Shown: positions 1 to 64,000 of the stretch, piece after piece
Layout of the letters: each line of letters starts with the position of its first letter
Position numbering within the stretch: position 1 is the first letter of the stretch
Program-made: the position numbers and the translations under genes
The notes under the pieces: generated by a model
Databases searched by the model: none
Told to the model about the DNA's origin: nothing
The model's input: the letters and a program-made list of their open reading frames with translations, nothing else
Origin: Amphiscolops sp. MND2022
Taxonomy: Eukaryota
NCBI GenBank assembly: GCA_964187785.1
Contig: OZ076409.1
Location: forward strand, 57,352,001-57,416,000
DNA: 64,000 nt
Direction of reading: 5' to 3'

Positions 1-3000
1 ACAAAAGGGACGGCCTGTACCAATACATATTCAAAAATCGGTCAAACATGAATTGGAAAAGCTAATTGAAAAAGGACACCTAGAAAAAGCGGACAAAACC
101 ACGGAAAATTGTTTCATCTCACCGGCCGTTATCATAATAAAAAAGGACAAATCCGTGAAAATAGCACTTGAGTCAAGAAAGCTACACGAGGCATGTTTCA
201 AGAGAAAGGCGGCAATGCCAAACATGGAAGAACTAATCAGTAAAAGATCGGCAGAATTTACAAAAAAAGACAACGAGGAAGTTTGGATGTCTAAAATCGA
301 CTTGGATTACGTTTATGGGCAGGCAAAACTATCCAAAGAAGCGGTAAAACATTGCGTTTTCTCAATAATTGGAGGAGACTTCATTGGCCATTACCGATTC
401 AATAAAGGCTTTTATGGGCTGTCGGGTATCCCAACCGTATTCCAAGAACATATTGACAAAGTGCTGGAATTAAAAACAACGGTCTGGCTAGATGACATCA
501 TCTGTAAAACCAACGGAACAAATGACGAACACGAACGAGAAGTACGGGAAGTACTCAGCAAGTTACAAAACGCTGGATACAGAGCAAGCGAAAAGAAAAC
601 TGAACTCTTTAGATAAGAACTAACTTGGTTGGGTTACCATTAAAATCAAAGTGGAGTAAAGCCGATAAAAGACAAGACAGAAGCAAAAACAAAATTGAGC
701 GCCCCAAAGAATGCCAAAGAACTCAAATCCTTCCTGGGTTCGATACAACATTTGTCAAAAATTATAAACAACTTATCCAAGAAGACCGACAGAATGAGAA
801 AATTGTTGAAGAAAGAAATTCGTTTGGAGTGGACACCCAAAATAGATGAAGATTTCGAGAATCTGAAGAAAGAGATAACAGAATCGCCATGCCTTGCCCA
901 CTTCGACCCAAATAAAGACAACTATGTGACGACAGACGCTTGCAATACGGGGCTCGGGGCAACACTCTGGCAAAAAGAAGGAGAAATATTCAGAACAGTC
1001 GCATTCGCTAGTAGATTCCTCACTGATTGTGAGAGGAAATACGCTATTAATGAGCTAGAATTACTAGGAGCGTTATGGGGGTTGGAGTATTTCAGATATT
1101 ACGTTTACGGGAAGAAAGTCAACTTGTTAACCGATCATCAATCACTCCAACCGTTGTTCAAAAGAAATAGGGCGCACAAGCAGTATAGCGCTAGGCTAAC
1201 ACGGTGGTTGGATAGATTGAGCCACTTCGATGTAAACGTGCCGTATACTGCTGGAAAAAACATTCCGCTGACGGATTACTTAAGCCGACATCCGATCGTA
1301 AACACCGCTGAGAACGAAACGCAGAGGTCAAACCGAAACGGAATCCGAAGAAGAATTCGTGATAAATCAAATACACGGCGTATTCGATTTTATTCAAACG
1401 AACGGAAGCATAAAGAGATTCACGGAGCGGACCAAATCGAGACAAAAAGTTGACCAATCACAGCACGACATACGCAAGCGTGAACAGAACAAACAAAATC
1501 ATTCGCTCGAAGCCTCACTATCATTGAACGGTGCTAATCCAACTTCTTCGACAAAACTTTTAAATCTCAATCAATCCGCACCAGAAGCTAAAATGGACAA
1601 AGTCAATGGCATTGACATGCAATTTATTTATAAAAAGAGGGGCCACGCCCCGGATACTTACCGACTCTGGACGGAAAGAAAAGGTCTCCTAAACCCGGAA
1701 AAGACTAGAACAGTCGAAAAAGGAAGCGACCATGAAAGATCACAAGAATACCTGCCCCCACTGCAAGCACGAAAACGGATAGTGAAATTGAACATACAAA
1801 TATACAATCGCTTCTTCCACTACTGCGAAACCTGAGGAACAACACTGCTGAAAAATATCAACAAAACAACTACGAGTCATGGATCATCCAAAACTTATCC
1901 GATAATGAGAGTCAAGTGAGCATCATACGACAAAAAAATGCCCCACCGACGCACTCAAGAAATTCCGCCAGAATGAAACCGTCAATCTGATCCGGTTGAA
2001 ACAGACGGTCAAACCAACACAATGGACGACGAACATAATGAACACAATAAAGAAACAATGGAAAGAGCAGAGAAAGATTTCGCTCTTGATCTACCGATGC
2101 TTGTGGACGAGACGGCGAGGGGGGTAAAGATCTTGAGCGCTATTGCTGCCCTCGAAAAGAATCAGCCAGAAGACATATTCTACCCGTACCGCCCGCATAG
2201 AAGCCATCTAACTACCAGATTCGGCCTTCTCTTCTACAATGACAAGATCGTCATACCCGAAAATATGCGAACAACAATCATTGCCATGCTCCATCAAGGA
2301 CACCCGTCTGCAACTAAAATGGACCAATCAGCGGCAGCGTTCTGGTGGCCCGGTAGTTATCAAGAAATTCGTGAGAAGGCGGAAAACAGCCCCAGCTGCA
2401 GAGCCTCAGGTAACAACCTCGTAACATAATTACCGTCCACGGAGAAAAACAAGCTAGAAATTTTGTCCGAACCAAACCAAGAAATTCAATTGCACTTCGC
2501 TGGTCCAATAAAATCAAAGACTCGCAGCGATGTGTTTACTTTGGTGGCCGTCGACCGGCTTAGTAAATGGCCAACGGCTCAAATTTGTAAAAATACCGAT
2601 TCACGGACAGTTTTAATATTTTTAACGAAATATTGCTAAGACAACGGAACACCACGGATTATACGCACCGACAACGGTAGTTGTTTTAAAAGTAAGGAAT
2701 TCAAGGAATTTTGTAACCGAGGAGAAAATATAAAACGCATTAGATGCACACCGAATTTACACACCGGTACCGGCCAAGTGGAAAGAACCATACGGACAAT
2801 TAAGTCGCTAACTAGAGCAAATTTGGCCGACGGCTTAATATTCGAAGAGAGAGTTAATCTAGCAATTAAATTGATCAGACAAACTCCACATAGTAAATTA
2901 AACATGACGCCGTTCCAGATGCATTTCGGACGAAAACCTCTCACGGCGATAACTACTTTGATCGGACAACCTGAATATCTCTTGTCTACTTGAAAAAGAC

Positions 3001-4437
3001 ATTGACCAATTACATTTCAGCACAACCAACGGAGCTCCAATTGTTTACCAGAAACGATTCGGAAGGAGAAATTGCTGATTACATTGTCCGCAACGACTCC
3101 AAGAAAAGAGCTAGATCGGTAAGCCCGGAATTTAAACAGTACCAGTTTTTAAAATTTCTTCTTTAGCAGGAATAATTTTGTATTCTCAAACTTTCTACTT
3201 CTTTTTTTTCCGAACAATTTTTGTCGTGATACTGAATAATTCAGATCTTTTGTTCGGCAGTGACTGTAAGCGTGGGAAAGCTGCCGACAACAATTCAATT
3301 CTAGTGCGATGGAACGAGCGAGTGGTAATTAGCCATTCGTATGCTGACGTCATTGAGATGAAGCGAGCGAAAGTTCGTAATTGTGCTTTCGTTGCCCCGA
3401 AATATTGAGATGAAGCGAATGAGTGTTAATTATTCGTTCGTTGAGAGCTTCGCCTGCATTCAAATGCGAATGCGAAACTTCGTCTACGCTTAGTAGTTAT
3501 ATTTTCTTTGGTCCGAGAAGAATTAAAGGCGGTGTAAATTTGTACAGTGAATACATGTAATTGTGCGCTAAATAATGATTAAACAAGAGTGTATTGGTAT
3601 TCCAGATATGATTCTTTTATTAATGAATTTTTTTGTTAAAAAAATAAAGATTAAAGCAGAAATAGTACTGAGCCTCTGAGGGGCCTACTTTTTTTAAAAG
3701 AAAACAAACCGAACGCTTTGAAATGCAGATTCAAAACTAATAAACCATTAACGGCAGTAAAAGAGACTAAATATACTATAACTAGATCTGAAGGGAAAAC
3801 AATACACGAAAAACTAGCGTCAAAACCGATAAAGTTTCAGCTTTCAAGAAAACCGGAAGAAAGACGGAAACCAACAAACAGATGCCGCAGATGTGGAAAA
3901 TTCTGCCAAGGAGAATTCTGCGACACACACAAGAGAGTCTACGGAATCACAAAAAGCCCACAAGAACCGTGTAGTAGTTACACCCTACCGACAATGCCGC
4001 AGAAACGATCCACATATGGTGACATTATCACAGGTCATGCAGAAACGGACGCTCCAGAACCACAAGCCGCCACACCAGCGGACTAACAACACGAAGAACA
4101 AATCTCCACTGCAGAGGAAACACAACCGAATGAAGACAACATATCCGAAGCAAATACACCGCTACCTACCACACCGATCCAATGTAGTACCAGGCACTGT
4201 CCGCGTCCGTCCCAGAGGGAAGATGAACAACAGACCACACCGATACGAGCAACCGTTTTTGCCGAAGGGACGTCGGAAACGGAAATACCAAACAAAGAAA
4301 AAGGTAAAACCGAGATTAAAGAGATAATGTTGAAAAGTAATAAAGTAACATTTGAACAATCAACTGATCTTCGTAGATCAAACAGGACAAAGGGCGCTAG
4401 ACTAACCGAGAAATTAGGAGGGGTAGAGTATTTCTAA
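1..4437 (+). pseudogene. pol: Degenerate Ty3/Gypsy pol (RT, RNase H, integrase, C-terminal tail), 5' end outside the window
   Basis: ORF pieces give RT (ISPAVII..K..K, KIDL, WLDD), RNase H (TDAC..GLGA.L.Q, FASR, ELELL, TDH, DYLSR) and integrase (LHQGHP..FWWPG, TDNG, G.VER) in RT-RH-INT order, broken by many stops and frameshifts. Confidence 0.9.
3154..3688. mobile_element. Unclassified ~0.53-kb insertion interrupting the integrase C-terminus
   Basis: The pol frame (..QYQF) stops near 3150 and resumes (..KENKPNALKC) near 3690; TTTTTAAAA occurs at both junctions; composition differs from the flanks. Confidence 0.5.
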
Positions 4438-5810
4438 TATTGGTCGTTTAGGAATCATCTCCAGCCCACTTCGAAGATTCCTTACAACTCCCTTTCCGAG
4501 ACTAAAGGAGGGCACACAACAAACGGTACAAATTACCAAGAAACCCTCCGGAAGTCAGAAACATCCTTACCACATAACATTTAGCGCTGGTGCTACTTTT
4601 GAAAACAGTTGATCGTATAGTATACTCGAAACTTGTTACGTTCTTTGTTGTGAGATTCTAGTTTTTATTTCAACTTCTTACTTATCCCATTGGTCAATTA
4701 CATGGCGCAGTCAGCAATCTAATAGACACCCACTTAGACCCGAATACTTCGGTACAAGCGGCCCAACTGGCCGTGAATCAAACGATGATGAACCAGACAC
4801 CAGCAGACCGAACGGAGAAGAATAAATGCAAAGTCCCGATGTTATCGGACAGAGAGACTGATTTGACAAAACCCACGAATGTGGTGGGAGCAAATTTCCG
4901 AGTACATACATCTTACGTACAATCGGAATTTGGACGAAATGATGGATCAAGTTTGGTTGACTAGCTTTTCTCCGCTATAAAAGCTTTCCCATTCATTTTC
5001 GGATTCAATGTCTATGGTGTTTTTCAACATTTTACGTTGCCGATACAACATACAAAAGAGCAACATTCGATATTTGTTTTCATTTCACATAAAATAGTTA
5101 TGCTAAAAGACTCAACACTAGGAAAAAAATGTTATTGAAATGTAGCTTTGAAACGGAAGGACTGGGTGGTCAACGGGTTCACACCCGCAGTTTTGGAGGT
5201 TTTTAAGAGGGAAAATTAAGAACTTGATTCCACTGGAACTTCATTCTTGTTTTGATACGTTGATACTTTGTCTCGCTTTCTGTATTTCAATTCTTAAGGG
5301 AAGCACTAACTTCTACCGACTTGCAACGTTCCGACTAGTCACCATTTCCGTGTTTCATCATCTTTTTCTTTCGTTGAACTATTCTTTAGTCGTATTGGCA
5401 TAGCTAACACAGGAGCTAGTGGGCTTTACCTTGAAAAGAAGTTAGGTTTCACTTTTTCACTTGGTAATAGTTCAGTGAGTGTTTCAACTGCTTTCAAAAG
5501 TTTGACTTCGGGAGTTCCTTATCGTTTTTTTCTTGAAAGTAGAATCTTCATTGCAATCAATCAAAATGTCCCTTTAGTTCATTAACAAAGATTGTTTCAA
5601 AATGAAGATGTTTATAGTGCAACTCTAATATTGAAATTTCGCAATAGTTGACACGACTTGAAGTGGATGATTGTCTACAACACATTATTGGGGACAAAAA
5701 GTTATTGTTGTTAAGAAGCTTGATCTCATGAAACACTATGTTATTCGACAAAGGTTTCCACTAATCTCTATTTCAAACATGAAGCTAACTGTTCAATACG
5801 TATTTACAAC

Positions 5811-6245
5811 AAACAAGCCGGGACCGGCCAAGTCGGCACCATATCCAAGGCTCAAAAAAAGCAAAAAGACTTCCAAGTGTCAAGTATTCTCTTTTACAGT
5901 ACTCGAAAATCGAAAATTTTTCGAAAAATAAATGGACCGAGGAGTGGCGCGCCGGGGCTGGCGCGCTAAAGTCTCACAATGCCGAAAAACTGAAAGGGGG
6001 ACCCTTTGAGGTTTCTCAACATCCATTTTGTCGCAAAAACATGAAAAAATTGAAGAAAACAAAAATTTTTATTTTCGGAAAAAGTCTCAGTGCCGAAAAA
6101 AAATTGAAAGGGGGGACCCTTTGGGATTTTCCAACATCCATTCTGTCGCAAAACAGCAAAAAATTTGAAGGGGGACCCTTTGGGCAAAAAAAAAATTTTC
6201 CGGAAAAAAAGTCTCGCAGTGCCGAAAAAAATTGGAAGGGGGGAC
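5811..6245 (+). repeat. 5' part of a dispersed Helentron/HINE-like repeat split by element A (3' part at 25457-25652)
   Basis: Begins ACAAGCCGGGACCGGCCAAGTCGGC; resumes after the 3' LTR and ends GCGCCGACTAAAAA; an uninterrupted reverse-strand copy lies at 36945-37428. Confidence 0.7.
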
Positions 6246-8427
6246 TGTCATGCCAGCATGATGGAAATATAATCTACTAAATATCTGTAATGTAAATATT
6301 ATGTCTTATGTACTTAGATATGGGCAATATGAAGTCATATAATAAGAGCCATGGTTGTGAGCAACCCTACGTTACTTGTACCTTAATCCCTTCCCCCCCT
6401 GAGTGTGAGTTATATATATATATATATCTATTTAATACTGAGCGCTCTAGTTCCGGTGTCCGCATAAATGATCTTGCCATTAGCCTTAGATGTGCTACTT
6501 TTCTTAAAATATTGGTTTGTCACGACAAGGGAGAGAAGTTTTCCGGTCAGACTGGACCGCGAGATATAGAAACGATGAAAGTTATAACTTCTACTAGCTC
6601 CCCGCCTCAGAGTTTGTAGTTGTGACAAATTTCATTAAAAAACACATCACAAAATCATCGTCTAATTTAGTGATTGTTCTGATTTGATTTCATTTAAATC
6701 CATCAGCGGATTTACTGATGCTGTTAACAAAGTTCATCACAATCCAATCTCCAAGATTGCGAATGAACCACGCATGGGACAATAAACTTTACTTTTCATC
6801 ATAAATCCATCAGCGGATTTTACGGGACTCATTTTAGTAAAACTCATCACTAATTCATCGTTATATTTCATGTAGAAACTCACAAATGTGCTTCTCATTT
6901 CTTAAGGACAGTAAAACATCCTTTATTCATCGTCATACTAGCATAGAAGAGAAATGAGAAAGTACATCCTTAACCCATCCTAAAAAAGAGTGATTGCGCT
7001 GGTTATCTGATTTGTTTAGTAAATCCATCATTAATTCATCATGATTTCACCTTGTGTTGAGAATTACCATTTTAGTGGATGAGTTCATCCTAAACTCATC
7101 GCTAGTTTGAATTGCTTCGATAGTTGCTGTTTTAATTCACGAGTTCATCCTAGACTCATCACTAGTTTGAATTGCTTCGAGATTTGCTGTTTTTATTCAC
7201 GAGTTCATCTTAAATTCATCGCCAAAACTGATCTGCGCTAGAAATAGCATTTTCTGAGTGGATTCATCCTGAATTCATCGTCATTTTAATCAGTGCTGGT
7301 AATTGGCAAATTTTATGGGGAGTTCATCCTTTTATTATCGTCAGTTTATATCGTGTTGATTTTCGAGCGAAAAGACCACCATTCATCGCATTTTCATCCA
7401 GAGCTAAACTAGATTTGAAAATCAGCAAATATTCTGACAAATTCATCGCATTTCCATCTTTTGTTTTGAAGTATTGATTTTAGTGCTATAATTAGTTGGA
7501 AAACATCGTTTTCCCATCCTGTGATACGGTTTACTCTGGTTTGACTTGAAATTAGTACATTATTGAATGATTTGAGTTGCTATAGAAACCACGATGCTGC
7601 GTGCAGGTAATTGCGACATTGTAAAATGATGATTAATCATAATTAGCATATGTAGATGTACCATGTGGTTCAGCCAACTTGCGGCAGTTCACAACACCGG
7701 TCACGTGACTTACCAATTAGCACCAACTGGCAATAGCCAATAAGAGGCGGCTGGTAAGAGATTTAGCGTCTTTTCAGCCTGAAAAGACACGTGAACTGCT
7801 GTAAATTGGACCGCCATTAAACATTACTCAGACAGAAAATACATCTCTATTTCATCACTGAAAACTGCAAAATCGCAAGCTAACTACTCTCTCGGTACAT
7901 CTGCAACTGCGATGAAAATTGGATGAACTTTCCTACTCATCTTACTAATTTCCTGCTACTTTCCTGACGACTTGTTTATTTGTACTAATCATCGATAAAA
8001 CATCTCTGTTCAAATTTAGTGAATTGGAGATCATAAATTTAGACAAAACAGCAAAATACATCGAAATAACATCTCAGGTAATCCAGTCTTTACTCATAAT
8101 CCTTTTCTCCCATCTCTATGAACTCAGATCAAGGCACTGAACTCAGGAGCGGAAGAATTATTAGTTCCTCGTTAGAAACACCCGTTCCAACCGATCCAGA
8201 CATGGCCCAGTCGTCCGCCAATGACTCCGACAACAATGAAACTTCAGATATCTCGTCCCAGTTGTCTGAAATAAGAGAGAGTTATGAAAGAAAGATAAAC
8301 GAACTACAAAATGAGTTTAGCCAACTGAAGGACTTAATGATGGCTGTCATAAGTAAGACAGACAGTGAAAATCGACCATCAACTTCGAAAGGTCCTTCAA
8401 AGCTGGCCCACACGGTTGGGCTCGACA
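6246..8427 (+). repeat. 5' LTR of element A (2182 bp)
   Basis: TGTCATGCC...GGCTCGACA; direct repeat of 23229-25456; followed immediately by the PBS. Confidence 0.97.
7081..7520 (+). repeat. Degenerate ~59-60-bp tandem array with conserved CATC-N7-CATC core inside the LTR
   Basis: About 8 consecutive units starting e.g. GAGTTCATCCTAAACTCATC, GAGTTCATCCTAGACTCATC, GAGTTCATCTTAAATTCATC, ATTCATCGCATTTTCATC. Confidence 0.85.
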
Positions 8428-9626
8428 TGGTGACAGGAGTTACAGAAACCCGCTCCACCCGCCCGACATCCAGCTTCACAAACTTCAGGCGATACCAAGA
8501 AGACGACTCGGACGAAGAAGGTGAATCAACTCCTAGAAGCAATGAGGAACGACTACTCAATGCAATCGAGACGATCCCCCAACGAATCAAAAGCACCACC
8601 ACCAACACGAAATTACTACAGACACACGTCCCAAATTTCAGATGCCAAAAAGACAAATTCGTGGAATTCGAGCACCTTCTCCTCAACCACCTTAGCCCGC
8701 TCGCCAACAAAATCACCGAAGAGAGCAAACTCCACTTCTTTCAAAGCCTTTTGAGAGATGATGCAATAGAGTACTGGCAATCCATCCAGATAACACCACT
8801 AACAACGCTGAAAGATGTGCTCGACCTCTTCAGGAAAGAATTCGCGAAAGAGGATCTTAAAGAAGTAGCTCGATACAAATGGGATCAAGCCCGTTACGAT
8901 CCCACCACAGAAACATTCAGCGACTTCCTCAAAAACTTGAAAAAGATTGCGAAACAAGCATTTGGGGAAGAAGCGGACAAAATCATCAAGATGTTCTTGT
9001 TCGGCAAACTCCCAGTCGAAATACAACAAGAACTTACGATGGCCAATAAGGAGGAGAGCTCACCAGAAGAAATCAAGACATACTTGATGAGAAAGTACCA
9101 GTACCAGCAGTACGTCGCGCCACCTACGGCAATCCAACCATTCAACGCGGTCACCTCCTCAGCCCCAGCAACGATTACAACGACGAAGCCCACAACAACA
9201 ACGACGACAACACAACCGACAGAACGAAAACGATTTGAGGGACAATGCTTCTACTGCGGAAAGACAGGTCACCGCAAAACAGAATGCCGCGCCCGACAAC
9301 GTGACGAAGCAAACGGCATTAAGAAAGAAGATGCAATTCCGATGAAGAAAGCAGCAGACCCAGACAAACCGAAATACAATCCGAAGTTGGTCTGTCAGAT
9401 TTGTGGATACACGGGCCACTCAGCCAGAGATTGCAGACGACGCGTTCCCAAGGAAAGCAGCTCTGCATATGGAAAGATTTCATACACAACGAATTCACAG
9501 GACGACAACAAGGCTAGACGACAAGATTTAAAACGACAGCAAAAGCCGATGAATCCAATACAAGCAATTACTGAAGACGACGAACAACTAAGCTACTCTG
9601 ATGAAGACATTAACCAGGGTTTTTGA
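8118..9626 (+). CDS. gag: Gag (502 aa) with two CCHC zinc knuckles; first ~103 codons lie inside the 5' LTR
   Basis: CFYCGKTGHRKTEC and CQICGYTGHSARDC; retrotransposon-gag-like core (KLHFFQSLLRDDAIEYW); position upstream of pol. Confidence 0.95.
   Translation: MNSDQGTELRSGRIISSSLETPVPTDPDMAQSSANDSDNNETSDISSQLSEIRESYERKINELQNEFSQLKDLMMAVISKTDSENRPSTSKGPSKLAHTVGLDMVTGVTETRSTRPTSSFTNFRRYQEDDSDEEGESTPRSNEERLLNAIETIPQRIKSTTTNTKLLQTHVPNFRCQKDKFVEFEHLLLNHLSPLANKITEESKLHFFQSLLRDDAIEYWQSIQITPLTTLKDVLDLFRKEFAKEDLKEVARYKWDQARYDPTTETFSDFLKNLKKIAKQAFGEEADKIIKMFLFGKLPVEIQQELTMANKEESSPEEIKTYLMRKYQYQQYVAPPTAIQPFNAVTSSAPATITTTKPTTTTTTTQPTERKRFEGQCFYCGKTGHRKTECRARQRDEANGIKKEDAIPMKKAADPDKPKYNPKLVCQICGYTGHSARDCRRRVPKESSSAYGKISYTTNSQDDNKARRQDLKRQQKPMNPIQAITEDDEQLSYSDEDINQGF
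8428..8439 (+). other. Primer-binding site TGGTGACAGGAG (tRNA-Leu-like)
   Basis: Starts with TGG directly after the LTR CA end; identical 12-mer after the LTR of element B (53815-53826); one mismatch to the familiar tRNA-Leu PBS TGGTGTCAGGAG. tRNA identity is inferred. Confidence 0.85.
9617..9623 (+). other. Predicted -1 ribosomal frameshift slippery site G GGT TTT at the gag/pol junction
   Basis: X XXY YYZ heptamer directly before the gag TGA; pol is in the -1 frame. Confidence 0.8.
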
Positions 9627-12600
9627 TTCAGCCACGATTTCCGCCCGCTACAAATGACACGCGCGACAACCGACTAACGACTCAACAACCGACTCACAAC
9701 CGTCCAATGAAGAAATGGCAGCCTTCACAGGACAAACGACCGAAAGCTGATGATGTCTATCAGCGAAGAATTTTCAACGATAAAAAAGCGATGGGAAATG
9801 CACGTCAACTCAACGGCAGCCGCTTTTCTCCACTCGCTGAAATCAACGATGAACAAACGATGAACTGGCAACCAGACACCATGAGGCAGGTGGAAGATGC
9901 CAAAGAGATGGAAACCAACCATCTAGACGACGACTCAACTTCACACTCAACTATCGACCAACGGCTTAGTATTAAAAAACATGCAAAACAGAGTAGTATT
10001 AAAGTTTCAAAAGCTAAAAAACATGCAACTAAAACAGAAATTCACGTTCTCAGTCCCACTTTACACTTAAACAAGAAAGATAAAATGCTTTACGTCCCTC
10101 TTCAGTTTGACAAATATGAAAACAGCGCACTTTTAGATACAGGCGCAATTCAAAGTGCAATGTCTGAAGCAGAATTGCGAAAAATAACAACGGCTCATCC
10201 AGAAGCCATCCTTCAAGAACTCCCCCCTCCGAATTTCAAAATTCAAATAGCAAACGGGAACTTAGTCCCAGTACGTAAGCAAGTCTTACTTAGATTTTAC
10301 GTTGCTGGAAAAGTCTTTGAAGAAACGTTCCTAATCCTTCCAACAATGGGCACAATTTTAATTGGAATGTCCTTCTTTGAAAAGTACTCAGTCAATTTAG
10401 ACATAAAAAACCACCTTGTCCACTTCCCTAATCACATGATGTCCATGCAAGTTAGACAGCAAAAGAACAACAGATTCAAAACTGGTTTAATTGATTGGTG
10501 TTCCAGTACCAGAACAGTGATCCCTCCTCTCCATCAAGTGATGATACAGGTCCACAGCGACGCGGACATCTCACTTACAACTGGTACAGTTGAGGGCTCA
10601 CCTGGATTCATGCGAAAGACGTGTTTGCTTGTTTCCCCAGCTTTGGTTGACCTAGACGAGGGCAAGACGACAACCCAGGTCACCAACCCGAACAACCACA
10701 CGTTCACATTTGATGCCAACACCACTCTGGCACACTTTCGCATACCGACACCACATCAGGCGGCAAACATCACACCCATGCCAGTCGAACACTTGAACCT
10801 GATCACCAAGTACCCAGATGAGGCGGAAGCAGTGATCAACCAACTGTTCGTGAACCCTAAAATGAAGTCAACTAAGTGGTACCCAACTCCCGAGACGTGC
10901 AGTGAGCCAGACAAACTCAACGCAATTGAGCGACGAATCTATGATGAGATTCTGGCACTACGAGAGCTCGAGAAGCTTGACCCGTCCCAATCCGATGAAC
11001 AACGGATGAACTTCCTGAAGAACTTCAACTGGGACGACTCGCTTCTTACTCGGTCTCAACGGTTACAGGTAGAGGAGTTGCTGGTAAAGTTCAACTCCAT
11101 TTTTGCTAGACATCGTTTTGATATCGGCATGAACACTGATTTTATAGTTAAGCTAACACCCCAACATGAAGAACCTGTTTATTCACAAAGTCTCCCTACT
11201 CCGACAAATTTGAAGGACGATTTGCTCGTGGAGTTAGCTTTAATGCAAGAGTACGGGATCATAACTACTTTGCCTCATAGCGAATACTCATCTCCGATAT
11301 TTGCTCAACGTAAACCAAATGGTAAATTGAGGATTTTAGTTGACTTGAGAAGAATAAACCACTTGATCAAAAACGATTACGGTGAACACAACCATCCCTT
11401 AACAACAATTGCTGATGCTGCCCAACACATGGCCGGGAAAAAGTATTTCTGTAAACTTGATTGTTCCCAGGCCTACCATTGCATTCCAATGGCCGATGAG
11501 CAGTCTGTCCAACTGTTATCGTTTAATTTTGGTTCTAGAACTTTTGCCTTTTTACGCCTGGCCCAAGGTCTTAACCGTTCATTGTCAGCATTCACAAGTG
11601 TAGTCCGTGAGTATTTGGACCCCTTGGTCAAAGCGGACCGATGTGCTCAATATGTTGATGACATTGGAATTGCAGCACACACCCCTGACGAACTGATTAA
11701 TAACCTTGAACTTGTTTTTCAGCAGCTGAACAAAGCCGGTCTTAAACTTAGCATGAGTAAATGTGAATTTGGACAAAAGCAATATGAGTACTTGGGAAAA
11801 ACCATTTCTAGCACCGGTATTGCTCCCATTGAGAAACGAGTAACTGACTATCTGACCAAATTGAAACCCCCCAACTCAGTGAAAGCATTGCAACGTTATC
11901 TTGGTTTTGTAAACTTTTACAGGTCTTATATTCCCCGACTAGCTGATAAAACTTGTTGTTTACAGGAATTGATCAAGAAGGACGTCCCTTTCAAACTGAA
12001 TCAACAACATAAAGACGCTATTTTTGAAATCAATGAAAGTTTGTTAAAAGCAACAAAAGTGTCTCCGAAATTGCCATTACCTGATAAACAATTGGTAATC
12101 ATGTGTGACGCCAGCGAACACGCTGCCGGCTATGTTTTGTTAATTGAGGACTATGCTGACCCGTCAGTCAAACAAACATACGCCCCTGTTGCATTTGGCT
12201 CTAAGAAATTTCAGGGCGGCCAGATGTCTCTAACAATGTATGCCAAAGAGTTTTTAGCTATGCACTTTGCCTTCGATGAATTTGGCCACATTCTGTGGGG
12301 TGCGAAAAAACCCATCAATGTTATGACTGACAATAAGGCCTTGACTAGATTTTTTCAGGCGAAGCATACCCCGCCTTCACTTTGGAATTTTTGCGATCAA
12401 ACCCTTCAGTTCAATTTTTTATTAGCACATGTTCCAGGAGTTGAAAATCCCGCAGCGGATTACTTATCTCGGCTTGAGATTAGACCTGAAGACCGTGTAC
12501 ATTTAAAATTGACTGATACTATTCCAATTCACAGGATCGAGATCGACATCGCCTCCCGTACACCAAAACAGGAGGAAGACGAGCCTGATTACTTTCCCGC

Positions 12601-14803
12601 GAGTGAACCACTCAGATGCAAACGCCAGAAGGATGTCAAAGAGATGAAATTGGCAACTGGCACTGACGTGGCTCATGACGATGGGAAAGGGATGAAGTTC
12701 ACCAACTGTGAGAGAACAGCGGCCTCAGATGACTTCGCCACTGACAACCATCTGACGTACCGCCTCACAGACGTGGACGAGCCGATTCAACTCTCGCAAT
12801 TCATCCGTAAAGTATCATTATCACGCCCGGTAATGAGTCAGGTTAGCCCCGCTGAGGGGATCGATCTAATTCAGGTCCAGAAAAATAACTGGGTTATTCA
12901 AAAAATGATTAGATTTTTAGAAGGTACTGAAATTTTGCAACACCCAGTTAATATGCAAGATCAGTTTTTTCAAAAGTTGCACAAAAATCGAAAACGCCTA
13001 CAAGTTGTAAACGGTGTCTTGTACAGACAGTTTTTTGATCACACGGGACTGGAGTCTCACAAGCAGTTAGTTGTTCCTGAAGACTGTATTTTGAAAATAA
13101 TTAGGACTCTACATAACAGCCCGGTACAAGGACACCCTGGTTTAAAGAAAATGTTGTATGAACTTCGTAAAAGATATTACTCTCCTAACTTAGCCTGTAA
13201 AGTTCAAAAAGTCCTTGACGGATGTGAAAACTGCATGAAGTCTAAAAGTGTAAAAGAAACGCAACTACGTCCACCGTTACAAAAAATCTACGACCCGTGC
13301 GACGGACCAGAAGACCTGTTGGAAATAGACATCGTTGGTCCACTCCCGGCGTCGAACGGTTTTACACACATTCTGACGGCTGTTGACGTTTTTTCACGCT
13401 ACCTGTTCGCCGTTCCGCTGAAGAGACCTGATACACATTCCGTAGTCAGAGGATTACTGTCGATCTTCACGAAACACGCGTATGTGCCCAAGCACATTCT
13501 GACGGACAAGGGCACGGCGTTCACGGCTGAACTTCTGTCTGAAATCGCGAAAGCGGCTGATATTCACATCTCCCATGCCACGATAAAGCACGCACAGACA
13601 ATAGGCATGGTGGAGAGAACGCACGCGAAACTGAAAAAGATCCTTAAAATTAGTGTAAACGCAGACCGACCACAATGGGACCGCTATGTCGACATAGCAA
13701 TCATGGCCCATAACACAACGTATCATGATTCACTGAAATGTTCACCAACTGAAATTTTCCACGGAAGAACACCATACAACACACTAGATCTGCAATTCCG
13801 AAACGCAAACAAACCGGCTGAAAAAAAGTGCAAGGACGTGAACGAAATTCTAGACAAAATGAACTTCATCTTTAGAGACAATCTAGATAACATCATTTCC
13901 GCCTATCATAAGTACAAAACGTACTATGATAGAAAAGCACGAGCACAGCCACTGAAGGTGAATGAATTTGTGTTCCTACTAGATCCTAAGTACGACTCTC
14001 AGAGAAGCAAAGAAGAGTTTAAAACTTTCCATTGGAAAGGACCGTACAAGGTGATTAAAGTGCTATCCGATAGCAACTACATCATCCGCAAAGTAGGCAC
14101 ACACCAAACTCAGTGCGTACACAGAATGCGACTGAGGTTGTTCAAACCGGAATTTCCGATTGATGACATCAACGTGTCCAAACATCTCTACCCAGACACT
14201 GAAAGGGTTGAAGACACGGACATTTTCGACTCGAATATTCCGACGACCGACGAAGTAGATCAGAATGAGAATGACAATCTAGATCAAGACTTAGTCGAAG
14301 AAGAGCCTTCAGAAGAAATAATTCCGCAGGTACAAGAACGACACAGTCCACAAGTAATTCCTCCAGAAATAACCACGAGAATAGATTATCAGCAAGTAGA
14401 AACTGACCACAACAACTTTAGACCACCTACAGTTAGATTTGGAACACAAGAGGAAATTATTCTACCGCCCCCCCGCGATGAAAGTAGGATAAGAGTACCT
14501 CTGAGAGACGAACAACACGAAAATCAGTCACAACAGACAAACACGCAAAGTGAAGATGAGGAAAGGATGAGTTCTAGACCTTCTAGAAACAATCGAAGTA
14601 GGTACAGGTTACGCGAAAACCCTACACCGAAAAAATATCCTGACTTCCTTATTCATGAGATTACAACAGCCAGAAACTCTCTGAGAAAGACCAACAAAGT
14701 AAACGTAACGAGTTGGCCAAGAAAAACAACATTTCAAAACACACGATGTGTTAAAGATGAACAATTCACAAAAACGAGTCAATTACATGCAATTTCCATT
14801 TAA
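9623..14803 (+). CDS. pol: Pol polyprotein (protease, RT, RNase H, integrase), uninterrupted 1726 codons
   Basis: LDTGA protease; YVDD RT; CDAS..AAG, KEFLA, TDN RNase H; H-H-C-C, IDIVG/TDKG/GMVER DDE integrase; WKGPY motif. Confidence 0.97.
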   Translation: MIQPRFPPATNDTRDNRLTTQQPTHNRPMKKWQPSQDKRPKADDVYQRRIFNDKKAMGNARQLNGSRFSPLAEINDEQTMNWQPDTMRQVEDAKEMETNHLDDDSTSHSTIDQRLSIKKHAKQSSIKVSKAKKHATKTEIHVLSPTLHLNKKDKMLYVPLQFDKYENSALLDTGAIQSAMSEAELRKITTAHPEAILQELPPPNFKIQIANGNLVPVRKQVLLRFYVAGKVFEETFLILPTMGTILIGMSFFEKYSVNLDIKNHLVHFPNHMMSMQVRQQKNNRFKTGLIDWCSSTRTVIPPLHQVMIQVHSDADISLTTGTVEGSPGFMRKTCLLVSPALVDLDEGKTTTQVTNPNNHTFTFDANTTLAHFRIPTPHQAANITPMPVEHLNLITKYPDEAEAVINQLFVNPKMKSTKWYPTPETCSEPDKLNAIERRIYDEILALRELEKLDPSQSDEQRMNFLKNFNWDDSLLTRSQRLQVEELLVKFNSIFARHRFDIGMNTDFIVKLTPQHEEPVYSQSLPTPTNLKDDLLVELALMQEYGIITTLPHSEYSSPIFAQRKPNGKLRILVDLRRINHLIKNDYGEHNHPLTTIADAAQHMAGKKYFCKLDCSQAYHCIPMADEQSVQLLSFNFGSRTFAFLRLAQGLNRSLSAFTSVVREYLDPLVKADRCAQYVDDIGIAAHTPDELINNLELVFQQLNKAGLKLSMSKCEFGQKQYEYLGKTISSTGIAPIEKRVTDYLTKLKPPNSVKALQRYLGFVNFYRSYIPRLADKTCCLQELIKKDVPFKLNQQHKDAIFEINESLLKATKVSPKLPLPDKQLVIMCDASEHAAGYVLLIEDYADPSVKQTYAPVAFGSKKFQGGQMSLTMYAKEFLAMHFAFDEFGHILWGAKKPINVMTDNKALTRFFQAKHTPPSLWNFCDQTLQFNFLLAHVPGVENPAADYLSRLEIRPEDRVHLKLTDTIPIHRIEIDIASRTPKQEEDEPDYFPASEPLRCKRQKDVKEMKLATGTDVAHDDGKGMKFTNCERTAASDDFATDNHLTYRLTDVDEPIQLSQFIRKVSLSRPVMSQVSPAEGIDLIQVQKNNWVIQKMIRFLEGTEILQHPVNMQDQFFQKLHKNRKRLQVVNGVLYRQFFDHTGLESHKQLVVPEDCILKIIRTLHNSPVQGHPGLKKMLYELRKRYYSPNLACKVQKVLDGCENCMKSKSVKETQLRPPLQKIYDPCDGPEDLLEIDIVGPLPASNGFTHILTAVDVFSRYLFAVPLKRPDTHSVVRGLLSIFTKHAYVPKHILTDKGTAFTAELLSEIAKAADIHISHATIKHAQTIGMVERTHAKLKKILKISVNADRPQWDRYVDIAIMAHNTTYHDSLKCSPTEIFHGRTPYNTLDLQFRNANKPAEKKCKDVNEILDKMNFIFRDNLDNIISAYHKYKTYYDRKARAQPLKVNEFVFLLDPKYDSQRSKEEFKTFHWKGPYKVIKVLSDSNYIIRKVGTHQTQCVHRMRLRLFKPEFPIDDINVSKHLYPDTERVEDTDIFDSNIPTTDEVDQNENDNLDQDLVEEEPSEEIIPQVQERHSPQVIPPEITTRIDYQQVETDHNNFRPPTVRFGTQEEIILPPPRDESRIRVPLRDEQHENQSQQTNTQSEDEERMSSRPSRNNRSRYRLRENPTPKKYPDFLIHEITTARNSLRKTNKVNVTSWPRKTTFQNTRCVKDEQFTKTSQLHAISI

Positions 14804-15410
14804 AATGAACATGAAGATGTAAAATGGATGAAAAGGTACTAAAAATCACATGAAAAACGCATAAAAACAAAACACGATGTAAAACTGATGAAAAACGACC
14901 AAAAAACCAGAAAAAACAACACACAAAAATTTGAGATGAAAAAAGGATGAAATCACATGAAAATTTAGCTCATACACACGAGAGATGAAAAAGTGATGAA
15001 CTCAGTCAAAAATTCAACCAATCAACATGCAATATTTACTAACGATGCATTTGAGATGGAAAATACCATCAGAATGCGAACGCACTCACGTTCATGCTAT
15101 CATAAGACTCGAGCTCGGCTAGAGGATGAAATAGCGATGAACTCGATCCAATTATTCATAAATTACATGAAATCAATTAACGAGATGAATTTGTGATGGA
15201 CACTACCATCAAATCGTGACCGAATTTATCGTTAACCTGACACAATACTCTAGCTTCGCTGGAGGATGTCAAAACGATGAATTTAGTCTAAATGGATATT
15301 CGAAAATATTAAATGACTTACCAAAACCTCCTTGTGATGGGAAACACCATCAACATAACATCACAATAAATCAGCTAATTCTCAAACAACATGTAACTCC
15401 ACGAAACGAT
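14745..15410 (+). repeat. GATG-N7-GATG motif array just downstream of pol
   Basis: GATGTAAAATGGATG, GATGTAAAACTGATG, GATGAAAAAAGGATG, GATGAAATAGCGATG and others at roughly 50-70-bp spacing. Confidence 0.8.
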
Positions 15411-16669
15411 AAAAAACAACCGACTTTATTTCGAATCATGCAAACAGAATTATGCGACACAAAAATGAAATGATCAATACATGTAAAGTTCAAAGACCTG
15501 CCAAATCAATGACGTCACGAAAGAAATTAACAATTCCAAACTACATGCAATACAAATGAGCAACGCACGGAAATATACATGTACCGTTTAAAAATGAATG
15601 AGATAATATATGCAATTCACACCAAAGCCATCCAAACCTAGACGAATAAAAATGAAACAAACAATCGAAAATACATGAAGCCTACTAACTTACATGCAAA
15701 ATATAAAAACTGACGAAACACCCACAAAACGAATAAAGGAGTGAGCACCCCCCAGTAAACATCAGTTCATAACAAGCAAAATACCCCTACCGAAAAGCCA
15801 AAAACATTCCTTCGTGCTGGCTGGCATTTCTCTGAAAAGAGTGCTGGTTAGTTGAGGCGGGGAGCTCACAACCATATTCGGATGAAGCTTGCTGCGTTGG
15901 TTATCCAGCGGCTAGTGGATTCTCAGTTAGTTTTGTAGGGGCTTTGTGACGACAAAGCCCTGTCCAAATGAACGAAAATAAAAACACCAAATTAAAATAC
16001 ATGAAACTAACACCGGACATAAAACAACATGTCGATAATGGGGCAACCCATTTAAAGGAATACATTATGAAAACACGCAAACATGAAACCACACAATATC
16101 ACAAAACTTAATAATTCGAAACATGCAAAGCCGTAGATGTCAATCACCTTGATTGATCAGATTAAATGTCAAATGGACAAACCCATTTTGACATCTGATG
16201 ACAAACAACCGACCGTAAAAATAACATGAAGACTATATATAGCTCAAAACTGAGAGATTTCATTCATCTGAATGGAGCGGAGCAGCTCCACTTACCCAGC
16301 TTTGGATTGGTACCTCAAGTACCTTGCACGCCTACGGGGTTCCAATACCTTTGCTGAGTGAACATCTCTTCGACTGCCACGCAAGCGGCAGTCACAAGAG
16401 TACGAAAAATGATTCATGCAATAAGGTTCAAACTATGACAAATCCGAAACGCAACGAAAATGAGTATAACACATGCACACTAAATTTCATGCAATTTCGA
16501 CAACCTAACAAACGATCAACACCATATGACACTCAAATACATGAAGAAAACACTCCCAAAATACCGCAAAATTGATAAAATACACTCATCTACTATGAAA
16601 AATGCAACTCTCGATCACGTTATAGTAAAATAAACACGAAAAACACGCAAGATAAATATTTTTCCAAAA

Positions 16670-17050
16670 TTACGATGAAAAGAAGATGAACTATGCAGTA
16701 AAATGAGTAAAATTCGACAAGTCAAAACTTGCGATGCAAAAACGATGAACTACAGCAAATAACTCGCCAAAATGATAAAATGCAGGACGAAAAAACGATG
16801 ATATATGTAGAAAAACCACATGAAACAACATGCAGTGATTCGCATATAATTAACGATGTAAAAAAGATGAGAAAACAGTTTTCGCAACGTCGCTCGGCCG
16901 ACTGAGGGAAACGTGACGAAGGTGAGATGAAAAATCCAAACGAAACGCTGTTCAAATTAACTACACTCCCACGAGATGTAATAACGATGATTACCGCAAA
17001 AAGACTAGCTGAGAATTGTGACAACACGCAAAAACGATGTGAAAACGATG
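16670..17050 (+). repeat. GATG-N7-GATG motif array
   Basis: GATGAAAAGAAGATG, GATGCAAAAACGATG, GATGTAAAAAAGATG, GATGTAATAACGATG, GATGTGAAAACGATG at ~60-bp spacing. Confidence 0.8.
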
Positions 17051-17360
17051 CTAATTGGAATTTGGAACTCTGAATGACGAGACCTAACAGCAGAAACTAA
17101 TGATCCGCAAACCTAACCTGCCTACGACCTCAATCACTAACTAGTATCTCAAGAGCAAAACAATTCGAGTGCCACATCATTTAACTTGTAAATACAAGCT
17201 ACCGAACTTTCCGACGTAGCCTTTTAATTTTCCCCCCTCCCAGTATTCTCATTTCTCTTGGCAACCCATTTATGATAACAAAACTACTAACTATAATATA
17301 AAATCAAGCAAAGCAATACAAAAGTTTCAAACAACGGAGTTTACAGTTGGATCTCAAACA

Positions 17361-20300
17361 TTAATTGCCGATCTCCGGACTGGCAGCTCGTTCCCCACTA
17401 AGCGTGTATCCTAGCTCCGCATACAATTGGAGACGATAATCTTCTCCGGCCACAATTCCGATGTCGTCCCACAACATACCCTCGTCCAGCTCCGCCAAAT
17501 TGACCAATCATCGATGTGACTCAGTCACTTCCTCTAACAAAGGGCCGCTCACACTGTCATAATTTTGGATATGATTAGCAGACAAATAGGCCAAAATCAC
17601 AGCACACACACAACTCGTGACATCGCTACTTAACTGCCCAAATCCATCGCAACAAAGACTGCTTCTGCTCTGAACTCCTCCATCTAGGCATAAAACACTG
17701 CGAAGCAGATTCTGAGCGCCACAACTAGAGCAATGGCGAAGAAGATCGATGACAGAACAACCCTCTGTACGTCCTGCTAGTCCCGAGTCACGTCGGAAAT
17801 TGGCAAGGAAATCCAGAAAGCCACGTTCCATCCGACCCTGCTCCGCACGGGTGATCCGACCCAGATCCACAAGCATATCAGTGAAAATCCTGATCTCGTC
17901 TAATAGGACGTCCTCTGCAACAAAACTCAGACAGGGCATACTGAAAACACTGCGCACAAACGACAGATCGTCTCGCACACCCGGCAGATTAATAACAGTC
18001 TTCACAACGGTTAGAATGAAAACCGGAACAAGTGACAAATCCTCTTCATAGAGAGCGGCATTCGAGCCTTGATCGTCCACACAACGAAATCCGTCCAGCA
18101 ACACCTGATGTTTCACTTCTGAGATTTCATAGCTTTCCACATTCAGAAAGAGCCATCCACGAATGTCCAATTCCGATGGTAGCCTTTCTTCATCTACTAG
18201 CATCATCATCAGTGACTTCACAAAGGCAGCACTCTCAATTGCCCAGTAGCACGCGCGCAACGTCGAAGACCCAAAACTCTTCTCGTAGGAGCTGATCACT
18301 GAAAAACACGAATCACAATTATCACAAGAAACAACCAGGTTTAACATTACACCCACAACCGTATAGCTTCCAACTCGATCTCAACAAAAAACCAAAACCC
18401 CCCCGTAACTTACAGAACTAAAGTATTACTAACAAGCACGGTACACAAGACCAAGAACAAGGAGTCTAATCGGAATGCCGATCTCAGCACGTAGTGTCAA
18501 GTCTAAGGCATCCAAAGGCCCTTCACCACTAGCGAAGCGTAGCAAGCATAAGATGTCAGACCAGTTCGTCCGTAACTCCTCGCACACATCGGCCAGGGTC
18601 CAAATGTACACCTCGCCGGTAAGAATCGCCTAAAATGTAAATAATACCATCCCAATCAATTCGATAAAATCAAACAATTACATCACGCCTACACACCTGC
18701 ACAACACTAAAATTATTACATCAACCAATTCTCTAATATACTACGTACTTGCAAAAGTTGAGGGCATCCTAGCAACAGAGGATCTTTCACGTATCCTTTG
18801 AGACGTTTCTGTAAATGGTTCAGTACCACGTGAATGTCTGTACCCCCCAGCACTGATCCGGCCACATCCACAATTGCCCGACTGACATCTGACAGACCCA
18901 GAGATTTCACGTCCAATGATCCGACTCCTGTGCTGCTTCGAAAGAGCCCACCCAGCTGCGGCAACTCATCGCAACACAGTCCAAGTGGGACTGGCTCACC
19001 GAGCATACAGCACCACATGTTCACTAGCCATGTGATTACCCTGCTTTCCCAGTCTCGAGCCACACTGAAGCTAAACACACAGTAGTGCTTGACCCCGTCT
19101 AACAAACACACTGTAACAGTCCCTGTCACGCGCCCTCCCACAACTGACAAATGGAAGCTACTGTAAGTGCTATCGGTCCAGACAGTGATCAGTCGCCGCA
19201 TCACGTACGGCCACAGCCCTAATACGATCACGCTCTAAAACAAAAACACTGTGAATAAAACATAAAAATAGCATCCACCCTACCCCCCACCCACTACTAA
19301 AACTAGAACAACACATAATGGCCAAAAGTATGACTAAAAAACATACGAGTAGACGCTTACCATGACATCTTTCAATCCACATTGCGCCCCAAACAAGACC
19401 GCATGTTGGGGATCGGAAGCCACCAACACTTCCCACAGGTTCGTGACACTGGCAAACTGACAATCCCGATATAGGGCGTCCACAACAAAGCAAATAAACA
19501 GACGAACAGTTCGCTCTGGCCAGTCTTCCCCTTCCTCTTCGTCGCCCCACACAGGTCGTCCAGCACCCTCCAACTCGAAAACTTCCACCACATTAAGTGA
19601 TGGACAGGTCTCTATGAAAGGCACGGACACCCCCTCCAGGTTCACACGGCATTCTGCACTTTCGTCGCTTGTCATGAGAGTTCCATCACGTCGCCGCAAC
19701 GGTAGCCCTCGGTGCAGCCGTACCACACAATCCAGCCAATGATGGCCTAGGCCTCGGCAGTGCTCCATAAAGGTGGTAATGCCTCGGCTGCCCACCTTAA
19801 CATCTCTCTTACACATTAGACATCGCACATACGACATGCGCGACTCGTGATTGCGTGCATATCCTAGCGCCAGCCCGCAGTATGGATGATCAAACCATCC
19901 AGACTTAATCACTTTCTTTCCTGATAATCACAACCACACAATATAGCAAAAGTAATACCATTACAAACCATCATAGACAACGACTAAAATCATCTGTTAC
20001 ACATCAGAAAAATCGAAAAATGCAAAAGTCACAAGTAAAAACCACAAAAGTTCACCCGGAGTGATGAAAACACGATGTAAAATAATATTTTCATCGGGAA
20101 ATATAAGCGAAAAACGAAGAAAAAACGAAAAGATGAAAAAGAGATGTGTTTGCAGACCACCAGAATGAAAATTGAAACTTTTAAAGGCGAAAAACTCGAA
20201 CGATGAAAAAGAGATGTATAGAACGACTTTGAACCAAAATTGAGATATTTTAGAGCGAAAACAACTTAACGATGAAAAAGGGATGTAAACTGAAAAGAAA

Positions 20301-22049
20301 ACACTGAAAAATAGCCAAAACGAAAAGAAAAATTTTAAGGATGTAAAAGAGATGAAAAGTGGCTAAAATAGCTAGAATGCAAGGCAAAAGAGAAAAAACG
20401 CCATGTTCGAAAACTTTTAACGATGAGAAAATGATGAAAAACACAACATGCAAAACTGAACAGTGAAAAGAGCTAAAACGATGGAAAATAGATAAAAAAG
20501 GAGAAAAACGCGAAAAATACTAGTGGAAGCGGAAATGAAAAGAGTAAAAACGGAAGGTTACTGATCAAATACTTCACAGGTTTCAAAGCTGTTTAGGTAA
20601 CCTGGTAGATGAGACGCGATTGGCTCATCATCGGAGTCATTGAGGCTGGGCCCCAACGGTGAGGTCTCTCCTAATACAGTATCTGGTGCAGGAACAACGT
20701 CGCCAGGATCAGGACCTACAGACGGAGAACCACTGAAGGAGAAGTCCTCGGGAATCTCAACCCCTGTCTCAGTGCTACTGGCCGAGGGAAGATCGGGCTG
20801 GTCAACGACTGGCTCCACCACCGAAAGGACGTCAGCGATCAACGAGGAAGCAACGGGAGGCGACTCGACAGGAGGATCGTGCACGGTGGAGGAATCACTG
20901 GTCTCCACAACAGCTTGCACTGCTACGTCAGCAGAATTGCACACTGTATTGATGGCCACATCCACTTGCTGCACCTCATCCCTCGTTGAGGTACCATGGC
21001 ACACAGTCACCCGAGAAGGAGGAGGACTTCTGGCAGCGAATTCACAATCCAAGTATCTCTGGAAGTTGGGCGACAACACGGAGACTGGAGCCCTTGCGAC
21101 CGGAGAACTGGTTGAGAGATCCTGTAAGAAGGAAGACAGCTCAAGCTGAGGAGGCCCTCCTTGGGTACTGACGTCGACGCTGTCATTGCCGAAGTCACTG
21201 GTCCCAATCGCAATGGAGTAAGTGATGGGACGCGGTCTCGGGGCATGGATAGGCGTTGGACCTGAAAGAAAGAAACAATTACTGGACGACGATGATTGGA
21301 GAAGAAAGAGCGCGTACGCCGCGCGAAGAAAGAAGACCGGAGAAGAATTCATCCAAAACTCATCTTCAAAAATGGGATTTACAGCGAGTCAGTCATGAAG
21401 AGCTGTGAATGTTCATGACACATCCTTAATTCATCTTAAAAATGAATTACATGGATAATCGACCATAAAGGGCACTACATGCAGATGAGATGTGTACATC
21501 GGAATTACATCGGAGTGTCAGGACGATAGCCTAGTACAAGGAAGAAAGTTGTAGAGGAGTTAACTCACTATACTGCAGGATACTCTCTCGCAGCATGTCT
21601 CGCATGTGGCGGTCATACCACCCAAAGGTGACGCTGCCAAGAGAGGCATACCAAGGGTAGTGATCTAAACATCAAACGGAAAGAGTCAGTGTTTGAATGG
21701 ATCGGAGATGAGAAACGAAGAGATTGCAGACTGAACATGATGATCTGAGAGGATGGAACTTACACTGCGGAAGGTACGGGACATTAGGGACCTGCTCAAA
21801 TTGTTGCTCAGGTTGAATCTGAGCTGCTGGAACTGCTGCTTGCACTTCAGGAGCCTGTTGAGGCGAAACGGTCTGGAGCGTGGTCAGGTCGGAGATGACC
21901 CCAACAGAATGGACTGAGTCCGCTAAAGCAAAACGTGCTTTCAGTACCTAATTGTTCCCTAACCCGTTTGTGACGAAAAGAAAAATAGTGCACTTACTTT
22001 CTGTGGCCTCGGTCTCAGGTAATGAATGAACTGAGTGAATCTCTGACAT
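17361..22049 (-). CDS. Antisense spliced accessory gene of element A (~1048 aa): low-complexity N-terminus, BED-like zinc finger, hAT-transposase-like body; one in-frame TGA at 17508-17510
   Basis: Exons 21998-22049, 21764-21922, 21569-21664, 20602-21261, 19361-19920, 18749-19234, 18434-18629, 17361-18298; all GT-AG with matching phases (1,1,1,1,0,0,1), total 3147 nt. Finger CLMC-X16-H-X5-H. The donor at 20601 is the least certain. hAT assignment is by eye. Confidence 0.8.
20060..20495 (+). repeat. GATG-N7-GATG motif array inside an intron of the antisense gene
   Basis: GATGAAAACACGATG, GATGAAAAAGAGATG (twice), GATGAAAAAGGGATG, GATGTAAAAGAGATG, GATGAGAAAATGATG at ~60-70-bp spacing. Confidence 0.8.
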
Positions 22050-23228
22050 TTTGAATGTGAACGAGAATTGCAAGCAACAATCTGAAAAGAATGGAAGAAG
22101 GTGAAAGAAGGAAAGAAATCGACGAATCCAGGAACAGAGAATTTGATCAGTAATTAAATGGCCTGATCAACCATGATTACGGAAGAGCAAATTCAATAGA
22201 AGATTTCAAAGAGCGCGACGCAGCTTGAATGCCATGTTAATCAAATACTTGAAGTCAGAAGATGAAAAATCGATGAACAACTCTCCGATTTCAAATACTG
22301 ACATCACTTTTCTTCTTAGTACAACCAACTCAAGCTTTCTCTGAAAATGGATCGTCCTCTCCTAGGACTTGACAAAAAACGTCAAGTATTTGATTTGTTG
22401 ACAGCTGCCAGTCTCAGATCAATACCGACGAAGTTGAGCGGAAACGCGCAAAGGAAATCGTGGCGATTTTCAAACCGACTTGAATGGAGGATGATTTATG
22501 GATGAGAATGCTGCTGACAACCGGTTGTAATTTCCTTCAGTTATAAATTCAGTCTCAGCCAATCAGATCGAGCAACAATTGCTATGGCGACGAATTCATC
22601 TCTTTCTCATCGCTCAAAAGTCGAGCAGCGGAAGTAACTTTTGACAGTTGCTATGACGACGATTCATCTTCTTTCCATCGCGAGTAAACAAAGCAGCGGC
22701 GCCAGCCGTTCCGCTAAACCAGCATCGATGTCTCGCTGAGCAAACAATTCATCGTTCATTCATCCCGAGAATTTGGATTTAGACGAATGGCGGCGACAAC
22801 TCACTGCGAATTTGTCAATGAAGATGCCTTGAATGTTTACTCAGCGTAGGCGGCCTGGGGGAAAACTTTTCTCCAGGAAATCGAGATTTCTACCGAAATA
22901 ATCAACAAACCGAGCTCCCGTCAAAAGCATGACGACCAATAAAATGCAGATCAGCGGACATTCGATGGGCCAAGAATTAGAGTTGCCGCGTCGAAAATTT
23001 TAACCGAAATCACCCAGGATGATGCCAGAAAATGACGATTACCGAAGGTCCTCTTCTCAGAGAAGCTCTCACAGGACAGAACAAACGAAGGAAATGCCAA
23101 CTCAAGAACAAGCGAAGGATCAATTTTCTCCCTAACCAAACGAAGGAAACAGTCGAAGCCAACGCCGAGACAACCATCCTCTGCACATTTGGCCCCTGCA
23201 CTCTCAGTCCAAATCCCACCCCCGGGAG

Positions 23229-25456
23229 TGTCATGCCAGCATGATGGAAATATAATCTACTAAATATCTGTAATGTAAATATTATGTCTTATGTACTTAG
23301 ATATGGGCAATATGAAGTCATATAATAAGAGCCATGGTTGTGAGCGACCCTACGTTACTTGTACCTTAATCCCTTCCCCCCCCTGAGTGTGAGTTATATA
23401 TATATCTACTTAATACTGAGCGCTCTAGTTCCGGTGTCCGCATAAATGATCTTGCCATTAGCCTTAGATGTGCTACTTTTCTTAAAATATTGGTTTGTCA
23501 CGACAAGGGAGAGAAGTTTTCCGGTCAGACTGGACCGCGAGATATAGAAACGATGAAAGTTATAACTTCTACTAGCTCCCCGCCTCAGAGTTTGTAGTTG
23601 TGACAAATTTCATCAAAAAACACATCACAAATTCATCGTCCAATTTAGTGATGGTTCTGATTTGATTTCATTTAAATCCATCAGCGGATTTACTGATGCT
23701 GTTAACAAAGTTCATCACAATCCCATCTCCAAGATTGCGAATGAACCACGCATGGGACAATAAACTTTACTTTTCATCATAAATCCATCAGCGGATTTTA
23801 CGGGACTCATTTTAGTAAAACTCATCACTAATTCATCGTTATATTTCATGTAGGAACTCACAAATGTGCTTCTCATTTCTTAAGGACAGTAAAACATCCT
23901 TTATTCATCGTCATACTAGCATAGAAGAGAAATGAGAAAGTACATCCTTAACCCATCCTAAAAAAGAGTGATTGCGCTGGTTATCTGATTTGTTTAGTAA
24001 ATCCATCATTAATTCATCATGATTTCACCTTGTAATGAGAATTACCATTTTAGTGGATGAGTTCATCCTAAACTCATCGCTAGTTTGAATTGCTTCGATA
24101 GTTGCTGTTTTAATTCACGAGTTCATCCTAGACTCATCACTAGTTTGAATTGCTTCGAGATTTGCTGTTTTTATTCACGAGTTCATCTTAAATTCATCGC
24201 CAAAACTGATCTGCGCTAGAAATAGCATTTTCTGAGTGGATTCATCCTGAATTCATCGTCATTTTAATCAGTGCTGGAAATTGGCAAATTTTATGGGGAG
24301 TTCATCCTTTTATCATCGTCAGTTTATGTCGTGTTGATTTTCGAGCGAAAAGACCACCATTCATCGCATTTTCATCCAGAGCTAAACTAGACTTGAAAAT
24401 CAGCAAATATTCTGACAAATTCATCGCATTTCCATCTTTAGTTTTGAAGTATTGATTTTAGTGCTAGAATTAGTTGGAAAACATCGTTTTCCCATCCTGT
24501 GATACGGTTTACTCTGGTTTGACTTGAAATTAGTACATTATTGAATGATTTGAGTTGCTATAGAAACCATGATGCTGCGTGCAGGTAATTGCGACATTGT
24601 AAAACGATGATTAATCATAATTAGCATATGTAGATGTACCATGTGGTTCAGCCAACTTGCGGCAGTTCACAACACCGGTCACGTGACTTACCAATTAGCA
24701 CCAACTGGCAATAGCCAATAAGAGGCGGCTGGTAAGAGATTTAGCGTCTTACCAGCCTGAAAAGACACGTGAACTGCTGTAAATTGGACCGCCATTAAAC
24801 ATTACTCAGACCGAATTGCGATTAGCTACCATCCAGTAGGATACTTAACGTCGAATTTCACCAGAAAATACATCTCTATTTCATCACTGAAAACTGCAAA
24901 ATCGCAAGCTAACTACTCTCTCGGTACATCTGCAACTGCGATGAAAATTGGATGAACTTTCCTATTCATCTTACTAATTTCCTGCTACTTTCCTGACGAC
25001 TTGTTTATTTGTACTAATCATCGATAAAACATCTCTGTTCAAATTTAGTGAATTGGAGATCATAAATTTAGACAAAACAGCAAAATACATCGAAATAACA
25101 TCTCAGGTAATCCAGTCTTCACTCAAAATCCTTTTCTCCCATCTCTATGAACTCAGATCAAGGCACTGAACTCAGAAGCGGAAGAATTATTAGTTCCTCG
25201 TTAGAAACACCCGTTCCAACCGATCCAGACATGGCCCAGTCGTCCGGCAATGACTCCGACAACAATGAAACTTCAGATATCTCGTCCCAGTTGTCTGAAA
25301 TAAGAGAGAGTTATGAAAGAAAGATAAACGAACTACAAAATGAGTTTAGCCAACTGAAGGACTTAATGATGGCTGTCATAAGTAAGACAGACAGTGAAAA
25401 TCGACCATCAACTTCGAAAGGTCCTTCAAAGCCGACCCACACGGTTGGGCTCGACA
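23229..25456 (+). repeat. 3' LTR of element A (2228 bp)
   Basis: Direct repeat of 6246-8427 with scattered SNPs, a shorter (TA)n tract and an extra 51 bp at 24812-24862; followed by TSD GGGAC. Confidence 0.97.
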
Positions 25457-25757
25457 GGGACCCTTTGGTCTCCCCGGGTATGGTATGGTACGCGGGAAAA
25501 CAGGAAAAACCTTTTTGGTTCAGTTCGCTAGACCAAATAGTGCATTTTGGTCCAATAATATTTTGTAAGAACTATTTTGGCCAGTTCGTGTGGATTGAAA
25601 AAAAAAGTCACTATAATAGTCGCGTTTCACTTCATGAAGCGCCGACTAAAAATGACAAGTTGGTGTTTAGAATATCTAGTAATCAACTCTCTGCTGTCTG
25701 AGTACTAGCTATTTAAGGCGAACTCTGAAGGTCGTCTGATCTGTACATGCCACATTG

Positions 25758-26210
25758 TTTTTAGTCGGCGCCTTTTCCTTTAAAGGAAAAAAGCCCGACT
25801 ATTACAGTGAATAGTTTTTTTCGTCAGACAACAGAATGTATGCGTAGTGGACACTTTTTCTACAGGACTACCAAACTACTGGACCGGCAAGCGGAAACGC
25901 ATCTAAGTTAGTGCAAATGGTCCCCCTTTCGTGTACTCAATTTTTAACGTAAGATACAAAACCGGACGGGTGTATAGGGTCCACCCTTTGATTTTTTTTG
26001 GCACTGTCTGACTTTTTTTCGATTTTTTTGTCTCCAAAGGGTCTCATTTGTTGTTAAGCTTTTGTTGAAGTATGCCCTTCAATTTTTTTGATATTTTGCA
26101 ACAAACTGGACTTTCAAAAAGCCCAAAGGGTCCCCTTTCTTACAATTTTGAGAACTTTGCGCTTTTTGAGCCTTAGATATAGCGCCGACTTTAGACGTTC
26201 CCGTCTTGTT
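25758..26210 (-). repeat. Helentron/HINE-like dispersed repeat copy
   Basis: Bounded by TTTTTAGTCGGCGC and GCGCCGACTTTAGACGTTCCCGTCTTGTT, the same termini as the other copies. Confidence 0.6.
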
Positions 26211-27951
26211 TATTGCTATAATACTGATTCAGAAAAGGTCCGTCTTTTCTCATTCAATTTTGCTATCGTGCAACGGTGGAAAGCATCGGTGGTTTTGAAA
26301 GTTTTTACCAAATTATTTGAGTCATAAGCGTCGATATTTGTTTTCAATTCACACAAAATATTTATAGTGAATGACTCAACAGTAATGGAAAATGGTATCG
26401 AAATGTGGCTCTGTTTGAAACGGGATGACCGAGTGGTTAACGGGCGCACACTCAGTTTCGAGACAAAATATTTGAGTTTAATGCCAAGTGTTTGTTTCCC
26501 GAAAGTTTTTCCAATTTTTTTGATGTTCAAAAGAGGGAAAATTAAAAAATTGGTTTCCACAGGATTTCATTGTTATTTTAATACATGGATCATTGTCTCG
26601 CTTTCTGTATTTTTGAGCCTCAAGGGAGGCGCTAACTTCTACCGACTTGCAACGGCTAGTCATCGTTTCGGTGTTTCGTCATGTTTTTCGTTGAACTATC
26701 CTTTAGTCTTATTTGCATAGCAGCTAGTGAGATTTACCTTAAAAAAGTAAATTTCATTTTTTCACTTGGTAATAGTTTGCTGAGAGTTTCGACTGCTTCC
26801 AAAAGTTTGAAAATGAAAGTTCCTTGTCATTTGCTTTTCATGAAATTTTCATTGAGCTCAACCAGAATGTCCCCTTAGTTCAAGTAACAACTCTTGTATT
26901 TCAAAATGAAGATGCTTGCGATGCAGCTGACTGGCATTTGAAATTTACAGCAAAATTCAAGATTGTTTTGAAGAAAGGGTCATTTTAAAGATGAAATTTC
27001 GCTATATTATTTGTGATTTGTTCTTTGGCTTCATTTCAATTTTTTGCATGGCTTTGAAACCCTTGTATGCGTGCCCGATACTCGGCGTGACCCGAAGTGG
27101 ATGACTTTCAACAACGTTTAAGGACAAACGTTATAATGATCCAAAATTTCGTTTAAAATTCAAATTTAAACTTCAGGTGCTGTGTTTCATTCTAAACTTT
27201 ATGTACTTTTAGGAAATTAATGGCTATCTAGTTGCAACCACAAATTGAGATATTTCGAACGTGATTTCTACACGATTTTCTTCATGATTGCGGTTTTGGC
27301 GCTAACCAAAAGAGTGCAAAGGGATAGTCAATGCGGAGTTTTGTATATGCTCTTTAAACGGGCAATCAGCTTGAAGTAAGTGGCATATTGAAAGGTCATT
27401 TTCAACCGCAGTTGACTCAACTGGGAAATGGCAGTTGAAAATCATTTTTGTCCTCAAATGAATAAAGTTGTTGTTTGATGGCCAAAACAATCATGTTTAC
27501 ATGGATGAACTGGTGCTTACTTTAGTGTTTGAAGCTCAATTTGACTTTGTTCCGTGCTGAATTAGATGGTTGTTACACTGACTAAACCAAGTAATTGAGG
27601 ATCATGTTTCTCTTCATCGATTTCTTCGGGCAGTGGTAAGGCAGATGGTTCATGAGTTTTTGTACAATCCATTCTTAGCTGGTATTTCTTTTTCTTGCAT
27701 ATAAAAAGAAGAAGAAAGTTTATTTCCCCAATTTCGCGGGGTGGACGCCGAGCAAGCAATTGTGCTTTTCTAAGTCGACGCCCTTTCGGATACTACGTCC
27801 GTTTCATAAAACTATCAAAATGTATAATGCCTTCACTCCTTACCAAAAAGAGTCCAAGTTGTTAGCTTGTCAGCTGTAAAATGTTGTTAGAATCAGATGA
27901 CAAGATGAAAACGTCAGTTTTGAATGAGTCGTGAAAGAGTGATCGTTTCAG

Positions 27952-28123
27952 GAACAATTGTGGGTTCGGCCGTTTTCAATATAGTGTTCATCATCAGTCT
28001 CTGTGCCCTGCTGATAGACGCCCCCGTGACACTGGCCTGGTACCCGGTTATCAGAGACAGTTCCTTTTACCTCCTGTCCATCGTTGCCCTCGTGTGCATC
28101 ATGCTGGACCACTACATCTTCTG
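27952..28123 (+). CDS. NCKX: NCKX exon (end of alpha-1 repeat)
   Basis: ttcag|GAACAATTGTG...TTCTG|gtatga; [15 protein letters not shown]...RDSSFY. Confidence 0.9.
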
Positions 28124-31100
28124 GTATGAACAAATATTGCCTTATTAGTATCATGCTGCCAGCGTTGGAAGGTATGAAACCCAGGATGGCTTGACGGGAT
28201 TCTTGTCTTCTAACCCTGCGTTCCCAAGAAAGAACCGAAACTAAATCTAACCGGAGAATGACCACAATCGTAGCAATTAGTTTCTACAAACTTCTGAAGG
28301 CACTAGCTGACCGTATGGTAGAGAAAACTCTTGAATAGGATTTTCAGACGATATTACACAGTATTGCACGTCTTTCCATGAATTATTGACTTGATGTCTC
28401 TGAAATAAAAAAACCGGTACCATAAAATGGAATCAAAACTGAGTGAAGATTTTCGGTTTTCCCAGTTTCCGTTTGTGGCCACCTTATCCCACTGGTACCA
28501 AGATTGGGTCGCAGCGGCCCTAGCATATTTTGAAAAATGCTGAATTGCAATCAGAAACACAAAGCGTGCAAGGATCTTGCGCAAAGTTCGCAGCCAGTGT
28601 TGCGACGCGAGCGGGCCCCCAGCCCAGCAGTTCAGAAACTAATATGAAAGCCCTGATTCTCATCTTTCGAGCGCGCCTATAAATCGTTTGACGGAGTCGA
28701 ATAATTCAGGAGATAAATTTTCCATACAGTACCATTATCGGTCCCGTGTGTAATCCCTCTTGAGTATGTGGAGATTGTAATAGAACTCAAAGAATCCTGC
28801 TGTCTCTGGTTTCGCTTTGACATAGAAAAAAAGTAGAGAACATAATTGAGAAAAAAATAGAATTTGGGTATTTATTGCATGTCTCAAATTCTTGGATCGG
28901 TAATTTGTTAATTATGGTTAATAGTAACTTATTTATACTTTTTTGTTACTGTCCAGTAAAAAGTTGGTAAACAGTCGCATGCAAAGCTGAACTTTTTGAA
29001 GCTCAACGCGCATTAGCAAACTTTCAAAATGACATCTGAGAAATATTCTGAGCTAATTCAAGCTCTTGACAGTGAGCCTTGGAAGGAAATTTTGTTACTT
29101 TTGAAAAAAGGATTCACTCAGCAAAACTAAAACTATTAAAAAACAAAATGCTCAAATTAGAGAGCTCAGAAACTAGGTTACTGATTTAAAAGAACGAATA
29201 TCGGAGCAAGAAAAATATTCTTCGAAAGACACTATTATCATCAACAACTTACCTTTACTACAAGATGCTGATTTGATTTGTTCGGTTCTTTTTTTTCCAA
29301 GACGTTGCTGGATATCCAGCTACTGCGGGAAGACCTGAAAGCGTGCCACTTTTTGGGAAAATGCTCAGATATCAATAAACCTCCACCAGTAGTAGTGAAA
29401 TTTAATTATTTTCATCAAAAAAAAACGACGTTTACGTTAGACGATCAATGCTGGACAAACAAGGTAAGCAAGACCCTATCAATACAGAAAACATCTACAA
29501 AATGAAAGATTGCCCAAGGAACAACTGCTCATTAAAAAGTACGCCAATGACAAGGGACTCATCACAACAGGGGAGCAAGGCCTAGTGGTTAGAGCATTCG
29601 GCCTGTTCCGGGGCGGTATCAGGTTCGAATCTCTCTCAACTCACCATTGTTGGTCCTTAAGCCAGTCCTTCATCCCTAGCTTAGTGGTATGGTCAATGAC
29701 AAAAAATAACGCATTTGGCGGAGAAAAGCAAAACAAAATGAGCAACGGTGAGCAGTCAGACCTTTGTGACCTTGAGCAAGTTACTTTGAAACCACAGCTT
29801 CAAGTCCACCATTACTTGACCACTTGGTTGTAAATATGGTACCATAGCTTGCTATGGGGAGATAGCATCCGAAAGGGCGCCGACTTAGAAAAGCAGAACT
29901 GCTTATTCGGCGTCCACCCCGCGGTATTGGGGAAATTAGCTTCTCTCTCTCAACCTACTATTACTGTGACGTGAAGTTGCTTCTGGAAGACAGCAGTGGA
30001 GCTACTTTTTCTGAAAAGGTAATTTCAACCAAGATGGTAGATGAATTTAACACATAAAGCCCTTAAAAAAGCAAAGAAACCCACCCGTGAAGAGAAATGT
30101 TTCCGATTCTACTCCTGAGAACCCAAAAAAAACGTTTTGAAATTGCTGCAACGCCAACGAAGAATTACAAATCAATGGAATCTGAAATAAACTGAGCGTT
30201 GCACTTCTTTCTCATCCCGATATTCTAATCTTGAATTGGTTTTAAAACTAATTCGAAAAAGAACCTAATCAGTATTAAGTAAAAATGAAAGTTACAATGT
30301 TTTTATTTTTCGACTTTTGCACTGCAGTAGTTTTCTGGAGTTATCCGCTTGGAGCTTTTTTGGCTTTGATTTCTTCTTTGCCTTACTAATGCCAAATATA
30401 ATTGAGTGTAACGCTCAATCATCCGGTATAAAACAACTGATATCCAACTTGATAATTTTTTTTGTTTTGTAATTTCGTTTTATGTTTAATTTGGAGAACC
30501 AAAATAAGGAACAACAAAGAACTAATACTAAGACGCCCGAACATCCGTTTTTTGACAAAATTGAACAGTAAGGGAAATGCAAAACAAAAACATTCAGTGT
30601 TTTAGGTCTCAATTTAAGATTTGTTCTTTTTGTCCTACTCAAAATTGTGTCTGGTGTTCCCCAGGGCTCCGTCTTGGGTTCATTTCTGTTTCTTTTGTAT
30701 ATTGATGACATTCATTTGTGTATAGGAAATAATTGTACCGTGGCTATGTTTGCAGATGATACAACAATTTCACGTTCGAAACGCAAAAGTTTTTGTTCAC
30801 GTCAATCAGATATGCACAATTTATCTCGGTGGTGTAGTCAAAATAGACTTAAGTACGAACAAAGGTAAGTGCGAAGCAGCTGAATTCGGACGTGGTCATC
30901 CCAGTGAAATTTTGATATCAGACAAAAGTGCATTATTCGAACGCGTGCAAGTATTTAGGTGTTTACGGGGACAAAACGTTGCGCTTTAGAGAACATATTG
31001 ATTACGTCGTGAAAAAACTCAATAAATTCTGTGGCCAAATATATCTCGTACGTCACATGTATACGCAAAAGTGTCTACTGATGTTTTGTATTTCCTTTGC

Positions 31101-34100
31101 TAAGTCCAGAATTTGTTATGGATTACAACTATACGGATCTGCTGCCAAAACGAACTTGTCGAAACTTGAAAAAGCGCAACGAAGAATGTCGCGAACTGTT
31201 TTTTTTTCAAAAAGAAGAAATTTGATTCTCTACATCATCTTCTTGGAACGAACGAGATTCTGACAGTTTTTGAACTTTTCATTTTTGAGAACATCAAAGA
31301 GTTTTCAGGCAGATTAGGCCAAAAGCACCTAAATCTTTCATAATGCTGGACTCCAATGACGTAAGAACATATGTAACCCAATGGAATATGAAATAATTGA
31401 TGCCGGCGCAATACAGTCTGACTGTTCTCAAGAGGAGATCCTCAGAAAATTTTCATTCGCCTAACTTATAATTGGTTAATGGAGGCAAAATTGATTCGGA
31501 TAGATTTGAGGAAACTATCAACCTGTCAAGTTAAAAAGCTCATCACAAATATAACCGCGAACTATGTAGTCGACAACAAGCATCTCTTTGCATATTACTT
31601 TGAAAAGGAATTATGCTGATGATGAAGTTTTTCGATAGTGGTGCTTAACGTGAGCAAAGTTCACGAGGGCAGTGATTGTTGGAAAACAACATTTCGAAAA
31701 ATTTCTGAATATGGTTCTTCAGGGCAGGAGCTTTGACGAGCCAATAGGCTCTTTTCCTGTCCAGATTTGGTTTCTTCCATTTCAAGTCCTATGTATTTTT
31801 TGTGGAATGATTCCAATCAAATAAACTTTCGTTCTTTCTTCTTTCTTTTTCGTCGTACCGCTTGTGCAAGTCAAAGCGCTGTCGTTGGTAATGACGGTAA
31901 CTGCGACGGGAATGACTACCAAAATCAAGGAATCATTTTGAGAATGGGATTAAAGATCGGAGAGCCAAATGCTGTATTGATCGTAGCGGTTGTATTGTCT
32001 GTGGGCGCTCTCATGAACAAATCCGAGAGACAGCGGCTTTAACATACCTGGAGTTCTCACGACGAGGAGAAACCTGCCAGGAAAGACAAAGGCGGAGAGA
32101 AGCACACCTAACAGGCATGAACCAAGGGACAGTTGTTTTTGTCCCTAGAGGAGTATCGCAGGCTGCCGCCTGCGACGGGAGTTACTACCAATTTCCCCAA
32201 GAGCAGTCAGAAATCAGTCCTTCCTATTTACACCGCAGAAACCTATAGTACATTCGGCTACATGCAATTTGGTCATAATTGTCTCTATTTTCTGTTTTAA
32301 CCGTGCGGAGTGCTTTTAGCTTACGAGGCTATAATTGGGTAAATAATAATCAATTCTGTGCCTGATTTACTGATGAAATGTTGCTGTTCGATTAAGTATT
32401 TTTCTACTAAAGAATGTGAATGTAAAAGTTTGCTGAATTGATAGCATGCAATTGAATACAGTAAAAGAAACGTGTTCAAATGAATTCTCTCTCTAGCTGG
32501 ATGTACTCGCTGTCCTGATGCTATTGACCAATCAGAATGCAGTAAATATTTCTGTTTTAATGTAGCTGAGCGGCCGGGAAGTCCGCCGCGGTGGAAATAG
32601 TACGTGACCTGCACTAGCGCTGTATTTGAGTATATGCTTGTTGCCACACGGACTTATAGTCCACTATGGTTGAAATACAATGCTTGCATGATTCTTCATA
32701 TTTAAACGACACGAAATGTTGTAGTTTAGTTTCCACATATAAAGATGAAATATCGAGACATGTTGCCTTTCCTGGAAGGGCTAACCGCCTAGTTTTTCTT
32801 TGATGCATTCGTATATAATGACGTCACTATGATGTAACTCTGAAAGGAGCTATTTTCAGAAATATCAGTAACTTAATTTAGCTGCATGACCCGCAGAATT
32901 TAGTTAGTCACACTCAACTAACCATAAACAGAGGAGACTGACGGTTATGAGTAATATTGTTTGATACAAACTCGATACAAGCAAGTTGGATATTGATCTT
33001 ATACATATTGTACCGAACACTCTGCAAGTCGATCTTTAAAGTGAATAAATTCTTCAATGCCTTCAACTAGAAGGCAGAAAGCTAAAGAGAGACGCTCTCG
33101 GCAGCTAGACATCATGTCTGATGTAGAAATTGTTGATATAATGCTAGGGAGTTACTCAAGGGATGATGATAGAAATACTCAGTGTGAAGATGAATTGAAT
33201 TTGGACTCAGGGTCGACTAGACCACAACAAAGCTCAATTTGGTTGGAGAAGATTTTGGATCTCTTTTTAACACTAATGATAGAGAAAATAATGAAATGAC
33301 TATTGAAACAACCAGGATGATTAGCGAAAAAATTTACAACTAGATGTCTAGGAAGCTTAATGGGATTAAGTCTAGGCTGAATTCCCAAATACAAGACGCA
33401 ATTACCACTGCAATTGCCGAGAAAGTGCTTCCTTCCATCCAAAATACACTTGGTGCGCAGGGGAGAAGTAATTTCACCGAATGAAATTGGTGGAGCGAAG
33501 GTCCAGTGGGCTACAAGGGAGCCCCGGAGCCGCAAATCCCCAGAAAACCTGGGAAAGTCACCCCAAAACGGGCTTTACACGAGAAAATCAAAGACAAGTG
33601 TCTAGAGAGAGTTCAGGATTTTTTTACAGGCGAACAAAATCGCAACAGGGTAGAAGAGATTAATGGATGTTACGCTTGAGTATTTCTGCTGCGGGGTGCA
33701 CTCTGTCAAGATTTTAGTTAGTTTCATCATGTTGTGTTGGTTGCTCGTTTCAGGTACGAGGCGTTGTTGATGCTGGTGCTGTATGGCCTCTACATTTTGC
33801 TTATGTACATCAACGAATGGGTTGCCGTTCACGTGGACTCTTTTTTCAGACGGTGCTGTCCCCGATTTTGCTGTCCCAAGTCGGGCTACGAAGATCTATC
33901 TAAAGAAGATTCTTCACGCAATTCCACCCAGGTGATTAGTTTCAATCGATGATTTTGAAGACTCTTAAAGACTCTTAATTTGAAGACTCTTGGAAGATAT
34001 ACCAAATTTAATGAGTGCGGTGGTCAACTTGGCTATTTTCATCTAGGAGATTTTAACCTAGGATATTTTAACTCAGGGCATTGCAACTTATTAACTCTTT

Positions 34101-37100
34101 GTTTTCGTTTAAATAGTTCTGGTATTCGTTAGCGATCTCTTCTTGACAAGAATTTGGCTAGATAATAAAAATGTTTGGAGATTTGTTAATCAACTATAGT
34201 ATGTTTCATTCGTGTCTGTACTGAAGATCTTGTTGAGAATTCATTTCAAATTTTTAATAGCACATTCTGCAATTTTGAAATTTCAGTCGTCCTATTCCTG
34301 AGTTTAATGTCGGTTACTGCGGATACAGTCAAATGAAGTACATCTAAATGTTTTCTCAATGATCGAATAAGCATACGAAACATATCTAAGAGTGCACCCC
34401 GTTTAAGCTGGTATTACCTCGTACCACCAGCTCATTTTGGGGTTAGTTTTAAAAATGATTCGTAATTCTATAACTGCGTTTTATGTTTATCCCAGGGCTC
34501 GAAAGTTTCGTTGCTTCCGCTTCTGAGCTGCCAGCCTGGATCTAGTTCTAATGATGGTGGCCAGGAAGATGATATTACATCTGCTGAGAAAACTAAACTT
34601 CTGGGTCCAAAATTCCTCTCATTGCAGGACTCACTCAAGGCATCTCTACAAGCAAGTCAGTCACAAGGTCAGCAGTTTTCTACTTTACCATTGCTCATGG
34701 TAGGTTGCTTGAGCATTTTTTGTCGAAACCGCAATTCGAATAATTCTAGAAATAGAAAAATCAACGCTTCCGAACCCTCCTTTGGAAGCAGAACTTATTT
34801 CTGTTTTAAATTATTCCCATACGAGCGAAAACTTAAGGATATGACTTCAGCAAATTGATGTGAATTGGTATCATTTGGTATATGAGAATACAGCGAAAAA
34901 CGAATTTAAAGAAAAGTATCGTTGTCCGAGTATCACAAAGCCTGAAATTGCCAGAAAATGGGACTCTGTTGTTTTCCTGACATCATTAAAGTGCAATGAT
35001 GCTGCCACAACTCAAGTTCATATTATGCAACCGCATCTCAACCTAACCTGTTTTAATTTGTTTTCAGCTGATAAGAACATCCAAATAAAGGGAATCAACT
35101 GTGACGTAGAAACCGTACGAGATGAGTTACTGGTGAGTGAACAGGAAAGCCCCCTTAAGTACCCCTCTGGATCTTCCGTGTCGTACAAATGTCTCTGGGT
35201 CATTTCCTTTCCGATTTATCTGGCTCTCACCTTCACAGTTCCAGACTGCCGTAAATATGACAACAAACTTCCGGTTGTCATCGTTTCATTTTGGTTTTCC
35301 ATTTTCTGGATTGCCATCTTTTCCTATATCATGGTGTGGATGGTAACAATGATAGGCTTTACACTCAGTATTCCAGACACCATAATGGGACTAACATTTT
35401 TGGCTGCTGGAACCAGCGTGCCGGATGCCATGGCCAGTGTTATTGTGGCACGCAACGGCGAGGCTGATATGGCTGTGTCGAATTCCATAGGTAGTTTTGG
35501 CAAAAAAGTGATTTAATCATGATGAAGTGATATTACCATTTTTACTCTGCCCTTTTTGTGGAACAAAAATGCCCGAGTCTTACAGTGACTATATTTTTTT
35601 CTCCAGACCACAGAGCTCACACTGAAAGGTCCACTTTTTACAGAATTTCACTAGGTCTTCCTACTTTACTAGCAAGCTATCTCTGGTGCTTCCAAAGGGT
35701 ACCGCCTTTGTTATCATTGTTTTTAGAGCTTTTGTCGTTACTAGACAACTCAGAAGGTTTGCTCATACTGTTTTTTTGGCATTGTGAGACTCTTTCCAAA
35801 AAGTTTTTGATGTCGCCGAAGGGTCGCTTTGGTTATTTTAATTTTCTGCAACCAACTGGATGATTGCGTTTTCCCCTCTTGCGTTTTTCAGCACTGTGAG
35901 ACTTTTCTCTAAAAGTTTTTTATGCTTGCAAAGTTAGAGAAAAATCAAGGTCCCTCATTCGGCATTGCCATTCTTCATTCTTTAGCAAAAACAGCGTTTT
36001 GCGAGCATTTTTCGGGACTATGTGATTTTTCGAAGACATTTTTTGAAAAAAAAGAAACCGAAAAACGTTTTCTCCACTCAATTTTCCGTTTTTGAGGTTT
36101 TCTGTTAAGGAAATTTGTTTTCCAAGCCTTAAGGGTGACATCTTCGGTTATTTTCTGATCCTGTGGGGCTTATGAGAGTTTTCTCAAAACCCGTTGAAAC
36201 GACCTACGGTTTTTGAAAGAAAAGGTTTGATTTTTTTTATAATATAGGTTTTTCTGCCGTTTTCAGTTCAGAAAAAGTTAGTTTCGAGTATCAAGGGTAT
36301 TTTTTGGCACTGTCTGATAATTGAAAATTTTCAATAGTTGGCCCCTGAATATTTCAAACATTTTGTTCTTTTTGAACCTTGAGCGGGTCGTGGACTTGTT
36401 TACTCCTAATCCATCATTGCCAATTTTTAAGCCCCGGAACTCCTTTTAGGGAAACAAAATATGAATTGGATCATTTTTTCAGCTCAAAGTAAATTCTCCA
36501 AACCAATCCAACTTCTTGTTAGAGAACGTATAAATTGTGTACTTCTGAAATCGAGAGTATGATCATTTTAGAAGAAAGTCTTAACTGGGCCCTAGGGTTA
36601 CAGAGAAAATGTAAAATAAAGATGTGTATTGAATTTGGTACTGTACTTGCTTGCCTAACAAATTGTATCAATTCATGTCGAAATTTACCGGGAAAAAATC
36701 ACTTTTTTACAACTTAGGCCACAAAACTCTGTAAAATTCTAAATAAAATGCTCACCTTGACTGCTCTTCAAAAATGTCAGAACTTTGCGAGATCGTTTAA
36801 ATTGAGATTCATGTTTGTGATTCTCACTTCAAAAATTTCATTGTAGTTTTGAAGCTACTTGGTTTTTTTTCAATTGAGCTTTCGCTCAATTATTTTGTTC
36901 AATTGGCTGTAACCCATTTTATTTTTCTGGTGGGCATACTAATATTTTTAGTCGGCGCTTCATGAAGTGAAACGCGACTATTATAGTGACTCTTTTTTTC
37001 TTTTTTTTTCAATCCACACGAACTGCCCAAAATAGTTCTTGAAAGTTCTACACAATTTTATGGTCCCAAATTGACTCATTTGGCCTAACGAACTGAACCA

Positions 37101-37752
37101 AAAAAGGTTTTTCCTCTTTTTCCGCGAAACATACCATACCAGGAGAGACTAAAGGGCCCCCCTTTCAGTTTTTTTGGCATTGTGAGACTTTTTGGAAATT
37201 TTTTTTCACCAATTTTTTTCACCCTTCAATTTTTTGATGTTTTGCAACAATGGATGTTAAAAAATGCAAAAGGATCTCCCTTTTAGCGTTCCAGCTCCGT
37301 CGTTTGGGTTTTTCGTGAGTTTGATATTCTTTTTGTTGGTTTGACTTTGAGTTTTTTTACACTTTCATGTCCTTTTGCTATTTTTGAACCTTAGATATGG
37401 CGCCGACTTATGCCGCTCCCGGCTTGTTATACTAACACTAACGGTCGCTTACCTTGCCAACTCTACTCCAGGCAGTAACATCTTTGACATCCTCTTCTGC
37501 CTCGGGCTGCCCTGGCTGATTAAGGCCGTGAAAGAGCCCGTAGCCATCAACAGCGGCGGGGTCATCTACATCGGATTCACTGTCATGACCACCGTGCTTG
37601 TCATAGTGGCAATCATGGCCCTCAACAAGTGGAGACTCAACAAGAAACTGGGCGTCTTTCTCCTAACACTCTATCTCGTCTTCGTCGTTTATGCCAGTCT
37701 GGTGGAAACCAACGTTTTTGGATACGTCAATCCTCCTCCGTGTAAAGCTTAG
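27952..37752 (+). CDS. NCKX: K+-dependent Na+/Ca2+ exchanger (SLC24/NCKX family), last six coding exons; 5' exons not seen in the window
   Basis: Exons 27952-28123, 33754-33931, 34496-34667, 35068-35490, 37472-37752 splice GT-AG in frame (five resolved exons; no further exon needed between them). Motifs [57 protein letters not shown] are the alpha-1/alpha-2 repeat signatures of SLC24. Confidence 0.93.
29030..31600 (+). mobile_element. Decayed non-LTR retrotransposon (LINE) fragment in an NCKX intron: ORF1-like remnant and C-terminal RT
   Basis: [35 protein letters not shown] and YG...YG motifs at 30647-31263; ORF1-like IIINNLP / ACH.LG / PVVVKF near 29230-29420; frameshifted. Confidence 0.85.
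29569..29950 (+). mobile_element. tRNA-derived SINE-like element inserted in the LINE fragment
   Basis: Head GGGGAGCAAGGCCTAGTGGTTAGAGC (A box) and GGTTCGAATC (B box); its 3' segment 29868-29938 recurs inverted at ~27720-27792. Confidence 0.65.
32154..33647 (+). mobile_element. Degenerate solo LTR related to element B, in an NCKX intron
   Basis: Starts TATCGCAGGCTGCCGCCTGCGACGGGA (cf. 52163), holds the gag N-terminus [22 protein letters not shown], ends CAAAATCGCAACA with no PBS after it; no clean TSD. Confidence 0.85.
33754..33931 (+). CDS. NCKX: NCKX exon
   Basis: tttcag|GTACGAG...ACCCAG|gtgatt; [20 protein letters not shown]. Confidence 0.88.
34496..34667 (+). CDS. NCKX: NCKX exon (cytoplasmic loop)
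   Basis: cccag|GGCTCG...CACAAG|gtcagc; phases match both neighbours; little sequence conservation. Confidence 0.65.
35068..35490 (+). CDS. NCKX: NCKX exon (alpha-2 repeat)
   Basis: ttttcag|CTGAT...CCATAG|gtagtt; [24 protein letters not shown]. Confidence 0.92.
36945..37428 (-). repeat. Uninterrupted Helentron/HINE-like repeat copy
   Basis: TTTTTAGTCGGCGCTTCATGAAGTGAAACGCG ... GGCGCCGACTTATGCCGCTCCCGGCTTGTT; reverse complement of the repeat split by element A. Confidence 0.7.
37472..37752 (+). CDS. NCKX: NCKX terminal coding exon
   Basis: ctccag|[22 protein letters not shown]...WRLNKKLG...PPPCKA*; AATAAA at 38063-38068. Confidence 0.92.
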
Positions 37753-38296
37753 AGATGAAATGTTGCTTCTAGGATTTACACCAAAATTTAGTGGCTGATA
37801 TCAAAACATTTAATACTGTGTTAACATGTGGAAGTTTCTATTCATGAAACTATAAAAGACATCAATCATGATAATGTAGCATTCCTAGTGAGAAATAATC
37901 TTTCATTTTTGAATATCGATGTAAATTTTCGTTCCATTCAAGAAAATATAGTTCGCATAACAAGTTCCTCACCACATTTTAACTGCCATCTAATACATTT
38001 TTAATTTTTTTTTTCACCTCAGAAATATATACCTTGGATCTCTTAGCGAAAAGTTTTAACTGAATAAACCGAAACCCTCAACGTTTGAAACTACTACACT
38101 CTAACGGAAACAATTTAACCCTGAACGGTTTGCAGTATATATTCTAGGACCGAATATGTTGTGACAGGATGCCCTATAACCGACCACGTTTTTAGTCGGC
38201 GCTTTTCCGAAGAAAAGTGTCCGACTCATATAGTGGGTAGTTTTTCTCTCAATTGACTCTGAATGGTCCACTTTTTTGTTCATTAGTTCAAACATT

Positions 38297-38465
38297 TTCA
38301 AAGTCTTCAAAGTTCGGATATAACGTTTCAAAGTTCGGATATAACGTTTTCAAAGTTCGGATGTAACGTTTTCAAAATTCGGATGTAACGGTTTCAAAGT
38401 TCGGATAAAACGTTTTCAAAGTTCCGATATGACGTTTTCAAACTTCGGATGTAACGTTCGGATAA
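38297..38465. repeat. Minisatellite, ~22-23-bp unit TTTCAAAGTTCGGATRTAACG
   Basis: About 7 directly visible tandem copies. Confidence 0.9.
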
Positions 38466-39649
38466 ATCTAACAAAAACAAGTGAAAAGTTGAATGATCTT
38501 GACGAGATTGTTGTAACATTGTGTTGCACTTCCATTGGATAGAGATAGTAATGTAGAACTAGACTTCCGAATTTAGGAAATACATAATGAATATGGTTGA
38601 CGTTATCCACAATAGAAAGTAGGCGAAAACACGCACCAGACGCGCGGAGATTTTGAGAGAGTGTAGCACACCATATTAGATGGAACTCAATTAAAAGGAG
38701 GTAACAGACTCAAAAAATTGAGCAAAAAGGAAAAGAAAGTGAACGTGAGTTCAATACCCGCACTAAGCCTTTTTTTGTCGGCAAAGGGTGAGTAAAGACC
38801 TATGGGTTCCTCCTGCTGTATACTAAGGCTAAGAATAAGAAAGAGTTTATGAAAGGTTAAACATCTTGTTTTGCTGGTATTATACAAAACTATCTACACA
38901 AAAGTACGTATAATGAGTTTCAATCTCTAAACGTTGTTTGTCTACAGTACGGCAGGTCTGTCTGAGCCAAAGCTTGGCAGAGGTTAATAACGGATGAACC
39001 GTATAACCATTCTACCTTGTCTCTCCTCCCCGGGCGTTCCCTGGAATGCAGAAGTTACAGGTGTCATCTTTTCGAGTAGGATGTCTGCAGGTTTCTGTAT
39101 GAACAGTGGTTGCGGGGTTCCTTTAGTACGGTTCCAAATAACGAATCAGAATAATTAGTCACATCCAAAAGTTTCTGGTATGGTAGGCTACCGTATCTCT
39201 TCAATTCATGTAGTTTTTGTTGTGACCGTCTAATGTTCATTTCAAAAATCTCCGCCTGTTGAATGGCCCTGTGGTAGTGATATTAGACATCATTCTCTGG
39301 GTATGTTCCAATCGGATGTGTCATACGCCTTCCCAGAATCTTCCGGCGACTCTTCGTTTGCGTCGTCTTCTCTTATCTTCCGAATCCGGCCTTTTCTCAA
39401 ACTTGACAGTCTTGAGTTTCCCGTACAGAATATTTCTCAAAAATTTATCCCATCGCCAGTACTTTCCGTCAAAGCACAGTTAGCAATGGCGTTCTGTTTT
39501 ACGATATCTCATGCTACTGTTAGTACTGGTTCCCATCGGCTTTTCCTTTCACTCTAAAATGAAGGACCCAAAAAAAATTCTGTGCGTTTTTTTTTCCAAA
39601 TTCTGCCATAACTCCACTCTTCACTTCACTCTTCTCTACACTCTCTCAC

Positions 39650-39945
39650 CAAGTTACTCGACTATTTTTTAGTTACTTGACTATTTTACAAAATAGTCAA
39701 GTAACTAAAACAGCTTACACGGGGGAATAATATCTAATGTCAAAAATGGGAATAAGATCTAACCTTTAGTTGTTTTAGTTACTCTAAGCTGTTTTAGTGA
39801 CTTGACTATTTTATCCCTTTAGATATTATTCCCGTCCTGAAATTTTAGATCTTATTACCTTGAAGGGAATAAGATCTAAAATTTCAGGACGGAAATAATA
39901 TCTAAAGGGAAAAAGATCTAAAATCACTAAATTTTAGATCTTATA
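39650..39945. repeat. Cluster of nested inverted repeats (foldback-like remnant)
   Basis: TTTTAGTTACTTGACTATTTT/AAAATAGTCAAGTAACTAAAA and a ~90-bp hairpin CCTTTAGATATTATT...AATAATATCTAAAGG. Confidence 0.75.
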
Positions 39946-41290
39946 GTTTAAATTCTATTCTCCCCTCCCAAATTCCCAAAAAAGATAACTCAGACCAATT
40001 GGAAAAAATTTTTTGTTTTGAAAAGATTTGGGTATTCAGTTTTGTTTTCTGCTGTGATGTAGTTCAAAAAGAGGTTTCACTCAACCAGTAAGAATGGCAA
40101 ATCGCGTGACTCTCAGTGCACAGTATAGACCTTTGTGCAGAACTTATCCATTTTTCGATTTGTTGCACTTGGCCGAAAATCTCTGAGGGTGCTTTCTGTG
40201 CTCGTAAAACGCTTTTTGTTTCTGCAAAACTCAAAAGGGCCCTCCTGTTTTAAAAAATATGAGAATAAAAGTTGCATAATGTCGAAAGAATCCTAATGGG
40301 GACCCAAGCATAGAAAATTTTCGTCTAATGCGGGATTGGAACCCACATGCTTCCCAAGCCTCGACATCAGACAGAGAAACGCTGATTGACTCTGGGCCAA
40401 CAGGGCAAGTTACATATGAATTGGCGTAATAAAAGTTATGACAGAAACTTGGGGCGGAAATGCAAACAAGACGGGAATGTCTCAAGTGGGCGCCCTGCTT
40501 AAGGCTCAAAAACCGCAAAGTTCTAAAAACATGCTCAGGGCATTCTTGAGTAAAATCTATCATCCATGTGAGTAATAAACAAGTGGAAGCTCGGTGGTAC
40601 TAAGTTACCGCCAAGGAATGTTTAGAAATGTGCCAGTCACAAGCCAAACCAGCATTGCACTACTAAACTTCTACACAAGCAAAAATCTACTACAAGACAA
40701 ACCATTGTGCTTTCTAATTTGAGTGTGTTCAAAACGTAGGCAGATCGGTGATCCTAGTCATGATTCTAGTGTTTCAAGCAGAAAGCGTTGAATGCAGAAA
40801 ACTAAATTCATTGTTCATTAGCCAGAAAAGGGATTAACTGTCAATCGTAGCGAAAAATTCAAGAAACAAAGTGTATCAAACATAGAAGAAAAAAAATAAT
40901 AAACAAATTGAGAAGAGAAATTGAATCAAGAACAACATAAAATCAAGAATTGCGATTGGAATTTAATTGTCTGCATATTTCGGTCATACTGAGTTAATAC
41001 TGACGGATACTGAGACTTCCACTCACATAAGAATTCCTAATCCGGGTGATTCGATCATTGTATTCTCGATAAAGTTTTTTTTGAGGAGCAGGGCGTTCTC
41101 CTAGAATATGTCGAATTTAGACTTTTTGTAAGTTAAAACCGCGTGCCTGTGATTCAACGATGGTTCGTTAAATATTCGAGGATTTGAGAATTAGCACGCA
41201 ATTTGATTGACAACTTTTCTGAAAGTGAGTCCTGAATTGAGTTCAACGTTCAACCAATCAGGGCGCTTGTTGCTCGTTTCTGGTTATTGA

Positions 41291-42141
41291 CCCAGTGTTA
41301 GAAGCCTTGGAACCCTTGCCATGATCATGGTAAATCTTGCTAAATCATGGTTAACCATGGTACCCTTGTCAAGATCATGGCACGATCATGGCAAGATCTT
41401 GACAAGATAACCATAGTAAGACATGTAAGCTGGTATTAATTGTGCATAATTTATTCTTTTCGCAAAAATTCCTTGTCGTCTGCAATTTCTGAATTAGCCA
41501 TTGTGATAACTTCGGACATAACATTTATTGATCGAAAATAGTTTTCTAATAGAAAATTATCCAAAACTTGCTCAATAATTTGGTGCACCTACTGACCGAG
41601 TTTTGCTACTTGAGAGCACGGCATTGTTACTACTATCATAAATTATCATACAAAGCAAACTCCGAATCAAGTTATTGCAACTTGCGTGTTCGCGATATCG
41701 CTGTGAAAACCAACTTTTCTAGCTATGATTTTTTTACATTTATGCAAATCATGGTATTACCTTATCTTTTGAGGTAACAGGTTCTAATTACTGAAGTTCG
41801 AGAATGCAATAAAAACTTATAATGGTCGGAGCAAAAACATTTTTCCTTTAATGTCTTTGAGTATCAGTTTTTCTTCTGTTTAACCCTATACACGTGTGTT
41901 TTTTGGTCCGAATACATTTTTAGATACTAGTTACAATTTGAAAATAAGAGCTCTGAATTTTCCAAAAGTTTCGCTAATGGTACCATGGAACCCTTCCCAA
42001 GATCATGGTTAATCATGGTTAGCCTCTGCACGATCTTGCACGGCCATGGTATCCTTGCCAAGATCATGGCAAGATCTTGGCACGGCTAGCAAGGAGCTTG
42101 CCATGGATCTTGGCAAGGGTACCATGGCTTCGAACACTGGG
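41291..42141. mobile_element. Non-autonomous DNA transposon (MITE), copy 1
   Basis: ~30-bp TIR CCCAGTGTTCGAAGCCATGGWACCCTTGCCA, subterminal CCATGG/AGATC repeats, near-identical copy at 43789-44633. Confidence 0.85.
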
Positions 42142-43788
42142 GAGCCGTACAATTTGATTTCTGCATGCAACGTTTTCTCTTCAGTGAACGGACACCATGC
42201 CAGAGCCAACACACATGCAGAGATGAACAGTCGGTCGATTTTTCATTTATTCAAAATTATTAAACAGTCGGTCTAAGTCAAAACTTGTTGTATGAGCTAA
42301 TTTTTGTTTTACAAAACGCCAAAGTTCAAGCTGAAAACTTGAAACTTTTGCATTTGCTTACCACGAAAACTATCAGAAGTGAAACGAAACTATCTCCTTA
42401 CAGGACAGATATTCATTCCTTGAAAAATATTGTCCTCCAACAATACTCATACATTTGTTGTGAAACTGGGACTCGAACGTGTGAAGTCATGACACCCACT
42501 GGGCCCCATTGTAGACGTCAGGTGACTTCCGCGTAAGACAGTTAGGTTATTCTATTTTGAACAAAAATTTCGCATGAAGAATCGTTAGAAATATTCGATC
42601 ACGTTGGATAAGTATCCCGTTTTCCTGTATAAGTGATTGACGAAACAAGACACGAATCTTATGAAACATGCTCACCTTCAAGGGTACTAAACGTTCACTA
42701 ACAATTGCCAGCCATATGTACTGATGAAAGAATCTGAATGTAAAGTCAATCTTGAACATTAAGACTTGAACTAATTGGCAAAAATCAAAACAAGGGTACT
42801 TAATCAGAATTTTTTTCCATGGAAACTCCGTCACCTACTGAGAAAAAGCACCTCCAACAACATTTACCTTTCAGTAATGCGTCAAAATTGGAGCAAAAGC
42901 ACAAGTCCGCTTTTAGAAAATGTTGAAAAACGCTTTACCGCTGAACCAGCAACAAATAACAATTCTGTGGAAACGAAAGTGTATCCCCACCCATGTTGAG
43001 CACTGCCTGCGAATCTGTACAGATCTGTGCAGATCCTGACAGATATTCCAGGATTGTTGGAAAATTGCCTAGTCGTAAGTTCAGTTTTTGAAATTGAAAT
43101 TAGTTGAATAAAAAATGCTCTACGAAAGAAACACGCCTCTTATTTGAAGTTTAAAAAAGTTTCTGTGCGAATCTGTATAGATCTGTACATATCATTGCAG
43201 ATATTCCAGGATTTGTTAAAAAGTAACCATACGAAAATGACCAATGAAATACTATAACGTTTTCTGAAATTCCAGCAATTATTAAAACTACTCCAGGAAA
43301 CCATGTTCACGAAACAACCACAGCACTTTAGCAATACCTCTACCAACCCAGAAAGTTGCCACGTGTCAAATTCCATCCGCCGAATTGAAGTCAATATGGC
43401 AAACGAGCCTCTCAAAGTTGAAGAACCACGTCTGGAAAGTTCAAGTGAAATACATTACCGTGTGTAACCAACTCCGAACATTCACCAGACACCAAAATTA
43501 CCGTGATAGGGGCAAAATGTCCTGCTCAAGAATTTTGAGTTACGGAGAGTTTCAACTGGTTGAGCCTTGGTATACTTTTTGAACAAGCCCAAAAATGAAA
43601 TGCATAGTTTCACTAGAAGGTCCGGAAATAATTTTCCTGAGAAATCTGTACAGAAAATCTTTGAACATCTGTAAAGATCCTTGCAGATCTGCAGTTGTCC
43701 TTACGTAGCAGTGGCACAATTTTCATAAATCCTCAAGGAAAATTGGCGCACAGATCTTTACAGATTCTCAAGGAAAGCTCAACATGGA

Positions 43789-44633
43789 CAGTGTTCGAAG
43801 CCATGGAACCCTTGCCATGATCATAGTAATTTTTGCTAAATCATGGTTAACCGTGGTCCCCATGTCAAGATCATGGCAAATCATGATACATGGAACGCTT
43901 GTCAAGATCATGGCAAGATCTTGGCAAGATAACCATGGTAAGACATGTAAGCTGGTATTAATTGTACATAATTTATTCTTTTCGCAAAAATTCCTTGTCG
44001 TCTGCAATTTCTGAATTAGCCATTGTAATAACTTCGGACATAACATTTATTGATCGAAAATAGTTTTTTAATTGAGAATTATCCAAAGTTTGTTCAATAA
44101 TTTTCTGCACCTACTGACCTAGTTTTGTTACTTGAGATCACGGCATTGTTACTACTATCAAAAATTATCATACGAAGCAAACTCCGATTCAAGTTATTGC
44201 GTGTTCGCGATATCGGTGTGAAAACCAACTTTTCTAGCTATGATTTGTTTACAATTATGCAAATCATGCTTTTACGTTATCTATTGAGGTAACAGGTTCT
44301 AATTACTGAAGTTCGAGAATGCAATAAAAACTTATAATGGTCGAAGCAAAAACATTTTTCCTTTAATGTCTTTGAGTATCAGTTTTTCTTCTGTTCAACC
44401 CTATACATGTCTGTTTTTTGGTCCGAATACATTTTTAGATACTAGTTACAATTTGAAAATAAGAGCTCTGAATTTTCCAAAAATTTCGCTAATGGTACCA
44501 TGGAACCCTTCCCAAGATCATGGTTAATCATGGTTAGCCTTTGCACAATCTTGCATGGCCATGGTATCTTGGCAAGGCTCGCAAGGAACTTGCCATGCAT
44601 CTTGGCAAGGGTACCATGGCTTCGAACACTTGG
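43789..44633. mobile_element. Non-autonomous DNA transposon (MITE), copy 2
   Basis: Same TIRs and internal sequence as 41291-42141, same orientation. Confidence 0.85.
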
Positions 44634-46983
44634 TCTACACGGAACGAGTTACGATATAGAACCAGACAGCTCGACTGACTTGATTTTATTTACTTTTTGT
44701 ACAGAAACCTAATTGAAGAACAAACAAGAACGAGTTAATGTCAATTCTCTGTTAGAATAATACGTGATTCCCACTGGCTGGGCATAAACAAACAATCGCT
44801 GCGATGTCATCACGATGAGGTGCTAATGGAACTAAGAAACAAGACGGGAACATCTGAAGTCAGCGTTATACCTACGGCTCTGAAATTGCAAACGTTTTGA
44901 AACATGCTCAGGACCTTTTTACTGGAAAGTTCACTAAAAAGTTTCGAAGCTCCCAAAGGGTGCCTTTTGTGCCTGGAAAACGCTTCAGAAAGTAGAAGAT
45001 AACGTTAGGATATAACTCCCATAGACAAATGTGAGCGGTTGTTCTTGAACCTCCGCCTCTTCCTTGGTAAACGCAATATAGTTCGGAGATCAGGTCAAAA
45101 AATCCGATATAGCGCTTTACTTAGGAAAACCTAATGTGAGACAAAAATTGAGAATTTTGAAGAGTCTCGTAGCGCCGAAAAATCTAAAAGAGGGATTTTT
45201 CAACATCCATTCTGTTGCAAAAAAGCAAGAAATATGAAGGTGGGACCTTTTGGTGAAATTTGAAAAGTCTTGGGAAAAACGTTTGACAGCAGAAATAGGA
45301 GCGGCGAAAGTCTCATAGTGCCGAGCAATTGGAAAGGGGGCCCTTCTGCTCAGCAATTGGTTTGTACTTCATATTAGAGGCTTTGAATGCGTTCAAAATC
45401 AAGTACTAAGCACTTATGGTAAAAATGCATAATGCACAAAAGGTGGTACATACAGGGTGAGCTCTTTGGTCTGACGGAAAAACAACAAGACGGGAACGTC
45501 CAAAGTTTGCGCTATATCTCGGGCTCAAGAAGCGAATTTTTTAAAATATGCGTAGAACGTTTTCATGATAAACTCCTGTCTTCGAACCTCTGCTTCCTCC
45601 TTAGTAAAACGCAATGTAGTTCGGATATAACGCCCAAAATTCAAACATTGCGCTTCAATTCGGGTATTACGAGGAGGACTTCAATAAATTAGAAGCGGGC
45701 CCCTTTGGAGACACAACAATTCGAAAAAAGTCGCAAAATGCCGAAAAAAAGTTGAAGGGGGACCCTTTAGCCTCGTCAAGTTTTGCAAATGCACGAACAA
45801 AATTCTGGCTGAATCAGGAACTCGAACCCGCGACCAGCCAAACCGAAAATTCTTTTTACTGAAAAGTGGATTTCATGTTTTCATGATTCTCAAAATAATT
45901 TAGCTTTCCATACCAATACAAAATTCAACCAAAACGCTCCAGTGGTCAATAACAGCTGCTATGGTTTACAACGCTTTGAAATTGACAATCAGTTTTGCGG
46001 ACAAGCTCGTCTCAGTGACATAAAAAAGCATTCGATTCTATCCTACCATCCACCATCGAAATTGTTCAATTATGGGTTCAGAGGTCCGGTTCACAACAGG
46101 ACATGAAGACATGGAACAAACATACCAGTTTGTGTCAACGAATGAGGAATGAAGTAAAAAAACCATTTCAACTGGGGCTCTCCCAAGGTTTAAAAATAGG
46201 TACGTTTTGTCATGATTTATAAAAAATTTCTCACCAAAAGTGTTCAAGTCAAAAATCACAAACTTCGCTATATTAACCCATGAAACTTCTGTATTGAAAC
46301 GTTTCAGCGCGATAATGTTATGAAACAAACAGAATTAATCCAATCATTGACTAATATCTTTCAAAAATTGTCAATGAAGTTCGGTTGGTAGCCAAATCAA
46401 AAAAGCATACAACTGGTTGAAAACCCTCGATCTAATGGTCACTGGTTTCATGACATAGAGTACTTTTATGATAACGTAATATGAAAGTTGTCAATTAAAT
46501 GCGACTGACAATGCAGAAGTGCTGAGTTTGTTTTATTAGGTGATGAGCGTTTCATTGTGATGTTTCACTGTACACTAAAGTCTTCATGCTCTATCGACAG
46601 AGACAAGAAGTTTTAAGACTCGTTCTCTCTTCAAAGTTGATAGCCTTTATCTATTGTGTACACCAAATTTTCTGGGACAAAAATGAAAAGTAGAAATAGC
46701 TAATTTTGCGCAAAAAACTAATGACTTTCGATTAAATCGACTTTTTCTTCCTTCACAAAAAGTCACAAACATGTATGTCTTCATATTGTCTTATCAACTG
46801 AGTTTGTGAAATGCCAGTCTTTTTTTGTAAGGAAGTCTTCATGACTGACATTAGAACTCAAAAAGATGAGGAACAAAATGTTTTTCTTAATTCAAAATTG
46901 AACAAAATTTTCTAGCAGAGCATAATTCATTCGCAAATAATGAAAATGATTCAAAAACCAGCAGAAAAGATTAATTGGTTAAC

Positions 46984-47113
46984 TCGGACAATGCCGCTTT
47001 TTAATACGTATGAAATTGGTTGTTAGTTGCCTTCTATGTTCTTAGTTATAACTAAGAACATAGAAGGCAACTAACAACCAATTTCATACGCATTGAAAAG
47101 CGGCATTGTCCGA
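46984..47113. repeat. ~130-bp near-perfect palindrome without spacer
   Basis: TCGGACAATGCCGC...CTTAGTTA|TAACTAAG...GCGGCATTGTCCGA. Confidence 0.9.
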
Positions 47114-47796
47114 CTAATTATAATCAGTCGTGAGAAATCATTTTTTTCGTTAGTAGGAAAACTTCCCTATAATGTTTGTAGCCTTCGCACTTTTCGATAA
47201 CTAACTTTCTTCCCTAACTTTTTTTCCTTAAAAATGAACAGCCAAAGACTCTTGTAATTCCGTCGAAACAAGATTTTTAAAGTGTTTTTTCTCATTTTAT
47301 TTTTTACAATCCATGAATTGTTTGTAGAGAACTCTGATAATACAACCAAATTACATGTTTGCTGTTTGTGATGCACCATGGTCGAGTACTTCGAGCGTTT
47401 GCTTTCATCTAGCTCGATTTGAGGCAGGCTGAAGTTTACCGTTATTATCAAACCCTGAGGATATACTTTTAGCCATCCAAATACATTTGTAATAGTTGGG
47501 TAATTTAATCTTCTTATATAATGTGATTTGTTTCCCCCACCTGCTTGTAGTGTGGTTGTACAATGATACCGCGTCTTCACTTTAACAATGCAAACCAGTA
47601 GAAGGACTGAGATTCATTCAAAACTGACGTATGCCCACAACTTGGCCGATATAACTTGATTTTCGAAGCCGGATTGTCATCCAATTTTTGCTGAAATTTT
47701 CAATTTCGACTCTAACATCCAATGCAAGTGTTTTCATGAAACTATTAAAACTATTAGAGAGAGGGCGGTACAGGTGTTGTTTTCTCTCGATACTCG

Positions 47797-48092
47797 TTTT
47801 TAGTCGGCGCTTTTCGTAGAAAACGCAGACTATAGCAGTGATCTTTTTTTCTTTTTTGAATACCAACGAAGTGACAGATTTTATAAGTTTTATAAGCTGG
47901 CTTGCACTAACACTAACTATGCGACTTACCGAGGACCAAAAAAAATTGAAAAAAAAGTTCGAAAAAAAATCGGATTTTTTTTCAATTTTTCCCCACGCGG
48001 GTACTGTAGAAGAGAATACTTTACACTTTGAAGTCCTTTTGCTATTTTTGAGTCCTAGATATTGCGCCGACTTGGGCCGTTCCCGGCTTGTT
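47797..48092 (-). repeat. Short Helentron/HINE-like repeat copy
   Basis: TTTTTAGTCGGCGC ... GCGCCGACTTGGGCCGTTCCCGGCTTGTT termini. Confidence 0.65.
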
Positions 48093-49961
48093 CATCTTAA
48101 TATGACAAAAATATTCGAGTTTTATACTTCCATTGAATTGTTGTACAAATTTTGATTGTTTCTAAAATAACTAGGGGGTTTTTGTTAGGGGTTCTAAAAT
48201 AACTAGGGAGAAATCCGGAGTTTTTGTTCAAAATTCAAGCGTGGCAGTTTGCCTTTCTGAATTTACAAGCAGTTCGACAAATGGTTAGAAGATAAGTTTC
48301 TGAAACAGAAGAACGTGGTTCGGGATCTCTCTACTGTCCATTTTTCTGCATATACAAATCCCACATCGCAAATCGGATCCTTTTTATCGCGTTCGTGTCT
48401 ATCGAAAAAAAAACGAAGAAAGAACGCCCGCTCATTTTGACACCTTTTGATTTCTTTTTAATCATTTTTTGACCAAAAAATTAAGTGTTAATGCGAAACA
48501 AGGATCCAAAATAGCATCCTAAACAAATACCAACGAGAAAACTCCAAGAAACGCACTGTAAAAGGAAATAACGTTTGTAAGTTGAATTCTTTGCCACGTT
48601 CAGGTTCTTTTTAGGCAATGTTCTCAAAATAGAATAATGTTGCTCGCACAAACTGTTCAAAAACTCAATGATTTGTTGCTGGCTATACTGTGAACAGAAT
48701 TCTGTGGCTATTGTTTTCACGAAACAATCCTAAATTTCTACATAAAATGCATAAAACTGTCGAAAGACAATGTTTCGACACGTATGACGCATTTGACGCA
48801 TTTGAAGCATTTTAAAAACGAAATTGTTTTTAAGAAATTGCCTCAAATGCCAACTCTTTGTATGTAGGCTCACAAAAACAATCAATATTTGTATCAAAAC
48901 TACAAATAACGTTCGATGATTGGAAAAACTGACCACTTTTGATTTAATTGTAGGATTTAATTGTTTTTGTGAACAAAACTGTAATTTTATCACCGAAAAA
49001 GTGAAATAAACACCGTTTTTTGAGAAATTTTTTGCTTTGGCTTTTTGAAAGTTCGGATGAAAGTTTTAGAAATGACTTCGGATTTCTCTCCTTCAAAGCG
49101 TACTAGAGAGCCAGAAAGTTTTTTTCAGTGTCAATTTGATGCGTTTTCCTATCAAAAACTGCAAAATTTTTCCTCGCTTGACAGCTAGTCATCTGGTTAT
49201 CCTCGACGGTGATATCATCCCCAAAAGAGGACAGTGATTTTTTCGCAATCGATGAAAAATTACGAAACACTAAAAGCATCGAAAAAAATGTGTCTTTCTG
49301 ATCGACAACCTAATGGACTTACTGGGGTGAGTTGTTATTTATGTCAATATAGTTTTAGTCCAGCCACCGGCAAAAAAGTAACTGGAAAAACCCAAAAATT
49401 TGTTTTTGAAAATTGCAATTCAATTAATTTACTTTTGTTCTCAGAAACTGAGCAACTAAATGCTAAGCTGCTGTCCCACTCCAGTAACACAGTAGGCCAC
49501 CATTGAAACCACATTTGGATGTTTCTTCGTCAATTTTTGTCGATATTTTCAACTCCTCAGTGTATTGTCGAGGTTAAAGCGACAACTCATATTGAACGAA
49601 TACTCATATCAAAGCGGCACATCATGACAAGTATGTAAATAGTTTACTGAAGATGTAGAAATATTTGACAATTTTATGCATTCTACCAAAATCGTTTTCT
49701 CCGCAAATTTTTTTTACTCAAGGCGTGGTAAAGAAACATTTGTCGAAGGCAAAGATAATTACAAAAAAACTTCGTCCCGAATTGTAATTTCTACCCTACT
49801 CGAGATTGCTTGAAATTTTCACATGTTGCATAGGAAAACGACAGCCAGTTTTTTTTACAAAACATGGAAAATTCAGGTAGCAGACGTTGACAATTTTTGT
49901 TCGATTACAAACCAAATGCTTGTCGGTTGAACAATTATATAAATATATACTTTAAATATAT

Positions 49962-51732
49962 TGTCGCAGGCTGCCGCCTGTGACGGGAATAATTACACTA
50001 CGACGTTCGAACAGGACATCACACCGGGAACGCTACCAATATATTGAAATACAAACTGCAAACTTTAGAAACTTGTCCTTGTTTAAATTTAGTCCCTGTT
50101 TTTACTCATCCATGCAATGATTGTATATATAGATAAAATCACTATTAGTCTGTTAAAGTTGTACAATTTGGAAACATCCAAATCAGGCTATTGTGTAATG
50201 AGTGCAGTTGAAATGCAAAGTTATCGGATTGAAAGCAATATAAACAGAAGCAACTGTAAAGCAGTATAGAAAACGTGTTCGCGTGATGTACAGTGCTATT
50301 CCAAAAGCGTCACTTGAGCTCGTTGTCCTGACCAATCACATCGCTTCAATTTACAAGATTATTACAACTCTAGTATAGTGGTGGCCGAATAAGGCCAATT
50401 AACTTAGTATACACCGTTCAATTCACACTTTGGCCAAACGGCCGGTTCCGGCCATCTTGATGAATTATGTTGATGCTAAACTATTTGTACTTATGATTAA
50501 CCAAATTAGTCAGGAAATACTCTAAACTTGTTCTTAGTGCTAAATAATACCCTTGTACCTCTCAATGGGTTAAATAAGCCCAGTGTTAACTTGAAGGCCG
50601 AATAAGGCTTTTTACCCTCTTCCCTTTAGTGCTGAATTAATAAACCGGATTTGGCCAATTTCGGCCTTATTAGAAATTACTATGTCTTAATAGTGTAGTG
50701 ATATTTTAAGCAGACCAAGCATGTAATATTTGATTTTGTTCCTCTCAGTGCTGAATAGTAGCCGCGTGGCGGCTCGTGCCATCATAACATACAAATGATG
50801 CGAGTTTTACATTCCGTCAATAGACGATAATATTTGTTGACAATAGGATAATGACATTTTTCATGAATATGCTGTTTGAAGTTGCGATATGTATACCTGT
50901 CAAAATGTTATTTGTTTGATGTTGCGCTTCTGAGAATCCTGTAAATGTTAGAAATTCTCCTAATTGGGATTTTGTTGAAATATGTACTTTGAAGTTGTTC
51001 ACTGATATGTGAAGATTGTAACCAGAGGTATTTGTTGACCTAAATACCTTTCAAAATGTTGTCTGCTAAATTCCCAGGTTATGTAAAATTTTGGAAAATG
51101 TCATGTGCATTACATACCTTATGATATTAATCTTGACTAGAAATATGTGGAAAATGTGAGTGTCATCCACTCAGGGGTATAAATACTGGTATTTAGCCTG
51201 AGTGGGACACAAATCATATTCAGCGCATCTAGTAAAGATTGTTCTACAAACGGTTCCACTGTTATTTTCCGAGTTGAGTAATTCATTGTTTAATTCGGAC
51301 TTTCCTCAATGCCTACTACAAGAAGGCAGAAGAAAGCAAGGAAATCAAGAGGCTTAGAAATCCTCTCAGATATTGAGAATCTTGACATCATGCTAGGTGA
51401 AAACCACTTCAATGAGACTGTGAGTGTTATGAGTAATAATCTAGAAAATGAAGGTGAAGTTCATACTCTAATCATATGAATTCTAACGCCAGGACAAATG
51501 CCGTTAACGGCCAAAGTTATCCGGACGTGAGTTCTCAAGCTGAGATCAACCAATTGTCAAGTGAACTAAACTTTAGAGTATCTAGAGAAATTGATGAGAT
51601 GATCAATTCAGTCAGTGTTCAGATTCGTTCGGATTCAGAGAGCCATAAATGACGCTATAAGCAATCAGGTATTGCCCCAAATTCAAAATGCCATTTTGCC
51701 GGATCAGGACGTGTGACTAGAAAAGGATGGGA
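49962..51732 (+). mobile_element. LTR of a third, B-related subfamily, cut by the assembly gap
   Basis: Starts TGTCGCAGGCTGCCGCCTGTGACGGGAAT; TATAAATA near 51178; degenerate gag N-terminus from 51309 (MPTTRRQKKARKSRGLEILSDIENLDIMLG). Confidence 0.8.
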
Positions 51733-51932
51733 NNNNNNNNNNNNNNNNNNNNNNNNNNNNNNNNNNNNNNNNNNNNNNNNNNNNNNNNNNNNNNNNNNNN
51801 NNNNNNNNNNNNNNNNNNNNNNNNNNNNNNNNNNNNNNNNNNNNNNNNNNNNNNNNNNNNNNNNNNNNNNNNNNNNNNNNNNNNNNNNNNNNNNNNNNNN
51901 NNNNNNNNNNNNNNNNNNNNNNNNNNNNNNNN
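51733..51932. other. Assembly gap (200 N)
   Basis: Run of N. Confidence 1.
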
Positions 51933-52162
51933 AGTTTTTGATTAAATGATTGAAAACAAAATTCTAGACTTGTTTCCTGTTTTGGCTGTTAAAAGGGGAC
52001 ACTGGTTCCGATATTTCCGGCGTCTTCGAAGCGTTTACATTTGGTTGGTGTATATATATACGTATTCATTTCAATTTCTTGGTGTAGATTGAGAGCTCAA
52101 GGTTGTCACACAAGCGTCCTCTGCAGTTTCTCTACTGTTTTCTGTATTATTGGGTTTCAAGG

Positions 52163-53814
52163 TGTCGCAGGCTGCCGCCTGTGACGGGAATTATTATCAA
52201 ATTCCCCAAGAAAATGTAGAATCCAACCCCCCACCCGGAGTATTGCCCATTTGTAAGACTTACGGTTAAACAATTCAAAACTATGTTTAATCTTATCCCA
52301 ATAGTGCTATTTTATATTTTTACCGTGGCGGACTTGTGATCCACACGGCAACATCTTAGTTTTCATTTTTACCTTACGGGAATATACTTAATTGATGAGC
52401 CCTGTGCCTGTTTGATTGATTAAATGAATTTGTAACATAGTCAATTGAATGTAAAATAATGCGTACAATGCTTGCTGAATACTAGGAAACGTGTTCAAAT
52501 GAACGCTTGTTGACGCCCAGCGTACGTACCGGCCTTATTTAAATAAACCAATCAGAGTGCTGTACATTCTTATCATTATTATTGCTGTAGCCACGTGGAC
52601 CGAAGGTCTACCGTGGTGTTATTAGCTGCCAATTAGTCGATGCTATTATGTTTACTGTAGCCGCGCGTACTGTCAGTCCGCGACAGTTACTACTATTTAG
52701 AGCTGCAATTTAAATAAACTGATGTAGTTACTCGGACCTTAAGTCTATTAGTACAGTAATAATGGACGATTTGTTTGTTATGATACTTGTCAGACATGAA
52801 ATATTAAAGTAAACATGTAACTATCCAAAGCAAAATGTGCTAATTTTAGAACTAATATCACACTTACAGACCATTGGTCAATCCCTCCATTTTACCCTGA
52901 TGCTATATTTAGCTGTAATTTGATGTAGTAATATTGACGTCATGTATCAAAATATAACCCGGGAGCTATTATTAGTAACATGACCAGCATAATTTTGCGG
53001 GTCATGCAGTGTGAAGTATAAATAGCGGGGACCCGTAGGCCCCAGGATGATTGTTTCTGATTTCATGAAACTATCAACTATATACACTGCTGATTCAATT
53101 TGTTACGTTACGAGACTTATTGGAATAATAGACCGTTTGTCAATTCAATATTAATCTCCAAAGTTTGTTCAAAGCCATCAACAAGGAGACAGAAAGCCAA
53201 AGAGAGACGCTCTAGGCAACTGGACATAATGTCTGATGTAGAAAATGTTGATATAATGCTTGGAAGTTACTCTAGATGTGATGAAGAGAGTAACATTAGC
53301 GAAAATGAAGGGAATTTGGACTCAGGGTCTAGTAGACCACAACAAAGTTCAACCGTTATAGGAGAAGATTTCAGATCTTTACTTAATACCAATAGTAGGG
53401 AAAACAGCGAAATCACAATTGAGACCACTAGGTTAATTGATGAGGAAATTTCAAATCAAATGTCTAGAAGACTCAATGAGGTCAAAACTAGCTTGAGTTC
53501 TCAAGTCCAGGAAACTATCACAGCTGCAATAAAAAGTACAGTGCTTCCGGCTATTCAAAATACGCTAGAAACGCAGGGGAGACTTGATTTCACCATGGTG
53601 GACCGAGGGTCCAACGGGCCACATCCGAGCCCAAGGCCAACCGATTTCACCGTAAGGGACCGAAGGTCCAGTGGGCTACAACGGAACACCGAAGTTGGAA
53701 ATGCTCAGAAATCGTGGGAAAATCGTCCCAGAACTTGCTTTACATAGAAAAATACTAGACTGAGGTCTAGAGAGGGTTCAACGGACTCTAATAATAGTGA
53801 ACAAATTCACGACA
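52163..53814 (+). repeat. 5' LTR of element B (1652 bp)
   Basis: TGTCG...CGACA termini, PBS directly after, collinear with the solo LTR at 32154-33647; TATAAATA near 53017. Confidence 0.85.
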
Positions 53815-54941
53815 TGGTGACAGGAGCCAACCCTACCCCACATATGGTTCCTGAGTTTCTCACTGGATGTCCCATGCAATCCCGAGATCCCCTGCAACGT
53901 CAAAATTCCACCAATGACGAGTCTCAGGTTACATTCCCCCAGGTCCCTGAGACTACAGGACCAACTACTCCTTCCGATCCCATTAACCGCCTTGCAGAAG
54001 TATTAGTTGGCATGAACAACCGTCCATCAGCACAAACATTGATGTTACGCCCAGTCAGCACAACCACACTGACATTCGACGGCAAATCCGAGAAATTCGA
54101 ACTCTTCGAAGATCTCTTTCACACTATGATAAAAATGCAACCTGATATGACTGAAACAATGAAAATTAACCATTTTCATTCATTGTTACGAAAGATTGCG
54201 TTACAAACCTTTCGCAAGATTAACACGGCAAACAGGCAAACTCTGGAGGACATATTGGCAGTATTTCGTCGGAAATACTTCAAACCTGAGTCCCAGGCGA
54301 CCGCCAAACACAAATGGCACAGATTGGTGTTTGATCCAAATACCATGAAACTGCCAGACTTCCTTGAGGAGTTAAATCAAGGAGCTGAAAAAGCGTTTGG
54401 CGAGAACGCCCAGGCCATGATCGATAGTCTCCTCTACGCCAAGCTGCCACCAAAATTGAAACGTTCTGTCAATATGGCGAGACTCGAAAATGCGACCTAT
54501 GAGGAAATTGTCACCCATTTAGAACGAGAACTTGAACTCAATGGACTTGAGGAGGGGGACGACATTCCAGTACCAACAATGTCTGCTGCCCCTACAGCAA
54601 CACGACCGGGAACTGGCCTTCTTTCCTCTGGCATCGATCCAAACATTACTTTCAACTATTGCAAGAAACCAGGTCATATCAAAGACGATTGCCGCAAACT
54701 CAAACGAAAGGAGGAACAACGCCGCAATGAAGGGCAGGATACTAAGAAAGAATATCCCAAATGTCCGACTTGCGACAAAACGAATCACCCGGCGGAACGA
54801 TGTTGGAAAGGCGCTGGAGCCCACCTCAAGCCCAAAAACCTCAAGCTGGAGGACACCACCACAACCACCGATCAGTCCACCAGCCAAGATGATATAAAAA
54901 ACAAACAAACTACGTCAATTTTAAAGAACCCAAAAAACTAG
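53172..54941 (+). CDS. gag: Gag of element B; LTR-encoded N-terminus (start codon mutated, in-frame TAG at 53745) plus core ORF 53814-54941
   Basis: ORFs 53100-53747 and 53814-54941 are in the same frame; knuckles (F)NYCKKPGHIKDDC and CPTCDKTNHPAERC; core similar to gag of A; ends at slippery site A AAA AAC TAG. Confidence 0.88.
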
Positions 54942-57900
54942 ATAAGCCACGACTCCAAATTAATGATAAACTCCGTGTCCGACAATACATAATATCTGAC
55001 CCTTCATATGTCCATTACACCGAATATTATACCTCTCTTAAAGAAACATCATCAGCTGACTGGCAGCAGCAAATGAAGACTCCCCCTACCACCCACACCA
55101 CTTCGGACCCTATGTCCAACAGACTACAAACTGATACTACTACGATACGACTTATACCTCTTATTGATCACTATAACCCATATTACTCTGATTCTGACTA
55201 TGGTTTTGACCCCTATTGGGACGTCAATTGCTACAATCAACATCATCTATACTTCTACCGCAATTTCAACAAACCGAGTCACAACATAGAACTAGATTCT
55301 AATGACATTGACCAAGCCTTGAATATGGTCCTTGCTAAAGCCCGAGTTGACCCATGGCAACACGGATCCCACCCTATTCATCACACGACCCACCCCGTTG
55401 ATGAAGACGAACTCCACCGTGCGGGACCACAGGTCTCTCTGGCTACAGCAGTTACTGCACGTTTCGTGAACACCCTAATCACAAGAACGGGCGAACCAGA
55501 CTATGTACCGCTGACAACCAATCTCGGTCTCAAATATAAACGACGAATGCTCTATTTTCCGATGGATTTTGGCGAACTAACATTAGATGGCCTTGTAGAC
55601 ACGGGAGCGCTATCTAGTGCAATCCCAGAAGCTGATCTACGTAAAATCCGATTACTAGCCCCTCAGTCCATTGTGAAAGAGGGCCCGGCCCCCAACTTCC
55701 AAATCATGGTTGCTAATGGGCAGCTGGAGACTCCAAAGAGCACCGTCGAACTGAAGTTTGAAGTCGGCGATATTGAATTTCACGAAATATTCATAGTCAT
55801 AGAAAAACTCACCAGTCCTTTGATTGGTCTTTCGTTCCTCCAACGGAACAACACAATTCTGGATATGAGACAAGGAGTCCCGAATTTTCCCTTCTTCTCA
55901 ATGAAATTGAAAACTGCTGATCACAAGTATACTAACGTCATGGAACCCATCTACATTAGAGAGGATGTAACCATCCCACCTAATGGCCGACAATCGGTCC
56001 TTATGGCTTCACAACTGTACGAGAAAACTACAGTTACTGGGATCCTTCAACCGAGCAATAATCTCACAGATGATGGCGACATCGCATTCTGTGCTGCTCT
56101 AGTCACCCTGACCAATGGTCAGGTATCATTCCATCTGAACAACTTCACCGACAGTCCGTACACCCTCAAGGGGGCACACAGGTGGCTAATTTCACTGTCC
56201 TCACGCCAGAACAGATGCAATATGTCAAGTCTATTGATCTGGTGACCACATGACACCTTTTACAAGACAACCCTGAAAACCCGCTTATTATGCAAGTAGC
56301 TTGATCAAATCTCCTAAACCTGAGGACTCCAAAGACAACTACTGGTTTCCAACACCAGAAGACCCCGGGGACCCTCAACATCACACACCAATTCAGAAAA
56401 GGATTCTATCAGAACTGATCAACCTCCAGGAATTAGAAAAACTCAATCCTCAGGACGACCCTGAGTCGAGACGTCAATTCTTATCCAACTTCGACTGGAC
56501 TGACTCTATGCTCCAACCTGCTGAAATAGCTCGCATAGAGGACCTACTTGTCAATTTTTACGATATTTTCGCTAGGCATCGCTTCGACATAGGCATGAAC
56601 GAGGACTTCAATGTCAAATTAACACCGAAAGATGATTCTCCGGCCTATAGTCAAATTTTGCCAACGCCCATAAATCTCAAGGAGGATATCCTTGTAGAAT
56701 TGGCCCTATTGCATCGCTTTGGGATAATTACAACACTACCATTCTCCAAATACGCGAGTCCCATTTTTGCACAAAAGAAACCCAATGGCAAAATGAGACT
56801 TCTAGTCGATTTGCGCAAAATTAACAACCTGATCTCGGATGACTATATTAACAATAATCATCCAGTGAGTACACTTACTGATGCAGCCCAACACATGGCT
56901 GGGAAAAAGCTATTTTGTAAATTGGACTGTTCGCAAGCTTACCATTGCCTACAAATGGCGGACCAACGGTCCATTGAAATGCTTGCTTTCAACTTCGCCA
57001 GCAGAACATTTGCATATCGACGATTAGCACAAGGACTTAGTAGAGCCCTATCGGCCTTCTCAAGCTTCATGCCTGAATATTTGGACAAAGTTATCAAAGC
57101 CGACCAATGTGCTCAATATGTTGCTATCGGTATAGCTGCTAATGATGCCGAACAGCTTATCAACAACCTTAGGGCCACATTCCAATGCATTCAAAAAGCT
57201 GGATTGAAACTCACAAAGCACAAATGTCACTTTGGAGCAACGGAAATAGACTTTCTGGGACGCACCATCACTCCCGCTGGAGTGAAGCCACAGAGACCAC
57301 GGGTTCAAAATTTCCTAGAAAATACGAAATTCCCGAAATCCAAGAAAGCACTACAGCGGTACTTGGGATTTTTGAACTATTACCGGAACTACATCCCAAG
57401 ACTATCAGAAAAACTAACACCGTTTTTCAAATTGCTCACTAAAGATGAAAAAGTCCTACTAACACCGGACTTTTTGGAAAAATTTACCGAGATAAACAAA
57501 GCTCTTGATCGATGTTGTGAACTGGCACTCAAACAACCCTTACCGAACAAGCAAATAGCCCTCATGACGGATGCCAACTTTTCGGCCGCGGGGTACGCAG
57601 TTCTCATCGAGGACGATCCACTTGAGAAGTACACTTCCACGAGGAAAGCTTTCGCACCAGTAGCTTACGGATCCAAGACCTTTAGTCCTACCCAGTTAAA
57701 AATGTCAATCTATGCAAAAGAGTTCTTAGCAATTTTCTTTGCCTTCAAGGAATTTGGACATAATTTTTGGGGAACCCCAAAACCGGTGATTATACTCACA
57801 GACAACAAGTCCGTCACACGATTCTTTCAAACTAAAATTATTCCGCCGACATTATGGAATGCTTGTGACTATGTGATCCAGTTCAACTTCACAATAGCAC

Positions 57901-60039
57901 ATATTCCAGGCAAAAACAACACAGCGGCCGATTATCTGTCACGTCTCGAAATCTCGCCAGAAGAAATTAATCCTCAGAATTAGAGAGGATATCCCTACGA
58001 CACCGATTGAATTACATGTCCAATCAGCCGAGGTTTCCGAAGAGGAACAAATCTTTTATACCGAGGATGACGACGAGACGGAAGAACAAATCTTACAGGG
58101 TAAAAAAGACAATAGGGATCATCCATCAAATCACTTACCTGACATTTCATTCGAAAAATTTACTACACACAAAAGTGACTATCACAAACTTTGCACGCTT
58201 CAAAAACTATCCTACCCGAACTCTATAGCAGTCGAGCAAAACAACGACGTCATTTTGCAACAATTACGCCTAAAAATACTGAAAGAAAGCTATTCTGAGA
58301 CCATCCTCCTGCAAGATACTCGTTACCAACATTACTGTCGCCAAATGGACCGACTGTCCGTTATGGATGAAATTATTACGAGACAGTATTTTGATGAAAC
58401 AGGAGCTGTCAAGTACAATCAAGTGCTATTACCAAAACATCTGGTCCAAGAACTACTCGAATCCCTACACGGCAAAACCAATAAAAACTCTGGAATATCC
58501 AAGATGCTCAGAGAAATTCGTCAAAAATTCTATTATCCCGGGATTGCAAAAATTGTTAAAAAATGGGTTCAGGGCTGTGAAACCTGCATAAAAGACAAGA
58601 GAATTCCCAACTCATCCATAACGCCAGAATTACTCAACTTGCCTGAATGGGACTTAGGTCCAGAAGATGCAATGCAAATTGACTTATTACCAAACTTGCC
58701 CCCCAGCGGAGGTTATGAAAACATCATAACTGCAATGGATGCGTTTTCAAGATATCTTTTTGCATACCCAGTTACCGACGCTTCGGCCACAAACACGGCA
58801 AAGGTTATTTTAGACATAATGACCAAACATACTTACTTGCCCACCACATTGATCACGGACAAAGGGACGGCCTTTACGTCCAGATTAGTTGCTGAAGTGG
58901 CTCAAATTCTCGGAATTCACATGAAATGCGCGACTACAAAACATCCGCAAACAATTGGCAAATTAGAACGTACTCATGCCAGTCTCAAAACAAACCTCAA
59001 GATGGCCTCAGGGGACTACAGGCGACAGTGGCATAAATATTTGCCTTTAGCGGTATTAAACTATAACACGACTTATCACGCCACCCTGGGTTGTGAACCA
59101 TCCCGAATTGTTCACGGACGAATCCCGTATAATATTGTGGATCACAAATTGGGCCTTAATCCTAACCCAAAGATCCTACCGACTACAGATTTTGCAGACG
59201 AATTTCAACGACGCACGCAGATACTACTAGATTCTACCAAGAAAAACATCATGCAATCTTATTTGAAGTACAAAGAGTATTATGACCGGAAGGCCAAAGC
59301 GGCCCCTTTGAAACAAAACGACTATTGCTTTATACTACAACCTATCGCAGATCACCAAGGATCAAAAATACCGTTCCGAGAATACAGATGGACTGGGCCC
59401 TACATCGTAGAAAAGGTTTTGCCGAATCAAAACTACATTGTTCGGAAACTCAATTCTAATGAAACGCAAATTTTACACCGAATTAGACTACGTAAATACG
59501 AACCCAACACTGTGCTACAAGACATTCGACCAGAAGGCAATTTACAACCGGACGATGAAATTATTTTACCGCAAGACGACTTGTATGTCATTACGTGGGA
59601 AACCAATTTTGGCGAATTCCCTAATTCCTCGGATACAAACGCAATTCCTACGAACCGACATAGCCTACACAATTCTAGCAATACTGACACTGATCCTATG
59701 ACGCAAGAGGAAATTTTCACCGACGTGGACCTTAGGTCCACCGGGCCTCATCATAAAAAGGGCGCCAACGCCCCGGATAACAATTTCTCCGGCAAGGACC
59801 TTGAGTCCACCGGGCCACACCAAAATGATGATTTTGTCTTGACTGAAAAAACGTGCTCAGACGGCTTAAATGACTATTCTGATGACCAAAAATCATTAGG
59901 AGGGAGCGATACTATCGTGCCCGAAGTATTAGAAGAGGAAAACGATGAAGTGGTTGTTAACAATGAAAGCCCTAGGGGAGGAAAAAATACCCTTCGACCT
60001 AACCCCACCCCCAACTATACTGATGAATACAGATACTAG
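54938..60039 (+). pseudogene. pol: Pol of element B, disrupted
   Basis: VDTGA protease, RT with damaged catalytic motif (YVAI in place of YVDDI), RNase H, integrase with WTGPY; frameshifts/stops near 56170-56300 and 57965. Confidence 0.93.
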
Positions 60040-60218
60040 TCAGATATTTGTATTACTGTCCCTTTTAGCACGAATTTTATCTGGGACTTGACTGACTGCA
60101 AGACTAATGGTACAACAGACTACATAAATAGCAAATTCAAACAATTGAAAAGAAGAAATTAAAGGTCTATTTACTCAAAGAACAGAAAGTCTATTGCACA
60201 ATTGTACATATGGCACAA

Positions 60219-63200
60219 TTAAAGCTTAGCAGATTTCGAACTTGTTTTGCTGGCCTTCGTAACTGCAGATCCTTCTAACTCTGGTTCATTTTGCTGCACA
60301 GTATTTTTCCCGAAGGAAATTCGAACAACCTTCGGAGAGTTGCGGATCCCTGATTGACTGGTTCCAGCTCCAAGTGAGGTAGACGCTTGGGAGCTCAGGT
60401 TCTCCCTAATTTGTCCTCGTCCAAAGTGATCGATGCAGTCCCAGGGACTGTAAGTGCTGCCAAGCCCAGTGTTCCCAAAAGTTTTTTCCAGATCAAGGAA
60501 CCGGGAAATTGAGGAATCAGATGTCAAGACATCCAGTCCACGAGAGACGTTCCCAAGAAATGACTGAATTGGTGCCACCACATCGAACATAGTGCACGTT
60601 GGGTCATCAGTCTTTACGGAGCCAAATCTAACAGGGGGGAAAACTGAATCTGGGCTCGTCCAAACACAAACAGCTAAGACGAAAGATTCTGGCCAGGTGA
60701 CGACGAGTCTTCAGAGCTTCCTGTCCAGAGATGAACGCAATCGCATCAGCAATCAACAACTTCGGCTGTTGCAGATCGGGGTGAAGGCGTCGCAACTCGT
60801 CAACAAACGAGAGAAATTCCTCCGTATACAAAAGTTCTTCTGAGGGGTCGAGCACTCCACGAAGTCTGAAGCTAGTGAATAATTGCTTAAAGCAATACGT
60901 AGCCTGATCGATTGGGTCCACCAGCAGTATCTCGAGGTCGAATGAGCCTAGGCCCCTAACGATGTCGGAGGTGAATCGGCTCAGCTTTTGGGTAGCTCCA
61001 AGAAGATAAGCGACGTAGGCACGAGCAGACCGACCAAACTCCTCACGAATGTTAGCTGTGACCTCCTCGAGACTCAAATCTTTGTTCTTTTCTTCGCCTT
61101 GTTCCTTCTCGGCTCTATGCCGGCATCCAACGTCCAGGCGAGCCCCGAGTTTGGAACGAGCAATGAAGTCGTCTACGACAAGAGCTTTGGCGTCTGGAAT
61201 AGAGAATTTGAGCATCTCTTCAAAATTGTTGTCGTCAGGAAGACTGCTGGGGCGAACGCATCTACGAGCAAGCTTGAAGAGAAATTGGCACAGCTCTTTG
61301 TAAGTGTGGAAGCCTCTGTCACGTCGAGACTTCAAGTTCAGCGTGAAGCTATGGACATCTGGAAAAGACACTAATAAAGATCAAAGCCTAACCTGTACCC
61401 TAGAAAAGTGAAACCCCCACTTACAATCCTGGAGAAGGCGGTAAAATAGTTCAATCCGACTGGGGAAGAGACTGTCGTACACTATAGACCACTCCAAATT
61501 CTGTGGCTGAAACCAAAGAAATTTTGTACCAATTGGGACATGGAGTACCCGGGACTACAGAGAAAATAGGTTACCTGTTTGCGGACTCCCTGCATCTCTT
61601 GAAATGGTGCGTTTTTGCTGAGGTACGAGTGAACTTTGGGCCAGTTGTCCAGGAGCTCCCGACACAAAGGTGGTAGTCCGCTAATGTCCAGTTGACAGGT
61701 TCTGATAGCCTAGAAGAAGAGGAGAATCATGTGTTACCACGTCATCATAAGACTTGTAAAGGGAATAGACCCAATGTCAAGAATCATGGGTACACCCAGA
61801 AACTTGAAAATGTGATCCTGAAACTAAATATTTCGTACCTTAGAGAGTTCGGGGGAGAGCAGTACCCAGCAAAGTTCCTCTGAGGGATACAACAAGGTAT
61901 CGCAGCGTGGAGAAGAAGTCCACCCTCCCAAAGACACTCTGGCTCTTCCTGTGCATAAGTGGGGGCAAATTGAGCTCTTCGTAGCGAGGAGGACTTTGCA
62001 CACTGTAGGGACTGTAAGGGCTTCCATCCACTAGCTGCACAGTTTTGGCGCTACTACCAGTACAACTGACAAGAGCGGGCTTGGTTGAGATGGCACCCAT
62101 GATGTATGACACCAAACTGATCTCAGCATCAGTTTGGCCCTGTATCCTCCCGGTCCGCTTGAGGAAGACCCGACACAGTTCGCTGTCTCGCCAGTATCGT
62201 ATGAAGATGAGAACGAAGGCACCATCATTCGCAAATTCGATCGAGTACTCTCAATTGGAGTTTACTTGGGAGGCAATATCACAGATGATCTCGTGGAACA
62301 TGTGATGGAACAATACCTGAAACAGAAAGACGAAGACGGTTACCACTGGATACCACCTTGAGAAGCAGAGTAGACTACTTCTAAGAAATAGTAAAAGTTT
62401 ACTTACAGTCAAGCGCTCTTTGCTCCAGTTGAAATCAGTAAACAGAGCCTGGTGGTTCACGATGACCCCCACGTCACTCCAGAATAACTTCAGCACTTCA
62501 AGATCGCCATACGAAGGGAGAAATCGGCCCAGTACTGACAATTGGATGCGAGCTCTGCTATCGGCCGATGAAGCCATGTAGTCCATGCCAGACATGTACT
62601 CGTCATAGAAGGGAAGCTTTTGCCCGCTTTCTATCAGCTCAACATCAATAAAGTTTGGCAGCTCCAGTTCTAAATGGTAAGGGGTTAAAACCTTCCCGTC
62701 CTTTCCTCGCACTTGGTGAATCTTGTTTTTAGTGACCGGATCGATTTTGTAGAGGTACTCGTACCTCCACCTTTGGTCTTTCCTCAGATGTTTTTCGGTG
62801 GAGTGGTGACGCAGAATTTCCCTAGCTCCTTTCCCTTAGATGGAAATATTGGCCTTACAAACTTGGCAATAAAATTTGTATTTGTTCCACCTGGGGTCTA
62901 CTGGCCCAGAGACAAAGGTTCGCGTCCACTCCATCCCCTTGAAGTACGCTTCCTTCATGATTTTGCAACTTCGGGTCACTTTTCGTCTTGCCCCTTGGGA
63001 AGCGGAACTCGTTGCTTGTCGCCCTCGCTTGCTAGTGGTTCGTTTGGAGCGTTCCTGCATTCCTTCTGCCTTCAAGGAAGCCAAAGTTTGTCCCCCGGGA
63101 CTGTCAGCGCAGTACTCGAGTGCTAGAGACCCTGAGTCCACTGGGCTATAACTTGTGCGCTTTGTGGAGGCACTTTGTGGAGGGGGAGCAATACCATCAT

Positions 63201-64000
63201 GACTGGGAGCTTCAAATGAGTACCCAATGCTGGAAAATTCGTCATCACTTTGTATAGCTCCGCTTGTGTCGCTAAAACGACCGGGAGTTTCGCTCCTAGT
63301 TCGCCGCTTTCCAAGCCCACTGGGTTCTGTCGAGGTCAAAGTTTGCAGGGATCCTGGTCCCAGATTCAATTCACTGGCTCTCTTAATCAGATCTTCAAGC
63401 GCACCATGAGCCGTCCGAACAGTCTCTTCTGCCACAACCTTCAGAACGCTGCTGATTTGGTCTTCTGTGAAAGCTATAACAGGGTGTCCTCTTGGAAGGC
63501 TTGAAGGTTCGACGTTGGCAAAGTACTCTTTGATTAGGGCCCGGCCACTTGACTTGAGGAAAGAGCTGTGATTAGTACCCTGTGTGACTACCGGTGCAAA
63601 GGCGCTATCTAAATCACCGGACCCAAGAGGGACCGCATGCCGCTTCAGATTCATGGCTTGACCTATAGTAGATCCGCCAGGATTCGTGGTAGACTCAACG
63701 TCAGTTTCTCGACCAAGTTCCGACTCGCTGTAAGTTGACGTTAAACAAGCAGCTGTATTGGAACGCTTGGCTCCAGGGCCAAATTGGGTTGTTCCAGTAC
63801 TAGTGGACGGAAGGTCATGGAGACCAGCTTTGGGAACCGGCAAAACTTCGAAGTTAGAAGAACTTTCCATTCTGGGCCTTTTACTAATCTCTTGGTTTGC
63901 CTTGTCACCTGCAGGGCTGGAAGCAGTTAGTGGCGGTTCGAGGAAAGTTACTATTGGATTCGGCAATTCTTGATCAGTAAAGTCAGAAAGCACGTTCAAC
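60219..64000 (-). pseudogene. Antisense spliced accessory gene of element B (BED-like finger, hAT-like body), with stops/frameshifts; 5' end outside the window
   Basis: Exons 62407->63999, 61839-62316, 61575-61709, 61425-61506, 60219-61370 with GT-AG introns; finger CQVC-X16-H-X5-H with an in-frame TAA at 62836; alignable to the gene in element A. Confidence 0.8.

Follow-up and report, generated by a model that had tools for sequence, protein, structure and literature searches.

A Ty3/Gypsy LTR retrotransposon of about 19 kb in Amphiscolops sp. (element A, positions 6246-25456 of the 64,000-nucleotide stretch analysed here, referred to as the window) carries 74 sites of the bipartite motif CATC-N7-CATC. 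Comparison among copies and relatives indicates that these sites are under selection. The element also contains a predicted spliced antisense gene between pol and the 3' LTR, whose protein has a zinc finger that looks BED/CGGBP1-like. Judging from the sequences, the element's own antisense protein probably binds the sites; whether it both binds them and has an activating or anti-silencing role is evenly balanced on the same evidence.

Element A and its CATC-N7-CATC sites

The features of element A, apart from the antisense exons, are as follows.

6241..6245, plus strand: left target-site duplication GGGAC (right copy at 25457-25461)
6246..8427, plus strand: 5' LTR (TG...CA), with the start of the gag frame inside
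6411..6431, plus strand: TA run with no motif site upstream
6645..8073, plus strand: 5' LTR array of 17 sites (16 on plus, 1 on minus), with gaps mostly of 48, 60, or 70 bp
8100..9626, plus strand: gag ORF with CCHC knuckles
9330..14569, in both ORFs: 8 sites within gag/pol (9330, 9848, 9896, 10196, 10994, 12632, 12680, 14555)
9614..14803, plus strand: pol ORF, open for 1729 aa, in the Ty3/Gypsy order protease, RT, RNase H, integrase
14745..15362, minus strand: post-pol array of 10 sites, all but one on the minus strand
16674..17050, minus strand: second post-pol array of 5 minus-strand sites
19991..20436, minus strand: array in the intron that directly precedes the finger exon, made up of 6 minus-strand sites at intervals of about 70 bp and a single plus-strand site
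21350..22764, no strand assigned: 5' portion of the antisense gene, where 8 sites are scattered (21350, 21421, 21497, 22261, 22490, 22597, 22665, 22750)
23229..25456, plus strand: 3' LTR with 19 sites

The two LTRs are 98-99% identical, and a TGG-starting sequence resembling a primer-binding site lies directly after the 5' LTR at 8428. The order of the pol domains was read from Pfam matches, in which RT, RNase H, and integrase were above the cut-off and protease was below it. Twenty copies were fetched, and 16 of the 17 with both ends located have a 5-bp target-site duplication. The Gypsy lineage of element A is recently mobile. The TA run is likely to be the TATA box of the LTR promoter, and the 3' LTR is likely to hold the antisense gene's promoter region as well.

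Between 6640 and 25100 there are 43 plus-strand and 31 minus-strand sites, while the other 44.8 kb of the window has a single site (at 44803). Every other spacing from N0 to N24 gave 0-3 sites within element A. When the number of CATC/GATG words per 500-bp block was kept, the null gave a mean of 3.4 sites (sd 1.8, maximum 11 in 2000 rounds). N7 pairs with one mismatch showed no enrichment (27, versus 14-48 for N4-N10), and thus the motif is strict. A sequence-only reading of the window had described CATC arrays in the LTRs, after pol, and in an intron, and had noticed them in element A only. All the clusters it named were recovered in position and orientation, and both their restriction to element A and the preference for N7 over other spacings were borne out by the counts.

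No site lies in the initial 195 bp of the LTR, which reach to the TATA-like run, the first site being at 6645, and there are also none from 17360 to 19930 (the finger through the last predicted exons). The eight gag/pol sites share one codon phase, and each is retained in 15-19 of 18-20 close copies. Tandem Repeats Finder reported just one 60-bp unit per LTR (2.4 copies, 89% matches) and units of 2-14 bp, indicating that the arrays are not tandem repeats. Spacings other than 60 bp were phased near 10.2 bp (R 0.59, with a rough p of 0.001 from 24 non-independent spacings).

Conservation of the sites

In 13 relatives (50 sites), the eight motif bases were 95-99% identical, whereas the spacer and flank were 69-90% identical and 95 lone CATC controls in the same footprint were 72-81% identical. 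Among 20 close copies, motif bases differed at 133 of 11180 positions (1.2%), compared with 7.6% for spacers and 9.0% for flanks. The spacers are unrelated to each other (54 of 55 distinct), and the proportion of flank bases in common is 32% between neighbouring units versus 28% between distant ones. CATC-N7-CATC was the top spaced word in all 20 A loci and in all 12 loci of the sister clade A2. In the eight A2 loci tested, none of the 23-37 sites per locus was in DNA alignable to element A, and the A2 sites are arranged as head-to-head pairs 24 bp apart.

The antisense gene and its zinc finger

The antisense gene is in the same place in all clades examined. Its predicted exons in element A are listed below, in the direction of transcription.

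20558..21261, minus strand: predicted upstream exon, an acidic Ser/Pro-rich low-complexity region
19361..19920, minus strand: predicted finger exon, a C-x2-C-x16-H-x5-H zinc finger followed by a helical region
18749..19234, minus strand: predicted middle exon
18434..18629, minus strand: predicted small exon with AG/GT ends
17363..18298, minus strand: predicted last exon, an all-helical domain

The last exon of this copy has an in-frame stop at 17508-17510 and is open in other copies; the finger exon is without stops in 17 of 20 close copies. The dN/dS ratios were 0.04-0.25 for the finger exon (9 of 28 pairs estimable), 0.06-0.42 for the middle exon (17 of 21), and 0.10-0.11 for the last exon (2 of 15), with the remaining pairs dS-saturated. 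By these ratios the predicted antisense protein is under purifying selection.

The finger pattern C-x2-C...H-x3-5-H/C is present and conserved. Its match to Pfam zf-BED (PF02892; E 0.081, 13.4 bits) is below the cut-off of 20.6, and its nearest Atlas clusters are CGGBP1-like and zf-BED (0.92). The finger model superposes equally well on U1/matrin-type fingers (TUT1, Z 4.8, rmsd 1.2, 45 aligned). Searches for named relatives covered longer proteins only, so that blanks are weak, and gave either no homologue or one unnamed family member. A search of representative proteins gave 534 matches at E<=0.001; 20 clusters were checked among the matches listed, and not one was named. No PDB sequence match had an E value under 0.2, the C-terminal exon had no usable Atlas match, and the families P0078, P0137, P0149, and P0082 had no match in the genome itself at the strict E values of 1e-55, 1e-90, 1e-70, and 1e-45, respectively.

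There are weak hints from structural models that the antisense protein could be of hAT-transposase origin. In a wide fold search, Hermes (8edg) was the match that covered the C-terminal model in full (residues 1-318; Z 4.8, rmsd 9.4, 171 aligned, rank 4) and ranks second for the finger model (Foldseek E 1.6), both under the trust threshold. An RNase H-like fold is suspected for the middle exon from its sequence. Foldseek gave no match at E<=0.001 for the antisense-protein models, neither Pfam nor the PDB gave a sequence match for the exons searched, and the shallow C-terminal profiles of clades A and B failed to match. The alignments of the middle exon (29 sequences) and the last exon (27 sequences) had no acidic column that was invariant or nearly so; the absence of a conserved DDE triad from both rules against an active hAT transposase. 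Nor did the gene show the terminal inverted repeats and 8-bp duplication of its own that an active hAT transposase would have: no inverted pair of at least 60 bp, the length limit of the search, was found within element A, and the position of the gene between pol and the 3' LTR is constant across clades.

Other clades carry other fingers and other motifs

A homologous antisense finger gene is present in every motif-bearing Gypsy clade examined in this genome. Three bipartite motifs were identified, namely CATC-N7-CATC in A and A2, GAC-N5-GTC in B, K, and F, and GCC-N6-GGC in C; those of B and C are palindromes. One member of clade B, which has the homologous finger gene and its own GAC-N5-GTC motif, is in the window and was used for comparison.

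52162..64000, plus strand: comparison element B, from a second Gypsy clade, with stops and frameshifts, running on into locus L061

The pairing of clade and motif was judged by cross-clade site counts, since shuffle expectations can come out too low. The mean number of CATC-N7-CATC sites per 10 kb was 34.0 in A, 28.1 in A2, 0.4 in B, 1.1 in K, 0.55 in F, and 0.1 in C. For GAC-N5-GTC it was 1.4 in A, 19.1 in B, 13.3 in K, 18.95 in F, and 1.6 in C, and for GGCC-N5-CGGC it was 5.9 in C, 1.6 in K, and 0.1 in A. In clade C the motif is weak, at 3-9 sites per locus, and K loci contain some of these sites as well. As background we used 20 loci from the Pfam zf-BED matches of the genome, which have canonical BED ORFs and no accessory-gene match; in these hAT and other loci the mean was 0.5 CATC-N7-CATC sites per 10 kb. 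A Gypsy element without an accessory-gene match (L231 and the window start), which is a single control, had no comparable motif. One Gypsy element with remnants of the accessory gene (L233) had no enriched motif, and one locus with an A-like finger (L163) had just 6 sites.

The segment before the zinc-binding His is SRGITTF in A, KGAREI in B and K, KGPKEI in F, and KGTLEI in C; at least ten variants of the finger were seen overall. Clade F thus differs from B at two finger residues, yet it keeps GAC-N5-GTC (10-24 sites per locus, 20 loci), and a prediction on finger change versus motif, written beforehand, failed in this clade. A rule pairing GAC with R or K before E, and GCC with L, M, or V at that place, would be post hoc. 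The motif groups, three in number, track a quick tree of the finger exon (76 rows, with clade F absent and L058, L134, L163, and L170 left out for incomplete finger exons). Only about two changes are thus seen, shared ancestry alone would give the same match, and three motif groups are too few to tell co-evolution from ancestry.

What binds the sites and to what effect

The sequence-only reading had suggested self-recognition by the accessory protein, through anti-silencing, transactivation, or assembly of the integration complex. The recognition itself gained real though indirect support from the BED-like finger, the purifying selection on the protein, the selection on the sites, and the other motifs that accompany diverged fingers. 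Two of the proposed roles fared worse. CpG transitions, an indirect indicator, were not clearly raised (4.5 versus 3.9 per 1000, singletons) and showed no gradient with distance from the sites (4.3 at <100 bp, 4.4 at 100-500 bp, and 5.0 at >500 bp per 1000). Between LTRs they were 10.5 versus 7.8 per 1000, with biased classing, and CpG observed/expected was 0.95. A role in countering DNA methylation, as in VANC-type demethylation, is therefore unsupported. Assembly of the integration complex fits poorly because the LTR tip is site-free. Transactivation or anti-silencing at the level of chromatin is the best inference.

Selection on the sites does not identify their binder. Host transcription factors or insulator proteins, one per clade, could occupy them while the antisense protein does something else; clade F, where the finger changed and B's motif was retained, would fit this, and so would the GAC/GTC palindromes of B and B', which we take to resemble nuclear-receptor-type half-site pairs. 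We nevertheless regard a host binder as unlikely, because it would require three host factors with bipartite sites in one lineage that has a BED-like finger under purifying selection, and because the motif is near chance in the rest of the window and in the background loci. Similarly low is the probability that the antisense protein binds but is not an activator, being instead a self-repressor that limits copy number or a cDNA coat that serves entry into the nucleus, assembly of the integration complex, or the choice of target. All the evidence for binding applies equally to such roles, bound protein in gag/pol and downstream of the TATA-like run could block transcription, and hAT BED domains serve transpososome assembly (PMC10368747). 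However, the LTR tip, where integrase acts, has no sites nearby, the target duplications of the 16 copies have no sequence in common, and a pure repressor would be hard to maintain under strong purifying selection in families rich in young copies.

The two remaining alternatives are far less probable. A motif acting in RNA and read by a U1/matrin-type RNA-binding finger would suit the H-x5-H spacing and the superposition of the model on the fingers of TUT1, TUT4, and U2 snRNP (Z 3.7-4.8), but the sites are on both strands, the B and C motifs are palindromic, and phasing near 10.2 bp is as expected of double-stranded DNA; we consider it very improbable. Even less credible is that the arrays are neutral remains of tandem-repeat expansion, which the conservation footprint largely refutes. 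The 60-bp LTR unit was recently duplicated, but nearly all spacers are distinct, neighbouring units share little more flank sequence than distant ones, motif bases are conserved far above flanks, and sites persist in coding DNA and in the non-alignable DNA of clade A2.

We return to binding by the antisense protein itself. Two fingers might each read one 4-bp half-site, one helical turn apart, and neighbouring sites in steps of about 10 bp would allow cooperative coating or looping. The protein, if descended from a hAT transposase, would have lost catalysis, and its acidic disordered N-terminus could recruit activators or displace repressive chromatin. Intact copies would then switch on any copy bearing the same motif. 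A fuller history is doubtful, although conceivable: a Gypsy element may have captured a hAT transposase in antisense, so that its introns survive retrotransposition, and turned it, with catalysis lost, into a private, oligomeric factor for transcription or anti-silencing, whose finger and arrays co-diversified so that every clade has an orthogonal code for self-activation that does without DNA methylation.

Comparison with known systems

The VANC proteins of Arabidopsis VANDAL transposons, which are Mutator-like, bind family-specific motifs and cause DNA demethylation (PMC5735166). Element A shares several features with them: an accessory protein encoded by the transposon, short family-specific motifs in introns, intergenic DNA, and terminal non-coding DNA, and different motifs in related families. 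As with VANC, family-specific motifs have accumulated in the non-coding DNA of the element that encodes the protein. VANDAL motifs are, however, contiguous 8-9-mers in tandem repeats, whereas that of element A is bipartite with unrelated spacers. VANDALs are plant DNA transposons (PMC5735166), while element A is a Gypsy LTR retrotransposon with a BED-like finger and without clearly raised CpG decay. That the sites are selected cis-elements bound by a self-encoded, clade-specific, VANC-like activator or anti-silencing factor is our best reading, at about even odds.

The BED domain of Hermes reads a 4-bp word beside AT-rich DNA cooperatively, via a loop and the helix before the zinc-binding His (PMC10368747). 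Element A resembles it in its paired sites, which Hermes binds cooperatively, and in the weak colinear structural matches at both ends of the protein. The sites of Hermes are concentrated at the ends of the transposon and function in cut-and-paste transposition, while those of element A are absent from the tips and distributed across 19 kb; unlike hAT transposases, the antisense protein shows no conserved DDE residues in its alignments. TnpA of Spm and the AtMu1 transposase regulate cognate copies sequence-specifically through dense motif clusters (10.64898/2026.08.24.746577). The regulator there is a transposase or a catalytically dead derivative, but the elements are DNA transposons, and the words 'retrotransposon', 'LTR', and 'Gypsy' do not occur in the main text of that study.

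Plant Retand/Tat Gypsy elements also have a long region from pol to the 3' LTR, a conserved antisense gene predicted to be DNA-binding, and family-specific repeats (PMC11963269, PMC7264820). Their repeats are tandem arrays, and no cognate pairing of protein and motif is proposed in the accessible parts of these papers. The Retand/Tat antisense domain TRP28 (PF04195) had no match at E<=0.1 in the accessory exons scanned. The foamy-virus protein Tas is not known to have dozens of dispersed bipartite sites. Like the proposed regulator, Tas is a transactivator encoded by a retroelement and needed for its own LTR promoter (PMC8670036). It is encoded by a sense-strand retroviral gene, with no sign of relationship to the antisense protein. 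No published description of the present system was found in the literature searched, a search outside which most subscription journals and Repbase lay.

Sequence-specific self-regulation by an encoded protein has already been shown in plant DNA transposons (VANC, TnpA, AtMu1), and what antisense extra genes do in LTR retrotransposons is treated as an open question (PMC7264820, PMC11963269). Missing from those cases, and present in this lineage, is the combination of a candidate DNA-binding protein with a sharply defined candidate target that is under selection and exists in a single genome in three or more motif versions. If the proposal is true, an LTR element would have lineage-specific recognition and regulation of its own copies, and a Class I element would be run by a regulator probably borrowed from Class II. 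This could help explain the high copy numbers of these families.

Element A and its surroundings

The genome measures 1.07 Gb. In the window, the Gypsy element that bears the motif arrays (element A) is laid out as follows:

6246-25456, element A, Ty3/Gypsy LTR retrotransposon with a GGGAC target duplication
8100-9626, gag of A
9614-14803, pol of A, an open frame

The LTRs of A are about 2.2 kb each and 98-99% alike. Both LTRs were seen in 18 of 20 close copies, with LTR identities of 98.8-99.95%, and 16 of the 17 close copies with both ends located have a 5-bp target duplication, indicating that the family of A has been mobile recently.

Elsewhere in the window there are:

34845-35516, an exon (PF01699, E 3e-17) from a sodium/calcium exchanger gene of the host
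38300-38478, 39793-39931 and 46984-47113, an array of tandem 22-bp units and two long, nearly perfect hairpins with arms of 69 and 65 bp
41293-44633, a block of about 800 bp that is duplicated and has many GATC and CTTG-N-CAAG words, probably another repeat family; similar words are present in loci L162 and L212

The motif and selection on its sites

The sequence-only reading had described recurring CATC pairs spaced by N7 in A and noticed no such arrays outside it, and this holds: 6640-25100 contains 74 sites (43 on the plus and 31 on the minus strand) against 0-3 for each other spacing from N0 to N24, and the rest of the window contains 1. A null keeping local CATC density averaged 3.4 sites over 2000 rounds and never exceeded 11. 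N7 pairs with one mismatch were not enriched. The motif is real and strict. Its spacer is AT-rich, and TT is preferred directly 5' of the first half-site.

Density of CATC-N7-CATC sites in element A (per kb)
LTR before the TATA-like run: 0
Remainder of LTR: 8.6
gag/pol: 1.4
Post-pol: 5.5
Conserved exons of the antisense gene: 0
Intron preceding the finger exon: 11.2

Same-strand site spacings group at 48-49, 59-61, 69-72, and 81 bp. Those outside 58-62 bp (24 of 37 in the window) show a phase near 10.2 bp, with a rough p of 0.001 for spacings that are non-independent.

Across 13 relatives and 50 sites, identity was 95-99% at the eight motif bases, 69-90% in spacer and flank, and 72-81% at 95 lone CATC words taken as controls. 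Among the 20 close copies, mismatch rates were 1.2% in the motif, 7.6% in the spacer, and 9.0% in the flank. These comparisons indicate that the sites are under selection. Tandem expansion as the source of the arrays was largely ruled out, because 54 of 55 spacers are distinct, flank bases are shared about as little between neighbouring units (32%) as between distant ones (28%), and Tandem Repeats Finder reported one 60-bp unit of 2.4 copies per LTR.

The predicted antisense finger gene

A multi-exon gene with AG/GT boundaries is predicted on the minus strand between pol and the 3' LTR of A. Its predicted exons are low-complexity acidic, finger, middle, small, and helical last; in the window copy the last has an in-frame stop at 17508-17510. 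When the genome was searched with the finger, the best 150 of 3051 candidates were scored and were 66-100% identical. Of 64 clade-A pairs, 28 allowed an estimate of dN/dS, with values of 0.04-0.42; in the others dS was saturated.

The finger has the pattern C-x2-C-x16-H-x5-H. Pfam zf-BED scored below cut-off; in the Atlas, the neighbouring clusters (0.92) are of CGGBP1-like and zf-BED type. Foldseek gave no significant match to the AlphaFold finger model (pLDDT 57); its weak rows include Hermes transposase (rank 2), ZBED2 (rank 5), and the Hermes BED-DNA complex (rank 9), and U1/matrin-type fingers fit equally well. A fold search with the last-exon model (pLDDT 76.5) had no significant match either, and a wide search aligned its residues 1-318 to Hermes 368-609 (Z 4.8, rmsd 9.4, 171 aligned). 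Since all these matches are non-significant, a hAT origin of the protein is a lead, not a result. No conservation of a DDE triad was seen in the protein alignments.

Motifs and fingers of related clades

Element B, a second Gypsy element (window 52162-64000 and L061 1-4078), has LTRs 97.9% alike, broken frames, and many GAC-N5-GTC sites inside gag/pol. It is 56% identical to A in RT/RNase H and 40% in integrase, and carries a homologous antisense finger gene. Over the 17-kb stretch containing its 15.9 kb, GAC-N5-GTC sites number 40, and CATC-N7-CATC is absent. Further clades in this genome were reached through library proteins. Loci were hand-chosen among scored matches for subfamily spread, and thus the loci behind the counts below are neither random nor independent.

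Mean sites per 10-kb locus (CATC-N7-CATC / GAC-N5-GTC / GCC-N6-GGC)
A (20 loci): 34.0 / 1.4 / 1.4
A2 (12 loci): 28.1 / 1.1 / 0.8
A4 (2 loci): 11.5 / 2.0 / 1.0
B (17 loci): 0.4 / 19.1 / 0.9
B' (2 loci): 0.5 / 19.5 / 2.5; also 18.5 GTC-N5-GAC
K (18 loci): 1.1 / 13.3 / 3.7
F (20 loci): 0.55 / 18.95 / 1.0
C (8 loci): 0.1 / 1.6 / 7.5
Background (20 loci): 0.5 / 1.9 / 1.7

In sub-clade B' (L067, L070), GAC-N5-GTC is chained with GTC-N5-GAC (18-19 per locus), and therefore clusters hold more half-sites than in other B elements. A2 (L131-L142) has head-to-head pairs, GATG-N7-GATG-N9-CATC-N7-CATC, with an 81-bp period; its LTR start, which has no sites, is still alignable to A at 77-81%. A clade-C-type GGCC-N5-CGGC cluster at window 50380-50670 is probably an LTR piece of a clade C element adjoining B.

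A2 has the finger helix of A, but identity drops to about 20-36% in its middle and last exons. In the 8 loci compared, the DNA that holds the A2 sites never aligned with A, so both motif and helix have outlasted the replacement of the sequence around them. K has the helix and motif of B at about 30% gag identity, and both differ in C. Counting against recognition of the motif by the finger, an advance prediction that clade F (finger segment KGPKEI) would differ from B in motif failed, as F keeps GAC-N5-GTC. The three motif groups track the finger tree, and so few independent changes do not suffice to prove co-evolution of finger and motif.

Two further loci also speak against such recognition: L163 has few sites, and a Gypsy copy at L233 2600-8900 retains decayed accessory-gene remnants but shows no enriched spaced motif. 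A different Gypsy (L231 6571-10000 and window 1-4951; RNase H 26% identical to A) has LTRs of about 1.2 kb with internal repeats, and neither an accessory-gene match nor a comparable motif was found there. L050 and L060 are 82-84% A-like in upstream exons and non-coding DNA, with about 40% protein identity to the window element in later accessory exons; such mosaics suggest recombination between subfamilies. More distant finger variants with different helix residues (library proteins P0131, P0137, P0146, P0149, P0013) were not found in the genome at strict thresholds, where searched.

Possible mechanism

Hermes BED fingers cooperatively read a 4-bp word next to AT-rich DNA, through the loop and helix preceding the His (PMC10368747). 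The clades here differ in the segment matching this loop and helix. Two fingers would bind the two half-sites on the same helix face, and oligomer binding would account for the larger spacing patterns, namely the 10-bp steps of A and the head-to-head pairs of A2. The antisense protein would act in trans on copies of its own clade, sustaining their transcription. Its antisense orientation would keep introns through retrotransposition; the survival of introns in antisense genes is established logic of LTR replication.

As rivals to this reading, a host factor may bind the sites, the antisense protein may be a self-repressor or a cDNA coat, or it may bind RNA. If the protein opposes silencing, this is probably not CpG methylation, because CpG observed/expected is 0.95 inside A and 0.90 outside and CpG transitions are not clearly raised.

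The working mode proposed for A is similar to the self-regulation of VANC, TnpA, and AtMu1 (PMC5735166; 10.64898/2026.08.24.746577), and its layout is similar to that of plant Retand elements with antisense TRP28 genes (PMC11963269, PMC7264820). A belongs to neither kind, nor is it an active hAT element. Literature searches, covering few subscription journals, listed no account of such a system. The clade-specific, selected cis-element system is real, and the conserved antisense finger protein is a candidate reader of these cis-elements.

Follow-up and report, generated by a model that had tools for sequence, protein, structure and literature searches.

A Ty3/Gypsy retrotransposon with an antisense, intron-rich gene for a probable BED-type zinc-finger protein and arrays of a paired motif as its candidate target

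A Ty3/Gypsy LTR retrotransposon of Amphiscolops sp. MND2022 carries, between the end of pol (14803) and the start of the 3′ LTR (23229), a multi-intron gene, predicted from sequence, on the opposite strand (table 1; the window is the whole 64,000-nt stretch of DNA that was analyzed). Its product is probably a BED-type zinc-finger protein with a transposase-derived body that lacks a conserved DDE triad. New here are the deeply diverged cassettes in which this gene occurs on one common integrase backbone, and the arrays of CATC-N7-CATC pairs in the element. We hypothesize, with a probability of about 0.5, that the protein binds the motif arrays of its own element and regulates the element, in the manner of VANC or TnpA.

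Table 1. Features of the two Gypsy elements in the window
Feature	Position	Strand	Remark
Target-site duplication GGGAC	left copy 6241..6245, right copy 25457-25461	.	
5′ LTR (TG...CA), 2182 nt	6246..8427	+	
gag, zinc knuckles	8118..9626	+	
Primer-binding-site-like sequence (TGGT...)	8428..8445	+	within gag frame
pol, protease-RT-RNase H-integrase	9614..14803	+	open; Ty3/Gypsy order
Spacer motif array A	14816..15279	-	8 pairs at 49-81 nt steps
Spacer motif array B	16674..17050	-	5 pairs, downstream of antisense stop
Coding exon 8, predicted helical	17361..18298	-	TGA 17508-17510
Coding exon 7	18434..18629	-	
Coding exon 6, predicted alpha/beta domain	18749..19234	-	RNase H-like element order (low confidence)
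Coding exon 5, BED-like C2H2 finger + ~130-residue domain	19361..19920	-	
Intron 4 motif array	20063..20436	-	6 pairs at ~70-nt steps
Coding exon 4, Pro/Ser/acidic	20602..21261	-	variable among cassette versions
Intron 3 motif pairs	21350..21511	+	three pairs, opposite orientation
Coding exon 3	21569..21664	-	conserved, 87-90% between versions
Coding exon 2	21764..21922	-	
Coding exon 1, ATG	21998..22049	-	
Polypyrimidine tract + CAG upstream of ATG	22082..22118	-	probable 5′-UTR intron acceptor
3′ LTR	23229..25456	+	27 mismatches/2176 aligned nt vs 5′ LTR
Second Gypsy element, gag-pol	53094..60039	+	stops and frameshifts
Antisense intron-containing BED-finger gene of second element (putative)	60222..64000	-	broken copy, continues beyond window

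The element is 19.2 kb long and is a Ty3/Gypsy retrotransposon by its anatomy, having two TG...CA LTRs (1.2% diverged), a 5-bp target-site duplication (TSD; 4-6 bp in this class) and gag followed by protease, reverse transcriptase (RT), RNase H, and a complete integrase; the top PDB matches are the Ty3 and foamy-virus RTs. The gag ATG lies within the 5′ LTR, which encodes the first ~100 gag codons, and pol overlaps the end of gag in the -1 frame. TGGT stands directly after the 5′ LTR, and the 24 nt on the 5′ side of the 3′ LTR are C-rich and finish in no more than a short run of purines. The element belongs to a young and abundant family. An env or errantivirus-like sense ORF3, which would have a signal peptide and a transmembrane anchor, was rejected: between pol and the 3′ LTR no plus-strand ORF exceeds 178 codons, and the hydropathy maximum of the antisense product (1.89) is located in an internal helix.

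The first-pass annotation had joined eight minus-strand exons through seven phase-matched GT-AG introns into 1049 codons with one TGA, and recomputation returned the same model (exons summing to 3147 nt; introns of 75, 99, 307, 681, 126, 119, and 135 nt in phases 1,1,1,1,0,0,1; TGA at codon 1000, 17508-17510), with which the sister loci agree. Indeed, 129 of 133 intron ends are GT-AG across 19 sister loci, eight of which have a fully open reading frame, and in introns 5-7 of 12 diverged loci (variants only 37-66% identical) 68 of 72 splice dinucleotides are canonical, which rules out chance ORFs on the antisense strand. The TGA occurs in none of 18 sisters and is thus specific to this copy, a point that the annotation had left to be checked. 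Eleven donor/acceptor pairs of intron 7 preserve the frame; the pair that yields 1049 codons is conserved in all 12 diverged loci and fits the spacing seen in two database proteins that are uninterrupted. An acceptor 32 nt upstream of the ATG is kept in 20/20 rows, so that the transcript probably begins with a non-coding 5′ exon. The gene would be transcribed from the opposite strand, and its introns would thereby survive each round of reverse transcription. The annotation had argued likewise that antisense introns escape loss, and this stands, since splicing of the genomic RNA does not recognize them; its claim that sense introns are lost was too strong as a general rule, as unspliced genomic RNA can retain them.

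The earlier view of an accessory gene encoded by the element is borne out by linkage and by selection. At least 56 of 110 integrases (98-100% identity) have an exon-8 homologue ~3 kb downstream, all of them antisense and falling into four identity classes (6, 28, 13, and 9), where chance would give ~0.4 (first list); 146 of 946 and 128 of 1336 candidates were scored in the linkage lists, and the other 54 integrases have no partner among the matches listed. Proposed earlier as a check, dN/dS across copies is ~0.07-0.36 unless dS is saturated (exon 8, 0.08-0.36 or saturated dS in every one of the 45 pairs among 10 variants; exons 2-4, 0.07-0.28 between subfamilies), and the antisense gene is therefore under strong purifying selection. 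In a comparison with the copy L051, exons 5-8 are only 57-68% identical at the DNA level, whereas identity is 91-99% over most of the spacer, intron 4, and upstream region; the integrase core is identical in amino acids (100%), with a dS of 0.11. Cassettes and backbone thus form a mosaic. Variation is greatest in exons 4 and 8, and within exons 5-8 conservation is highest in the finger exon. Through recombination among copies that co-exist, presumably by template switching, exon 4 and exons 5-8 would be transferred in old, deeply diverged versions to the shared, recently spread integrase backbone. That such versions persist suggests that diversity is selected for, for instance as a way of evading silencing by the host.

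CATC-N7-CATC pairs occur 74 times in the element, in the LTRs, spacer, introns, and gag-pol (nine pairs), in comparison with a mean of 0.74 and a maximum of 4 in 200 shuffles and with a single pair in 32.8 kb of flanking DNA. The spacing of 11 accounts for these 74 occurrences, and every other spacing up to 30 occurs at most seven times. The LTRs hold the densest arrays, of 16-18 plus-strand pairs each, which begin ~400 nt inward of the LTR end (17 pairs in all in the 5′ LTR, mostly within one ~60-nt array; 19 in the 3′ LTR). Pairs are found in both orientations, which fits a double-stranded DNA site. In seven non-independent comparisons, two of them not significant singly (p 0.06 and 0.14), differences fall on 3 of the 302 CATC positions compared, against 6-29% of other positions; this estimate is biased, the sites having been defined on the window copy. 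The motif is unchanged across cassette versions, even where exon 8 is only 37-66% identical, so that altered DNA specificity does not explain the diversification, unlike that of VANC.

The predicted protein combines an N-terminal region of 324 residues (12% Pro, 14% Ser, and 13% Asp+Glu), a C-X2-C-X16-H-X5-H finger at residue 356, both features noted in the first-pass annotation, and, over ~690 further residues, an alpha/beta domain and a long helical region. The body, described there as helical, is predicted to be so in exon 8 but not throughout: exon 6 is predicted, at low confidence, as helix-3 strands-helix-strand-helix. The zf-BED model matches five of six members under its curated cut-off (best E 0.0016; 13.6 bits on the window copy against a cut-off of 20.6). 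The exon 6 model (pLDDT 49) scored against PRP8 RNase H-like (Z 4.6, rmsd 5.0, 114 aligned) and Hermes (Z 4.1, rmsd 4.8, 107 aligned) at a level shared with unrelated folds; VIA structure searches peaked at Z 4.6-5.7, within background, and in Foldseek neither model had a match at E 0.001. The predicted strands of exon 6 probably fall within its first 130 residues, where no Asp/Glu that could belong to a DDE triad is invariant or near-invariant among 11 sequences. The hAT dimerization domain (PF05699) matches 0 of 22 members, in a region modeled at pLDDT <50, and DUF4371 matches none of the scanned members and nothing over cut-off genome-wide. PDB sequence searches with five antisense-protein profiles returned nothing below E 0.49, and none of 2383 candidates scored in the comparison of exon 8 with longer database proteins. 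In the ESM Atlas, exon 6 scored at most 0.80, with DDE-transposase clusters (ISL3, MULE, and Mutator) at 0.75-0.76, which are leads only. A hAT origin of the gene is plausible but unproven. Like hAT transposases (Hermes) and ZBED-type domesticated proteins as described, the protein has an N-terminal C2H2 finger with a weak zf-BED match, a predicted alpha/beta domain, a predicted long helical region, and paired short repeats as candidate sites; BED domains are described as binding short repeated subterminal motifs in pairs (PMC10368747). It differs from them in the lack of an invariant Asp/Glu in exon 6, of a dimerization-domain match, and of TIRs with an 8-bp TSD, and in its 320-residue disordered N-terminus and its carriage inside a retrotransposon.

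A second Gypsy element in the window, 56% identical to the first in the RT region, bears an antisense gene that we regard, from profile comparison, as a distant homologue. Profiles of the two lineages match in exon 5 (probability 86.7%, E 4e-6), exon 7 (E 3e-4), and exon 8 (E 0.004) and not significantly in exon 6 (E 0.07 and 0.04); direct BLASTP between the antisense exons of the two elements was negative, local HMM searches of the second element with first-lineage profiles gave E 0.1-1, and its exon had no usable match in the ESM Atlas. In this lineage 82 of 115 integrases are linked to the antisense gene, always in antisense. It has no CATC pairs and nine GGACC-N3-GGTCC-like palindromes in 12 kb, a covariation of protein and motif that rests on these two lineages.

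We propose that the accessory gene is an old component of a Gypsy clade and that its product, whose N-terminus is acidic and disordered and whose body, behind a BED-type finger, probably derives from a transposase, would recognize the CATC-N7-CATC pairs of LTRs, spacer, and introns, whose two sites lie one helical turn apart. Binding would regulate the chromatin and transcription of the element; the direction is a guess, although an activator or anti-silencing factor seems more likely, as for VANC and TnpA in plant DNA transposons. VANC of Arabidopsis VANDAL elements is described as targeting tandem arrays in non-coding regions, including its own intron, and as varying more than the transposase (PMC5735166), and TnpA of Spm is reportedly transposase-derived (bioRxiv 10.64898/2026.08.24.746577). 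The present gene, as far as those accounts go, shares with both an element-encoded, intron-containing nature, a short motif amplified in non-coding arrays that include the gene's own intron, and greater variability than the core enzyme; however, VANC and TnpA belong to plant DNA transposons and have tested activities, whereas this gene belongs to an LTR retrotransposon and is known from sequence. Pfam scans found no DUF1985 or DUF287 match and no VANC/TnpA family.

The same anatomy would suit a repressor or copy-number control that binds the same arrays and limits the element's own transcription, because protein bound to the LTR arrays could obstruct the promoter and because repressors are known among the antisense proteins of retroviruses and among truncated transposases. 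We consider this improbable, since the family is young and numerous, the element-wide distribution of the arrays, gag-pol included, fits chromatin protection better than promoter blocking, and a diversifying repressor with one common target would bring no obvious gain. Similarly doubtful is an action after reverse transcription, in which the protein would coat the cDNA via the arrays and aid nuclear entry, end pairing, or target choice: the LTRs do hold the densest arrays, hAT BED domains are described as organizing transpososomes on such repeats (PMC10368747), and a role in the pre-integration complex has been suggested for plant antisense ORFs (PMC7264820), yet the arrays start well inside the LTR end and also occupy internal introns and spacer, and the element has its own complete integrase and an ordinary 5-bp TSD.

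The motif could instead be bound by a host factor, the antisense protein having an unrelated job such as antagonizing a host defense protein, and the divergent cassettes would then reflect a protein-protein arms race. Concentration of variability in exons 4 and 8 rather than in the finger exon, and a motif constant over cassette versions, agree with this; conservation of the finger exon, the coupling of a different finger with a different motif in the second lineage, and the near absence of the motif pair from flanking DNA speak against it, and we give it a low probability, on a par with the two preceding alternatives. Passive cargo or a nested DNA transposon is far less credible still. The domain order is transposase-like and the host genome contains many genuine hAT transposases (150 matches scored over cut-off), but no TIR with a 6-10-bp TSD pair surrounds the gene, sister copies and the second lineage share its site and orientation, purifying selection is strong, and the splice sites are conserved; a one-off nested insertion, which the first-pass annotation had considered, was accordingly rejected.

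A more specific version of self-binding by the antisense protein, which we regard as tentative and rather unlikely as a whole, is that an animal Gypsy clade anciently captured a hAT transposase that lost catalysis and became a spliced antisense system of lineage-specific self-recognition and anti-silencing with shuffled cassettes under balancing selection. Every lineage would have a BED finger of its own matched to an amplified motif of its own, and dozens of ancient cassette versions would be shuffled onto young gag-pol backbones. If this were true, it would represent class II to class I gene transfer, a VANC-like weapon for a retrotransposon, and MHC-like polymorphism within a transposon population; a hAT origin by itself would document gene flow from a DNA transposon to a retrotransposon.

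The function of antisense accessory genes of LTR retrotransposons is an open question according to reviews. The annotation knew of no Gypsy lineage with this layout. Accounts of plant Retand, Grande, and RIRE2 and of fungal Boty describe antisense ORFs in the interval from pol to the 3′ LTR, with a promoter of its own for Grande gene23 (PMC11963269; PMC7264820); the literature searched yielded no multi-intron, BED-type, cassette-swapping antisense case. The Retand-type pattern, an antisense ORF at this site kept in most copies, is present here. Also comparable are where the ORF lies and its direction, its persistence from copy to copy, the presence of tandem arrays in this part of the element, and the nuclear or DNA-binding regulatory role suggested in those accounts. 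The ORFs described there encode TRP28, SMC-like, or unknown domains, whereas the present case has a BED-type finger, seven coding introns, a defined paired motif, and deeply diverged cassettes; TRP28 (PF04195) had no Pfam match in exons 4, 5, 6, or 8 or their relatives. The word "intron" has no occurrence in the main text of the Retand paper (PMC7264820). Over the plant cases, this one adds a predicted DNA-binding finger, a sharply defined candidate site, allelic cassettes, young copies in the hundreds, and a natural control in the second lineage, whose motif is different, so that retrotransposon self-recognition and anti-silencing become directly testable. The diverged cassettes, motif arrays, second-lineage homologue, and plant antisense ORFs were absent from the first-pass annotation.

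HBZ transcripts are spliced, and HBZ and APH-2 are small bZIP-type proteins. Both deltaretroviral genes are described as antisense, in the 3′ half of the genome, and as nuclear regulators of their element (PMC11963269), and thus resemble the present gene in placement, its regulatory role being proposed; they belong to retroviruses with env and have no demonstrated homology to it. LTR retrotransposons of bdelloid rotifers are described as having extra ORF3 genes (GDSL or DEDDy, enzymatic) expressed from spliced messages (PMC5408684), likewise a captured non-env gene at the env position of an animal LTR element; the present gene is antisense and intron-rich, and the descriptions cited mention neither. 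Viral contigs held no relatives and metagenome contigs none of the antisense family, the relatives elsewhere being two short RT-only contigs. Such elements are liable to be missed or mis-annotated as host zinc-finger genes.

The first Gypsy element (6246-25456) is bordered on both sides by a GGGAC duplication, and 27 mismatches separate its LTRs over 2176 aligned positions. The pol gene 3′ of gag is open and encodes protease, reverse transcriptase, RNase H and integrase; no long sense ORF was found in the 8.4 kb between pol and the 3′ LTR. Because gag starts within the LTR and runs there for about 100 codons, the primer-binding site falls in the gag frame and the gag start is repeated in the 3′ LTR. 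On the opposite strand of the 8.4-kb region, the first-pass annotation had placed an eight-exon ORF of 1049 codons with seven GT-AG introns and a single internal TGA; this reconstruction (3147 nt) holds in the window copy, with the TGA at codon 1000, and the stop proved copy-specific, being present in none of the 18 sister loci that cover the codon. A genome DNA search, in which 37 of 824 candidates were scored, gave at least 42 matches, including 18 other full-length copies. In a set of 19 sister loci, eight have an uninterrupted reading frame and canonical dinucleotides stand at 129 of 133 intron ends; a further 12 loci, more diverged, keep 68 of the 72 canonical splice dinucleotides of introns 5-7, with intron 6 just 53-65% identical under a lenient global alignment. 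The acceptor 5′ of the ATG is kept in 20 of 20 rows.

Exon-7-like sequence passes unbroken into exon-8-like sequence in two unnamed database proteins, which originate from transcripts or from intron-less copies; their flanking tyrosines lie 20 residues apart, as in the gene model, against 18 and 19 for models with two alternative junctions. A third database protein, from the second lineage, is continuous over intron 5 and likewise has a transcript or an intron-less copy as its origin. In P0053, another unnamed database protein, exon-6-like sequence is directly joined to the exon 8 end, which suggests an internally deleted copy. Exons 2-4 share a phase that would keep the frame on skipping or swapping; exon 4 is highly variable and exon 3 conserved.

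Sequence comparison places the antisense gene under selection and within the element lineage. The first-pass annotation had left its accessory gene open to refutation by a dN/dS near 1 across copies, and the values between variants (Nei-Gojobori, rough near saturation) are lower: all 45 pairs of 10 exon 8 variants give 0.08-0.36 or saturated dS, and exons 2-4 give 0.07-0.28 between two subfamilies. Near-identical copies yield higher, noisy ratios (0.06-0.96), as expected once copies have inserted. A one-off nested DNA transposon was rejected: around the gene, no paired inverted repeats flanked by a duplication of 6-10 bp were found.

The zf-BED profile matches five of six exon-5 sequences, the best match (E 0.0016) falling short of the cut-off. 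The helical body proposed earlier survives for exon 8, modelled as helical (pLDDT 59), but not for exon 6, modelled as helix, three strands, helix, strand, helix (pLDDT 49). In a structure search of 48,161 chains with exon 6, the RNase H-like domains of PRP8 (Z 4.6), Argonaute (4.2) and the hAT transposase Hermes (4.1) fall in the top 18, tied with unrelated folds; the Hermes alignment starts at Hermes residue 152. A finger, an alpha/beta domain and a long helical region constitute the hAT order, and the antisense protein has a finger, then a predicted alpha/beta domain, then a predicted long helical region over ~690 residues. The second lineage has YSxEF...FIRY-type motifs, which we take to be reminiscent of hAT proteins. 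A hAT ancestry is modestly favoured. Catalysis is unlikely, since the exon 6 strand region has no invariant acidic residue.

CATC is enriched in the non-coding parts of the first element. The element holds 74 CATC-N7-CATC pairs, against a single pair in 32.8 kb of flank and a mean of 0.74 in shuffles, and a pair spacing of 11 dominates over every other spacing. The arrays proceed in 50-80-nt steps; those of the LTRs lie on the plus strand, those of the spacer and intron 4 on the minus strand; gag-pol holds nine pairs, seven of which translate as Asp-x-x-x-Met. Base changes affect 3 of 302 compared CATC positions versus 6-29% of other positions (p <0.05 in five of seven comparisons, which are non-independent and use sites defined on the window copy), and the arrays are kept in variants with exon 8 at 41% and 64% identity.

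The distant antisense homologue in the second Gypsy lineage has the same C-X2-C-X16-H-X5-H finger. In profile comparisons its parts match exons 5, 7 and 8 in that order, those of exon 6 between lineages being below significance; judged by eye, its introns appear phase-matched at the intron 5-7 positions, with one extra intron. Of the 115 integrases closest to that of the second element among the matches listed (92-100% identity), at least 82 are followed at 1.7-3.1 kb by the gene, always antisense, at 61-100% identity. Its 12 kb contain no CATC pairs and nine GGACC-N3-GGTCC-like sites, versus one in the other 52 kb, which lies within a related gag fragment; the palindromic motif also occurs within coding sequence. 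One second-lineage exon gave 7329 first-look candidates genome-wide. Unnamed ENA proteins provide 86 matches to exon 8, down to 17-25% identity, and 104 to the second-lineage finger region; none of the cluster members examined from both families bears a name. Judging from intron style, the host is probably an animal.

Diverged versions of the antisense gene (cassettes) occur on a common integrase backbone. Among the best 110 of 29,932 integrase candidates, all 98-100% identical to the window copy, at least 56 have a linked exon 8 (coordinates crossed with two exon-8 match lists), always antisense and downstream; among the matches listed, six are of the window type, 28 are at 58-61%, 13 are of the 41%-identical type and nine are of further types. 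L051, one linked copy read over 10 kb, has a 100% identical integrase core (dS 0.11) and is 91-99% identical over most of the spacer, intron 4 and upstream region, with exon 4 and exons 5-8 at just 57-76% DNA identity and saturated dS. The reverse mosaic is found in a second subfamily (exon 4 at 59%, exons 5-8 at 95-99%), and the two opposite mosaics imply that recombination joined old gene versions to young backbones. The likely cause is selection for diversity; alternatively, pol may have swept recently through old lineages, with no selection on cassette diversity. Two other antisense-gene copies, L003 and L004 (G000:C4, 61.265 and 61.282 Mb), point the same way with 17 kb between them, an arrangement expected of tandem elements with a common LTR.

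The feature is real and belongs to a known kind, the antisense accessory gene, as a new version. Antisense ORFs are known at the same position in plant and fungal elements, and the available portions of these sources describe their origin and function as unknown and urge that spliced antisense transcripts be looked for (PMC11963269, PMC7264820); those of PMC5408684 and PMC12477816 contain no such case. In the literature covered, mostly open main texts, we found no Gypsy element whose antisense strand carries a BED-type gene with several introns; an earlier annotation may exist. Functional analogues, from the portions available, are the plant DNA-transposon regulators VANC (PMC5735166) and TnpA (bioRxiv 10.64898/2026.08.24.746577), the accessible text of the latter containing neither "retrotransposon" nor "LTR" as a whole word; BED binding by Hermes is treated in the available part of PMC10368747.

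At the sequence level, a gene under selection, with conserved splice sites, a zinc finger and a fixed position, is established, as are motif arrays specific to each lineage and mosaic cassettes; the antisense gene most probably works like a self-recognising transposon regulator. Antisense transcription would start either from the 3′ LTR or from sequence above 22081, the finger would bind the paired sites, and the bound protein would regulate the element, more likely positively. The rival readings make the protein a repressor, an integration-complex factor, or a protein without relation to the motif.

Features of the window, with minor observations
Feature	Position	Strand	Remarks
Complete Ty3/Gypsy element	6246-25456	+	LTRs, TSD, gag, pol
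5′ LTR	6246-8427	+	TG start, CA end
3′ LTR	23229-25456	+	TG start, CA end
gag ORF	ATG 8118, within 5′ LTR	+	
gag start within LTRs	8118-8427; 25147-25456		
Antisense exons 2, 3, 4	21998-20602	-	all phase 1-1
Tract just 5′ of 3′ LTR	23205-23228		C-rich, short purine end; typical polypurine tract absent
Interspersed repeat holding first element	5968-6245, 25457-25655		inverted copy 11.4 kb on (36944-37191)
Second Gypsy element, broken	53094-64000		RT 56% identical to first element
N run	51733-51932		200 bases, just before second element
gag-related fragment	33050-33615		76-85% identical to start of second element's gag region; one palindromic motif copy
RNase H fragment	644-1453		from another LTR retrotransposon
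Open frame, probably a host exon	34845-35516		sodium/calcium exchanger match (PF01699, E 3e-17)
Repeats and hairpins	38303-38478; 41293-42141 and 43789-44633; 46984-47113; 39793-39931		in order: a 22-nt tandem array; a CATGG-rich palindromic repeat of 850 nt, present twice with 2.5 kb between the copies; two long perfect hairpins

Follow-up and report, generated by a model that had tools for sequence, protein, structure and literature searches.

A hAT-like antisense gene carried by Gypsy retrotransposons of Amphiscolops sp. and its candidate palindromic sites

Why does a Gypsy retrotransposon carry a gene with several introns on its antisense strand, and what could that gene do for its carrier? 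What antisense accessory genes do for LTR retrotransposons, and where they come from, has long been a puzzle. In the present case, the source is very probably identifiable, namely a hAT transposase, and its catalytic disabling appears to be visible. The question was raised by a 64,000-nt stretch of Amphiscolops DNA (the window), in which positions 60219-64000 were the region under study. This region holds the 3′ part of a gene that runs antisense, has four introns, and encodes a protein of about 1,320 amino acids; the gene lies in a complete Gypsy element, element B. Element A of the same window has a gene of the same kind (Table 1).

The antisense gene and its host elements

Element B is complete, with LTRs of 97.9% identity and a 5-bp CAAGG target duplication on either flank. 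Its 3′ LTR lies 2,428-4,078 bases past the window end and is preceded by the PPT AGGGGAG. Pfam domains (gag-asp_proteas, RVT_1, RT_RNaseH, Integrase_H2C2, and rve) follow the PR-RT-RH-IN order of Ty3/Gypsy. As a first-pass annotation of the window had stated, the LTRs of A and B are unrelated; blastn gave no match between them at E<=1e-8.

Table 1. Positions of the features of elements A and B in the window
Feature	Position	Strand	Remarks
Element A	6241..25459	+	LTRs 6241-8430 and 23224-25459, 96.1% identical; gag 8100-9626; pol 9614-14803
Element A accessory gene core	17361..19918	-	exons 19918-19361, 19234-18749, 18629-18434, 18298-17361; introns 19360-19235 (phase 0), 18748-18630 (phase 0), 18433-18299 (phase 1); one premature stop 17508-17510
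Element B 5′ LTR	52163..53814	+	TG...CA, 1,652 bp; start of gag inside
Element B primer-binding-site position	53815..53830	+	TGGTGACAGG..., directly after LTR end
Element B gag and pol	53230..60039	+	ORFs; PR-RT-RH-IN order, split over several frames
Element B dispersed dyad GGACC-N3-GGTCC (<=1 mismatch)	52597, 53600, 53657, 55105, 55424, 56960, 58347, 59727, 59796 (span 52597..59808)		candidate sites
B last exon	60219..61358	-	C-terminal part and a helical stretch resembling the insertion domain; frameshift near 60640
B intron 4	61359..61424	-	phase 1; in A, B, C
B exon 4	61425..61506	-	model of the window's B copy
B intron 3	61507..61574	-	phase 0; in B and C, absent from A and D
B exon 3	61575..61709	-	region of hAT RW motif, not conserved
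B intron 2	61710..61838	-	phase 0; in A and B, absent from C and D
B exon 2	61839..62316	-	strands resembling RNase H, DDE acids not conserved; stop (TGA) 62251-62253, frameshift near 61870
B intron 1	62317..62406	-	phase 0; common to A, B, C
B exon 1	62407..64000, running past window end	-	S/T/P/acid-rich N-terminal region, CCHH finger, then helical region
BED-type finger C-X2-C-X16-H-X5-H	62788..62868	-	stop (TAA) at 62836-62838, inside X16, in the window's B copy

The same annotation had placed an antisense gene in element B and matched blocks of it with element A. All the quoted blocks were found on the minus strand, and a multi-lineage alignment puts each A block in the same columns as its B counterpart. 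The finger spacing that it gave is correct in both elements, although the stop inside the X16 of B went unmentioned. The three introns that it paired between A and B, now modelled with coordinates in both, are equivalent in position and phase (0, 0, and 1), and the extra intron that it noticed in B is intron 3. The candidate ATG of the B gene lies 533 bases past the window end, and the first 500 residues of the accessory protein have a net charge of -24. An N-terminal MDxxxGS...F..F.L stretch, first taken as a conserved peptide, also fits a 33-nt GT-AG mini-intron; the frame is kept either way.

The window's B copy is broken by two stops and two frameshifts, while 24 of the 47 modelled copies are uninterrupted. 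Intron 1 sits at the same codon in 46 of the 47 models (88-217 nt). The introns are of the spliceosomal type, and their junctions are validated by three observations: the proteins of the intron-free lineage D (L138, L139, and P0153) are colinear with the spliced models, intron 4 is precisely missing from three of the 18 B models, and conservation falls sharply at the GT/AG borders in nine lineage-C copies.

Are the genes of A and B homologous? The zinc-finger exons of the two window copies gave no BLASTP match to each other. The pairwise alignment that the first-pass annotation had suggested as a check was weak for the two window proteins (z=3.9; among 300 shuffles, the highest score was 77, against 61 for the real pair), and it was clear for uninterrupted copies (z=8.3). 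Profile comparisons by hhalign linked A and B (prob 91, E 9.4e-7 over 340 columns); the profile matches of A with C (E 3e-12 over 630 columns) and of B with C (E 1e-36 over 633 columns) were stronger. Thus, the homology of A and B is established from the uninterrupted copies and the profiles, the two window copies alone being barely alignable.

Relation to hAT transposases

The C, C, H, and H of the finger are invariant in 33 of 33 aligned proteins, while a Pfam match to zf-BED was obtained in the A exon only and below threshold (E 0.08). Both halves of the protein are colinear with the fold of the Hermes hAT transposase, with weak scores; every fold score falls short of its own tool's significance line. 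For the N-half model (pTM 0.37), Foldseek placed Hermes first (8edg, E 5.7e-3, prob 0.87; line, E 0.001), Hermes chains filled six of the first eight rows, and residues 3-322 align to Hermes 15-266. Residues 1-270 of the C-half model, which had no Foldseek match, align by VIA to Hermes 331-578 (rank 2 of 48,161; Z 6.0 against a line of Z 8; rmsd 5.9, 177 residues). All seven named matches listed by ESM-Atlas for P0153 belong to hAT-related families (scores 0.81-0.84; line, 0.9).

PDB sequence searches gave nothing meaningful, and profiles against two genuine hATs of the same genome were not significant. Pfam hAT families gave no match in a Pfam copy without the newest hAT families, and PF05699 had none at E<=1 with the last exons or full-length P0153. 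A DUF4371 search of the genome found no match anywhere, and its control likewise had none. Conventional hATs are numerous in this genome (150 of 150 scored PF05699 matches). In ENA profile searches, the matches listed (120 of 127, 150 of 887, and 105 of 105) were all without a name or Pfam mark. With the last exon as query, a word-index search had no match among the longer proteins, and there was no relative among 82 pattern matches in JGI metagenome contigs or four in IMG/VR. For positions 60000-64000, no RNA holder was listed, which speaks neither for nor against.

By its models, the accessory protein appears to have the domain order of hAT transposases (Hermes and the DUF4371/ZNF862/FAM200-ZBED5-like families): a finger, then a helical region, an RNase H-like core, a helical insertion, and a C-terminal part. 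It differs from them in the lack of conserved DDE, CxxH, and RW residues and of a PF05699 match, in being borne by a retrotransposon, and in its long acidic N-terminus. It is very likely that this architecture and the hAT origin are correct.

Is the transposase still active? The catalytic columns were anchored on L140, a genuine hAT of the same genome, and since the profiles fail to reach genuine hATs, the positions were located from secondary structure and the resemblance of local motifs, without a significant alignment. On the predicted structure, the D1 column holds E, A, R, K, Q, or S, and the D2 site reads xG without Asp. The aligned proteins have no conserved acid at the end of β1, after β4, or in the C-terminal loop. 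The CxxH and RW motifs, essential in Hermes according to the available text of PMC5225508, are absent from their expected places, and a Trp near the RW place is found in lineage A only. The best reading of these models is a transposase that is probably catalytically dead and has kept its finger.

Inheritance, selection, and exchange

The accessory gene was found in four lineages, A to D, at no fewer than 501 scored loci. The lineages are highly abundant and include young copies with LTRs of 98-99.6% identity. The gene has a fixed place and orientation within LTR elements, antisense between pol and the 3′ LTR: 38 of 40 loci picked by the finger exon alone, and both lineage-D loci, are antisense to a Gypsy integrase. 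Its intron positions are conserved across proteins of 15-26% identity. The median dN/dS is 0.065-0.117 (about 0.1) in 14 unsaturated pairs. The finger region has the lowest dN of the protein in A, B, and C, and the C-terminal two-thirds diverge fast (dN 0.21-0.50 vs 0.02 for pol). The whole transposase scaffold, beyond the finger alone, is under constraint. These results support the view, proposed at first, that the gene is an old module of the clade and no chance passenger, and they show it to be kept under purifying selection in the four lineages; the vertical inheritance proposed with it is not supported as a strict one.

Trees were made from 42 elements at loci chosen to span the finger-exon diversity. 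L019, L055, L098, L104, L105, L112, L115, L122, and L136 were left out beforehand, since the retrieved sequence had no pol or a short one, or there was a deletion or many breaks. The expected congruence of the pol and accessory trees was seen at depth, each of the four lineages being monophyletic in both. None of the three inter-lineage topologies was rejected by the AU test for either gene; thus, the order among the lineages is fixed by neither tree, and the congruence is one of membership. Within lineages the congruence failed: no well-supported split is shared, and each of the four pol splits that have support is contradicted by the accessory tree. Some pairs combine a pol pS of 0.03 with an accessory pS of 0.8. 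The reverse holds for the window's B copy and L010 (accessory pS 0.06, pol pS 0.55). The choice of loci by finger-exon diversity inflates accessory divergence relative to pol, while such reciprocal pairs are unaffected. Pol has been exchanged between accessory alleles 25-55% divergent, and the LTR and the accessory gene travel as a block while pol reassorts (six B and four A elements). Inheritance is thus vertical at depth only. Linkage of the LTR and the accessory gene is expected from mere adjacency, too.

Palindromes and possible functions

Does the protein have targets in its own element? The dyad GGACC-N3-GGTCC occurs 10 times per single-LTR element B (0.4 in shuffles) and 9-13 times per element in lineage B (0.1-0.4 shuffled). 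It is the top unbiased dyad (corrected p 1e-9), with a mean of 7.9 per 10 kb at 15 of 15 B loci against 0-0.1 in A, C, and D. Within a lineage, the sites at different loci are homologous, and the loci are hence no independent replicates. Lineage C has TCCG-N9-CGGA (mean 12.1 vs 2.4 shuffled and 1.4-2.5 in other lineages), lineage A a weak dyad only (5.4 vs 1.2), and lineage D, with two loci, no clear one. The dyads are spread along the whole element, both LTRs and coding sequence included. The B dyad has neither a G-U strand bias (145 vs 130, p 0.4) nor an extended stem, which fits a site in double-stranded DNA; an RNA hairpin is disfavoured on these grounds. The C dyad is strand-asymmetric (42 vs 117), unlike a purely symmetric site. 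A GATGAA-rich motif of A lost most of its significance under a higher-order background.

The helix immediately ahead of the first zinc histidine is conserved within each lineage and peculiar to it. The lineage-specific palindromes of B and C parallel these helices, suggesting a gene switch made by the element itself. According to the available text of PMC10368747, BED domains bind a quasi-palindrome cooperatively. Alternatively, the binder of the palindromes could be a host factor or the product of ORF3, a sense ORF ahead of the 3′ LTR in lineages B and C.

The following course of events may be envisaged. An ancestor of the Gypsy clade would have taken up a hAT DNA-transposon gene, antisense, between pol and the 3′ LTR. 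Being antisense, its introns would be unseen by the spliceosome in the genomic RNA and would outlast reverse transcription; occasional intron loss may come from recombination with the cDNA of the spliced message. Transcription of the gene would start at the element's 3′ end. Its protein would oligomerise, and paired fingers would bind the palindromes of the lineage, as Hermes does at subterminal repeats. The acidic low-complexity N-terminus would then activate transcription or keep silencing chromatin off the element, in cis and in trans on every copy of the lineage. The available text of bioRxiv 10.64898/2026.08.24.746577 describes transposases that activate cognate copies and dead ones that turn into regulators; that of PMC5735166 describes VANC proteins that co-diverge with their target repeats. 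I consider the chances about even that the element retains the presumably dead transposase as a sequence-specific activator or anti-silencer of its own. Somewhat more tentative is the full proposal that the domesticated transposase acts through a private palindromic code of each lineage, written in the LTRs and gag-pol codons, and that the LTR and the regulator form a heritable identity module which swaps pol.

The same protein and sites may act with the opposite sign, as a self-encoded repressor or a copy-number or immunity factor that limits its own or competing elements. The candidate DNA-binding evidence (finger, dyads, and helices) is neutral on sign, binding to the 16 GAC-N5-GTC sites in the 6.8 kb of gag-pol could stop elongation, and old accessory alleles kept on near-identical pol fit frequency-dependent selection. 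On the other hand, the acidic S/T/P-rich N-terminus suits activation, the lineages are very abundant with young copies, and the cited precedents of TE-encoded transposase derivatives are activating. Repression is considered unlikely. A helper of the particle or of integration, which would bind the cDNA palindromes for nuclear import, chromatin tethering, or end bridging for the integrase, is rather improbable. Dyads along the whole element and constraint on the whole scaffold would suit it, and nuclear import was proposed for plant antisense ORFs in the available text of PMC7264820. However, the free exchange of pol argues against a tight allele-specific integrase partner, and the integrase and the 5-bp target duplication are ordinary. 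It is still more doubtful that the protein counters host silencing by contacting proteins or RNA, for instance as a decoy, with the palindromes as unrelated sites used by a host factor or ORF3. The fast divergence of the C-terminal two-thirds, the weak or absent dyads of A and D, and ORF3 speak for such contacts, while the finger and helix are the most conserved parts and are lineage-specific, matching the lineage-specific motifs. A nested decaying hAT insertion, a chance passenger, or a still-active transposase is largely refuted and very improbable, since the broken B copy and the richness of the genome in conventional hATs are outweighed by purifying selection with synonymous sites saturated, the conserved introns, the fixed position and orientation (40 of 42 loci), the lack of a conserved DDE, and the lack of a sequence match to the two genuine hATs.

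How does the preferred reading, a self-encoded activator or anti-silencer, compare with known systems? Antisense ORFs of plant Ty3/Gypsy elements (Grande gene23, RIRE2, and Retand TRP28/PF04195) likewise lie between pol and the 3′ LTR and are lineage-conserved. In the available text of PMC7264820 and PMC11963269, their products are likely nuclear and DNA-binding and TRP28 is confined to flowering plants; that of PMC7264820 finds no similarity to other TEs and calls their origin and function unknown. Unlike them, the Amphiscolops gene encodes a full-length product with an apparently hAT-like fold and a CCHH finger, keeps introns at four conserved positions, and is accompanied by candidate cognate sites, and the accessory proteins had no PF04195 match in the Pfam search. 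VANC of VANDAL and TnpA of Spm, the latter transposase-derived (bioRxiv 10.64898/2026.08.24.746577), are likewise, in the available sources, proteins that an element encodes and that go together with lineage-specific motifs scattered through it. These are plant DNA transposons acting on their own class, whereas the present case is an animal retroelement with a proposed anti-silencing role; neither VANC nor TnpA is among the Pfam and structural matches listed, and the main text of that preprint, as available, never mentions retrotransposon, LTR, Gypsy, or Ty3. Bdelloid rotifer LTR elements (PMC5408684) are also Gypsy-like animal elements that capture extra genes and exchange them modularly. Their ORF3s are env, GDSL, DEDDy, coiled-coil, or TM proteins, and 'transposase' and 'intron' are absent from the available text of PMC5408684. 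The literature searches, with subscription journals, Repbase entries, and supplements outside their scope, listed no report of an LTR element whose antisense gene derives from a hAT.

Host genomes domesticate transposases, too. The ZBED family has lost the catalytic residues and kept the DNA-binding domain under purifying selection. FAR1/MUG and DAYSLEEPER, in the available accounts, are likewise dead transposases with a DNA-binding domain retained under purifying selection. Unlike in all these cases, the domesticator here is another transposon, and the gene is still mobile and multicopy. Since the candidate targets are explicit (GGACC-N3-GGTCC for B and a TCCG-N9-CGGA-like site for C), the function is testable by one binding assay. 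If the preferred reading is true, self-encoded sequence-specific anti-silencing, so far a feature of DNA transposons of plants, would extend to a retroelement of an animal, and a transposase would have been converted to a regulator inside another mobile element. The Amphiscolops lineages would then offer a natural series of diverged finger and site pairs, together with a record of intron loss in a retroelement.

Antisense accessory genes of elements A and B

The window (G000:C1:57352001-57416000) contains two Gypsy elements, A and B, the latter running past its end. B has a PPT and a 5-bp CAAGG duplication, and its antisense strand carries an accessory gene of about 1,320 codons that meets pol tail to tail. 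The window copy carries two stops, one of them within the zinc finger, and two frameshifts; the gene at locus L010 is 96% identical and has no interruption. An additional ORF in the sense direction encodes about 290 aa with an acidic N-terminus; in B it has a conserved C-terminal H/C-rich stretch (C-G-x-P-N...G-D-C-x-V-C). It gave no match in Pfam, and its Atlas scores are below 0.8, with zinc ribbons as leads. In lineage C a sense ORF occupies a comparable position.

Coordinates of elements, accessory exons and sense ORFs (window positions unless a locus is named)
Feature	Position	Strand	Remark
Element A LTRs	6241-8430 and 23224-25459		96.1% identity
Element A gag	8100-9626
Element A pol	9614-14803
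Element B 5′ LTR	52163-53814		3′ LTR outside window, 97.9% identity
Element B gag-pol	up to 60039		broken
B accessory exon 1	candidate ATG 533 bases past window end, to 62407	opposite to pol
B accessory remaining exons	62316-61839, 61709-61575, 61506-61425, 61358-60219	opposite to pol
Sense ORF, B	L021:3641-4498	+	about 290 aa, just before B's 3′ LTR
Sense ORF	L029:6444-7310	-	about 290 aa
Sense ORF	L055:4099-4941	-	about 290 aa

In both elements the gag frame starts inside the LTR (53230-53814 and 8115-8430), and thus the 3′ LTR likewise bears a gag-start ORF. Degenerate pieces at 31990-32202 and 33050-33524, 73-76% like B's 3′ LTR region, are probably what is left of a further lineage-B element. 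A third Gypsy-like element, more distantly related, is represented by broken RT/RNase H frames at 1-1500. At 51145-51932, immediately before element B, an LTR/gag-start-like fragment (69-75% to sequence close to another element) adjoins a 200-N assembly gap (51733-51932). A 223-aa frame (34845-35516, +) contains a [13 protein letters not shown] motif typical of Na/Ca(K) exchangers and probably represents an exon or gene fragment of the host.

The first-pass annotation had described one gene shared by A and B, and the blocks it quotes, the finger spacing, the intron phases and the additional intron all agree with the sequence. The homology itself did not follow from the two window copies alone: their spliced proteins gave z=3.9, with the best shuffle scoring higher, and their finger exons gave no BLASTP match. 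It was borne out by profile comparison (A-B, E 9.4e-7 over 340 columns; A-C, 3e-12 over 630; B-C, 1e-36 over 633). Queries against the genome were the finger exons from A, B and a third lineage, C, plus one intron-free relative. At least 150 scored candidates (150/150) matched for each of three queries and at least 51 (51/51) for the other, placing the gene at no fewer than 501 places in four lineages; first-look candidates, in the thousands, are not usable as copy numbers. Of forty loci, picked by finger exon alone, 38 are accompanied within 10 kb by a Gypsy integrase in the reverse orientation. Both lineage D loci retrieved (2/2) show the same antisense arrangement. The two exceptions, L115 and L122, carry lineage-A accessory genes free of interruptions, lack integrase and RT within 10 kb, and are possibly non-autonomous elements retaining the gene.

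Introns, inheritance and pol exchange

Splicing was read from genomic comparison. In a DNA alignment of nine lineage-C copies, conservation stops at GT and restarts past AG, and intron lengths vary freely. Of 47 reference-guided models, 46 share the codon position of intron 1 and 44 that of intron 4, and 24/47 lack any break. Lineage A has introns 1, 2 and 4, B has 1, 2, 3 and 4, C has 1, 3 and 4, and D has none in the core. The intron-free proteins of L138, L139 and P0153 align straight over all four junctions, and intron 4 is precisely missing from L105, L109 and L110. Such losses suggest a spliced antisense RNA that now and then undergoes reverse transcription. The antisense orientation would shield the introns during retrotransposition. 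Directly after the ATG, at L021:2480-2533 (-), a 33-nt GT...AG segment keeps the frame and may be either a conserved peptide or a mini-intron; 49 of 120 relatives begin MDx[FY]xG.

The earlier claim of vertical inheritance holds at depth: accessory and pol trees of 42 elements both recover each of the four lineages as monophyletic, with between-lineage identities of 15-26% (accessory) and 51-64% (pol) and a branching order that neither tree resolves. Strictly, it does not hold. Within lineages no supported split is common to both trees, and 4/4 supported pol splits conflict; mean identity within A, B and C is 61-76% for the accessory gene versus 94-96% for pol. The pS values (synonymous sites) are discordant: pol 0.03 and accessory 0.76 for L118/L123, accessory 0.06 and pol 0.55 for window B/L010. 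In the L010 element the LTR and accessory gene are of B1 type (92-98% to window B), but pol is 93-99% identical to that of subfamily B2; the U3 of B2 does not align with that of B1. In lineage A, the non-coding spacer tracks pol (90-97%), the gene reaching only 65-74%. As judged from these comparisons, pol reassorts relative to the accessory gene. Median dN/dS is 0.084 in A (11 pairs), 0.065 in B (1 pair) and 0.117 in C (2 pairs); in 223 of 251 pairs accessory pS is at least 0.6.

Protein fold and candidate target palindromes

Searches of Pfam and PDB sequences were blank except for sub-threshold finger matches. The N-half model (pLDDT 67, pTM 0.37) runs from the finger through helices to a three strands-helix-strand arrangement of RNase H type. 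Its Foldseek search put Hermes first (E 5.7e-3, prob 0.87, sub-significant); a wide structure search, led by generic RNase H/ASKHA folds, put Hermes at rank 49, also sub-significant, matching end to end (3-322 on 15-266). With the C-half model (pLDDT 73), Foldseek gave no match, and Hermes 331-578 ranked 2 of 48,161 structures (Z 6.0, rmsd 5.9, 177 residues; sub-significant). For P0153, an intron-free accessory protein, the families named by ESM Atlas are all hAT-related (0.81-0.84, sub-significant). The argument for a hAT-like protein is the colinear agreement of these sub-significant signals on one family. The four zinc ligands, together with three residues close by, do not vary among 33 proteins, and the places of D1, D2, CxxH, RW and E hold no conserved catalytic residue; CxxH and Trp are essential in Hermes (PMC5225508). 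On this evidence the protein is hAT-like rather than an active hAT transposase. A bona fide hAT from this genome has IRDGAS at the place of IRGAS in lineage C and CTGSS in B, and its overall profile match to the accessory protein is not significant. This genome also has conventional hAT transposases, L140 and L141, whose D, D, CxxH, RW and E motifs look intact; they are not close to the accessory gene. The first 500 residues of the B protein are S/T/P/acid-rich, with net charge -24.

The palindrome GGACC-N3-GGTCC was first spotted by eye and then put to test. It occurs 9-13 times per B element versus 0.1-0.4 in shuffles, and 3-11 times in each of 15/15 B loci versus once in 27 other loci, counts among which loci of one lineage share homologous sites. 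It was top in 8/8 B sequences in an unbiased scan of all 4-mer dyads (window B, corrected p 1e-9), and its density within gag-pol is 2.35 per kb versus 0.2 in the host; neither wobble bias nor an extended stem was seen. Lineage C has a separate dyad, TCCG-N9-CGGA (12.1 versus 2.4 in shuffles), with a strand asymmetry, the dyad of A is weak (5.4 versus 1.2), and D has no clear one. The 11 residues preceding the first zinc histidine are lineage-distinct, nearly fixed within A and B and more variable in C and D. The matching helix of Hermes enters the major groove, and two BED domains cooperate in binding a quasi-palindrome (PMC10368747). The dyads are candidate target sites of the finger, though the binder could be another protein. 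A's LTRs contain a 60-bp tandem repeat rich in GATGAA/TTCATC (7081-7222, 24059-24200), and A's spacer has three GATGG-N6-CCATC dyads about 140 bp apart (15055-15351).

Possible function of the accessory gene

Plant Gypsy elements are known to carry antisense extra genes (PMC11963269), whose origin and function PMC7264820 gives as unknown. A literature search, thin in coverage of subscription papers and Repbase, found no hAT-derived, intron-bearing antisense gene. Among the matches listed, relatives elsewhere were ENA proteins only.

The data show the architecture, the selection, the loss of catalytic motifs, the reassortment and the motif enrichment; expression of the gene, binding by its protein and the sign of regulation are what I infer. 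The protein might be a self-repressor, which is unlikely at perhaps one chance in five; a role as a cDNA or integration helper is somewhat less probable, and a counter-defence not involving DNA is slightly less so again. That the gene is a mere passenger is very improbable. It is a real, large, selected module. The likeliest reading, with about an even chance, is that the accessory gene encodes the element's own sequence-specific activator or anti-silencer, which would work like VANC (PMC5735166) or TnpA (bioRxiv 10.64898/2026.08.24.746577).
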